The notes beneath the pieces are model-generated. The model did no database searches. It was not told the DNA's origin and saw only the letters and a list, made by a program, of their open reading frames with translations. This document shows positions 1 through 64,000 of a stretch of DNA of 64,000 bases, one piece after another. Within the stretch, counting starts at the first letter, position 1, and each line of letters starts with the position of its first letter. The translations under genes were made by a program, and so were the position numbers. Source of the stretch: Podarcis muralis (lineage: Eukaryota). The stretch lies in assembly GCF_964188315.1 (NCBI RefSeq), contig NC_135656.1, positions 121,396,001 to 121,460,000 on the forward strand, given 5' to 3'.

Positions 1-340
1 AAGCATTCTGGGAAATGACACCTGACCCGACCAGAGACGAATGGTTGGTGAAGATGATGGACTATGCCGAAATGGTGAAAATGACAGGAAAATCAGAAAC
101 CAGGAAGATAGAAACTTTAATAAGGAATGGGGGGGATAGAAGTTACTTAAGAGAATACTGTAAACCACTAAAAACTTTGACAGGATTGTAATGCACAGTG
201 GTACCTCCATGAAAACCATGGAGGGGTAGAGGGAAGTGTAAGGATTCAGGGAATCCTAAATGTTGATGATTATGATTAATGTTTGAATTCAAATGTCTAT
301 TGTAAAATTGAATTTAAAAAAATATATTTTAAAAAAAAGA
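1..340 (+). mobile_element. 3' end of an L1-clade LINE (ORF2 C-terminus, 3' UTR, A-rich tail)
   Basis: Translates as EWLVKMMDYAEMVKMTGKIRNQED, resembling the ORF2 end at 38450-38560 (EWQMQLMDYMQLAEMTGRIRDQGE); A-rich tail at ~315-340. Confidence 0.7.
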
Positions 341-409
341 AAGATCTGGAGGGCACCAGGTGAGTGAAGGTTGAAAGTAAGATCCCTGGATCCAGTCTTA
401 TGCTATAGC

Positions 410-548
410 CAGGGCATTTTTTCCCCCGCCGGAACTCATCAGAGCTCAGCTCCAGCACCTCTCAGGTGGGTGACATTGCCAATCTAAGAGAACAAGGGAG
501 AAGTTCAAGGTGAGCTCCAGCACCTCTTTTTCTAGAAAAATAGCACTG
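410..548. mobile_element. hAT-type MITE
   Basis: Imperfect TIRs (CAGGGCATTTTT / AAAAATAGCACTG); 8-bp TSD GCTATAGC at 402-409 and 549-556. Confidence 0.7.
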
Positions 549-620
549 GCTATAGCTAAGCATTAAGTGGAATTTTCTGCAGTCGAACTTCTCCTCTGCC
601 CCTCCAGGCCCCACCCTTCA

Positions 621-1001
<381 letters not shown>

Positions 1002-1594
1002 CTAAGGGCTTTTCTGGGCAATATATAACTCTAAACAATGTGGGCACAAAAATGCCCCTTTGAGTGCTCAGTTTGTGTTCTAGAAAGGGAATAAGGGTGC
1101 AATCCCAAACCCACTTGCCTTGCAGGAAACCCTGTTCAATCATTCAGACTTATTTTTCATGGGTTGATTGCACTGTAAGTCAGTAAATATCACTTTCAGC
1201 CCAGCAAATTGTGGGCGGTTGAGTCCTTCGGTTTAAAAATAATAAGATATCACGAGGCCAGAAGGACTTCTTTTGCTCTTACTTTGAGTCTCCCTTGTGC
1301 AAGTGAAGTCAGCAGTAAGCAGAAAGTGGGTTGATACTCAGACCCAAATATATTCACCAAATGCATTGCACTTGCCTAAGCATGCAATGGGGGGGGGGGG
1401 ATGTTCTCTCAAACTGACCCAGCTATAATGGAGAGATCGGTAGAAGGAGAAAACTTTGTGCAACACACATAGATAAGCTAAGGAACTCACACCAACCTGG
1501 ATGGCCTTAAAAGGGAATTAGACAAATTCACGGAGGAAAGGGCTCTTCTGCTCAAATCCTGCTTTCGGGTTGCTCGCATCTGGTTGGCCATTGT

Positions 1595-1831
1595 GAAGAG
1601 TTTGGATTTGATATCCCGCTTTATCACTATCCTAAGAAGTCTCAAAGCGGCTAACAATCTCCTTTCCCTTCCTCCCCCACAACAAACACTCTGTGAGGTG
1701 AGTGGGGCTGAGAGACTTCAGAGAAGTGTGACTGGCCCAAGGTCACCCAGCAGCTGCAGGTGGAGGAGCGGGGAATCAAACCCAGTTCACCAGATTACGA
1801 GTCCACCACTCTTAACCACTACACCACACTG
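1595..1831 (-). mobile_element. tRNA-derived SINE (Squam3/MIR-like)
   Basis: Reverse complement of the copy at 12186-12430; tRNA-like head with A and B boxes, CTT-type tail. Family name from recall. Confidence 0.75.
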
Positions 1832-2094
1832 GTGAGAGCAGGATACTGGAATATATGAAATATATGGGCCCCTGTTGGCTGATCCAGGACTTTATTTCAG
1901 ACTGAGGAACATTTTTTTAAAAGAAAAAAAAATCACATCCCCTCCCACATTATCAGCACAAAATACTTTGTAACTAACACATCAATGAGCACTGGCTGAG
2001 CTCTCACAGTCCCTTCCCCTCTCTCCAAATGTTCAGTTGTACAATGCATGCAGATCTTCTTGCTATAGAATACATATAATCCACACACACATAC

Positions 2095-2467
2095 CTTCCA
2101 ACATTTCTCCAATGAAAATAGTGACGACCATTATTAGTAGTATTATTAGTATTAGTTTTAGTATCGTTATATTTATAAAATGATAGGGTTGCCCCAGCTA
2201 CTCCGGGCAGCTTTCAACCTATATAAAAACACGGCAAAAGTTTTAAAACTTCCCTATACAGGGCTGCCTTCAGATCTCTTCTAAAGGTTGTATAGTTACT
2301 TATCTCCTTAGCTTGGGGTCAGATAATTCCATACCCTCTAGCATTTCTCTAATGAAAATTGGGACATCCTAAGGAAAAGTGGGACACTCCTGGATCAAAA
2401 CAGAAACTGAGACGTCTTGTGTAAATCCAGGACTTTCCCTGGAAAACAGAGACACTCTGAGGGTCTG
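2095..2467. mobile_element. Small DNA-transposon-like element interrupted by an L2 3' fragment
   Basis: 2330-2467 is the reverse complement of the element at 28973-29097; L2 tail motif GGGCTGCCTTCAGAT at ~2260. Confidence 0.5.
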
Positions 2468-2619
2468 CACACATTCAACCACACTTGCAATCTTTGTATT
2501 AGGTAGTAATGCTGGTGATTGTGGAGAAAGCTGAAATAGGGACTGTTTCCCTTGTAAATAGGAACACCTGGAGCAGAGCGTGCAGAAACAAAGACATCCA
2601 CCTGCACCTACTAACTTAC

Positions 2620-2840
2620 CGCTTAACCTTCATTAATGGGGTTTGGGAAAAGTTGTATGGATGAAGAAGAATTTTATTTGGAGAGGTGTTTCCACTGATG
2701 AGGAAGTCTCCAGGGCGGTAGTAACTGCTTGCATCATTTTCATCCCTGATCAGATTCAAGGAGCATTTTGTCTTCAGGTGACCACAGATTCCACGAGGCA
2801 TTAGCAGCAAAAGTAGAAGCAGAACCACAAGAGAGATCAT
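2620..2840 (-). CDS. V2R gene A, exon 1 (221 bp, signal peptide)
   Basis: [31 protein letters not shown]...[11 protein letters not shown]; donor GTAAGT; phase compatible with exon 2 (221+292=513). Confidence 0.92.
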
Positions 2841-3441
2841 TCTGCCGTCTGCACCTTTCTTGTGAGCGCTCCTCTCTCCTCCTCAGTTAACTGATTAGAA
2901 GCCAAAAGCTATTGGAAGACCAAAGCTGCAGTGGCAATAAATTTATGCAAGCCTTCCCCACCCACCCACCCTTTTCCTGCTCTAAATCTTGACTCAGTCT
3001 GTCTCTGATGCAAGAGATATTCCGGGTTCCAACTTTTTCCCTCCCAAGGCGCAGTGCAAAAATTAACCTCAAGCTAGCTGCCTTTGATCCTAATGTGTAG
3101 GAAACCTCCAGCAATGTCTCCCAAGCTTCAGAAATAATAATTACTATGATTGTAATAATTATAAAGCCAAGGCAACTCGTCCCTTCAATATCCTGGAGAC
3201 TCTGTGTGGCTTGAGGAGCAGGTGTAGAGCTGGAGGAAAAAATGTATTTGTGAGAAATCGCAGATGTGGCTTCAAAGTATGATGTGAGTCGGCGTGGGGG
3301 GGAGTTTGGCCTGAACTTTGCTGAGAGAAAACTGACAGCCCTGGATGCAAAAGAGCAACAGCCCCATTCTAGTGTTATTCCACAGCAATTGACAGTCAGG
3401 AGCCTCTGATCCTAGGATTCTTTTTCAAAACCATCTAAGTT

Positions 3442-3790
3442 GGTAAAAGGTAAAGGGACCCCTGACCATTAGGTCCAGTCATGACCGACTCTGGGGTTGC
3501 AGCGCTCATCTTGCTTTATTGGCCGAGGGAGCCGGGGTACAGCTTCCGGGTCATGTGGCCAGCATGACAAAGCCACTTTGGGCGAACCAGAGCAGCACAC
3601 AGAAATGCCATTTACCTTCCCACCAGAGTGCTACCTATTTATCTACTTGCACTTTGACGCGCTTTCGAACTGCTAGGTTGGCAGGAGCAGGGACTCAGCA
3701 ACGGGAGCTCACCCCGTTGCGGGGATTCGAACCGCTGACCTTCTAATTGGCAAGCCCAAGGCTCAGTGGTTTAGACCACAGTGCCACCAG
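3442..3790 (-). mobile_element. Sauria SINE
   Basis: tRNA-derived head and ACCTTTACC-type tail; similar to copies at 22689, 27789 and 53227. Confidence 0.88.
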
Positions 3791-3903
3791 CATCCCATTG
3801 TATAGAAACATACAAATAGAAAAAAGCAGGGATTCAGACACAATATATGGCAAGCAAAGTTCCATGAATGTATTTGTCACAGTATACCCACTATTACAAG
3901 GCA

Positions 3904-4076
3904 TTCTTAACCTCGGGTTAAGAACTTTGCTTTAGGATGAGAACAGAAATCGTGCAGTAGTGGTGCAGCGGCAGCAGGAGGCCCCATTAGCTAAAGTGGT
4001 GTTTCAGGTTAAGAACAGTTTCAGGTTAAGAACAGACCTCCCGAACGAATTAAGTTCTTAACCCAAGGTACCACTG
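3904..4076. mobile_element. Tc1/mariner (Tigger-like) MITE, partial
   Basis: Ends in the TIR ...AAGGTACCACTG followed by TA; same family as 63551-63756. Confidence 0.7.
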
Positions 4077-4121
4077 TAAAATGTGGAAACATAGGTTGCT
4101 AGACCTTTAAACTGTGTTGTT

Positions 4122-4727
4122 TTGTTGTTTAGTTGTTTAGTCTTTTAGATACAGACTTACTGTACACTCTCCTTTGGATCAATCAGAGAAACTGGGACGC
4201 GGAAAGATTGTTGTTTAGTTGTTTAGTCATGACCCCATGGACCAGAGGACACCAGGCACTTCTGTCTTCCACTGCCTCCCGCAGTTTGGTCAGACTCATG
4301 CTGGTAGCTTCGAGAACACTGTCCAACCATCTCGTCCTCTGTCATCCCCCTCTCCTTGTGCCCTCAATCTTTCCCAGCATCAGGGTCTTTTCTCATGAGG
4401 TGGCCAAAGTATTGGAGCCTCAGCTTCACGATCTGTTCTTCCAGTGAGCACTCAGGGCTGATTTCCTTAAGAATGGATAGGTTTGTTCTTCTTGCAGTCC
4501 ATGGGACTCTCAAGAGTCTCCTCCAGCACCAGAATTCAAAAGCATCAATTCCTCGGCAATCAGCCTTCTTTATGGTCCAGCTCTCACTTCCATACATCAC
4601 TACTGGGGAAACCATAGCTTTAACTATATGGACCTTTGTCAGCAAGGTGATATCTCTGCTTTTTAAGATGCTGTCTAGGTTTGTCTTCGCTTATCTCCCA
4701 AGAAGCAGGTGTCTTTTAATTTTGTGG
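4122..4727 (-). mobile_element. Bov-B (RTE) LINE 3' fragment
   Basis: [27 protein letters not shown]...[11 protein letters not shown]; CAA-type tail. Confidence 0.9.
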
Positions 4728-5043
4728 AGGTAGAAGTTTGCATGGTGGACTGAGAGAAACAAAGGCTTGAGGGGGCATGACACAGTCTAGCAGGACAGCT
4801 TACTTTATGGTCTTAACCCCTTTATGCATAAATTAAACTTAAGCATTGTGGTTATATGAGACTGGTTATCCCACACTGCCCACCCAAAAATAAGGCAGAA
4901 TTTGGTTCCTTATTGAACACAGAACTATACCTCCATCGGGCACCAAACATTGCATGCATCTCAATCCCTCAATAGGCTGAGGGACACCTTTTTTCTTATG
5001 ATAATTCTACACAATATTTATTCTAATTCTTATTGCTATTATT

Positions 5044-5271
5044 CACCACTGCCACAATAAAGTTTTATCTGTACACAATAAAGGAGAAGGCACAAGGAGA
5101 AGGGGACGACAGAGGACGACATGGTTGGACAGTGTTCTCCAAGCTACAAACATGAGTCTGACCAAACTGCGGGAGGCAGTGGAAGACAGGAGGGCCTGGC
5201 GTGCTCTGGTCCATGGGGTCACGAAGAGTCGGACACAACTAAACAACAACAACAACAACAACAACAACAGC
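5044..5271 (+). mobile_element. Short Bov-B 3' end with extra 5' sequence
   Basis: (CAA)n tail; 28-bp TSD with one mismatch at 5016-5043 and 5272-5299. Confidence 0.85.
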
Positions 5272-5577
5272 ATTTATTCTAATTCTTATTGTTATTATTA
5301 ACATTCCTATCCTGCCTTTCCTCTCAAAAGAGTCCAGGGCAGAAAACAACAAAGCAGCAAGGCAATATAATTATGGACTGAACTCATGGATTGATGTAAG
5401 GCATGGTCTGCTCAAATATAATAAGATTCTGCCTGTTAGATCAGGTCAATGGTCCATCATCATCATCCCACAGCCTGCTCTCACAGCAGCCAACCCAGTG
5501 CCTCGTTTGAAATCTCACTACCAGGCCATGAGCAGAACAGAATTCTCCTCTCCTAAGGTTTGCAGCAAAGTAAAGTA

Positions 5578-6016
5578 GAGACATCACCTTGCCAACAAAG
5601 GTCCGTATAGTAAAAGCTATGGTTTTCCCAGCAGTGATGTATGGAAGTGAGAGCTGGACCATAAAGAAGGCTGATCGCCAAAGAATTGATGCTTTTGAAT
5701 TATTACCTCTCCATTCTGAAGGAAATCAGCCCTGAGTGCTCGCTGGAAGGACAGATCCTGAAGCTGAGGCTCCAATACTCTGGCCACCTCATGAGAAGAG
5801 AAGACTCCCTGGAAAAGACCCTGATGTTGGGAAAGATTGAGAGCACAAGGAGAAGGGGACGACAGAGGATGAGATGGTTGGACAGTGTTCTCAAAGCTAC
5901 CAGCATGAGTTTGACCAAACTGCGGGAGGCAGTGGAAGACAGAAGTGCCTGGCGTGCTCTGGTCCAGGGGGTCACGAAGAGTCAGACACGACTAAACGAC
6001 TAAACAACAACAACAA
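5578..6016 (+). mobile_element. Bov-B LINE 3' fragment
   Basis: [24 protein letters not shown]...GVTKSQTRLND, then (CAA)n. Confidence 0.9.
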
Positions 6017-6753
6017 GGTTTGCAGCAACTGGGTTCAGAAGCTAACTGGAGAGAAAGAGTTTGGCCATTGTGGCTATTGGCCATTAATCACTTTAAAGCC
6101 CACCCCATCCCTTGAGAAAATGTGACCAGCCCCTTTTGAACCCTCTGCCCTGCTTGTGAGCTTCCCAGAGCACCAATGGGAGATACAGGCTGCAAGACAA
6201 GACGGGCCTTTGTTCTAATCCAGCTGCAGGGCTCTTCAAAGGTTCTTGCGAACAAAGTTCAGGCCAAACTCCCCCTTCCCCTCACTTGGACTCATGACAA
6301 ACTTTCGAGATGCATATCACAAACATGTTTTTCTCTGGCTCTGCTCTATTCCATTAAGTCATGCAAACACCCTAGGAAGTTGCGAATGCAAAACTTCTTC
6401 TGCTATTAATTATCAAAATCATAGTGATTTAGTCTTCTGAAAGATATTTCTGGAGATTGCCAAAACATCAGAATCAACAACAGGATGCCGTTATTAATTG
6501 CACAGAGCCGGGTGGGGTAGTCTTTGCAGAGAATATCTCCTGTGTCAGAGACAGACTTTGTCAAGATTTATAACAGATGGAATGCTGGATGGGGAGTGGA
6601 TACGCCTGCATAGTGTTTAATAGCTCTGAAGTCATAGCTGAACACCTCCTCGATTAGGAAAGCCATTGCAGCTTTGGTCTTGCAAGAATTTTTGGCTTCT
6701 TTCAATTAGCTGGCTCTGGAGGTGACAAAAGAAGTGTAGGGGGCAGAGCCAGA

Positions 6754-7662
6754 ATGAGAGTCCTCCTAGTTCCATTGCTATTCCAACTGCTAATGATGCC
6801 CCATTCAGTCTTTGGGAACCTGAAGGCAATATGTCCCTTGAATCTGATCAGGGAACCAACTGATGCACACAATTACTACCGGCCTGGTGATTTCATCATT
6901 AGTGGGATCATATCTCCAAATATTATTATGGATCAACTTCCATACAACTTTTCCAAGACCCCGGTAGTCAAGTTTGGGGGGTGAGTAATTATATGTATCA
7001 TTTCAATGGTTCCTATTTTTCGATGAAATTGCCGCTATTTCAGGGCTGTGAAACCTGTGGCCCTACAGACGTCAATGGACCACAGTTCCCATTTTCTCTA
7101 ACCACTGGTCTTGCTGGCTCTGGCTGATGGGAGTTGGGAGTCCAGCAACAGGTTCCCCTATTTCCTCACCCTCTGGGTCTTCCCTAGTAAAATAACTCTA
7201 TCAATGTTGCTGTGTTGCCCCTTAGAGATGGTGACACAAAAATACAAATGAATCTGGTCAGGAATGAAAAAGGAAACATTAAATGATCTCACCTGCAGGA
7301 GGGAGATGAGGGTGCCGTGGAACTCATGCACTTTCCAAGGCGACAAGGTTTTATTTGGAATCAACTTGATCACCTCCCCCTCTTTCCTTTCTCTTTCTCT
7401 GATGGAGCTCCTATTTGGGGACTTCCCTGGCTTTTTTCTGGCCCAAGTAGGGCCAGTCTGGATAGTTGGCCTTGGTGAAGACTTGAGGTTTTCATCCCCC
7501 CAAAATTTTTTTATTTGAGTTCCTACTGAAATGAGGCTGCATTTTAATGTTTTAATGTTGTATTTTAATCTTGTTTTTAAGTTGTATTTCAATCATTTGT
7601 TTTTATACCTGCTGTCAGCCGCCCTGAGCCCAGTCTTGGCTGGGGAGCACGGGGTATAAATA

Positions 7663-7733
<71 letters not shown>

Positions 7734-7865
7734 GGGCAATATATAAACTGCCTAACCACAGTTGTCCTTAAGGAATGCAACAGTAAACATACAGAAGATC
7801 ATGTAACTCCTCAGTGAAATGAAAGGTTTCCTCCTCCAATCCAAGCCCTTTCTTTTTTTCTGTCA

Positions 7866-7901
<36 letters not shown>

Positions 7902-10900
7902 TAGCGGTTTGACACTTTTTGTTGATTTATTTATTGCAGTGGGACAGTTAGGTACTACTGGCACATCTTGTCCTTCTTGTTCACCATCCAGGAGATCAAC
8001 CAGAATCCCAGGCTCTTACCCAACATCACCCTGGGCTACAACCTCTATGAGAACTATTTAGATGTAAGGATGACTTCCGATGCCATGATAGACTTGCTTG
8101 GAGGCTGGGAAAGCAATATTCCGAATTATAACTGTGGGAGGAAAAATTACCTCCTGGCTGTCCTTGAAAGGGGGAAATTTGCAATTGCAAAACAGATTCA
8201 AGCCATGTCAGGCATCTACAAAATCCCACAGGTATGAAGGTGTGGCATGCAAGGGCAGAGTGAAATGTCAGCTCCATAAAATTCCACTTTCTCTTCAGGC
8301 CAGTCAATGTGGGACGTGGGGGGAAGGAGGGGGGGGAGAGAAAATCCTGAGCTATAGATCCAAGGCTCTTTTTTCCGAAACCCAGCCTTCACCAACTTGA
8401 ACCCTCCAGTGTTTCTGACTGTTAGATGGTAATTATTTCAGATTAATGAATATCTGGGCTGCCCAGAAAACAAGACACACACACACACCATGGCCTCACT
8501 GATGTGTCCAAAGGAAAGGAAAGGAAAGCAAGACGTTTGGCACTAGCTTGGCCCTAGAAGTTGCCAGAAGGAAGCACAAAAGATGCCACCCAACCAGAGC
8601 CACAGCTAGGTGATGTTGCACCTCTGGCAGAACCGTCCAGATTGCGCCCCATAGCCAAATTAGCTCTTCCTCCCGTCTTTGTCGTGCCACTCCAGTGATG
8701 GGCGCTGAAATGTCAGCAACCCTGATGGGGCGTGACCAAGCTGCTTTCACCAGGAAGAGCACCAGCACCAGTCTCTTTGAAAGCCAATTGGATTGTTCCC
8801 ATGAAGTCGGCCAGCTGGCCAGAGCTGGCCATGAAGTCGGCCAGAGACTTGGTGCCTCATTCTGTGGGCTTTTGCATTTCAATTTAGGAGACTTTCAAAG
8901 CCTCCTGTCAGGGGCGTTCCCACTCAGAAAGACAGCGAAGAATCTGAAGAGGAAGGAGGACAGTCTGAGGGGAGTAGAAATGGGATCCTCCTAAATTGAG
9001 GGTCCTGGTTGCGCTCAAGACCCTTAAGCCACCCCCATGGGGTGTGTTGTTGCTAAGCGTGGCCCAAGCCTTGTCTGTTGGGCCCCAGGATCGCACTTGG
9101 CTGTTTGGGTCAATTGGGGTGAGTGGCGTGATCCCGGGGACCTATAAATGCGGCAGCGCGACGGGGGTGGGGCACTTACGAAATAAGGTCCTGGCATACT
9201 GAGCATGCCCAAAGAATTTGGTAAGGGTGACCAATCACACGATGCTCTCTTTGTTTAAGAGGATAGTTAGTACGCATGCTCACACTGTTTGTCCTTTGGA
9301 CCAGCCATAGAGAGATAGCATGGCATATGCTTGAAGTGCCTTGAAAGGAAATAGGGTGAGGGAAACTCAGTATTTTGATTGAATAGGAAATTTAAACTTA
9401 GTGGAATGTATGGAATGTGCATTGTCAATGTATAAAATGGTATGGAATCCATTGGCGCGTGGCCACCTAATTTGGGGAAATATCCCTGCTGGTCCTTTCT
9501 GCACAGTACAGAAAGAAACACTCTGGACTACTTTTTCACTCATGGTCTCATGTGGTTTATTGGCATATCCAGGAGATGGAGCAAGCTTTTACCTACAACA
9601 ATGGTGCATCTGCCCCAGCTGCAACAAAACATTTCTCTCCTGTATTGGTTTTCACAGCCACAGCAAGCACTGTAACCTTCCAACCGTTTGACTTCACATC
9701 CAAAGGCGCATTTCTCCATTGTCTCCTGAGACAGATAGATGCCAGCCAATCAGATGCACCAGCTAGGTTCTTAAGGAGGGGCCAAGCTGGCACCTATGCA
9801 ACCATTAAATATCTTGTGCTTATCCTGAAAGCGAAACAAAGCACTAATATTTTCCTTTCCTCACTAGCTCAGTTATGGCTTCACCGCCCGGCTTCTTGAA
9901 GGCAAAACTGAGTTTCCTTCTATATACCAGATGTTCTCCAAAGAAGAAGCTCAGTACAAGGGGATTGTTGAGTTGCTCCTGTACTTTGGATGGACGTGGA
10001 TCGGCCTCCTTGCTCCAGAGGATGACAGCGGAGAAAGGTTTGTGGGTGCTTTGACACCTCAGATGGTCAGCAGTGGGATTTGCATCGCCTTCTCAAAAAG
10101 AATACCAGAAAATAATCTATATCTATTCATGAGCCTGAGTGAGCTATTTTTCATGCGGAGACAAGTCAGTGTAATTGTTTGCTATGTAACCAGTCTCAAG
10201 GGACTGGCACTCATCATGGCAGTAAACCAATTCTTTGAGAAGCAAACACAGGCAAAAGTCTGGATCACAACAACTTTTCAGGAAATCAATTCTGGCTCCT
10301 CATTTCCTCCTGCTTACTTCCGGTACATCCATGGTTCTCTCTCCTTTGTAACGAAGACCAAAATAAGGAGCAACAAACGTGACTACTATGAAGCAGACTC
10401 CCCGCTTCTTGATCGCTTTTTGGCAGAAGCATTCCGTTGCTCTTATTCAAAACATACGTTGTCCATGAAAAGCTGGGAAAGTTGCATAGAGGAGGAGAGA
10501 CTTGAGACTTTGCCCCAGGAGGAGCTGGAGAGAGCCCTGTCTCAAGACAGCTACAGCACTTACGTCAATGTTCATGCTGTGGCTCAGGCCTTAAATGCTG
10601 CGGTTTCATCTAGGTCAAAACAGATGATGGTGCTGAGAGAAGGAGATGAATGGGATCATCACAGGCTACAGCCATGGCAGGTATATTCTTCCTGCTTTTG
10701 CAAGCCACAAACCATTGTCATCATAATCATAATAATAATTTGTTATTTATATCCCGCCCATCTGGCTGGGTTTCCCCAGCCACTCTGGGCGGCTTCCAAC
10801 ACAATATTAAAATACAGTAATGCATCAAACATTAAAAGCTTCCCTAAACAGGGCTGCCTTCAGATGCCGTCTAAAAGTCTAGTAGTTGTTGTTCTCTTTG

Positions 10901-13900
10901 ACATCTGGTGGAGTTTGCCCTCCCACCAGATGTCAAGGAAATAAACAACTATCTGACTTTTAGAAGACTTCAAGGAAGTTTTTAATGTTTTATTGTGTTC
11001 TCAGTATTCTGTTGGGAGCCGCCCAGAGTGGCTGGGGAAGCCCAGCCAGATGGTTGGGGTATAAATATTATTATTATTATTAGGTTTAAAACAAGTATTA
11101 TATTGTCTTTTGTACTAATCTTGTTCTGCAAAGCTCCTTGTTATTTTATATGAAAGGTGCTCTATAAATGCTATAATCAATTTAAGAAAAGATTGCATGA
11201 ATAGGACTTATGCTCTAGATGAGAGGCAAACTGGCCCCAATTTATAAGAGCTTGAAGTGAGTGGATCTGTGGGATAACCAGCCTCATATAACCAACATGC
11301 TTAAGTCTAATTAATGCATGAAGGGGTTAATACCCCATAGTAAGTGGTCCTGCCACCTTGGGAGGAAATAGGTAATCAAGCCTATTGTTCACATACACCC
11401 TCCACTTGGGAAGCTCAGTGTGTGAAGAGGTTTGAGCTGGTTACTTCAATGGAACTGCAAGCCAATGATTTAGGAACTTACACCACTTTGTAAGTAAGCT
11501 ATGTTTTACTTCCTGTGCAAATTTCTGAAGCACATGAATCTGACCTTTGGGGAATTTGTAAGTAAACAATTTTTAAACTTACCAAACATGTGGTATTTTC
11601 CTATGCTGTGGGATGAAGGGAACTTTGGAAAGATACTTTTAAAGGGGACATTTTGGAGGAACATATTTTAAAGGTTTTACAGCCTATATTTCCATGCTTT
11701 ACTTTGCTGCATGTTTTGTGATTTCAAATCTCTGCTGGAGTTCTCTCACCAAACCACACTTGCCTCCAGGATTTTTCCTCTCTGTATCTTTTTCTGTCCA
11801 CCAACATATTCCACATTGTCTCGTTGTTCCTTAATGCTGGTATTTTCCTTGCCATTTCAGCTCTACCATTTCTTAAAAGAAATCCAGTGTTTGAATACTT
11901 CCATGGGCAGACTGTGTTTGGATGAGAACTGGGAGCTGCCACCTGACTTCGATATTGTGAACTGGCTGATGCTTCCCAATAACTCTCATACTAGAGTGAA
12001 AATTGGGAATATAAGGGGAGTGGCATCAACCAACATGAAGTTCACCATTGACTCAAAAGACATTGAGTGGCCCAACCAATTTAAGAAGGTAGGGGATGTA
12101 AAGGAGCAGGGAGGCTAGGAGAGCCTGGTTACACTCTTCCTTGAGCAAGGGCTGCAAAACGGTATTATAAGGTGGATCCAGTGTGCCAGTGTGGTGTAGT
12201 GGTTAAGAGCGGTAGTCTCGTAATCTGGTGAACTGGGTTCGATTCCCCGCTCCTCCACATGCAGCTGCTGGGTGACCTTGGGCCAGTCACACTTCTTTGA
12301 AGTCTCTCAGCCCCACTCAACTCACAGAGTGTTTGTTGTGGGGGAAGGGAAAGGAGAATGTTAGCCGCTTTGAGACTCCTTAAAGGGAGTGAAAGGCGGG
12401 ATATCAAATCCAAACTCTTCTTCTTCTCTTCTTCATCCATTGTGTCTCAGCTATCCAGTAACAGCTGCCACAACAACTCCCTCTTGCCACGGCAGCTGAG
12501 ACAGGAAGGGAAATTGGCATTCTGAAGGAACAGAATAAGCCCTGGGATCCTGAGAAGAAACACCAGATCCTTCTCAATTTACTTCTGGAGTTGGCATCAC
12601 TCTGTCTCGGGAGACAATGGCACCTTCGGGGTGAAGTCAAACCATATATATACTAGGGCAGTTCACAGCATAAAAATTCTGTGGAGCTCTAATGATTTCT
12701 TGAATAATTTGCATATGACTATGTGAAGTGGAGAGCATCTTATATCTCCACATATTTTGGAACCCTGGAAATTCAGGGTTCACAGGAGGCCTTACTACAA
12801 CTCTAGGGGGCCCTGGGTACAATGCAACTTCCGGTAAAAACTGGAAGTTGCTTTGGAGGCCTCATGAGACTTCCAGCATGACCTCTGAGTTCCTGCAAGG
12901 CCTTGAAAGCACCGCTAAGGTGTGCCGACATAACGTGATGTCGTGAAATCACGATGTCACATCGTCATAACGTCACATTATGTCGTGGGCGCCATTGGGC
13001 ACCCATAAGCTGGGGCCCAAGTCGGCGCCCTTGCTACAATGTCTGGCCAAAGGTGCAAAAGTAATACAATAGATAAAATAAGTACATTTCTGTACGTTGT
13101 TCTATAGAAATAAATGTTATACTCCTGATACAAATGTGGTTATTTATAACTTAATACATTCTGTATATACTCATTCCAAATATCAATGTATTTGTCTTTG
13201 TTTTGACAAATACATTGATATTTGGAATGAGTATATACAGAATGTAGTCATGTAGTCAACACCTCTAAGTGATCCATTCATAAGGGGTGAGTGTCATCTT
13301 ACTGATCCGTTGATTAAAGGGTATCTTATCTTCATTCTTCCAGTTCATAAATATCGGTCTCTTGGCCAGTTAGGGCATGTAGAATCCATTTTCGTTGTCA
13401 GCTTCCATACAATAGGTGTATATAGTTCAAAAGGATATTCTCCGCACGCAAAGTCCTTTTAATAATAATCCAGGAATCATTTTTAAGCACAGTGGTACCT
13501 CAGGTTACATACGCTTCAGGTTACAGACGCTTCAGGTTACGGACTCTGCTAACCCAGAAACAGTACCTCGAGTTAAGAACTTTGCTTCAGGATGAGAACA
13601 GAAATCGTGCTCCGGCAGCACAGCGGCAGTGGGAGGCCCCAGTGTTTTCTTATTGCTATGATTAGAATCCTGGAATTGTGAAGTTGGGAGAGACCCTAAG
13701 GGTCTTCTGGTCCAACTACCTGCAATGCAGGGATCTCAACAAAATCATGTATGGGAGATGGCCATCCAGGTTCTGCTTGAAAACCTCCAATGGAGGAGAG
13801 AACACAATCTCTTGCAAGAGTCTTCCATGGTTAAACAGCTTTCACGGTCAGAAAGCTGTTTTGGTATAGTTTGTCCTCTTCCTTGAGTGTATTTTTGTAC

Positions 13901-15107
13901 AGAAGGCAGGCACATAAATGGGTTCAGTGGAAGTAGAGATCTTGTTGGGTCCTTCCCAAACCCTATGAATTCCATAGACACAGATGCTTCTAACACTTTC
14001 TCCTCGGTGCACCTTCTTCTCTGCATGACTAGACTGTGCCTCGCTCCAGGTGTACCAAAAGCTGCCGGCCCGGATACGCCAAGGTGGTTCAAGAAGGAGA
14101 GCCCATTTGCTGCTATGCTTGTGCTCCATGTGCAGAAGGGACCATCTCCACTCAGGAAGGTGGGTCATTCCAAGGGAGAGGGCGTTCCTTCGGAGAATAG
14201 AAATAGGGCAAAGAGTCACCCAGAAACACTATGTGCAGAGCAGTAATACATTTTTGAACATAGGTGTTTTATTGGCTTCTCTATTTTCAATCACCATCCT
14301 TTCTTCCAGGAATTAAGCTGAAAGTAAGGAAGCAATCATTGCAGAACAATGTGAGTAACAGGGAGACAGCTTAGTATACATGCAGCGGCGTAGCGTGGGT
14401 TGTCAGCACCCGGGGCAAGGCAAGTAATTTGCGCCCCCTAACCCCTAACCTGCCGCTGCTGCCAGCTTCTTCTTGCTGCTGCCTGGGCTGGGCTGGGGTA
14501 TTTACAGTAAGGTAGCCACGGTGGCGGGTCCATGTCAGGTGATCTGAGGCGAGTTGCCGCTGGTGCTGCCGCCCAAACGACGCCGCTTGCCCGGAGGAGG
14601 AGGGCAGAGAGGCGAGGAAAATGCAACATGGCCCAGCAGCTGCAGCAGCAGTGGCGGTGGCGGCGGGGCTGTGAGGAGGGGCTGCCTGGCGTGCCCTCTG
14701 CGGCCCTGACGTGCGGGGACCACGGCGAGCGCTGAGAGCCGCTGCCAGCTCGTTGGTTCCGCGAGACATGGGGCTCTGGTACAGCCTGTGCCTGAGGCTC
14801 TTCGGCGACTCCGGAGGCGGCGAGCGCGCCCCCCCCAGATGTTGCGCCCGGTGCAGCCGGCCCCCCCTGCACCCCCCACGCTACGCCACTGTATACATGT
14901 ATGCATGCGCAGAAGCCCCGAATCCCAACCCGTGCATGCGCAGACGCGCCACTGCGGGTTGCGAACGCTGCAGTTGCAAACGTGCATCCTGCATGGGTCA
15001 TGTTCGCAACCAGAGCGTCCACTGTACATAGTCTTTGACTATTTTCAGCTATGCTCTCAATGATCAAAGAAAGTGAATCACACCATAAAGGAAATTTATT
15101 TTTAAAG

Positions 15108-15148
<41 letters not shown>

Positions 15149-17004
15149 GTAAGTAAGTAATAGAAGACAAAAGGGGAATAATTTTTAAAAGGAAATATTT
15201 AAAACAGTAAAGCAGAAACACCAACACAAAATATATGATGCATCATATGAAAATATATGATGCATCATATTGTTTCCTGCTTGGCAGGGGGTTGGACTCG
15301 ATGGCCCTTGTGGTCTCTTCCAACTCTATGATTCTATGATTCTATGATTCTATGATTCTATGAAAACGATTACAAAACAAGCGATGGACAATTTTGATCT
15401 GACTACTAGGAGCACTGCACAGAAGAAAGAGGAAATCTTTTGCATTAGCTACCAAAGATATAACAAGAAATCATACAGAAAAGGTGAAATATGAGAAGGC
15501 AGTTAAACTTATAACAATCTTCTTCCAGTCCAGCTAACATAAAAATTACCTGAGATGTTGGATAAATTTATCATTTACACTGTTTTTAAAAACACAGTTG
15601 CAAATTGCTCATTAGACAAGTCTCTCTCAGCCTAACGTACCTCACAGGTTTGTTGTAAATATAAAAAGGGCAGGGGGATATTCATGTACACTACCTTGAG
15701 CCCTTTGGAGGAACGGTAGTGGATAAATGTAAACATAAATAATCAAATAATAATAAACTGTCACGGGTCAATGTAAAGAGGTGTGTCTTGCTTCTTAGGC
15801 AAAAAAAAATGTATGGTGAAGTTGCTGGACACACCTCTGTGGGGAAGTCACTCCATCAAAGCTTTGCCCTACATAACAAGGTTGTTTTGGCAATAAAAAC
15901 TGAGGAAAACCTGGTGCCCCACCACTTTCTCCTCAGAAGAAAGGCAGGATACAAATGTAAACTTTCAATAAGCAATCGAACAAGCATTTTTTTGCCACAC
16001 TTTCCCTATTCAGCTATCTTACTCCTTGACCTCCCCCACGTCAACATCTTTTTGAAAACCAAATAGTGCCCTGATGCTGAAGCCATCTTTTTTTCTCTTC
16101 CTTAGATGCAGAACATTGCACCAAATGTCCAGAAGATCAGCATCCAAGCAATAACAGAGATCAATGTGTCCCCAGGTTTATCACTTTCCTAGCTTATAAC
16201 GAACATTTGGGAATCATCTTAGTTTCCATTGCCCTTTCCTTATCTTTAACAACAGGCATTGTGTTAGTAATCTTCATTAAATACAAGGAGACTCCCATAG
16301 TGAAAGCCAACAACCGAGACCTCTCCTACATCCTCCTCCTCTCCCTTCTTCTTTCTTTTTTGTCCACCTTCCTGTTCATTGGGCAACCAAGGAAAGGGAC
16401 CTGCCTTCTCCAACAAACAGCCTTCAGCATCATCTTCTCAGTTGCTGTTTCTTCTGTTTTGGCAAAAACCATCACTGTGGTTCTGGCCTTCCTGGCCACA
16501 AAGCCAGGAAACAGGGTGAGGAGATGGCTAGGGAAAAGTCTCGCCAACTCCATTGTCATTTCCTGTTCCAGTATCCAAGTTGTCATCTGCACCATCTGGC
16601 TGTGCATGTCTCCACCATTCCCTGACTCTGACATGCACTCCCGGGCTGGAGAGATCATCCTGCAATGCAATGAAGGATCTGCTGCCATGTTTTATATTGC
16701 CCTGGGCTACATGGGCTTCCTGGCGGCCATCTGCTTCACGGTGGCTTTCCTAGCCAGGAAGCTCCCAGGGTCCTTCAATGAGGCCAAGCTGATCACCTTC
16801 AGCATGCTAGTCTTCTGCAGTGTTTGGGTGTCCTTTGTTCCCACCTACCTGAGCACCAAGGGGAAATACATGGTAGCCGTGCAGGTCTTCTCTATATTGG
16901 CCTCCAGTGCTGGGCTTCTGGGCTGCATCTTCATGCCAAAATGCTACATTATTTTGCTGAGGCCTGATCTGAATACAAAGCAGCATCTGACAAGAGAAAT
17001 TTAA
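6754..17004 (+). CDS. V2R gene B, complete six-exon vomeronasal type-2 receptor (861 aa)
   Basis: Exons 6754-6980, 7940-8231, 9868-10680, 11861-12088, 14033-14159, 16106-17004; all junctions GT-AG and phase compatible; total 2586 nt; signal peptide, Venus-flytrap domain, cysteine-rich domain ([11 protein letters not shown]), 7TM domain ([25 protein letters not shown]). Confidence 0.92.
7530..7733 (+). mobile_element. L2 3' fragment with (TTTA)n/(TTA)n tail
   Basis: GTCAGCCGCCCTGAGCCCAG...GGGGTATAAATAAA followed by microsatellite. Confidence 0.6.
7868..7899. repeat. (GAT)n microsatellite
   Basis: About 10 GAT units, ~40 bp upstream of the gene B exon 2 acceptor. Confidence 0.9.
10745..11070. 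mobile_element. Two L2 3' fragments in inverted (head-to-head) arrangement
   Basis: Left arm ~10745-10911 on minus, right arm 10917-~11070 on plus; both carry the CCATCTGGCTGGG...CCCAGCCACTCTGGGCGGCT terminus. Confidence 0.75.
12186..12430 (+). mobile_element. tRNA-derived SINE (Squam3/MIR-like)
   Basis: GTGGTGTAGTGGTTAAGAGC (A box), GGTTCGATTCC (B box), (CTT)n tail. Confidence 0.78.
13155..13246. repeat. Perfect inverted repeat, 42-bp arms, 8-nt loop
   Basis: 13155-13196 is the exact reverse complement of 13205-13246. Confidence 0.95.
13250..13488 (-). mobile_element. Degraded L1-like ORF2 C-terminal fragment
   Basis: Minus-strand [32 protein letters not shown] resembles the L1 ORF2 tail pattern (AARILIAKNWK...P...W). 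Confidence 0.45.
13490..13640. mobile_element. Tigger-like MITE, one end only
   Basis: Starts CAGTGGTACCTCAGGTTA; same family as 63551-63756. Confidence 0.7.
14383..14891. mobile_element. GC-rich hAT-type non-autonomous DNA transposon
   Basis: TIRs CAGCGGCGTAGCGTGGG / CCCCACGCTACGCCACTG; 8-bp TSD TATACATG at 14375-14382 and 14892-14899. Confidence 0.85.
15111..15146. repeat. (GT)n microsatellite
   Basis: Direct observation. Confidence 0.95.
15271..15362 (+). mobile_element. CR1 LINE 3' terminus
   Basis: TTCCTGCTTGGCAGGGGGTTGGACTCGATGGCCC...(ATTCTATG)n; matches the CR1 end at 59755-59819. Confidence 0.9.
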
Positions 17005-17884
17005 GATGACACCTAATGCTTGAAACATTCCAGGCTGACAATGGGTAGCACTGTGAGCATGTAGTCTTCAGATTATAGCTCCATATAGCTCTCTTTGCTT
17101 TGCATAAATTATGAATGATTAAAATGAATGTATTATAACTGCTTTGTCACTCCCTGATTCCCACTAGATACCTGATTGGCCACATTGGCTTTTATGCTGA
17201 TAATCCTCATTTGAGTCAGATTCACTCTATCCTTTTACAATGTATGACTCAGGGAAATTGTAGCAAAAGCTTTGTTCCAGCAGATTATGCTTTGGAATTT
17301 GACTTAGGCCCACTTTAGACGCCTTTCCGTGTGCTCTTTGGATGGGAGATGTTCACACACTCTTTAACCAACATGCCAGCTCTTGTTAATTGGGTGTGGA
17401 AATGGTTGAGCACATAGTACTATACTATTCATACTATGAAGACATTCGCTCCTTATATATTACACCCATCTGAACAAAATTCCTAGACAGATATGATTTT
17501 TATACCTCCCTCCTTTTGTCAAACTTCACCCACGAGTGGCTAAATTACATGCATCAAAATGGATAACTAGGAATTGAATGGCTATATCTCTTTACAACCA
17601 TACTAGCACTCAGTAATCTATTCTAACTATGAATTGAATGTGAATGTGTAACAATGCCCACATATATCCTTGTCTTTTGCTGTGATTTTAATTCCTTGTG
17701 GTCTTCTCCTGGCCTGAAAATTGCAAATTGTAAATCGTGTTGTAACTTAGTGGCTGATCTGTGATGGCAATAATAAAGATTGATCGATACTTGTATGCAA
17801 GAAAGGGTTTGTTATTCTGCAAATTATTGGTAGAACCCCATCTGCAATCCCAAGACTCAGGAGATATGATTCAGGAATTTAAGA

Positions 17885-18070
17885 GTAGGGCAAGGGTAGC
17901 TAATGCCACAGAAGACAGAATCAAGATTCAAGATGACCTTAACAAATTGGAGAACTAGGCCCAAACTAACAAAATTAATTTCAATAGGGACAAATGTAAG
18001 GTTACAAATATAAGATGGGGGGAAACCTGGCTTGCCAGGTGTATATGTAAAAAGGATCTAGAGGTCTTGG
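17885..18070 (+). mobile_element. Old CR1 ORF2 fragment
   Basis: EDRIKIQDDLNKLEN parallels [15 protein letters not shown] in the CR1 at ~59155-59200. Confidence 0.65.
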
Positions 18071-18632
18071 CTACTGTGGGAAGCAGAATACCAAATTAGA
18101 TGGACCTTTGGTATTCTCCATCAGAATATCCAGATTCCCACCATCAAAGTCCAGGCCAACTCCCCCCACCTTCAACTCATGTCAAATTTTGGATAAACAC
18201 CTGTGCTTTCTTGCAGATATGTTTTTCTCCACCTCTGCACCTGCCCCTCAAGCCAGTATATTACAGAAGTGAACCTTATTCCCCTTATCATTATGAAAAT
18301 CATAGTGATCTATCATCATTCTTGCCAAAGCTCAAGAGACATTTTGGGAAACTGTGTAAACATCAGAATCAAGATTGGTGTGATGTTACTTACTGCGCCT
18401 TGGTAATGTGGCACACAGAACATCTCCTGTGTCAGAGATACATTGAGTGAGAACTGGCAGAAGGGACATGGGAAATACTACGTGAAGTCCAATGGCTCTG
18501 AAGCCATAGCTGAACACCACCCATATTGGTGGTGCAGCTTTGGTCTTGCAAGACGTTTTGTCTTCTTCTGATTAGCTGGTTCAGGAGGTGAGAGGATCCA
18601 CTCACAAGACACATGTAGGAAGCAAAGCCAGA

Positions 18633-21600
18633 ATGAGATCCCTGCTGCTTCTGCTGCTACTTCTTCTGCTGATGCCCCATGGAGTCTTTGGAGACCTAAA
18701 GACAAAATGCCCCTTGAATCTGATCAGGGAAGAAAATGAAGCACACAATTATTACCGGCCAGGAGACTTCCTCATTAGTGGGATCATATCTCCAAAATAT
18801 TTCTCTGAACAGGATCCATACAACTTTTCCCAGCCTCCATTCGCCAGGTTTCGTGTGTAAGTAATTACCGTATGTCTAGGTGGGTGTTATGTTTCTCTGC
18901 CTCCAATGTTTCCTGTTTACCAAGGAAATAGCCTGGAAAGGGGAATCTGTAGCAATTGAGATATTGTTGTATTGTTGGGGGATAATATCTCATTATCCTT
19001 GGCCATGCTGCAAAGGCAGATTTAGGGGATCACACAACCAGTTTGGATGCCTCAACTGCTGGTCAGAATGGAGTGTGAGAGGTGGAGGGGCACAAAAATT
19101 TGGCGTTGCACGGGGTGCCACTGACATTTGAGACTCCAAGGTTGTCCACTGCATGCTGACTGGGGCAGATGGGAGTTGGAGTCAAAGAACAGCTGGTGTT
19201 CTAATATTCCCACCCGTTTTACTTTCTGGTTCCCTTGGTCGTCCCTGGTGAAGTGATCTATCTGTGCTGTGCTACCGTGATGCCTTTTGAAGGATGTAAT
19301 GCTAGAATGCAATTCAGCCTTATCACAGATCAAAATGACGCATTGAATGACAGCACTGGCAGGTGGGTGGTGGAGTGGCTGCTGCAGGCAAGTAGCTGCC
19401 AGGATTTGAATGTGGGAGGTCTTCCTTCCTAGCGCAGAAGGTTATTTTAAAATCCTGCTTAGCTAAATGAAAGCTTTCCGCCCCCCTCCTAACCCCCTTT
19501 CCTTTTGTATCATTAGATTGTAAGCGGGTGGACCAGGACAGGCAGAAGTATGAACGAGTCCTAAGTCCAATTGATTGAATAGCGCTTCCTGCCAAGTATA
19601 TGGATTTGGGGTTGCAGCCTTATTCCCCTTCTAGAGTATGGACAAAGTTCTCTATTTTAACAAAGTGGAACTTACAAAACAGCCCTTTGAAACAACAAAG
19701 ACTAAGGAATAAACTGCAGCCTTTGTGGAAATTTCAAAAAAAAAAGTTATTAATTTTCTTTTTTCAAGATTGTGTTCTTTTCCTCTTCTGCAAGGAAGCA
19801 TGAATTTCCCCATTTTTATTCTTAAGTGGTCCATGAGTTTTCACCTTACAAAAAGGATAAGTCCCTCTCACACTCTGCCACCAACATGAAGACAATTATT
19901 TTGGGGTCAGCAATTATGAGATTCATATTGCCTAAAAGGCCCCTTAGATGTGACTTTCCCCCCCCCCCATTAAATCCTGATAAGTAGTTTGACGGTTTTT
20001 AATTGCTTCAATTTTTGCAGTCCATCATCTAGGTTCCACTGGCACATCTTATCGTTCTTGTTCACCATCCAAGAGATAAACCACAATCCCCAGTTCTTAC
20101 CCAACATCACCCTGGGCTACAACCTCTATGAGAACTATTTTGATGCCAGGACCACTTCTGATGCCATGCTAGACCTGGTTGCAGGTGGGGAAAGCAACAT
20201 TCCCAACTATAAGTGCAGGAAATGGAATAACCTTCTGGCTGTTCTGGAGGCGGCCGACTCTACACTCTCAAAAGAGATTTCTGCCATGTCAGGCATCTAC
20301 AAAATCCCACAGGTATGAAGGGAATGGTAAGAAAGAGCATCAAAAAGTGAGAAAAGTATGGAAAAGTTCAGGGCTCTTTTCCCCCCTAAATCCAGCCTTC
20401 ACCAACCCGGTATCATCCAGATTTTGTGGACTACATCTCCAATTTGTCACAGCCAGCACAAATGTTGTTAGATATTAATCATTTCAGGTTAATAAATATC
20501 TGGTCTTTATCCTGGAAGCAAAACGAAACACTAATCTTTTCCTTTCCTTGCTAGGTCAGTTATGGGTTGGTTCCTCAAGTTCTTGATGATAAAACTCAGT
20601 TCCCTTTTCTGTACCGAATGGTCCCCAAAGAAGAAAGCCAATACTTGGGTATTATCCAGTTGCTCCTGCATTTCAGATGGACATGGATTGGCCTCTTAGC
20701 TCCAGAGAACGATGATGCAGAAAGATTTATCAGTGGCTTGATGCCTCTGATGATCAGCAATGGGATTTGCATTGCTCTATCAAAAATAATTCCAGAAAAG
20801 AATCCACATCTAATGTTCAGTTTGAATGAACCCTTTGTCCTATGGAGACAACTGGGTGTATTTGTTTACTATGAAAATACTCGCATGGGGTGGATCCCAA
20901 TCATGACACTACAAGCAGCACTTGGGGAACAAATTGGGCCAAAAGTCTGGATCACAATAGGTTTAAAAGACATCAATGTGTTTTTATCTTATCCTCCTTA
21001 TTTATTCCAGTACATCCATGGGTCTTTGTCCTTCATAATGAAGATGGGGGAAAGGACTAAGCGTGACTACTATAACCCATCTTCCTACATTCTTCATCAC
21101 TTCTGGCAGAAAGCGTTTCATTGTTCATATTCAAAACATGAGCTGGCCGTGAAAGGTTGGAGAAGATGCACAGAGAACAAGAAACTGGAGATGGTGCCTG
21201 AAGAGGAGCTGCAGAGAGCCCTGTCTCAAAACAGCTACATCAATTACTTCAATGTCCAAGCTGTGGCACATGCCTTAAATGCTGCATATTCAGCTAGATC
21301 AAAGTGGATGTTGGTGGCTGGTGGAGGAGACATATCGGAACATCAAAGGCTACAGCCATGGCAGGTATTTTCTCTCCCTTTCTGCAGACTGCAGTACATT
21401 GCCCCAAAATGTGACATCAAATTTACAAGTGAGACCCATTTCTGAGGCAAATCCAATTCGTGAGGCTCCTGATAGAGGTAAAAAATAATAATTGCTCATT
21501 ATGCTTATAATGGGAACTCTCTTCCCAGTGCAATGCTTCCTCCACCGTGCCCAAGTAAATTTATATTTATAATAATAATAATTTCTTATTTATACCTCAC

Positions 21601-24600
21601 CCATCTGGCTGGGCTTCCACAGCCACACTGGGTGGCTTCAAACAAAATATTAAAATACAGTAATGCATCAAACATTAAAAGCTTCCCTAAACAGGGCTGC
21701 CTTCAGATGTCTTCTAAAAGTCTGGTAGTTGTTGTTCTCTTTGACATCTGGTGGGAGGGCGTTCCACAGGGCAGGTGCCACTACCGAGAAGGTCCTCTGC
21801 CTGGTTCCCTGTAACTTGGCTTCTCGCAGTGAGGGAACCGCCAGAAGGCCCTTGGTGCTGGACCTCAAACATTTATATACAGACCTTAAACATTTATATA
21901 CAGCTATTTGTCAAAAGAGCACAAGACAGTTCTCGATACAGTAAAACAAGATAATAAAATAGAGCTCAAATCAGTTCTTGAAACAAAACAACTACAGGTA
22001 ATATAATACAAAATACAAAAATACAAAAATGTGTTATATCAAGATCTAACCTTTCTTTTGTGTAATGAACTTATTGTGTAAAAAGATTTGTGATTTTATA
22101 TAAAATGTGGTCTAAAAATGTTTAAATAAATAGAATGCCTGAAAAAGGCATATAGTTTAGTTGAGCTATCAGAGGCAGATTTGGGGCAATGTAACTGGTT
22201 CCCCTGTGCTGGGCACACGCAGAATGGAGGGTGAGAAGTGAGGGGCACTAAATTTTGGGCTTCCACAGGGTGCTACTGAAATTGGGGAAACCCTGGCCCC
22301 AATTGGTAACAGCTCAAAGTGAGCAATGCTGAGATAGTCAGTATAGTTTTATATTTCCTTAATGCTGCTGTATCCTTTTCATTTCAGCTCCACCTTTTTT
22401 TAAGAGAAATTCCATTTCTGAATACTTCAATGGGCAGGCTATATTTGGATGAGAATGGAGAGCTGCCAGGCAACTACAATATTGAGAACTGGATTATGTT
22501 TTCCAATAAGTCTCGTGTTAGAGGAAAAATTGGGAGCATAGAGAGGGGCGCCTCCCCTGACATAAAGTTTACCATTAATGCAAAAGCCATTGTCTGGCCC
22601 CAACAGTTTAACAAGGTATGAGACTCCTTATGTCACATAACAAATATTAAACTCCAATTAGTACTTAGTACTTTATATGGAAGCAGGAGGGGACACGGGT
22701 GGCACTGTGGTCTAAACCACTGAGCCTAGGGCTTGCCGATCAGAAGATCAGAATCCCTGTGAGGGGGTGAGCTCCCATTGCTCGGTCCGTGCTCCTGCCC
22801 ACCTAGCAATTCGAAAGCACATCAAAGTGCAAGTAGATAAATAGGTACCACTCCAGCAGGAAGGTAAACAGTGTTTCCGTGAGCTGCTCTGGTTTCATCA
22901 GAAGCGGCTTAGTCATGCTGGCCACATGACCTGGAAAAACTGTCTGCAGACAGACGTCGGCTCCCTCGGCCAGTAAAGCGAGATGAGCGCCGCAACCCCA
23001 GAGTTGTTCGCGACTGGACTTAACTGTCAGGGGTCCTTTACCTTTACCTTTTACTTTATATGGAATTTCAACTAAAATCCTTTCCACAAATATTCCATTG
23101 AATATTGTGCTGTGCTGGGAACTGCACTTAATAGTCTGTGATGCACCAGCATCTCTTAAGTTTATGTAGATAGCGTTTTTATACTTGTCTTTAAATACTT
23201 TATACTTTGAACTGAACTGTGTGGGCAAGGAATTTTCTTAACCGTGCACTCTGAAAAAGGCTGACAACTGGAGAGCAAGCATACTCTGATGTTCTGCTGG
23301 AATGTGCTGCTGGAGGTGCAGGTAATTTGCTGATCGCACTGGTTAAGGTGTGAAATGCTATCAGGAACAGGTTGTGGGCCCAGTATAACAGGTTATGAGT
23401 CCGGTGGCTCACAGGTCTAATGCAGACTTTACTTGGGTTCTGATCTCTGATGCCAAAAATGGTGTAGGGGATAAGACTTGTGAAATCATAGTTCAAATCC
23501 CCGCTCAGCCAAAACGAACCTCACTTGGGCTAGTTATAGTATCTCCGCCTAGCATAGCACACAAGGTTGTTTTTAGGGGTGGATATAATAGTTTTCTTTT
23601 TTAGTTAATTGGGAGAAAGGTGATTTTTATATTGTTGTTGTTGTTTAGTCGTTTAGTCGTGTCCGACTCTTCGTGACCCCATGGACCAGAGCACGCCAGG
23701 CACTCCTGTCTTCCACTGCCTCCCGCAGTTTGGTCAGGCTCATGTTTGTAGCTTCGAGAACACTGTCCAACCATCTCGTCCTCTGTCGTCCCCTTCTCCT
23801 TGTGCCCTCCATCTTTCCCAACATCAGGGTCTTTTCCAGGGAGTCTTCTCTTCTCATGAGGTGGCCAAAGTATTGGAGCCTCAGCTTCACGATCTGTCCT
23901 TCCAGTGAGCACTCAGGGCTGATTTCCTTAAGAATGGATAGGTTTGATCTTCTTGCAGTCCATGGGACTCTCAAGAGTCTCCTCCAGCACCATAATTCAA
24001 AAGCATCAATTCTTCGGCGATCAGCCTTCTTGATGGTCCAGCTCTCACTTCCATACATCACTACTGGGAAAACCATGGCTTTAACTATATGGACCTTTGT
24101 TGGCAAGGTGATGTCTCTACTTTTTAAGATGCTGTCAAGGTTTGCCATCGCTTTTATCCCAAGAAGCAGGAGTCTTTTAATTTCGTGACTGCTGTCACCA
24201 TCTGCTGTGATCATGGAGCCCAAGAAAGTAAAATCTCTCACTGCCTCCATTTCTTCCCCTTCTATTTGCCAGGAGGTGATGGGACCAGTGGCCATGATCT
24301 TCGTTTTTTTGATGTTGAGCTTCAGACCATATTTTGCGGTCTCTTCTTTCACCCTCATTAAAAGGTTCTTTAATTCCTCCTCACTTTCTGCCATCAAGGT
24401 TGTGTCATCTGCATATCTGAGGTTGTTGAATTTTCTTCCGGAATCTTAATTCCGGCTTGGGATTCATCCAGCCCAGCCTTTCGCATGATGAATTCTGCAT
24501 ATAAGTTAAATAAGCAGGGAGACAATATACAGCCTTGCCATACTCCTTTCCCAATTTTGAACCAATCAGTTGTTCCATATCCAGTTCTAACTGGTGTTTA

Positions 24601-27195
24601 TATTACTAGTAACAAAAGTCACAGTATTAATACAGTGGTAGAAGAGAAACGCCCTTTACCACAATGTAGTGACATCCCCTGATAGTTTCATCTTCCCCTT
24701 CTATCCCAGGACCCAGAACTCTTAGAAAAAAATTAAATAATAATAAGTCAGGAGACATTTTTTTAGTTAGCATCATCAGGTGATGGTATATTTAATTTCT
24801 GCTCTTTATCAGTATGTTTCATTGCAGCATTTTGTTTGGTGCTATTATTCTGCAATTATTATATTGTTTTTGTCTATTCTGTCCATTGCCTTGAGCCTAA
24901 GTTTCTTTAGAAATGATAGATATAAATGTTGGAACAAGCAAGCAGACACACCAAAGTGTTAGAATTCCTGCTCCATGATTGCAGTCATGGGATTGTTGTC
25001 TTTCACATGACGTGGTATGTTTTGACTCCACAGAGTGGGAAGTGATGGAGACAGGATGTTTGTGTTACTGTGTTCCATGAAGTGGGACTATTGTCCTTTG
25101 TTCTTTTTCTCTTTGCTGTCTGATGCTAGAGAGAGAGGGAACCATGTTGCAGTGCTCCGTGTGTGTTTATATGTAAATAAAGTACCGTATTTTTCACTCT
25201 ATAACACGCACCAGACCATAACACGCACATAGTTTTTAGAGGAGGAAAACAAGAAAAAACATATTCTAAACGAAATAGTGGATATATGATTTTTGTGGTT
25301 CATGCTGTGGCCACAGACATGTGATCTGACAGTGAGTTTGGAGTAGCCCAATGCAAAAATCCTGAGGATCCATGTGGATCCATGCTTTGTAACCACGGAG
25401 GAGGGAAGGAAGGAGAACCATGGATCCTCTGCTCACGACTGCAGCAGATCCCCCCGGCCACCCGCAGGCATTCGCTCCATAACACGCGCAGACATTTCCC
25501 CTTACTTTCTAGGAGGAAAAAAGTGAGTGTTATGGTGCAAAAAATAGGGTAGATTAGCCAAAATGCTGAGTTGCTGAGGTCTGTCACGCAAGGTGCGCAA
25601 ACTCTGCCCATCCCTAAGTGTGCCAGTGTCGGTTGGCATCGGTCGCTGTGATGTTCGGGCTGAAGACAGCTTTTGAAGCTCCCGAACAATCGACCAGGAG
25701 GGAGAGAACATGCCAGTCGGGCATGTGTCTCTACCAGGGTCCTACTAGAGTGTAGGCCGAACTCCTGGCACAAAGAGGTTTCCCTTCCGTGCTGTTTTGC
25801 ATCAAAAGTGCTTCCCTGGAAAAAAGCACATGGGCTCCGTGAGATCCCCTTCAGTACTCCATAGGCACAGATGCTGCTAACACTTCACCCTTGATGAACC
25901 TTCTTCTCTGCATGGCTAGGCTGTGCCTCTCTCCAGGTGTACCAAAAGCTGTCTGCCGGGCTATACCAAGGTGGTTCAAGAAGGACAACCACTTTGCTGC
26001 TATGCTTGTGCTCCATGTGCAGAAGGGATGATCTCCACTGAGGAAGGTGAGTGAGTCGAAGCTTAGGAAATTCCTTAGGAGAATATAAACAGGATGAAGA
26101 ATCACTCAGAGAGACTTTCAGTGAAGATTCTCAAAACATCTCTGAGCATTTATAAAGAATTTTACCTCTCCTTCCCTAATAAACAGGTGTCATCTCCCCC
26201 ATAAGAATCTTTTCCCCCAAAGAAGTAATAGAATAGATTGTTTGGTTGTATATGATGCTGAAGCCACTCCTTTCCCCCCTTCAGATGCAGACCATTGCAT
26301 CAAATGCCCAGAAGATCAGCATCCAAACAAGGACCAAGATCAATGTGTCCCCAAGATTATCACCTTCCTGGCTTATAAAGAACAATTGGGGATCATCTTA
26401 ACTTCTGTTACCGTATTCTTGTCTTTAACAACAGGCATTGTGTTAGGAATCCTCGTTAAATACAAGGAGACTCCCATAGTGAAAGCCAACAACCGAGACC
26501 TCTCCTATATCCTCCTCTTCTCCCTTCTGCTTTCCTTTTTCTCCTCCTTCCTCTTTATTGGGAGGCCACGGAAAGTGACCTGCCTTCTCCGACAAACAGC
26601 CTTCAGCATCATCTTCTCGATTGCTGTCTCTTCTGTTTTGGCAAAAACCATCACTGTGGTTCTGGCCTTCCTGGCCACAAAGCCAGGGAACAGGGCGAGG
26701 AGATGGCTGGGGAAAAGTCTCGCCAACTCCATTGTCATTTCCTGTTCCAGTATCCAAGTTGTCATCTGCACCATCTGGCTAGGTATCTCTCCCTCATTCC
26801 CAGATTCTGACATGAACTCCCGGGCTGGAGAGATCATCCTTCTATGCAATGAAGGGTCTGTGGCCATGTTTTATGGTGCCCTTGGCTACATGGGCTTCCT
26901 GGCTGCCATCTGCTTCACGGTGGCTTTCCTAGCCAGGAAGCTGCCTGGGGCCTTCAATGAGGCCAAGCTGATCACCTTCAGCATGCTGGTCTTCTGCAGT
27001 GTTTGGGTGTCTTTTGTGCCCACCTACCTGAGCACCAAGGGGAAATACATGGTAGCCGTGCAGGTCTTCTCTATGTTGGCCTCCAGTGCTGGGCTTCTGG
27101 GCTGCATCTTCATCCCCAAGTGCTATATTATTATACTGAGGCCTGATCTGAATACAAAGGAGCACCTGACAACAAAAAGTAAAGATGGCATCTAA
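18633..27195 (+). CDS. V2R gene C, complete six-exon vomeronasal type-2 receptor (863 aa)
   Basis: Exons 18633-18856, 20021-20312, 20555-21364, 22388-22615, 25920-26046, 26285-27195; GT-AG junctions, phases consistent, total 2592 nt, no internal stop; same domain order as gene B. Confidence 0.92.
21575..21870 (-). mobile_element. L2 3' fragment
   Basis: [41 protein letters not shown], typical L2 ORF2 end. Confidence 0.8.
22689..23053 (+). mobile_element. Sauria SINE
   Basis: GGGACACGGGTGGCACTGTGGTCTAAACC head; TTTACCTTTACCTTT tail. Confidence 0.88.
23632..24593 (-). mobile_element. Bov-B LINE, 5'-truncated (~960 bp)
   Basis: 250-aa open frame [19 protein letters not shown]...[11 protein letters not shown]; (CAA)n tail. 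Confidence 0.93.
25185..25549. mobile_element. Tigger-like MITE
   Basis: TIRs CCGTATTTTTCACTCTATAACAC / GTGTTATGGTGCAAAAAATAGGG; TA on both flanks. Confidence 0.75.
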
Positions 27196-27206
27196 TTCTT
27201 AAAGTA

Positions 27207-27441
27207 CAGTGGTACCTTGGTAGTCAAACGTAATCTGTTCCTGGAGTCCGTTCAAATCCCGGAACCATTCGAAAATGAAGGTGCAGCTTCTGATTGGCTG
27301 CAGGAGCTTCCTGCACTCAATCAGAAGCCGCGGAAGCCATGTCAGATATTTGGCTTCCAAAAAATGTTCACAAACTGGAACACTTTCTTCCAGTTTTGTG
27401 GTGTTTGGGAACCAAGCCAATTGAGAACCAAGGTGCCACTG
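27207..27441. mobile_element. Tigger-like MITE in the 3' UTR of V2R gene C
   Basis: TIRs CAGTGGTACCTTGGT / ACCAAGGTGCCACTG; TA TSD. Confidence 0.82.
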
Positions 27442-27788
27442 TATTCTGCTTTAACAGTTGATGGTGAGCACAACAGTAATGCTAGCTGTGTAGTTGTCTG
27501 TAGAATATAGCTCCTTGAGGTTCAATCTCTCTTTATTTTGCATAAATCATAAATGATGAAAATGAATACAGAATGACTCCAGCAGCCACACACCCTTTAG
27601 GCTTAATGTTCAACGTGCATGGTTTCATCATAGCCTGATTCCCACTTGATTCCACTAGTGGAATGCTCTCCCCAATGTGACTTGCCTAGTGCCTTTGTTA
27701 CATATCTTTAGGCATCTGGCAATAATAGAGGAGTTCAGGCCCATGCAGACCTTGTCTGAGGCTCAGGGTGGCAGTCTTGTTAAAATAA

Positions 27789-28150
27789 AGGGATGTGGGT
27801 GGCATTGTGGTCTTAACCACTGAGCCTCTTGGGCTTGCCGATTCTAATGCCGGTGGTTCGAATCCGCTTGATGGTGGTGTCCCAGCTTCTGCCAACCTAG
27901 CAGTTTGAAAGCACACCAGTGCAAGTAGATAAATGGGTACCATTGCAGCGGGAAGGTAAACGGCATTTCCGTGCGCTCTGGCTTCCGTCACAGTGTTCCG
28001 TTGCGCCAGAAGCAGTCTAGTCATGCTGGCAACATGACCCAGAAAACTGTCTGTGGACAAACACCGGCTCCCTCACCCTCAAAGCGAGATGAGCGCCACA
28101 CGCCATAGTTGCCTTTGACTGGGCTTAACAGTCCAGGGGTCCTTTACCTT
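27789..28150 (+). mobile_element. Sauria SINE (diverged)
   Basis: Similar to 22689-23053. Confidence 0.82.
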
Positions 28151-28166
28151 CCCCCCCCCACCCCAT

Positions 28167-28889
28167 TGTTAGAATAAAGTTATAAACTCAAACAAAAAAG
28201 CAGTTGGTCCCTGGCAAGGCCCGCCCTGGCCAGCTTAGATCTCTGAAATCTGAGGCAAGTATATCTGGCTGTCCACGATCACAATCCACGCAGAAAACAA
28301 CATTTAGGTTTGTTGGGGGTTTATTTAAACAATGAGATGACCACATAGAGAGGTCGCACTGTGGGAGTGGCCCAAATGGCTACAATAAATGTGATAATGT
28401 GTACCCCTGTAAATCCCTGAGTGTGCTTCTAATAGAAAAGTTATGGTAGCCTGGCATTTTAAGAAACTGCTGATTTTGTAAATTGCCACACACACCCCCA
28501 ATTGGGGTAGAAATACAGCTAATATGTAAATCACAAAGATACAGCACAAACCTAGAACATAAGCTGCTACATGATGCAAATGGTGACACGTAACACAGGT
28601 TCCCAACACGCACACGAACAAAATGTATTCATGCAAGGTCATAGCAGAACATGGTGGGAATCAGAGCTTAGTCAGCAGAAACAGCCAATGCTAACAATTT
28701 AAATGAGGTAACGGTGTATATGATTGGTGGAAATTGAAATGCTTTGTTTGAAACTTTATAAATACCTTTGGGCGCGGTTGCAACTTTTGCAGAGCCATCC
28801 TATTGTAACCTATCGCTTTGCAATAAACAATGTTGGAATTCATCCTCTTCAATCTCTTGTGTCTTTTTGGCTCGATACAAGAATTAAGG
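28167..28889 (+). mobile_element. Possible solo LTR
   Basis: Starts TGTTAG, has TATAAATA at ~28757 and AATAAA at ~28822, ends ...CAACA; no clean TSD found. Confidence 0.4.
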
Positions 28890-28972
28890 CATATTTGCTT
28901 GCAACAACACAACCCACCCAAAAGACAATTTATACATTCGTCAGCCTCTTTAAAAGGTGTATCAGATACCAA

Positions 28973-29097
28973 ACAGACCCTCCAAGTGTCCCTATTTTCC
29001 AGTAACAGTCACGGATTTACATAAGCCACCGCGGTTTCTGATTTGATCCAAGAATGTTCCGCTTTTCCTTAGGACATCCCTATGTTGGAGGATCTGG
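28973..29097. mobile_element. Short DNA-transposon-like MITE
   Basis: TIR-like ends CAGACCCTCCAA / TTGGAGGATCTG; second copy at 2330-2467. Confidence 0.6.
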
Positions 29098-29274
29098 AGT
29101 TATGCAAGCCCTGAGCCAAGGAGATAAGAAACTATACAACCTTTAGAAAACATCTGTATAGAGAAGTTTTTTATGTTTAATGCTTAATTATGTTTTTATA
29201 TGTGTTGGAAGTTGCACATAGGAGCTGGGGAAACCCAGTGTGATGGGTGGTTGGGGTATGTATGTATGTATGTA

Positions 29275-29857
29275 CAGTGGTGCCCCGCAAGACGAACGCC
29301 TCGCAAGACGGAAAACCCGCTAGACGAAAGGGTTTTCCGTTTTGGAGGCGCTTCGCAAAACAAATTTCCCTATGGGCTTGCTTCGCAAGACGAAAGCCCA
29401 TAGGGAAATCTCCGGGACAACGGGGAAGCGCAGCTCCGAAGCCTGGCGGGGGGGGCGGAGACCTCCTCCCGCCGCCAGGCTTCGGAGCAGCCTTCCGAAG
29501 CCTGGCGGGGGGGCGGAGAGGTTTTTTAAAAACCCTGGGACAGCGGGGGACTTCTCCGCTGTCCGGGGCGATTTTAAAATGCTGCCGGGCGCCCCGGACA
29601 GCGGAGAAGTCTCCCGCTGTCCCGGGGTTTTTTTAAATGCTGGGGGTGGGAAGAAAAGCCCTTTCCCCCCCCCCCCAGCCTTCAGAAGAGGTCAGGGGAC
29701 AGACTGTCCCCGGACCTGGTCTGAAGGAGGTTTCCATAGGAACGCATTGATTGATTTTCAATGCATTCCTATGGAAAACCGTGCTTCGCAAGACGAAAAA
29801 CTCGCAAGACGAAAAAACTTGCGGAACGAATTAATTTCGCCTTGCGAGGCACCACTG
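29275..29857. mobile_element. Tigger-like MITE with internal inverted and direct repeats
   Basis: TIRs CAGTGGTGCCCCGCAAG / CTTGCGAGGCACCACTG; TA TSD. Confidence 0.85.
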
Positions 29858-31086
29858 TATGTATAAATAACATCATCATTGTCCTTATTATTTAATAGGG
29901 CATCTCTATTTAAATCAGAGAAATGTTGGAGGGTTTATGTGTGGGGGTTGCATGTATTCTGTAGCAATCAGGTTCTCAAACAATATCATTATCAGTCAGG
30001 GCACAAGGATGTGCAGAAGACAGGCTCTCTTTAGCACAGGGGATATTTTATGTTTCAAACCTTTCAGGCAAGAAATTGTCTCCCCTTCCCCTTGATTCTC
30101 ATGTTTAGCTGGTTGGTCTCACAGACAACACTTGTGCAATTCCCTGAAGCTATTCCAAGAATAGGAATGATGACATGGAGGAGAACAATTGCATTCTGAT
30201 CCCTGTAGGACTTGAGGCGCAGGTGCAGAAGTAGAAGAAACCTTGTTTACAGAACTTCACTGTCTGGCCTTGAGGTGGGTCACTGTGAGGGTGAAAGGTG
30301 AGCTTCGCCTTTAGCCGATGAAGCACCTTCATAAGGGTCATGAACAAGATATTCACTTAGGATTTATTCAAATATAATCCCCTGACATGGAGTAGTTGCT
30401 TCTAAACATTAAATTCGTTTTGTTTTGTTTGACAGCAGGGGTTGGTAGTCTTTTTCAGACTGTGGGCTGCATTCCCTTCTGGGCAAACTTTGGGGGCCCA
30501 CATGCCAGTGGCGGGCAGTTCCAGAGGTAAAATCTGACAGACTAATGGGAAAGCAGCCTAGTTTCTATGCGCACTCCTCCATCCTCCACTTAGGCTAGGA
30601 TGGCCATACGTCTGGACGTATGGCGACCCACGGCCAAAAAACCCTCTGGATTTTGAAATATGGCAACCCTAACTCTTAGGCAAGTATGTGGCCATGTTAG
30701 AGTTCCAGGACACATTTCAACCAGGCAAAAGCACACAAGTAGGATACAAAGCAGGGTAAGTAAACAGTATGTGAGCTACCATGCCCTTCTAGCAGAGACA
30801 CCATCTTGCGCCCAATATTGAGGGTGCCCATCACACGTCACACGTGTGACGTCACGCACCTGGTGCACATTGCGTGTGTCTGATGTCATGCATCGCATTG
30901 TCAGGAGGAGACCAAGCACGGCTTCAATCACCGGCAGCTCCTCCTTTCTCTTGCTCGGGAGACCCTATGTCCCCTCCCAACTGGTTGTGACAATAAACTA
31001 TTATATGGGGTGTACAGTCGACACACAACTTTTGCAGGGGTTGAATTTGGGTGATAGTGTGTAAAGTTTAAATCACATATATTCTG

Positions 31087-33007
31087 TTGTTGTTTTTTAA
31101 ATGATATTTATTGAAATTTTCAAAAAAAATCCAGAAAGAAAAAAAAATTTAAAAACACTCGACGTTTACAATCCTTATTTTCAATAACCTATTTCCATGA
31201 CTTCCCCACGCCTCCCCTTCTTGTATTCCAATTCCAATTATTAGTTCAACAAGTTCTTGTCCCCAATTTTTAACCTTATTATATTTAGTTCATTATTATA
31301 TTTAGTTCATTTTATATAACCAATTTTGACTTATAAACATCAGTCTTTGTACATCAGTACTTATTCTTAAAATCTTTTTCTAAGGTCGACCCCAATTCCC
31401 TTCCACGAATTCCCCATTTTTATATTGGTAACAAAACAGAATTAAAAAAAAATCAGAATATAATTTTACACCCTTTGGATTCCCAAACCCCATCCCCCCT
31501 TTCCCGGTTTCGATCCCCAACAAATGTCCATCAATCTATCTGCTATCAGCCTGGAGACCTCACGTCCGAGGCTCTTAATTCTCTCTCAGTTCCTCTCTGC
31601 CGGTTTTTTTGATAGTCCTTTGTATTAAACACCAAATCTCGGAGAAGCTCTGTCCCAATAATGTCCATGTTTCTTCCAGCCATACCTCCATATTTAAAAG
31701 TGGAGCTCAAATCTTGTTTCTTGATCCTTTTAAGTCCAAATGTCCCAAAAGCTCCTACTTCCACCTTGGTCAAATTTGTGATCCATAGGTCTTCAGATCT
31801 CCACATAAGAAGATCCCTCCATTCTTCATTTTCCAATTCAAACCAGATTTTCATCATCCAGTTCTTATTTTCCTTTGTATCCATCTTGACAGGCCTCTGG
31901 CTCTCCTTTGTCATTTGCAGCATTACAGCTCCTCCTTCATTTCCCTCCTGATCAGCATGTATCTCTTTCTCCACTTTCTCAAATTTCTCAGATTTATTTT
32001 CTTGTTCAGCTGCATGGACTTTTTGAGTCAAGTCCTTTCCATATTCAGTGAGTTTATTTACTGTTACATTCAGGGTTGTAACACTTGTAGCCAAAACATC
32101 GCTTTGACCTTGTAACTTTCCCAAGAGAGAAAAAACCTTATCCAGCTCAGCCTGTATTTTTCCATCTGCAGCCATTCTTGTAATGTCCCTGAACCCCCTC
32201 TAGAGGGATTCTGGTTACTTAGTATTCCTTCCAATTCCAACCCAAAAGTCCAGTTAACTTGTTTCAGTTCTTCTTTGTTTTCAACAATTTATAACCAAAT
32301 TGTAAGAAATATAACCAGCAAAGACAACAGAAACAAAGTTCTCTTTTTTTCCCCAGCTTTGACAGCTAGGTTGACAGCTGTCAACATCTTCTATATCTCC
32401 TCAACAGGCTCTCTCATGGATCACTCCCGGGTCCCGGGGGGGTGGAACTTCAGTTCTCAAAATTAACTCTTATCCTCCAGCAAGATTGCTTGTACTGCCA
32501 AAACGTGAAATTAATAACTTTTATCCACTAAGGAAGAAGATGTTCTCTCGACCTTAGTTATCTAGTCCTTGCTTTAAGTTGTTTACAAGGCGGGGAGACG
32601 GACTTCCTCTTTGCGCCTTCCCCGATCGTGCCAAATCCAAACAAAAATTTTTCCTTTTATAAATCCAATTTCCATATTACTCACGGGTTGTTACTTTTAG
32701 TCCAAATGTTTAAAGGAAGAAGTCAGCGCTGTCCGACCATGGCATGCAGCTTCGCTCCTAGGAGAAGCAGTCGACTCTCAGCACCGCGCCGCTCCCCATC
32801 CCCCGTTCCGAAGCCTTTAAAAAGGCTTCTTTGCGGGTCGAGGGCACAAATGGTGCCCGCCGAGTCACCAGGTCCACAGGCTTCAGCGCCTGTGGTTTCT
32901 GAGGGTCCCCGCGTCACCGCTGCGGCAGGACCCGTCTCCTATAGAGCCGATTCCCTCCGGAGCTCGGAGGGAATCCGCCAGTAGTCGATGGCGCTAACCC
33001 GGAAGTC
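31087..33007 (-). mobile_element. Non-autonomous L1-related retroposon, 1.92 kb, single ORF
   Basis: 5' end GACTTCCGG, CpG-rich 5' UTR, one ORF, AATAAA plus A/CAA tail; 18-bp perfect TSD TAAATCACATATATTCTG at 31069-31086 and 33008-33025. Confidence 0.85.
31546..32175 (-). CDS. 209-aa ORF of the 1.92-kb element; N-terminal coiled coil resembling L1 ORF1p, C-terminal part not recognised
   Basis: MAADGKIQAELDKVFSLLGKLQGQSDVLATSVTTLNVTVNKLTE heptad pattern; no RT or EN motifs. Confidence 0.6.
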   Translation of the reverse strand: MAADGKIQAELDKVFSLLGKLQGQSDVLATSVTTLNVTVNKLTEYGKDLTQKVHAAEQENKSEKFEKVEKEIHADQEGNEGGAVMLQMTKESQRPVKMDTKENKNWMMKIWFELENEEWRDLLMWRSEDLWITNLTKVEVGAFGTFGLKRIKKQDLSSTFKYGGMAGRNMDIIGTELLRDLVFNTKDYQKNRQRGTERELRASDVRSPG

Positions 33008-33959
33008 TAAATCACATATATTCTGGACAGCCCCTTGGGATGCCCCCACCTGCCCATCCTTACTTCTGGAACCAGCATGCCAAACAGGTCTTAACCCCGC
33101 CCCATCCTGCCCCCCCCCCAGCTTCTAAAGCTCTCTGCCTTCCTTCCCTTTAATCTGGGCTATTTTAGACAGGGCACAGCAAAGGGTGGAAAAGAGAAAC
33201 GTCATGGAAAATGGAGTAGGAAGTTGATAATGTAAAACAAAAACTTATTACGTATTGGAACATGATTTCAGATTCTGGGGGGGGGTTAAAAGGTGAAAGT
33301 GTGAGTGAACTAAAGACTTAATTTAATCTACGTTTGTTATTGGTATGAGCTTTCGTGTGCATGCTCATAGTTTATTGCCTCTCTGTCCAGCTTACGCTTC
33401 CTCTGGGATCCTTTGTTCCTCTGGGATCCTTTGAAGCGAAGCTCCGAGAGAAGAGCAATCAGCAGATGCACAGCAGTCAGTATGAGAAAGAAAAATAAAT
33501 CCAGTCCAGACAGCTTCTATCTAAACTAAGAAGCTTTATTTACATGCCAAACAGAAAATCTTTCCACCAGAAAATTCCGACATCCTCTCCGGTTGAGAGC
33601 CATTCTCTAACTGGAAAACGAAAGCACTTTCACAGCACAAACAACATAGCTGTGTGAGGCAATATCCTGGCTCTGTGGAGCCCCTCCCTCAGGCATGAGA
33701 CACAGAAAGGTTAACCCTTAACCACCACACTCTACAAATCCCGTGTCATGGTCAGATCACTTCCTATTGAGATTTAGGATGTCAGCATCTTTTTCCCTCC
33801 GCAGAGACGGGGGACCTGTAAGGAAGGTTTGCTCTCAGAGGCTGATGAATCCAGTGGGATTCCAAACAGCTCTGGGGGGTTGAGATGGGCTATTGACACA
33901 ATCGCCCCTGAGTGCCCTCTCCCACTAGACTGGTGACTGGGAGCAGACGCCAGGACCAT

Positions 33960-34380
33960 ATAGCCCAGGTCTTAAAGGAACTACATTGACTCCAAGTGCA
34001 ATTCAAAGTGTTGGTGCTGACTTTAAAGTTCTAAACGGCTTAGCCCTGTAGACCCAAAGGAGCATCTCTACCCCCATCGCTCAACCCCAGACACTGAGGT
34101 CCAGCTCCCAGGGTCTTCTTCTGGTTCCCTCACTGCAAGAAGGGAAGTAACAGAGAACCAGACAAAAGGCCTTCTCGGTAGTGGCGCTGTCCCTGTGGAA
34201 CGCGTTCCCTTCAGGTGTCAAGGAGAAAAAGAACAACATAACTTTGAGAAGACATCTGAAGGCAGCCCTGTACCAGAACATTTGTAATGTTTGATGTTTT
34301 ACTATGTTATAAATATGCTGTAAGCCGCTCAGAGTGACTGCGGAAACCCAGCCAGGTGTGCGGGATATGAATATTATCAT
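33960..34380 (+). mobile_element. L2 3' fragment
   Basis: AAGGCCTTCTCGGTAGTGGCGCTGTCCCTGTGGAACGCG...CTGAAGGCAGCCCTG; microsatellite tail. Confidence 0.75.
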
Positions 34381-34471
34381 CATCATCAACAACATGATCA
34401 GATGTTGCAGAAATTTCACTAGGATTGTAATTTGGATTACACTTTTAATTGTAATCTTCCCTTAATTTTAG

Positions 34472-35766
34472 CAGGTGATGAAAATGACAGTCATTGTTCT
34501 CGGGTCGCATCAGAAAGAACCAAGCATGAAGTCAAAGGAAGGACCTTTCAAGATCAAGAGGAAACAAGATCACAGATAAAAAATCTAGAAGAAAATGGGA
34601 GGAATAAAGGCCTTCTAACGCAGACTGATAATGGCCATCAAATCCCCGTCCAGAAAAAACATCATAAGGGAAAGGGAACAAATGAGAGACCTTTGTGTGG
34701 CAAAACATTCAAAAATAAATCTAGCTTCAACTCACACTGCAGAATCCACACAGAGGAGAAACCATGTAAATGCTTGGTATGTGGAAAGAACTTCAGTGAC
34801 AGCTCAGGCCTAAAATCTCATAAAATAATTCATGCAGGACAGGAATCCTATGAATGCCTAGAATGTGGAAAGAGTTTCAGTCGTTACTCATACCTTAGAA
34901 AGCACCAGGAGGTCCACAGCGAGGAGAAACCACTTAGCTGCTTTGAGTGTGTAAGGAGCTTCATTCACAGAAGAGGCCTTAAATCACATCAAACAATCCA
35001 CAGCAGGGAGAAACCACATACCTGTTTTGAGTGTGGGAAAAGCTTCACTTACAGCTCACGCCTTGTATCTCATCAAAAAATTCACACGGGGGAGAAACCG
35101 TATACCTGTTTTGACTGTGGAAAGAGCTTCCGTCTAAGCCAAGGTCTTCTTGTTCATCAAAAAATCCACACAGGAGAGAAGCCATATAAATGTTTGGAGT
35201 GCGGAATGAGCTTTGGTTCCAGCTCAAGTCTTACATCGCATCAAATAATTCACACAGGAGAGAAATCTTATAAATGTACAGAGTGCGGAAGGAGCTTTGC
35301 TCACAGGGCTACCCTTACTTCACATAAGAGAACCCACACAGGGGAGAAACCATATAAATGCTTGGTATGTGGAAAGAGCTTCAGTCAGAGTTCACACCTT
35401 AGTTCACACAAGAGAACTCACACTGGTGAGAAGCCGTATAAATGTTTTGAGTGTGGGAAGAGCTTCAGTCAAAGTTCACATCTTACTGTGCACGAGCGAA
35501 TCCATACAGGGGAAAAACCATATAAATGTGAGACATGTGGAAAGAGCTTTAGTAACTGCACATACCTTGTTAGCCACCGCAGAATCCATACGAGAGAGAA
35601 GCCATATAAGTGCTTTGAGTGTGGTAAAACCTTCAGCCAGAGTTCAAGCCTTAGTACGCATCGAAAAATTCACAGTGGGGAGAAACTGCATGCATGTTTT
35701 GAATGTGGAAAGAGCTTCACTACAAGCGTAACGCTTCAAAATCACCAAAGAATTCACAGAGGGTAG
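34472..35766 (+). CDS. C2H2 zinc-finger gene ZNF-1, terminal exon, 12 canonical fingers, ends at a premature TAG
   Basis: CxxC...HxxxH repeats with TGEKPY linkers; acceptor TTTTAG/CAG; GAG-to-TAG in the linker after finger 12; upstream exons not identified. Confidence 0.85.
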
Positions 35767-36829
35767 AAACCGTATACCTGTTTTGGACTTCCGGAGGCGG
35801 CGCGACCGGTAATGGCTGCCTTTTCCGAGTAAGGAGAAGGGAGCTCCGCTGTAAACGGGTCGTCCGCTACGGCGAAGCGGAGACCCATTCAGAAAAACCA
35901 CAGGTGGCAGAAGCCTGTGGTCCCGGGACCCGGCGGGCGCCAGAAGCAGCCCCCAAATCGTTGAAGGGACCCCGTAAGGGGCTCCGGATCGTGGAGGGGG
36001 TAGCGGCGCTGTGGGTCGTTGCGCAAACAGCGAAGTGAAGCCGCATTGCTGTTGCCGGTCAGCGCTGTCCTTTCTTCCTGCAATTTCTGAACTTTGGAAA
36101 CTACAACCCGTGAGTAATTTGGACTTTGAGAACTTTTTGAAACTTTTGACAACTTTCTGAAACTTTTTGGGAACTTTCTGAAACTTTCAAAACTTTTTTA
36201 AAAAAGTTAAAATTCGGCTGAAAACGGAGTGAGGATAAGCAGGAAGCCCACCTCCCGCTATACTGAACTCTAAGCAAAGAGCAGGAGGAGTGGAGACAAA
36301 AAGTTATGTGCTAACCAACTGCTGGCACCCTATTAAAGTAGACTTTTGAGGAAAAGACTTTGAGTTACTACTTTCTTTGGTCATATTGGGTGCAATGAGA
36401 TTCTTCTTCTGATGTACTAGTGGATTATAAAATAAATAAGAACCTCTGGTGCTGGAGCTGCCTGGCTGAGCTTCAGTCTGCAACTGTGGATACATTGAAT
36501 TTAGACTTTGAAACATTCTGAGCAGGAACTGGATACTTTTGAAACTGTTGCAGTCTAGGCACTGCTAGAAACACTGTTCTGTTTTAAGTTTACTCTGCTA
36601 AAAATAATATATTGTGGAGGCTGACGGATATGGAATTAAATTTATAAGTTTGATATGGATTTGATCTTTTCCCTGAAGACGTATTAAGCTCCCTCTAGAG
36701 GATTTTGGACTTACAGCAGTGACTTTGTTTTACTGTCCCTTTCCCGGCTTCTCTTTGACTATTGTTTCTGGGCCTTCACTTTCTCATGGGAACAACTTGG
36801 ACTGACCTTGGATTATAGATAACTTTGGA

Positions 36830-37819
36830 ATGAGTGGCGCAAGGAGAAGAGGAAGAACTAAACAAACAACTTTGACTTTATCTGCAGCCTCACAGCGTAG
36901 ATCATCTGTGCCGGCTTTGCCTTCCACTTTGCCTCCAGACATAGAGGCGGCCTCCCTAATACAGGCAGGGGAGGGTGAGACGGAGGAGCTGCACCTGGAA
37001 GATATGGCTTCAGGGACAAGTAGCTCTGTCTTGGAGAAAATTTTTGAGAAACTAGAGGCTTTGGATAAGAAGGCTGACTTGCATACAGCTAAAATTGAAC
37101 AGAACACAGAAAGTTTGAATAAGCTGACTGGACAAGTTGCACAGAATGTCCAGTCTATTGGAGAATTAAAGGAGGCTGTAGGTGAAAATCGGAAACTGGC
37201 TGAAGATACTAGTCAAAGAGTAGAGGAACTTGAGAAGGAAGTAAGACCACTCAGTAAACAAGTTGGAGAACATCAGATTTACTTTTTGATGACAGAATTG
37301 CGAAACAGGGAGACCAACTTGAGGATACGCTCGATTCCAGAGGTGGAAGAAGATAATTTTATTGAATTCTTGACTAAAGAATTTGCCAAGTTCTGGAAGT
37401 TAGAGGAAAAAGACTTTAAAATAGTATCCGCTTTCAGGCTTGGCAGAGTCAGAAGGATAGAGAAGCCCAGAGACTGTTTGATAACACTGAGATCAAAGGA
37501 GGAAAGGGACAAAATTTTGGGCCTGCACTACGAAAAGTCACTTGACATTTTGGGCAAGAGAATTGAAATCTACAAGGATATCCCTAAACAGTTGCTGGAC
37601 CTAAGATCTAACTACACGGAATTGGCAAGATTGTTAAGAAGCAACGCAATTATATTCAGGTGGGAGTTTCCACAAGGATTATCCTTTACCCACAGAGGGA
37701 GAAAGATCAAAATCAAAACAGTGGAAGATAGAGATAAGTTTCTGGGAGCGCACGGAGAAGACCTCCACAAAGGACTTGGACTACCAGCGCCTGCAGAGTT
37801 TAGAAAAGATGAGAGATAA
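36830..37819 (+). CDS. L1 ORF1 protein (coiled coil, RRM, CTD), 329 aa
   Basis: Heptad region followed by RETNLRIRSIPE...AFRLG...PRDCLITL...IEIYKDIP...FRWEFP, typical L1 ORF1p motifs. Confidence 0.85.
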   Translation: MSGARRRGRTKQTTLTLSAASQRRSSVPALPSTLPPDIEAASLIQAGEGETEELHLEDMASGTSSSVLEKIFEKLEALDKKADLHTAKIEQNTESLNKLTGQVAQNVQSIGELKEAVGENRKLAEDTSQRVEELEKEVRPLSKQVGEHQIYFLMTELRNRETNLRIRSIPEVEEDNFIEFLTKEFAKFWKLEEKDFKIVSAFRLGRVRRIEKPRDCLITLRSKEERDKILGLHYEKSLDILGKRIEIYKDIPKQLLDLRSNYTELARLLRSNAIIFRWEFPQGLSFTHRGRKIKIKTVEDRDKFLGAHGEDLHKGLGLPAPAEFRKDER

Positions 37820-38594
37820 AGTGAGAGACTGGTTACACTATGCTCAGATTAAAGAAGTGTTTAAAAATGACAAAAAGTTAGGATTCCAAGTGGAAAAGTC
37901 AAAGTTAGAAACTGAACTGTTAGAACCTAAGACTAAAGTACTTTCAAAAATGTATAACTTGCTGCTGAAATGGAACACACAAGACGAAATGGTAAAATCA
38001 ACAATGATAAAATGGGCTCAGGATATCGGGCACAATATTATGTTTGAAGATTGGGAAAGGTTGTGGACCTCTGGGCTGAACTTCACTGCATGTAATGCGT
38101 TGAAGGAAAATGTGATGAAAATGATGTATAGATGGTACATGACCCCTGTTAAATTAGCTAAAATATACCATTCGTCTGATAGTAAATGTTGGAAATGTAA
38201 GGAAAATGAAGGAACATTTTTTCACCTCTGGTGGACCTGCCCTGGAGTGAAGGCCTTTTGGGAGACAATATATAATGAATTAAAAAGGGTGTTTAAATAC
38301 ACCTTTACTAAGAAACCAGAGGCCTTTCTCTTGGGTATCGTCGACCAGAGTGTGTTAAAAAAGGACAGAACATTCTTTATGTATGCAACAACAGCAGCAA
38401 GAATATTGATTGCCAAGAACTGGAAAACTCAGAAGCTACCCACTGTGGAAGAATGGCAGATGCAGCTGATGGACTATATGCAGCTAGCCGAGATGACCGG
38501 CAGAATCCGAGACCAGGGAGAAGAAAGGATGGAAGAAGACTGGAAGAAATTTAAGATTTATTTACAAAAATATTGTAATTTGGCTGAGTGTTGA
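37809..38594 (+). CDS. L1 ORF2 C-terminal remnant with CCHC motif (no EN, no RT)
   Basis: CWKCKENEGTFFHLWWTC; AARILIAKNWK; frame open without stops. Confidence 0.75.
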   Translation: MRDKVRDWLHYAQIKEVFKNDKKLGFQVEKSKLETELLEPKTKVLSKMYNLLLKWNTQDEMVKSTMIKWAQDIGHNIMFEDWERLWTSGLNFTACNALKENVMKMMYRWYMTPVKLAKIYHSSDSKCWKCKENEGTFFHLWWTCPGVKAFWETIYNELKRVFKYTFTKKPEAFLLGIVDQSVLKKDRTFFMYATTAARILIAKNWKTQKLPTVEEWQMQLMDYMQLAEMTGRIRDQGEERMEEDWKKFKIYLQKYCNLAEC

Positions 38595-38842
38595 ACTGGA
38601 TGCCAGAGTAGAAAACAATTGTCTATCACCAAATTAGATTTAAGGATGAATTATATGCTAATCAAAACTAAGACTTTGAGCAAAATGATAATTTGTTTGA
38701 AATTAATTTAATAATGATGCAAGTGTATGCGGGAGGTGTGGGGGAGTCCTATGCAACAACTGAGAGATGTTAAATTGACAATGATGAATTGTGTTATTTC
38801 TGATGTATGTTTTATGTGAAAATCTTAATAAATATATTATAA

Positions 38843-39470
<628 letters not shown>

Positions 39471-41174
39471 AAAGCTTGTATATAATAGAGATACCATAAT
39501 GACATCACACCAAGTTAGAAGTGCCCATATTTCTTGCTGGTCTTCAAGGAATTCAGAAAAGATTAACCCACATGCATGTCCAACACCCACTACTTAGAGG
39601 TGGAACACCCTCCCATCAGATGTCAAGGAAATAAACAACTACCTGACTTTTAGAAGACACCTTCAGGGAAGTTTTTAATGTTTGATGTTTTATTGTGCTT
39701 TTAATTTTAATTCTGTTAAGGGTTTAAATAAATTTTATTATTACAATTATTTTTATTATTAGGGTCTTTTTGGGAATTAGGAGGTGTGTCTGTTCAGACT
39801 ACATTTTCACCCTTTGCCCCAAGGGGAATAAAGAAAAAAAATGGGCACCTTAATCTAATGAGTTAAAGGATCCCTTTTGATTCCAAAAGCCTGAAGATCG
39901 AGCTGGTGTGACAACTTGGCAACAGACCCACACTAAAAGTAAGGGAAGGAGAAGGTAATACCTGTCTTAAATGAAAGGAGATCCAGAGAGCTGTGCCTTT
40001 TGCTTGAGAGCACCCCATCATTGACCTGTGGCGCCAAGGCTACAGCACCTCTCCCACTCATTCCTTGGTCCATCGTCCAGGGAAGCGTAAAGCTGGTCCT
40101 TGAGATCCATGAAAAGCATAGAGGGGGTCCTTTGGGGACTTGGCGAGCTGGCAACCACTGAAAACCACTATATACTGTTTGGGGCCAGTGTATTCCAATG
40201 GAGAGTGGAGGGGTATTTGGGATGAGTGAATAATAATAATAATAATAATAATAATTTATATATACCCCACCCATCTGGCTTGATTTCCCCAGCCACTCTG
40301 GGTGGCTCCCAACAGAATATTAATAATTATTATTATAAGGCTATATTATTACTTCCCTGATACCTCTGTAACATTGTTTGTTTCCTATAAGTACCTCCTG
40401 TTTCCCATTTTTGTTTACCTTTAGTAAACAAGTTGGTAGTTGAAAGGATGTACCCCTAGTAAAAATTGTTATCCTACTCGGTTCCTGGTTGTTTATGCGG
40501 AAACTTCTATGCAATAACGTTTGCTTGAAACACAAGACTACTGTGCTGATCTTGACATTAAGCATGAGGATGTGAGAATATTTACTCATAACTTTCAGGA
40601 CACATTGAAGAAGAAGAACTAGCACCAGGGTCGAAATAGGTCATCAACAGGGATCTCTTCTTATATCAAATTATGCCAACTGTCCCGATGCCGTGATCCA
40701 TAGAAATAAACCATAATAAAAAGTTCATGGTGGCACCCATCTTTACAGCGTCTCCCTCCCAGCCTGAAGCAAAACTCAGGCTGCTGTTTGAATTGACTCT
40801 AGGCTCATTCAAAAAACTTATTTTAGCCCTCCAAGGCCATTGCGGAAACATCATCAGCCAGCTCTTGCTACAGCAAGCAAATGACAACCAGAAGGAGCCA
40901 GGAGAAGTAATGTCAGGTGTTGTGTTGGTCATGCATGGCAACCGTGGGGCGATCTCAGTACATCACAGGAGCAACCTGGTTTTCGTCACAAAGGAGATTG
41001 GTAATATTGTGTTCCTTGGGACCAGGGGTCCATTGTGGGTCTTTTCTTGTAGACGGACTGACGTTTGCACTGAATGTGGCTATTCTGCTCTTCAGGGGCT
41101 TGTTTTTCCCCTTTTATTCCCCCCCCCCTTTATATAGAAACTCTTTAGAATGGGGTTGTGAATATACTGTACTA

Positions 41175-41982
41175 GGATAGAAAGCTGACTGCACCTGGGA
41201 TTTTATGCTGCACCATTTTAATCAATGTGTGCCTCTTTCCAATGTGTTTGGAGGCCACTTGATGGTGGATACACAAACAAAAAGCACAAATCTGTTAGGC
41301 CACATTCACACCACATATCCAAAGCCCCATGAAACCACCTAAGATTTCTGGGAGCTGTTTTGCTGGTTAAGGGTGCTGAGAATTGTGACAATAAACTATT
41401 GTATGGGGTACAGAGTTTTGACACGCAACGTTTGCAGGGTGATAGTATGTAAAGTCGAAATCACATATGGCCGGGACAAACCGCTGGGAAAGCTCTCTGC
41501 CCTGTGCAAAAAGAGCTTTAAAACTCTCTGCCTGCAAGTCAATTGTATATATTTTTACTTTTTCGGTGTTTTCTTCCCCCTGTAAAAGATCAGGACTGTG
41601 CAGTTTTGCAGTTAAGCGACGGTGATGGAACAGGGTGAGGTTGGTGCCAGTTTTGTGTCTCTGCAGGGTCTGTGAAGCTGAAATGAAACATTTGCACCAG
41701 CCGCTTCTTGCTGGATTCTCTTCTCACCTCTTACCTTTGCAACAACAACAACCCTGTGAGGTGGGCTAAGCTGTGAGCAAAATCCGTGAAACTGCACATC
41801 CTTGTAGGGTTTGTCTGTGTTCTGCCCCCGGCCCCATCTTCTGAGTAACCTTGTGAGGTGGGCAAGGTTGAGATGGTTGTTCTGGCACTATGGTTTTGAT
41901 ATTGCAAAAAACAGCCTTAGGAGATCTGGGATGGGGTGCTTATTTTTCTTTACCAGGGATGAGAAAGAATTCTTTTGCATTC
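41175..41982 (+). repeat. Duplicated ~0.8-kb module; inverted copy at 50935-51840
   Basis: Shared blocks such as GTGACAATAAACTATT and GGGATGAGAAAGAATTCTTTTGCATT; partial third copy at ~30985-31086 plus 33026-33140. Confidence 0.85.
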
Positions 41983-42439
41983 TACTGTAACATAACAGGG
42001 CTATGAAATGTCCCACCTTAATATCAAGAGGGGCACTCTAACCACTCTATGCCACAACTGCCTCATGTGAACCTTGGAGCAGACCCTCAGCCAAATGCAA
42101 ATCCCACCACCCTGAAAATGCAAGAAGTAAAAGGGAGCATGCCCTCCAAGGGATATTTTTTTTGTGTGGATTCCCATAGTCTGTTTGATTCAGACTGTGA
42201 TCCAGTTGCTCATTGCTGATGGGCAACTTCAAAGCCCAGCAGACACAGAAGATTAGGAGAAGACACCACTAAGGAAGCTGTCTCTCTCTCTCTAAGGGTC
42301 GCAGTTGATCTCTACCAGGAGCCTCACAAACTAGATTTCTCTCAGAAATGGGCACTTTCTGCTCCCCCTTGCCCTCTTCAGCAACCGGCATTCGGAGACA
42401 TCCTGTCAGTCCTATTATCCATCACACCTGTGCTTGGAT

Positions 42440-43000
42440 TTGAAGAAACATTTCCATTTTATATACTAATTTCCTTCCAATCCAGTTCAGCCCCCTCCCT
42501 CCCAAGATCTTCCTTCCAAAACCTCTCCTTCTCTCAGCCACCCTTTCACTGGTTGTGTCCCATTTACTCTTTCCACCTCCTGCTGGCTCCCCAAATGGAC
42601 CCTATTTTAGACAGAGGTGACTTGGCAACTGCACTCCAGGCTCTGGTAACTTCCAGGCTGGGTTACTGCAATGTCTTCTGTTTGGAGCTTCCCTTAAAGA
42701 TGACTCATAAACTTCCATGGGTCCAGATTATGGGCTGGGGTTCCATCCACCTCTGAGATAAATCCTAAACCCTTGTTAAACCACTTGGACCACAGGACAG
42801 CTTCTGGGTTAGTGGTGAATGTCATATCCTGGGGACCACAAGCCCTCAAGCCCTTCCTTCAGATACACTTTCCTCCCCTCCTTCCTCTCTCCCCATATAT
42901 ACACACAGGTACACAGGGATTGTTTATTGTGAATTTACTCCTTTAACCATTAACATCTATATTATCTGCTTTTTTGTACTTTTTATTATTCTGCACCCTC
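42440..43000 (+). repeat. Segmental duplicate of 63020-63520 (region downstream of the minus-strand ZNF exon)
   Basis: Shared blocks ACAGAGGTGACTTGGCAACTGCACTCCAGGCTCTGG and CACACAGGTACACAGGGATTGTTTATTGTGAATTTA. Confidence 0.8.
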
Positions 43001-43175
43001 GTGATTTCTCCCATGTGAAATCTTGTATGAATTCCATGAAGTTTAGCAACAGCGGTCTCATTAAAGTGTTTTCCTCATCACGAGCATCTAAATGTTTCTC
43101 CTCTTGATTCACTACTGCAAAATGAGTTGTGAAATCTGACCAAATCTTTCCCCACACTCCAAGCATATATATGGT

Positions 43176-44722
43176 TTATCCCATGTGAGTTCTTTTATGA
43201 TAAGTAAAGCTATATCCATGTGCAAATCTCTTTCCACAGTCCAGACATTTATAGGGTTTCTCCCCTGTGTGAATTCTTTGGTGCGATGTAAGGCTTGTGC
43301 TGTGACTGAAGTTCTTTCCACACTCAAAACAGGTATATGGTTTCTCCCCTGTGTGAATTCTTTGATGAGATTCAAGGCTTGAGCTGTGAGTGAAGCTCTT
43401 TCCACACTCAAAACATGCATACAGTTTTTCACCTTTGTGAGTTTTTTGATGTGATGTAAGGCTGGTGCCCTGGCTGAAGCTCTTTCCACACTCAAAGCAC
43501 TTATATGGCTTCTCTCCTGTATGGATTCTGCGATGGCAAACAAGGTATGTGCAGTTACTAAAGCTCTTTCCACATGTCACACATTTATATGGTTTTTCCC
43601 CTGTATGGATTCGCTCATGCACAGTAAGGTGGGAACTCTGACTGAAGCTCTTCCCACACTCAAAGCATTTATACGGCTTCTCACCAGTGTGGGTTCTCTT
43701 ATGTGAAGTAAGGTGTGAACTCTGACTGAAGTTCTTTCCACATTCCAAGCATTTATATGGTTTGTCCCCTGTGTGGGTTCTCTTATGTGAAGTAAGGCTA
43801 CCACTGTGAGCAAAGCTCCTTCCGCACTCCGAACATTTATAAGATTTCTCCCCAGTGTGAATTCTTTGATGCAATGTAAGACTTGAGCCGTGAGTGAAGC
43901 TCATTCCGCACTCCAAACATTTATACGGCTTCTCCCCTGTGTGGATTTTTTGATGTATTGCAAAGCTTGAGCTGTGACGGAAGGTCTTTCCACAGTCAAA
44001 ACAGGTATACGGTTTCACCCCTGTGTGAATTCTTTGATGATATACAAGGCCTGAGCTGCTAGTGAAGGCCTTTCCACACTCAAAACAGGTATACGGTTTC
44101 TCCCCTGTGTGATTTTTTTGATGATATACAAGGCCTGAGCTGCTAGTGAAGGCCTTTCCACACTCAAAACAGGTATACGGTTTCTCCCCTGTGTGAATTT
44201 TTTTATGATCTACAAGGCCTGAGCTGTAAGTGAAGGCCTTTCCACACTTAAAACAGGTATATGGTTTCTCCTCGCTGTGGACTTTGTGATGTCTTTTAAG
44301 GTTTGAGTGGTGACTGAAACTCTTTCCACATTCTAGGCATCCATATGATTCCTGTCCTGCGTGAATTCTTTCATGTGATTTTAGGCCAGAGCTGTCACTG
44401 AAGTTCTTCCCACACACCAAGCATTTACATGGTTTCTCCTCTGTGTGGATTCTGCAGTGTGAATTGAAGCTAGACTTACTTTTGAATGTTTTGCCACATA
44501 AAGGTCTCTCATTTGTTCTCTTCCCCTTCTGATGTTTTTTCTGGACTGGGATTTGATGGTCGTTATCAGTCTGCATTAGAAGGCCTTCATACCTCCTATT
44601 TTCTTCTTGGTTTTCCTCTTGTGGTCTTGTTTCCTCTTGATCTTGAAAGGTCCTTCCTTTGACTTCATGCTTATTTCTTTCTGATGAGACCCGAGAACAA
44701 TGACTGTCGTGTTCAGCACCTG
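43176..44722 (-). CDS. C2H2 zinc-finger gene ZNF-2, intact terminal exon, 15 canonical fingers plus 1 degenerate finger
   Basis: 528-aa open frame; acceptor CTTTAG/CAG; paralog of ZNF-1 in opposite orientation. Confidence 0.9.
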
Positions 44723-44924
44723 CTAAAGTTAAGGGAAGATGACAATTAAAAATGTAACCCAAATCACAATCCTAGCGAGACTTCCTGTAACATCTGATGA
44801 TGATGATGGTGATTTTATTATTCATACCCTGCCCATCTGGCTGGCTTTCCCCAGCCACGCTGGGCAGCTTACAGCATATATAAAACATCAAACTGACCAA
44901 GTGTCAACACAAGGGGGCTTATGA

Positions 44925-45215
44925 AGAAGGCGCAGCAGAGACTGTACTTTTTGAGAATTCTAAGGAAAAACCATCTTCCGCAGAAACTGCTGCTTGCCTT
45001 CTATCACTGTGCCATTGAGAGCGTGCTCACTTATGGCTTATGTGTGTGGTACGGAAGCTCAGCCCTGAATGGGAAGCCTGGACTTTGAAAGTCATTTAAT
45101 CTTCCTTGCTGTACTATACTGTATTGTTTTAATTAGTGGCTTTGTGGAGCAGTCAAGTAATCTCGTTGTCCCCGAGAGGGGGTAATGACAATAAAGATAT
45201 TATTATAATATTAGT
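44925..45215 (+). mobile_element. Rex1/Babar-like LINE fragment
   Basis: KKAQQRLYFLRILRKNH...LLAFYHCAIESVLTYGLCVWYGS, then a 3' UTR with AATAAAG and a (TAT)n tail. Confidence 0.7.
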
Positions 45216-45224
45216 ATTATTATA

Positions 45225-45720
45225 TTACAGGGCTGCCTTCAGATGTCTTCTAAAAGTAACATAGTTCTTTATCTCCTTGAGAACTGAAGGGTGCCACCAC
45301 TGAGCAGGCCCTCTACCTGGTTCCCTGTAACTTCACTTCTGGCAATCAGGGAACCAGAGCTGGACCTCAGTGTCTGGGGTTAGAGATGCTCCTTCAGGTC
45401 TACAGGGTGTTTAGAGCTTTAAAGGTCAGCACCAACACTTTGAATGATGCTCAGAAACATACTCTGAGCCGATGTAGATCCTTTAAGACCTGTGTTATAT
45501 GCTCCTGGCAACTGCTCCCAGTCACCAGTTGAGCTGCCGCTTTCTGGATTAATTGTAGTTTCCGAGTCACTTTCAAAGGCAGCCCCACCTACAGTGCATT
45601 GTAGCAATCCAAGCGGGAGATAACCATAGCACGTACCACAGTCTGTGTGCAGGTAGGGTCTCAGCCTGTGTACCAGATGGAGCTGGTAGACAGCAGCCCC
45701 CAAATCCTGGCTATGCCCAA
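45225..45720 (-). mobile_element. L2 fragment, also present at the paralogous position 48700-49230
   Basis: GGGCTGCCTTCAGATGTCTTCTAAAAG...CAATCCAAGCGGGAGATAACCA in both places. Confidence 0.75.
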
Positions 45721-45979
45721 GTCACCATGAGAAAACATTCATTTCCTGCCTATCTTTAATCTCTGCCAGTCCAGAGCTCTGGCCCTGCAGCCCTCCTTGT
45801 TTTCTTGCCAGGGGAGCTTCCTCACCCCCCAACATCTCCCCAGGTCCCCCTCTCCATTCCCTGCAACTCACCAGATCTCTCTAAAGGTCTTGGAAGGGAA
45901 CATTCAAAGGTGGCGGGAGACAGCCTGACCAGGTCAACCGTCCATCTTCCGCCTTCCATCCTCGCTAGGATGCAGAATA

Positions 45980-46560
45980 ATAAATAAATAAATAAATAAA
46001 TAATTTTTTATTTATTCCCCCTTCTTCCTGGTTCAGAAAACCGGGCTCAATGCAGCTAACAACAAAATTAAAACACTTAATTGATGCAACAAAAAACAGC
46101 ATAAAATACAGTATAAAATGTGAATAACAATAAATTCAGAATTCAAAAATCAATTTAGGTGGAAATCCATCCACCTAAACATTAGATGATCACCAGGGCT
46201 AGCTGGCTAAGTTAGTCCTATTTGGGCCAGCGAGGAGACCAGGGGAGAATTAGCTGTGGGATTCCAGAGCGGGTGATCTTCATAAAAAGGGAAGGTGGAG
46301 GGAAGGAAGGGGAATAAAAGATCAGGCTAAGTTCAAATTGAAAGCCAGGTGCAATAGCTCTGTCTTACAGGCCCGGCGGAAGGAAGTTAAATCCTGCAGG
46401 GCCCTAGTCTCATGGGACGGAGCATTCCACCGGGTCGGAGCCATCACTAAGAAGGCCCTGGCCCTGGTGGAGGATAATCTGACTTCCTTAGGGCCCGGGA
46501 CCTCTAAACTATGATTATTCATGGACCTTAAGGTCTTTTGCAGGCCATACCAGGAGAGGC
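45980..46560 (-). mobile_element. L2 3' fragment (second subfamily) with (TAAA)n tail
   Basis: RARAFLVMAPTRWNAPSHETRALQDLTSFRRACKTELLHLAF; duplicated at 56255-56545 plus 59820-60100. Confidence 0.8.
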
Positions 46561-46619
46561 ATACCAGGAGAATCAGACTCTTTCATCCTCCCTGAGGAGC
46601 TCAGAAGGCAAAACAAGGG

Positions 46620-48671
<2,052 letters not shown>

Positions 48672-50329
48672 CTAAAATTAAGGGAAAACAGCAAACATTA
48701 AAAACTTCCTGATACAGGGCTGCCTTCAGATGTCTTCTAAAAGCTATGTAGTTCTTTATCTCCTTGACATCTGAAGGAAGGGTGTTCCACAGGGATGGTT
48801 CCACTACCGAGATGTAACTTCACTTCTTGCTGTGACAAAACCAGCAGAAGACCCTCAGAGTTGGACCTCGGTGTCCGGGCAGAACAATGGAGGTGGAGAC
48901 GCTCCTTCAGTTCTACAAGGCTGAGGCCGTTTAGGGCTTTAAAGGTCAGCACCAACACTTTGAATTGTGCTTGGAAACATACTCTGTATGTAGATCCTTT
49001 AAGATCAGTTATAGGTTCCTGGCAACTGCTCCCAGTCACCAGTGGACCTGCCACTTTCTGGATTAACTGTAGTTTCCGAGTCACCTTCAAAGGCAGCCCC
49101 ACCTAGTGCGCATTGTAGCAATCCAAGCGGGAGATAACCAGAGCATGTACCACAGTCTGCATGCAGGTAGGGTCTCAGCCTGTGTACCAGATGGAGCTGG
49201 TAGACAGCAGCCCCTAAATCCTGGCTATGCCCATGTCAACATTAGAAAACATTCATTTCCTTTCTTTCTACCTTTTATCTCTGCTAGCCCAGAGCTCTGG
49301 CCCTGCAGCCTTCCTTGTTTTCATGCCAGGTGGGCTTCCTCAATCCCAACATTTACCCAGGTCCCCATCTCCATTCCCTGAGACTCAGCAGATCTCTCTA
49401 AAGGTCCTGGGTGGGAACATTCAAAGGTGGTGGGAGACAGCCTGACCAGGTCAACCGTCCATCTTCCTCCTTCCATCCTTGCTTGGATTGAAGAGCTCAG
49501 AAGCTGCAGGTTCCTGGGAGGGAGGAAGAAGCAAAGAGAGCCTCAGAGGCCCTGCAGTCAGTTTCCTGCCCAAGACATTTTCCTGGTGAAGGTGAAGCCA
49601 TGCATGAAAAGTGGAGCGATGCCTGAAATAAGATCTTCTTCCCACCACCATTAAAAACATCCCTTCCCTTTTTTGCCAGTCTGGAGCTGTGACGACACGG
49701 CTGCCTCCCTCTGTTCCTCCTTGTCCTGCAACCGCACTTTAGGGGAAGGGGCTGTAGTTCGAGGGCAGAGCATCTCCTCCTCAGGCAGGAAGCCCCAGAT
49801 TCAGTCCCCAGGCAGGGCTGAGACTCCGCGTCTGAAAACCTGGAAGAGCAATTGCTGCCGGTCCGTGTCGACAATAGTAGCCCAGGTGGAGCAAGGCTAT
49901 GTGTAGGCAGCTCACTGCGCTTGGAGCCCCCAGTTCTGCTGCAGCAGTGGCTGGTGGTGAGAAACTGATGACATTTTAGGGCCAGTGGTTCTCCTCTTCC
50001 CATCCTTAAAGTCTTCCCTCCTCCATCTCTCCCAACACCTTGGTACCTTCCTAGGGCTGGGCTGCTATACAGAGAGACTGCGCCCTCCTTGGGGGCTTTC
50101 CTCCTGACCCCCCGCCCCCCAGACAGGGAAGGCATCGAAGATAAAAGAGCCCATGCCGTCTAGAGCTGAAATGAGTTTCCAGCTGACCCTGCCCTCCCTC
50201 CCCCTCTTTTCCCAAAACATGAATGTCTCCCTCCTCCTCTTCCCAGAGCCATCCTGCCCCCTGTCCTTTTGGGGGGATTTCATAGCCCACCCTAAAACTG
50301 CCTCTTCCCCCGCCTGCTCTCCTCCTGGG

Positions 50330-50680
50330 GCGCCCCTGCACCCCTTAAAGCGTTTGCACTCTTCGCAGCTCTTGGGGGGCTGAAATGTGGGTGCAACCCC
50401 ACGCATGCGCCTTCCTGCCCCTGCCCCTTTGCAAAACTGCCCTCTCCTGGAGGGCTTCTCTCCTGCGAAGGAGCTGCTCTGGCGCGGGAGCCCCCTCCCC
50501 CCCCCAAAAAATATATCCCTCTTTTCCCTACCTTGCAGAAGGCACAGTCTTCCGCGCTGCAGAATCTCCTCCCTCGCAGCTGTTCAAATGTGACAAACCG
50601 AGGAGGAAGTGACGCTTTCCCTCTCCTCCCCCAGGAAGTCCTCTCTCATAATATAATCGCTGCCTTTAACCCTTGAAGAG
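50330..50680 (-). promoter_or_regulatory. Candidate promoter/first exon of a minus-strand ZNF unit
   Basis: GC-rich; GGAAGTGACG (ETS plus half-CRE like) at ~50606; minus-strand donor AAG/GTAGG at ~50531; block conserved at 61400-61720. Confidence 0.5.
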
Positions 50681-51709
50681 CCAGCGTCTCTCCCACCCCC
50701 ACCCAAACTGCGTGGTGCTGGAGACATTGCGGATTCTGCCTATGGGGACCCCTCAAAGCGCCCCCCTTCCCTTGGAGGGGGGCACGCTCTCCTTTTCTTC
50801 CTGCATTTTCAGGGCGGTGGGATTTGCATTCTGCAGTGGGTCTGCTCCAAGGTTCACATGAGGCAGTTGTGGCATAGTGGTTGGAGTGCCCCTCTTGATA
50901 TGAAGGTGGGACGCTTCACAGATATTTTATGGCAAAATGCAAAAGAATTCTTTCTCATCCCTGGTAAAGAAAAATAAGCACCCCATCCCAGATCTCCTAA
51001 GGCTGTTTTTTGCAATATCAAAACCATGGTGCTGGAAAAAAACCATATTGAAGCCATGCCCACCTCACAAGGTTACTGAGAAGATATAAAGGGCGGGAAG
51101 GGCATAGAAAAACACTATAAGGATGTGCAGTTTTGGTCACAGCTTAACCCAGCTCACAGGGTTGTTGTTGTTGCAAAGGTAACAGGCGAGAAGAGAAGCC
51201 AGCAAGAAGTGGCTGGTGCAAATGTATCATTTCAGCTTCACAGAACCAGCAGAGACACAAAACTGGTGCGAAGCTCACCCTGCTCCATCAGAATCGCTTA
51301 ACTGCAAAACTGCACAGTCCTGATCTTTTATAGGGGGAAGAAAACACCGAAAAAGTAAAAATATATACAATTGACTTGCAGGCACAGAAGGCAGAGAGCT
51401 TTAAAAACTTGGGGGGGGGGGACATGACGGGGGTTTAAGAGCCATCCGGCTGCTGGTTCCAGAAGGCAAGGATGGTCCGATGCATTCATTCCCAGGGGTT
51501 TGTCCTGACCATATGTGATTTCGACTTTACACACCTATCACCGAAATGTAACCCCTGCAAAAGTTGTGTGTCGAACTGTGCACCCTATACAATAGTTTAT
51601 TGTCACAACTCTCAGCACCCTTAACCAGCAAAACAAGCTCCCAGAAATCTTAGGGGGGTTTCATGGGGCTTTGGATATGTGGTGTGAATGTGGCCTAACA
51701 GATTTGTGC

Positions 51710-51745
<36 letters not shown>

Positions 51746-51959
51746 CATCACTGGGCCTCCAAACACACGTTGGAAATAGACACACATTGATCAAAATGGT
51801 GCAGCATAAAATCCCAGGTGCAGTCAGCTCTCTATCCTTCCACGTTTCACCGCTCACGTATGCGCAGGCGCTCAAAATGATGTCACGCACATGTGCAGAA
51901 GCAGCGAAAAGATAAAAACTCAATTATATAAAATACATTTTGGGGGTTTGAATCAATAG

Positions 51960-52330
51960 TCAGATACTGGATCTTATTCTAATTGCCCGAGCTAAAAACA
52001 TTGCAACCTTTGATGTCACCTGCTCATCTTGGTCTGCTGAGAGAAAAAACACTGTGACAGGGGCTGGGTGACCTGGAATAGACAATAAAATAGGGGTGAT
52101 AGCCTCACTCTCCAAATCTTTATAAAGAGTTCAAACAGGAAGGACATGTGCTGCCATCTCCACAGGGACATAACCGTTTTTCGTGTGGAATTTGTTGGAA
52201 TCGTCCCTCAAGTACAACCGAAGGCAGTATATTCAATCTTGTGAGAGTAAATGCACGTCTATATTTTATAATTGCTAAGTTATGCAGATAGGGTGCAGAA
52301 GAGTCAAAATGGGTATATCTCTGCCGCTGA
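51960..52330 (-). mobile_element. Non-LTR retrotransposon ORF2 C-terminus (clade uncertain)
   Basis: YLHNLAIIKYRRAFTLTRLNILPSVVLEGRFQQIPHEKRLCPCG, then a degraded CCHC-like motif. Confidence 0.6.
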
Positions 52331-53226
52331 TGTTTTTCCTACTGCGACCTTGGGCAGTAGGAATGTTGTCCCAATGTTGTCATTCCAGCGTGGTTCAGGG
52401 CGGACCTGAAGTCACAAGATTAAGTCCCGTCCTTCTCAACACAGCTCCCCCTCCGTACCACTTCAAGATAAACAACAGGCCTCTCCTTTCAGCTGATCAA
52501 CAACTTTCAAACATTCACCATTTTCTTCCTTTGCCTTAGACAAGCATTCGGGGACCACTGCTTTTCACGTGCCTTTGTGAAATTCCTCTCACCTCCATTT
52601 TGCTGTTTAGCCAATGTCCTTCCTCTTAAAAATAGGTTGAATGTCAACACCTCCTTAAATCCACACGCTTTTTTTGGGTGGTGGTGGGGTTAAGCTCTAG
52701 TTTCCCAACGACATCCGTCAAAACAAGGTTCTCCCCACCTTGACTCCTTTCAAACCACACACAGCTTTAAATCTTCTTTTAAATGTCAAAGTACACAGTA
52801 CATCGAACCATCCACACTTGTAACTCTATAAACCTTGTGTTTGGAGAGGTTTGCCAAATCATAAACTTAGGGACTTAAAATCCTATTATAAGGAATTAAA
52901 ATCCTATTATAAGGAGAACGTCTGCTTTTGTTGGCAGTCCGAGGGGGTTGCATCATGGCAAATGTGGTGACCCAACACCTCCATCTGCCCCCATGCTGAT
53001 CTGCACAGGAGCGAGCCGTTGAGGCGACCTTCGGTCAGCCTGCTCCCTCGTACCCAAGGAGGTTTCCAGGAATGCTTAAACCTTTTCGCTCCCTACCCCT
53101 TCATTTGTGCCTCCCTCCAATGTTGAGAGAGCTGCCGCCATAGTGCAAGACCAGAACTGGAAACTGCAGGTCAAAGAATAATACAAATGTAGTGTTGGAA
53201 GGGACCACAAGAATCATCTAGTCCAG

Positions 53227-53581
53227 GGGTAAAGGTAAAGGGACCCCTGACCATTAGGTCCAGTCGCGGATGACTCTGGGGTTGCGGCGCTCATCTCGCT
53301 TTACTGGCCAAGGGAGCCGGCGTACAGCTTCCGGGTCATGTGGCCAGCATGACTAAGCCGCTTCTGGCGAACCAGAGCAGCGCACGGAAACGCCGTTTAC
53401 CTTCCCGCCAGAGCAGTACCTATTTATCTACTTGCACTTTGATGTGCTTTCAAACTGCTAGGTTGGCAGGAGCAGGGACTGAGCAACGGCAGCTCACCCA
53501 ATCGCAGGGTTTCGAACCGCCGACGTTCTGATCGGAAAGCCCTAGGTTCTGTGAATTAGACCACAGCGCCACCCGCGTTCC
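53227..53581 (-). mobile_element. Sauria SINE
   Basis: GGTAAAGGTAAAGGGACCCCTGACC...CCACAGCGCCACCCGCG; near full length. Confidence 0.9.
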
Positions 53582-54296
53582 AGTCCAGGGGTAGTCAACA
53601 TTTTTATACCTACTGCCCTCTAATGCATCTTTCTTAATGGTACAATTTCCATACCGCCCACCAGGACTTGATGGAAGGAGGATTCAGCTTGTGCCGTAGA
53701 ACCCCCTACCGCCTAATTAGAATCCTGAAATGCCCATTAGTGGTTGTAGGGACCAGGTTGACAATCCCTGATTTAGTCCAACCCCCTGCAATGCAGGAAA
53801 AAACAACCCGACCTCTGCTGAAAAACCTAAAAAAAATGAAGGAGAGTTCACCACCTTCCAAGGTAGCTCATCTCACTGGCAGTCAGAAATTTCTTCCTAA
53901 AGCTTAGGATTAGAGGTATTTTTACTCCTTGCATAAAATACAGATGCAGGAAGAGTCGGAAGGCCAGGAAGTAATTGTAATCTCTGTATTTACGTGGATT
54001 TAAATGAAAGAAGTGAAAGAAGCTCAATTACATAACTGGGGGAAAATATTACAAAAAGACAATAACGATAAAGAGTACAAATTAAGAAGGGGGGGAAGGG
54101 AAAGAAAACTCACACTATCTATTGTTATTATTAAGACAAAGATAAAGAATATGACATAAATTTGAGGTTGCAATTTCATGTTACAATTAAAAAATCTCAT
54201 TATCAATAAACCCAACCTCCCATTTATTCCTTACTTCTTTCTACCTAACTTTACTGCCATACCAAAATACTATTTTTAATATTATTTTTACACAGT

Positions 54297-56035
54297 TTTG
54301 TTGTTGTTTAGTCGTGTCCGACTCTTGGTGACCCCATGGACCAGAGCATGCCAGGCACTTCTGTCTTCCACTGCCTCCCGCAGTTTGGTCAAACTCATGC
54401 TGGTAGCTTCGAGAACAGTGTCCAACCATCTCGTCCTCTGTCATCCCCTTCTCCTTGTGCCCTCCATCTTTCCCAACATCAGGGTCTTTTCCAGGAAGTC
54501 TTCTCTTCTCATGAGGTGGCTAAAGTATTGGAGCCTCAGCTTCAGGATCTGTCCTTCCAGTGAGCACTCAGGGCTGATTTCCTTAAGAATGGATACGTTT
54601 AATCTTCTTGCAGTCCATGGGACTCTCAAGAGTCTCCTCCAGCACCATAATTCAAAAGCATAAATTCTTCGGCGATCAGCCTTCTTTATGGTCCAGCTCT
54701 CATTTCCATACATCACTACTGGGAAAACCATGGCTTTAACTATACGGACCTTTGTTGGCAAGGTGACGTCTCTACTTCTCAAGATGCTGTCTAGGCCTGT
54801 CATTGCCCTTCTCCCAAGAAGCAGGCGTCTTTTAATTTTGTGACTGCTGTCACCATCTGCAGTGATCATGGAGCCCAAGAAAGTAAAATCTCTCACTGCC
54901 TCCATTTCTTCCCCTTCTATTTGCCAGGAGGTGATGGGACCAGTGGCCATGATCTTCGTTTTTTTTGATGTTGAGCTTCAGACCATATTTTGCGCTCTCC
55001 TCTTTCACCCTCATTAAAAGGTTCTTTAATTCCTCCTCACTTTCTGCCATCAAGGTTGTGTCATCTGCATATGTTGATATTTCTTCCGGCAATCTTAATT
55101 CCGGTTTAGGATTCATCCAGCCCAGCCTTTCACATGATGAATTCTGCATACAAATTAAATAAGCAGGGAGACAATATACAGCCTTTTTGTACTCCTTTCC
55201 CAATTTTGAACCAATCAGTTGTTCCATATCCAGTTCTAACTGTAGCTTCTTTTCCCACATAGAGATTTCTCAGGAGACAGATGAGGTGATCAGGCACTCC
55301 CATTTCTTTAAGAACTTGCCATAGTTTGCTGTGGTCGACACAGTCAAAGGCTTTTGCATAGTCAATGAAGCAGAAGTAGATGTCTTTCTGGAACTCTCTA
55401 GCTTTCTCCATAATCCAACGCATGTTTGCAATTTGGTCTCTGGTTCCTCTGCCTCTTCTGAAATCCAGCTTGCACTTCTGGGAGTTCTCGGTCCGCATAC
55501 TGCTTAAGCCTGCCTTGTAGAATTTTAAGCATAACCTTGCTAGCGTGTGAAATGAGTGCAATTGTGCGGTAGTTGGAGCATTCTTTTGCACGTCCCTTCT
55601 TTGGGATTGGGATGTAGACTGATCTTCTCCAATCCTCTGGCCACTGCTGAGTTTTCCAAATTTGCTGGCATATTGAGTGTAGCACCTTAACAGCATCATC
55701 TTTTAAAATTTTAAATAGTTCAGCTGGAATATCATCACTTCCACTGGCCTTGTTATTAGCAGTGCTTTCTAAGGCCCATTTGACTTCACTCTCCAGGATG
55801 TCTGGCTCAAGGTCAGCAACCACACTACCTGGGGTCTACGAGACATCCATTTCTTTCTGGTATAGTTCCTCTGTGTATTCTTGCCACCACTTCTTGATGT
55901 CTTCTGCTTCTGTTAGGTCCTTTCCACTTTTGTCTTTTATTATGGAAATCTTTGTACGAAATGTTCCTTTCATATCTCCAATTTTCTTGAACAGATCTCT
56001 GGTTTTTCCCATTCTATTGTTTTCCTCTATTTCTT
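54297..56035 (-). mobile_element. Bov-B LINE, 5'-truncated (~1.74 kb), frameshifted RT
   Basis: KASGSDDIPAELFK, NYRTIALISHASK, FIDYAKAFDCVDH, QGCILSP-like motif, YADDTTL; (CAA)n tail. Confidence 0.93.
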
Positions 56036-56259
56036 TAGAGCCTGCGACAGATTGCTCTGGCCCTGCAGCCCTCCTTGTTTTCTTGCCAGGGGAGCTTCCT
56101 CAACCCCCAACATCTCCCCAGGTCCCCCTCTCCATTCCCTGCAACTCACCAGATCTCTCTAAAGGTCCTGGGAGGGAACATTCAAAGGCGGTGGGAGACA
56201 GCCTGACCAGGTCAACCATCCATCTTCTTCCTTCCATCCTCGCTAGGTTTGCAGAAAAA

Positions 56260-56298
<39 letters not shown>

Positions 56299-56553
56299 AT
56301 ATACTCCACCCTTCCTGGTTCAGAAAACCGGGCTCAATGCAGCTAACAACAAATTTAAAACACTTAATTGATGCAACAAAAAACAGCATAAAATACAGTA
56401 TAAAATGTGAATAACAATAAATTCAGAATTCAAAAATCAATTTAGGTGGAAATTGATCCACCTAAACATTAGATGATCACCATGGTAGCTGGCTAAATTA
56501 GTCCTATTTGGGCCAGCGAGGAGACCAGGGGAGAATTAGCTGTGGGATCCCAG

Positions 56554-59500
56554 TCCAGCAACTGGAGGAACGTGTAGCTGCGCTCCAAAGAATTAGAGAG
56601 CTGGAGCTCTTCTTGGAAGCAACAGAGAACACCGTCTCCACCAAGGAGGAGACAGGGGACACCCCTGAGAAGGAAGCTAGTTCACCAACACAGGAGCCAG
56701 ATATATGGAGAAACATGACTCAAAGAAGTAGGAGGCCCAGGGTTCCCTCTGATTGTTTAGAAATACACAATAGCTTTGAGGTCCTCTCCCCTAGCATGGA
56801 AGACGAAGAGCAGACTCCATTTGAGGATCTCTCCCTCATTACAGTCGATCAGGTATATGAAGACGAGCAGCAAAGTCAGTCCTCAGGGAATGTGCAGGCG
56901 ACCTTGGAACGGACAGCTCACGGAAGAACCCCGACCAAAACTAAGAGGAGGCGTGTAGTGGTGATAGGGGATTCCCTACTGAGGGGAACAGAAGCAGTGA
57001 TCTGTGGGCCTGACAAGATGTCTCGGGAAGTGTGCTGTCTCCCCGGGGCTAAGATCCAAGATGTAACTGAACGACTGCAAGGAATCATAAAACCCACTGA
57101 CAAATACCCCTTCCTCTTGGTTCATGTGGGAACCAATGACACTGCAAGCAATAGCCTCCAGAAGATCAAAAGAGACTTCAAGGCTCTGGGCAGGAAATTG
57201 AAGCAATTAAATGCACAAATTGTCATCTCATCTGTCCTCCCAGTTGAACGATGTGGCCCAGGGAGAGAGGGAAAAATAGTGGAAGTGAACAGCTGGCTTC
57301 GCAAATGGTGTAAACAGGAACGGTTTGGATTCTTAGATCACGGACTGCAGTTTCTTGAAGATGGACTTCTGGCAAGCGATGGGCTGCACCTCACAACGGT
57401 TGGGAGGAATGTTTTTGCCAAAAATCTCAGAAACCTCATCAGGAGGGCTTTAAACTGACTAATGTGGGGGAGGGAGACAGTGCTCCTGAAGGTAGGAGTC
57501 TATCAATTGATGAAGATGATCATCCAAATGTCATAGACCAAATGGAGCAAACAGCACGCAGACCTAGTGGTGGGAGGAAAAAATCCTTAAATAAGAGACA
57601 CGGGGGAATGATTAATGGACTTCAATGTCTGTACACTAATGCGCAAAGCATGGGAAATAAACAAGATGAGCTTGAGCTCTTGGTACAGCAAACTAAATAT
57701 GACATAATAGGCATCACTGAAACCTGGTGGGATAAGTCCCACGATTGGAATGTAATAATGGAGGGATGCAATCTATTTCAGAGAAACAGACCAGACAAGA
57801 AAGGAGGAGGAGTGGCATTATATGTCAGGGATGTGTATACCTGTGAAGAGATCCAAGATTTAGAACCTCAAAGCCAAAGTGAGAGCATTTGGGTCAAAAT
57901 TAAGGGTAAGAGATAACAGTGGAAAGGGAAAGAATAACAGTGACCTGATTGTGGGAGTTTACTATAGATCCCCAAGCCAAACGGAGGACATAGATGATGC
58001 CTTCCTGGAACAGATGGCCAAGCATGCAAAAGGAAGGGAGATAGTAGTAATGGGGGACTTCAATTACCCGGATATTTGTTGGATGTCAAACTCAGCCAAG
58101 AGCATATGGTCAAACAGATTCCTCACTGCCCTTGCAGACAACTTCATTGTCCAGAAAGTGGGAGAAGCAACAAGAGGAACAGCCATTTTAGATCTGGTCC
58201 TAACCAATGTTGATGACCTGGTTAGTGGGGTAGAAGTGGAAGGATCATTAGGCGCGACTGATCATGCTCTTATGAAGTTTACTATACAGCGGAAAGGAGC
58301 AGCCAAGCATACTAGGACTCAATTTCTTGACTTTAAGAAAGTTTTCTTAAAGTCAATTTCTTGACTTTAAGAAAGTTTTCTTAAAGTCAATTTCTTGACT
58401 TTAAGAAAACTTAGGGAAGTGCTGGAGATAGTACAAGAATACTTGGCTAGTTTAGATGTATTCAAGTCTCCAGGGCCAGATGAACTGCATCCAAGAATAT
58501 TAAAAGAACTGGCAGATGTGATTTCAGAACCACTGGCAGTCATCTTTGAGAATTCCTGGAGAACAGGCGAAGTCCCGGCAGACTGGAGGAGGGCAAATGT
58601 CCCTATTTTCAAAAAGGGGGAAAGAGAGGACCCAAATAATTATCGCCCAGTCAGTCTGACATCAATACCAGGGAAGATTCTGGAGCAGATCATTAAGCAA
58701 ACAGTCTGTGAGCAACTAGAAAGGAATGCTGTGATCACCAATAGTCAGCATGGATTTCTGAAAAATAAGTCATGTCAGACTAACCTGATCTCGTTTTTTG
58801 ACAGAATTACAAGCCTGGTAGATGAAGGGAACGCAGTGGATGTAGCCTACCTTGATTTCAGCAAGGCATTTGACAAGGTGCCCCATGATATTCTTGTAAA
58901 GAAGCTGGTAAAATGTGGTCTTGACTATGCTACCACTCAGTGGATTTGTAACTGGCTGACTGACCGAACCCAAAGGGTGCTCATCAATGGTTCCTCTTCA
59001 TCCTGGAGAAGAGTGACTAGTTGGGTGCCACAGGGTTCTGTCTTGGGCCCGGTCTTATTCAACATCTTTATCAACGACTTGGATGATGGACTCAAGGGCA
59101 TCCTGATCAAATTTGCAGATGACACCAAATTGGGAGGGCTGGCTAACACCCCAGAGGACAGAATCACACTTCAAAACGACCTTGACAGATTAGAGAACTG
59201 GGCCAAAACAAACAAGATGAAGTTTAACAGGGAGAAATGTAAAGTATTGCACTTGGGCAAAAAAAAATGAAAGGCACAAATACAAGATGGGGGACACCTG
59301 GCTTGAGAGCAGTACATGTGAAAAGGATCTAGGAGTCTTGGTTGACCACAAACTTGACATGAGCCAACAGTGTGACGCGGCAGCTAAAAAAGCCAATGCA
59401 ATTCTGGGCTGCATCAATAGGAGTATAGCATCTAGATCAAGGGAAGTAATAGTGCCACTGTATTCTACTCTGGTCAGACCTCACCTGGAGTACTGTGTCC

Positions 59501-59819
59501 AGTTCTGGGCACCACAGTTCAAGAAGGACACTGACAAACTGGAACGTGTCCAGAGGAGGGCAACCAAAATGGTCAAAGGCCTGGAAACGATGCCTTATGA
59601 GGAACGGCTAAGGGAGCTGGGCATGTTTAGCCTGGAGAAGAGGAGGTTAAGGGGTGATATGATAGCCATGTTCAAATATATAAAAGGATGTCATATAGAG
59701 GAGGGAGAAAGGTTGTTTTCTGCTGCTCCATATGTCAGGAGTGCTCTGATGTTGTTTCCTGCTTGGCAGGGGGTTGGACTCGATGGCCCTTGTGGTCTCT
59801 TCCAACTCTATGATTCTAT
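56554..59819 (+). mobile_element. CR1 LINE (partial ORF1 with SGNH/GDSL esterase; ORF2 EN and RT) with internal deletions, nested in an L2
   Basis: VVVIGDSLLRG, VHVGTND, DGLHL; YTNAQS, GITETWWD, MGDFNYP; DFSKAFD, QGSVLGP, FADD; ATTCTATG tail; shared GATCCCAG at 56546-56553 and 59820-59827. Confidence 0.93.
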
Positions 59820-61399
59820 GATCCCAGAGTGGGTAATCTTCATAAAAAGGGAAGGTGGAGGGAAGGAAGGGGAATAAAAGATCAGGCTAAGTTCAAATTG
59901 AAAGCCAGGTAGAATAGCTCTGTCTTACAGGCCCCGCGGAAGGAAGTTAAATCCTGCAGGGCCCTGGTCTCATGGGGCAGAGCATTCCACCAGGTCGGAG
60001 CCATCACTAAGAAGGCCCTGGCCCTGGTGGAGGATAATCTGACTTCCTTAGGGCCCAAACTATGATTATTCATGGACCTTAAGGTCTTCTGCGGGGCATA
60101 CCAGGAGAGGCATACCAGGGGAATCAGACTCTTTCATCCTTCCTGAGGAGCTCAGAAGGCAAAACAAGCTGCATTTTCCTGAGACGGAAAAAGAAGCATA
60201 GGAAGTCTCAGCAGCCCTGCAGGGAATTCTCCTGCCCTAGATATTCTCCTGCCGCTGGACATCCCCTCTGCAACAGTCCCAAGCTGTTATTAAACATGTT
60301 TTTGTGATTCCAAATTAATCTGTCTGCTTCCTCTATCTTTCTTAAGGCGGGCATGGTACGCTCAGTAGTGACCTGAAAGTAGATCCCATTGAACTCAGTG
60401 GAGCTTACATATGAGTAAATCTGCAATGGACTGCTGTGCATATTCTCCCTCTTCTGACACACAGAAACCCATTGGTCCTCTTCCCCTCCCTTCTTCCAGT
60501 CAAGACCTTCTTGCCCTTTCTCCCCCCTGTGTCTTTTCTGCTCACTTGGGGGGTGTCCCTCCCCATCCATCCATCCTCCCCCCCCCCAACCCCCTGTAAC
60601 TCAGGCAGAAGCAAAGGGAGCCTGCAGGGATTTATCCTGCCACACAATTTCCTTGTTTCCACTCCCCAAACCTCCATGCCCCCAACTCCATTCCCTGCCA
60701 CTCACCAGATCTCTCTGAGTGTCCTGGAGGGGAACGGTCAGAGGTTGGGGGAGGCAGCCGGACCAGGTCAACCGTCCATCTTCCCCCTTCCATCCTCGCT
60801 AGGTTCGCAGGATCTGCCTCTTCCATCCTTCCTGAGGAGCTCAGAAGATGCAGGTTCGAGGGAGGGAGATAGAAGCAAAGGCAGCCTCAGAGGCCCTGCA
60901 TCCATTTCCCCACCCAACATATTTTCCTGGTGAAAGATAAGCCTGCCTAGGTGTGGGCACCCACTTGCGGTTTCCTTGGTAAAAGAGGGGCCCCTTCTCC
61001 TGGACCCCACCATGCGAGGAAAGTGGAGTCATGCCTGAAAGAGGATCTTCTACCCACCATCATTAAACACATTCCTTTTTTGGCCTCCTTCTTTCTCTGC
61101 CAGCCTGGAGCTGTGACAGGGCTGCCTCCCTCCATGCCACCTCCTCCCCCAGCCCCACTTTAAGGGAAGGGGCTGTAGCTCAAGGGCGGAGCATCTCCTC
61201 AGCAGGCAGAAAGCCCCCGATCCAAGACCCCCCCCCTTTGGTCTAATCCTGCCCTCTCTACTCGACCCCTTTCTTTCCAAAACATCCATGCCTCCCTCCT
61301 CCTCTCCCCAGAGCCACCCTGCCCCCTTTCCTTTTGGGGGGGGGGGTTCCTACCCCACCCTAAAACTCCCTCCCCCCCCCCCGCCTCGCCTTCTTGCCT

Positions 61400-61720
61400 T
61401 GCTCTCCCCCTGGGGCGCCCCTGCAGCCCTCGAGGTCCTTTGCTCTCCCCGCAGCTCTTTGGGGGCTCAAATGTGGGGTGCAAACCCATGCATGCTCCTC
61501 CCCCGGAGGGCTTCTCTCCTGCTCTGACACGGGAGCCCCCTCCTCCCTCCCAAAAAAATATATCCCTCTTTTCCTACCTTGCAAAAGGCACAGTCTTCCG
61601 CGCTGCAGAATCTCCTCCCTCGCAGCTTGTCACATGTGACAAACCGAGGAGGAAGTGACGCTTTTCCTCTCCTCCCCCAGGAAGTCCTCTGTCATAATAT
61701 AATCGCTGCCTTTAACCCTT
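61400..61720 (-). promoter_or_regulatory. Second copy of the candidate ZNF promoter/first exon
   Basis: GTGACAAACCGAGGAGGAAGTGACGCTTT shared with 50590-50620; donor AAG/GTAGG at ~61577. Confidence 0.5.
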
Positions 61721-62141
61721 GAAGAGCCAGTATTCCCTCATCCCAAACTGTAAGGTGCTGGGGACATTGCAGATTCTGCTTCTTTGTACTCCATAAAGTA
61801 GGGTTGCTACCTTGGGGGTGATTCCTCCCACCCCCCAATTTGTTGCTGAACCGACTTCGAAGCAATCCATTGCAATCTGTCGCAGGCCCATCTTGCATTT
61901 CTCTCCCTCATCATCATTCCTGCAATTTCCTCCATCGCCTCTCCAACAATTTCATTTGTTCCACAGAACTTTCCCTCCGGTTGACAGAAGAGAATCCTTT
62001 GGATCCCAGCTTGAAGTGCAGAATGACTTCCCCAGTCTTCAGGTTAAATATGCTATAAAGGCTGTCAATTTAGCGTGCTTCCTAACAAGTTTGGATTTGT
62101 GAAAGTTTTATTTATGGCTGAGTAATACATGCACTTTATTG

Positions 62142-62523
62142 TGTTACCGGAAAATCCGAGGGCCCCCTTGGACAAAACAAAGACACCAACCAGGATAACT
62201 TGGAGCAAAACAGCAGCCTGTAGGCTTGGCCTTTATTGAACTGATGCATCAAGGTGTTCCCCTCACTTGCAGGAGAGAGGAAAGACCCAGAAAGATGGTG
62301 TGCAAGACCTTATAAAAACTTTTGAAATTCCCCTCCTCTAGGTCAAGCCCACCCCCAGAAACATCATGCATACATTACAGAAAGGAGGGGTTGAGGGAGG
62401 AGTTGGTGGTAACCTGAGTGTCCTGTCACCTGGCTGGTTCCTCCTTTCCCCCCTCCGCATGAGTCACTTCCAGGAGACAAAGGGGAGTTGGCAGTTTCCT
62501 GCCCCCAGAGGGAAGATCTGATC
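62142..62523. mobile_element. Possible solo LTR
   Basis: TG start, CA end, minus-strand AATAAA at ~62232; TSD not clean. Confidence 0.3.
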
Positions 62524-63550
62524 ATTGTCCTTTGTTTCAGTCCATGCTGAATTCACTCCCATATGCAAGTTCTTTGTGATCTTGATTATCTTCTGTCTAG
62601 GACCATCTGGGTTGGCATAGCAACTGGGCAGGGCTCCTGTGGATGTGCTGGGATGGTGAAGGGATTATGGCTGACCAGAACCAAGCCACCCCCCTGTCAC
62701 CCCCCTTTGATAGTCCTTGTCATATGGAGTAAAATAAAAATGGAACAGTGCAAATCCAATGTATGGTTGATTTTTCTATGAATTTATAACAGAAATGTGG
62801 CGTATGTAGTGTGTGAGTGTGAGTGTGTGTGAAGTTTGTACAAACAGAATGATTGGGGTGGGGGGGGTTCCTGCTACAATTGGTAACTGTTGGGCTGATT
62901 ATATTTATTTTCTCGCCTAATTTTGTTTTCAGTTTATAAATAGGTTCTCAAATTGTATTTCTGTTCTATTCTAAACAATAGCTCAGCTCTTGCCAAGTTT
63001 CCATCACATGTATGCTTTTATTTAAAAGAAATATTTCCATTTTATTTACTGCTTTCCAATCCAGCTCAGCCCCTGGCCTCTCAAGATCTTCCCTCCAAAA
63101 CTTCGGAGGGGCTCCTCTCCACTCCCACTGGTTGCCCCCCATGGCTTTTCTCACCTCTGCAGGTTTGCCAGCTATGCCCCCTTTTGGACAGAGGTGACTT
63201 GGCAACTGCACTCCAGGCTCTGGCAAGTTCCAGGCTGAATAATTGCAATGTCTTCTATACGGGGCTTCCCTGAAAGATGACTCAGAAACTTCCATGGGTC
63301 CAGATCCCCTTGATCCACTTGAACCACATACGGCTTCTGAGTAAATGGTGAATGTCATATCCTTGAGACCACAAGCCCTTTCTTCAGATACACTTTCCTC
63401 CCCTCCTTCCTCTCTCCCCATATTCACACACAGGTACACAGGGATTGTTTATTGTGAATTTATTCCTTAAACTATTAACGTCCATAGTATCTGCATTTTT
63501 GTACTTTTTATCATTCTGCATATAAATATTCAACATTCAATAAACAACTA

Positions 63551-63756
63551 CAGTGGTACCTCGGGTTAAGACCTTAATTTGTTCTGGAGGTCCGTTCTTA
63601 ACCTGAAACTGTTCTTAACCTGAGGTACCACTTTAGCTAATGGGGCCACCCGCTGCCGCCGCCACACAATTTCTGTTTTTAGTTCTTAACCTGAGGTACT
63701 ATTTCTGAGTTAGTGGAGTCTGTAAACTGAAGCATCTGTAACCCGAGGTACCACTG
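63551..63756. mobile_element. Tigger-like MITE, complete
   Basis: TIRs CAGTGGTACCTCGGGTTA / TAACCCGAGGTACCACTG; TA TSD. Confidence 0.88.
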
Positions 63757-64000
63757 TATTTTTTTAAAAGGCAGTTTTCTTCATTTTCTTCCTAAAATGG
63801 AGCTGTTTACTGCATTAATTCTGCCCTGTTCCAAAAGTTTTCATGAAAGCTTTCAGGAAAGCTATGAAGAATTTGCATGACTAGAAGTGCCTTAAGATTT
63901 TCAAAATGAAAACACTTAGGGGAACTCAATTTCCCCCTTCCCTTTTTAAAAAAAGATAATCCAATATGGTTAAGAATATCGCATTTTTACTTATTCTATA

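Follow-up and report, generated by a model that had tools for sequence, protein, structure and literature searches.

The question raised by this locus is whether an L1 retrotransposon of a lizard has given rise to a shortened family, which keeps a protein of the ORF1 type and dispenses with ORF2. Elements of this kind are known in mammals as HAL1 (half-L1): they are L1-derived and non-autonomous, encode ORF1p and have no ORF2 (PMC5753468, PMC4859970, PMC5786205). An element found on the minus strand of a 64-kb window, i.e. the whole stretch of DNA that was analysed, is best explained, with a probability of about 0.8, as a HAL1-like, ORF1-present, ORF2-less non-autonomous L1 derivative of a lacertid (Podarcis-type) lizard, mobilised in trans. 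Its position, insertion marks, protein and relatives are described below, and the alternative readings are evaluated where the evidence bears on them.

Layout, insertion and ends of the element

The features of the element are reported in Table 1. A preliminary description, made from the same DNA, had placed a minus-strand element with an intact 5' end at 31069-33025, and all of the features then listed, including the single ORF of 209 aa, the AATAAA signal and the A-rich tail, were found again at the expected positions. The 5' UTR had also been called CpG-rich, and its first 400 nt indeed show a GC content of 55% and a CpG observed/expected ratio of 1.0, to be compared with 0.34 in the rest of the 5' UTR and 0.32 across the whole window. 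Only one sense ORF of at least 80 aa is contained in the element, and when the element sequence was shuffled 2,000 times, an ATG-started ORF as long as 209 aa arose once. No match was found by scanning the element against Rfam.

Table 1. Features of the element, in coordinates of the plus strand of the window.
Feature	Position	Strand	Remarks
Whole element	31087-33007	minus	1,921 nt between target-site duplications
5' target-site duplication, CAGAATATATGTGATTTA	33008-33025	minus	matches 31069-31086
3' target-site duplication, CAGAATATATGTGATTTA	31069-31086	minus	matches 33008-33025
5' UTR, first 400 nt, CpG-rich	32608-33007	minus	opens with GACTTCCGG (first 9 nt of the element, 32999-33007); homology to L1 5' UTR
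5' UTR, remainder, CpG-poor	32176-32607	minus	no DNA similarity to the adjoining L1 detectable
209-aa ORF (mini-ORF1p), ATG start	31546-32175	minus	sole ORF of the element
3' UTR	31087-31545	minus	last ~225 nt homologous to L1 3' UTR
17-nt tandem duplication	31276-31317	minus	within the 3' UTR
3' UTR motif, GGGAGGYGTGGGGRAGTC	31199-31216	minus	common to the 3' UTRs of the element and of the L1
AATAAA	31107-31112	minus	within the 3' UTR
A-rich tail, AAAAAACAACAA	31087-31098	minus	short; 3' end of the element

The two copies of the target-site duplication, already described as perfect, are identical at 18 out of 18 positions. When the element and one copy of the duplication are removed, the flanks align without interruption across the junction to a paralogous repeat, located at 41383-41489, and this uninterrupted site confirms the insertion. 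Target-primed reverse transcription, previously deduced from the duplication and the polyadenylation features, is backed also by an empty-site paralogue; the L1-type marks found are the duplication, the polyA signal and the tail. The element is a complete, young (recently inserted) copy. An A-rich target site of the TT/AAAA type is typical of mammalian L1; the duplication does not start in this way, and this was counted against the reading as an L1 derivative.

Both ends of the element are related to those of an L1 located at 35786-38852 in the same window. In the 5' UTRs, where ordered motifs had been noticed previously, 32666-33020 (355 nt) is about 66% identical to 35773-36128, and the two elements run in register from their first base. 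At the 3' end, 226 nt (31082-31307) are about 63% identical to positions 38632-38856 of the adjoining L1. Elsewhere in the window GACTTCCGG is found once, where the L1 at 35786 begins, while GGGAGGYGTGGGGRAGTC, which had been reported from both 3' UTRs, occurs exactly twice, at 31199-31216(-) and 38731-38748(+), with 0 occurrences expected by chance. No DNA similarity to the adjoining L1 was detectable in the remainder of the 5' UTR (32176-32607). Judged from these DNA comparisons, the 5' and 3' parts of the element derive from an L1-clade LINE.

The absence of ORF2 sequence, also part of the preliminary description, was borne out by searching the element by tblastn with the C-terminus of the neighbour's ORF2 and two RT ORFs of the window, none of which gave a match at E≤0.1. 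Likewise, no Pfam RT or EN domain was found in the element, and no BLASTP match was obtained between the 209-aa ORF and the C-terminus of the adjoining L1's ORF2. Having no copying enzyme, the element must borrow one from full L1s. The L1-homologous ends, the lack of RT and EN and the marks of target-primed reverse transcription support the earlier proposal of a non-autonomous L1 derivative mobilised in trans.

The adjoining L1 is itself internally deleted. It has the same first 9 bases as the element, homologous 5' and 3' UTRs, a perfect target-site duplication and no EN or RT; unlike the element, it retains a full ORF1 of 329 aa, together with the last 272 aa of ORF2. Its ORF1 has a database relative 97% identical. 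This copy has the look of a recent derivative of an active L1, formed by deletion, and not of a member of the family to which the short ORF belongs.

Descent and predicted structure of the protein

The relation of the 209-aa ORF, here called mini-ORF1p, to L1 ORF1p was analysed by using hhalign, which compared the profile of the element's subgroup with a profile of 20 lizard L1 ORF1p sequences. The latter represents genuine L1 ORF1p; the mouse protein (2ldy) is matched with an E of 0.001, and one member of the profile is named in UniRef as an 'L1 transposable element RRM domain' protein. The comparison gave a score of 45.3 and a probability of 81.7%, with a collinear alignment over the whole ORF length (190 columns), in which Met1 falls on Met59 of ORF1p. 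As a control, the reversed profile scored 14.4; 150 column shuffles had a mean of 15.0 (sd 2.8, maximum 25.5), and 150 block shuffles reached 26.9, the top of all 300. The score of 45.3, against at most 26.9 in the shuffles, upholds the previous suggestion of a remodelled ORF1-derived protein. The relation was detected by comparing profile with profile only: the family profile failed against a single ORF1 sequence (3.4%), and BLASTP between the ORF and the adjoining ORF1 gave a weak match (E 0.013, 21% identity). Neither the pooled profile of 19 family sequences (22.5%) nor the second subgroup of the family, taken alone (2.3%), matched ORF1p significantly.

With respect to the neighbouring ORF1p, mini-ORF1p lacks about 58 N-terminal residues and 14 aa within the coiled coil, and its RRM and CTD are shorter by about 44 aa and about 17 aa, respectively; the gap within the RRM, as read from the alignment, would correspond to the beta3-alpha2-beta4 region. 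The coiled coil of the ORF covers residues ~2-80 and is followed by an acidic linker; N-terminal remnants of the RRM occupy ~100-148 and what is left of the CTD ~149-185, before a conserved basic tail that ends in RASDVRSPG. According to the preliminary description, there is no match to the RRM or CTD of the neighbouring ORF1 beyond the beginning of the ORF; this has to be corrected, as the profiles detect collinear remnants of both, from the first part of the RRM and the start of the CTD. An intact RRM and CTD of the Transposase_22 type was not found in the 209-aa ORF. On the basis of these alignments, mini-ORF1p descends from L1 ORF1p, with which it remains collinear apart from internal deletions.

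When the ORF and 12 relatives were scanned against Pfam, no ORF1 model matched at E≤1, and only coiled-coil noise below the threshold was seen. The result says little by itself, because the full-length ORF1 of the adjoining L1 was likewise missed. Matches to PDB entries by sequence and by profile, such as that to the spike HR1, were rejected as chance coiled-coil similarity, and searches of the ESM Atlas, with the whole protein and with residues 95-209, gave scores of 0.81 or less, which is the noise level.

The structure was predicted by using AlphaFold2. With 3 aligned sequences the pLDDT was 37.6; with 12, the prediction was confident at the N-terminal helix only, which spans residues 2-81 (pLDDT 73-93 over residues 1-70), while the C-terminal 130 residues are of low confidence (pLDDT below 50 for residues 119-207). 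Residues 1-85, modelled as a homotrimer, scored 0.59, against 0.02 for the best control. Among known pairs of one chain 21 out of 30 reached the mark set for the score, and among single chains none of 23; the contacts of the three runs agree to at least 86%, and partner pLDDT is at least 76. The predicted contacts are parallel, in register and heptad-spaced over residues 3-60. The N-terminus of mini-ORF1p is thus predicted to form a parallel trimeric coiled coil, and in the models the ORF starts like the coiled coil of ORF1p, as had been proposed. L1 ORF1p, built of coiled coil, RRM and CTD (mouse 2ldy, human 2yko), would have this N-terminal trimer in common with mini-ORF1p; the two are collinear along the whole ORF, and the C-terminal half of the shorter protein is of low confidence.

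Relatives of the protein and alternative readings

About 20 clusters of relatives, 171 to 215 aa long and 22-56% identical, were found in public data, none longer than 215 aa. The closest to the ORF of the element is 56% identical, so that among the database sequences its exact subfamily is represented by this copy alone. When 1.84 billion representatives were searched exhaustively with HMMER, 11 clusters were returned, all of 215 aa or less; a word search with the profile adds others, among them Podarcis lilfordi CAI5761913.1 with 5 sister entries, whose records are 63-137 Mb long. The P. lilfordi relatives, annotated as 'hypothetical proteins', sit on at least 5 chromosome-scale records. The ORF belongs, as anticipated for the element, to a diverged family of proteins of about 200 aa, dispersed over several chromosomes in the congener. 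No related loci were found in the viral and metagenome contigs searched. Within the window, weak tblastn matches of family members at 9502-9630 and 28646-28930 correspond to unrelated sequence and were discarded as chance.

The short protein might instead be the normal ORF1 of an unseen autonomous L1 lineage, the element being an ordinary ORF2-deletion product rather than a self-sustaining family. The adjoining L1 shows that internally deleted L1 RNAs insert in this genome with both ends intact and a target-site duplication, and every contig from which a database relative comes is short, at 2 kb or less, so that the sequence 3' of the ORFs is not visible. In the exhaustive search, however, all proteins were within 215 aa and none was linked to an ORF2, and this reading is given a small chance only.

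Conservation along the ORF is uneven, with 53% at the N-terminus, 60% in the tail and 28% in the middle. The best conserved stretches, being both ends of the ORF, could be cis-acting RNA elements, and the C-terminal half has no confident fold; both points fit an element moving purely as RNA with L1-like ends, in which the ORF would be a decaying relic, untranslated and unselected, and its apparent conservation would come from the listing of open frames in databases and from RNA constraint. Against this, start, stop and length are all retained among relatives at 22-56% identity, and still so at 22-35%, with many in-frame indels. In a substitution-only neutral simulation, fewer than 1 run in 1,000 still had the ORF at 51% identity, and none of 4,000 had it at 44% or less; simulated frames are lost long before 22-35% is reached, although the argument from frame retention is subject to ascertainment bias, since protein databases list open frames only. 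The coiled coil also keeps its heptad pattern, and a trimer is predicted. Movement as RNA alone, with the ORF as a relic, is considered quite improbable.

A single accidental product without a family, either a one-off deleted L1 or a host-gene retrocopy, would agree with the presence of only one copy in the 64-kb window, but is barely credible given some 20 clusters of relatives and the P. lilfordi loci on several chromosomes; a host-gene retrocopy is excluded by the L1-type first base and both UTRs.

Possible propagation and comparison with known elements

For the element taken as a HAL1-like derivative, the following cycle is proposed. The CpG-rich first 400 nt of the 5' UTR are presumed to act as an internal promoter, which travels with the element, and the RNA would be polyadenylated at its own signal. 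Mini-ORF1p would trimerise via the retained coiled coil, and would help to package its own RNA or dock it onto L1 particles; target-primed reverse transcription by the ORF2p of an autonomous L1 could then insert a copy of this RNA in the genome. Selection would have kept the reading frame in those lineages that went on propagating.

It is also conceivable, though rather unlikely, that mini-ORF1p has lost the RNA-binding fold and that selection keeps the coiled coil and the basic tail only. Mixed trimers with autonomous ORF1p might bring the RNA into L1 particles to steal ORF2p, or might poison them in a dominant-negative fashion; the family would then be a long-lived parasite or suppressor of L1 at the protein level, with deep subfamilies in lacertids.

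Protein-coding non-autonomous LINEs are rare. Mammalian HAL1 and the element are alike in being L1-derived, in having an ORF1-type protein only, in L1-style insertion and in the presumed help of ORF2p in trans. HAL1 encodes ORF1p, whereas the protein of the element has about 60% of the local ORF1p length; its RRM is missing the second half, and its CTD is incomplete. No relationship in sequence to mammalian HAL1 is expected, since with a lacertid host the element should have arisen independently, from a lizard L1; for this reason it is filed as HAL1-like rather than as a member of HAL1 (HAL1, HAL1B, HAL1M8). In the literature found, HAL1 within the L1 clade is described for mammals only, and the search returned no paper on HAL1-like elements in squamates.

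HeT-A (Jockey clade) and Ag-Sponge (CR1 clade) have been described as ORF1-present 'bipartite non-autonomous LINEs', whose protein is proposed to multimerise with that of the autonomous partner (PMC5786205). Like the element, they combine the 5' and 3' portions of an autonomous LINE with one Gag/ORF1-like gene; they differ in LINE clade and host, and no telomere role or host function is indicated for the element.

If the family is maintained in a lizard in which several L1 families co-exist, the half-L1 strategy would have had an origin of its own outside mammals. Mini-ORF1p, reduced to a coiled coil and remnants, would be a natural minimal ORF1p, which could show the parts needed for trans-mobilisation, and the element offers a system for asking whether truncated ORF1 proteins aid or inhibit L1. 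It also accounts for a set of 'hypothetical proteins' annotated in Podarcis genomes.

Anatomy and insertion of the element

The preliminary description had proposed a 1.9-kb minus-strand retroposon with an intact 5' end, a CpG-rich 5' UTR, a single 209-aa ORF, an AATAAA signal with an A-rich tail and a perfect 18-bp target site duplication (TSD), and all these features were found, as listed below. The element starts with GACTTCCGG, a 9-mer found at just one other place in the 64-kb window, namely at the first base of a neighbouring, internally deleted L1. Its initial 400 nt show a GC content of 55% and a CpG observed/expected ratio of 1.0; the ratio is 0.34 in the remaining 5' UTR and 0.32 in the window overall. 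When the element was shuffled 2,000 times, an ATG ORF of this length arose once.

The insertion is of the L1 type. Once the element and one TSD copy are removed, the flanks align without interruption over the junction to a paralogous copy of the surrounding older repeat, which, judging from this alignment, can serve as a proxy for the empty site. Intact CpGs, the perfect TSD and the open frame point to a probably recent insertion.

Coordinates of the element and of other features of the window
Feature	Position	Strand	Details
TSD CAGAATATATGTGATTTA	33008-33025 and 31069-31086	minus-strand reading	18/18 identical
Element between TSD copies	31087-33007	minus	1,921 nt
Sole long sense ORF	31546-32175	minus	ATG start
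3' UTR after ORF	AATAAA at 31107-31112		459 nt, AT-rich, tail AAAAAACAACAA
17-nt unit TTATTATATTTAGTTCA	31276-31317	plus	tandem x2.5, inside element 3' UTR
Older repeat, two copies	30985-31101 and 41383-41489		~80-90% alike; element inserted into first
Neighbouring L1	35786-38852		35765-38873 with TSDs
C2H2 zinc-finger array	34432-35766 and 38854-39370		split by neighbouring L1
Class-C GPCR exons	9931-27195		vomeronasal type-2 / taste-receptor-like
337-aa ORF	9931-10944		class-C GPCR region
7tm_3	16207-17004 and 26242-27195		class-C GPCR exons
ANF_receptor	20567-21445		class-C GPCR exons
528-aa open frame	43176-44762	minus	~15 C2H2 zinc fingers; second zinc-finger gene of the window
RVT_1 ORF	46538-48136		separate non-LTR retrotransposon
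Further non-LTR retrotransposon	56508-59877		esterase-type (GDSL/OSK) ORF1, then RVT_1

Relationship to the neighbouring L1

When the element was compared with the rest of the window by sensitive blastn, two significant matches were obtained, both to the neighbouring L1. The first ~355 nt are 66% identical, in register from base 1 of both elements, and the last ~226 nt are 63% identical, the match ending at the tails; the ends are therefore L1-derived, and the previously reported likeness of the 5' UTRs holds. The same is true of the common 3' UTR motif, GGGAGGYGTGGGGRAGTC, found within the window only in these two 3' UTRs. Between these two stretches, 1.36 kb of the element, with the ORF, matched nothing else in the window at the DNA level by this search. 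No RT, EN or ORF2 C-terminal sequence was detectable in the element in any frame, in agreement with the claim that ORF2 is absent. The 13 nt directly upstream of both 5' ends, where the TSDs end (33008-33020 and 35773-35785), also co-align (TATATGTGATTTA and a ATACCTGTTTTG-like sequence), which may be fortuitous, or may reflect microhomology or a common preference at the 5' junction.

The neighbouring L1 has an intact 5' end and a complete 329-aa ORF1, but keeps no more of ORF2 than its final 272 aa, EN and RT being deleted. It is flanked by a TSD of 20-21 bp, (A)GAAACCGTATACCTGTTTTG. Since it is itself internally deleted, ORF2-less L1 RNAs do get inserted in this genome. Its ORF1 has its best matches among proteins of Podarcis muralis and P. 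lilfordi and among Logan contigs, one Logan protein being 97% identical, which marks the host as a lacertid of wall-lizard type. Two Podarcis muralis TRIM39-like E3 ligase models (P0032 and P0033) contain a stretch resembling L1 ORF1, with 53% identity across 60% of the neighbour's ORF1, and are either annotation chimeras or a fusion of L1 ORF1 to a TRIM gene.

Origin and family of the 209-aa protein

Searches of Pfam, PDB sequences and the ESM Atlas returned only coiled-coil noise. Profiles were then compared, using as target 20 lizard L1 ORF1p sequences related to the neighbour's ORF1; this profile matches mouse L1 ORF1p 2ldy (E 0.001), and one of its members is named in UniRef as an L1 RRM-domain protein. 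A subgroup made of the window ORF and four database relatives (P0001, P0003, P0004 and P0005) matched it with a probability of 81.7% (E 1.1e-5, score 45.3) over 190 collinear columns; an earlier 12-sequence profile had given 82.8%. As a control, the query alignment was permuted and rescored with hhalign: the reversed alignment scored 14.4, 150 column shuffles averaged 15.0 (sd 2.8, maximum 25.5) and 150 shuffles of 14-column blocks reached at most 26.9, the native score lying about 10 standard deviations over the null.

The alignment pairs Met1 of the mini-protein with Met59 of the neighbour's ORF1p (MAADGKIQAELDKVF vs MASGTSSSVLEKIF), followed by the coiled coil with a 14-residue gap; NWMMKIWFELENEEWRDLLMW...LW then stands opposite NLRIRSIPEVEEDNFIEFLTKEFAKFW, and GAFGTFGL opposite SAFRLG. 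About 44 ORF1p residues (RVRR...RIEIY) are missing at this point, after which KRIKKQDLSSTFKYGGMAGRN faces KDIPKQLLDLRSNYTELARLLRSN, and another ~17 are absent ahead of the mini-protein tail. From our reading of the L1 ORF1p structure, the first RRM elements presumably persist as remnants, the RRM having lost its second half and the CTD a portion. The proposal of a remodelled, ORF1-derived protein is thus upheld, while the statement that the rest of the ORF matches neither RRM nor CTD is not, the alignment being collinear over those 190 columns. A second family subgroup, used alone, did not significantly match the lizard ORF1p profile (2.3%), and the pooled family reached only 22.5%, in the N-terminal region; the derivation from L1 ORF1, established by profile similarity, therefore rests on the subgroup containing this copy.

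The protein belongs to a diverged, multi-locus family. A word-based search found two relatives of full coverage (46% and 37% identity), and more came from a profile search of a 90%-identity database. Among these, six proteins of Podarcis lilfordi, annotated as "hypothetical predicted proteins" (CAI5761913.1 is one of them), form a single cluster; the records that encode them measure 63-137 Mb, so that at least five chromosomes are involved. Two of the Logan clusters comprise 10 and 7 different variants, every one of identical length. When 1.84 billion cluster representatives were searched exhaustively with HMMER, 11 clusters were returned, all of 129-215 aa, and no family protein longer than 215 aa. 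A search of viral and metagenome contigs yielded no relative. That the short protein is the normal ORF1 of an autonomous L1 not yet seen, the element being a plain deletion product like its neighbour, seems unlikely.

In an alignment of 19 family sequences, pairwise identity ranges from 22 to 56% (median 40%), and nearly all start with MAAxGK, end with RASDVRxPG and a stop, and measure 171-215 aa, with many in-frame indels. Conservation is uneven: 53% for residues 1-35, 60% for residues 177-209 and 28% for the middle. In a substitution-only neutral simulation from the window ORF, the frame (start, stop and no internal stop) survived in 0.08% of the runs at 51% identity and in none of 4,000 at 44% or lower. 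Common ends and length at low identity, together with this simulation, argue that propagating lineages probably kept the frame under selection, bearing in mind that protein databases list open frames only; that the ORF is an untranslated relic is accordingly also unlikely, a little more so than a plain deletion product. A one-off accident or host-gene retrocopy is highly improbable, being contradicted by the L1-matching ends and by a protein family that includes P. lilfordi relatives.

Predicted structure and possible mobilisation

AlphaFold2, run with 12 sequences, predicts a single long helix at residues 2-81 (pLDDT 73-93 to about residue 70), the mini-protein beyond it being of low confidence. 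For three copies of residues 1-85 the complex prediction scored 0.59, while the highest-scoring of three controls gave 0.02; at least 86% of the contacts are common to the runs, with a partner pLDDT of at least 76. Of 30 proteins solved as same-chain pairs, 21 reached this mark, against none of 23 solved as single chains, counts that are only rough for this trimer, the calibration being based on two copies and on microbial proteins. The predicted contacts are in register (14-14, 18-18, 21-21 etc.), at heptad positions of residues 3-60, so that the coiled coil would be a parallel trimer like that of L1 ORF1p. The model supports self-association of the mini-protein, and agrees with the earlier suggestion of an ORF1p-like coiled-coil N-terminus.

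The element is real and well delimited, and most probably a young HAL1-like element. Its CpG-rich 5' UTR would act as an internal promoter, and ACTTCCGG is presumably an ETS-type motif. The mini-protein would trimerise and then either act in cis, on the RNA that encodes it, or dock onto L1 particles, ORF2p being provided in trans by an autonomous L1. Our literature searches brought up no account of such elements in squamates; HAL1, an L1 derivative encoding ORF1p only, is described in mammals, where it had several origins (PMC5753468, PMC4859970). It is classed with HeT-A and Ag-Sponge among the bipartite non-autonomous LINEs that possess an ORF1, and their proteins have been proposed to form multimers with the proteins of the autonomous partner (PMC5786205). 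According to a further paper, truncated forms of the human ORF1 protein are able to suppress L1 in trans (PMC5605252), so that a dominant-negative action of the mini-protein is also conceivable.

Among the other features of the window, the GDSL/OSK ORF1 and RVT_1 of the further non-LTR retrotransposon form an arrangement which we take to be CR1/L2-like.
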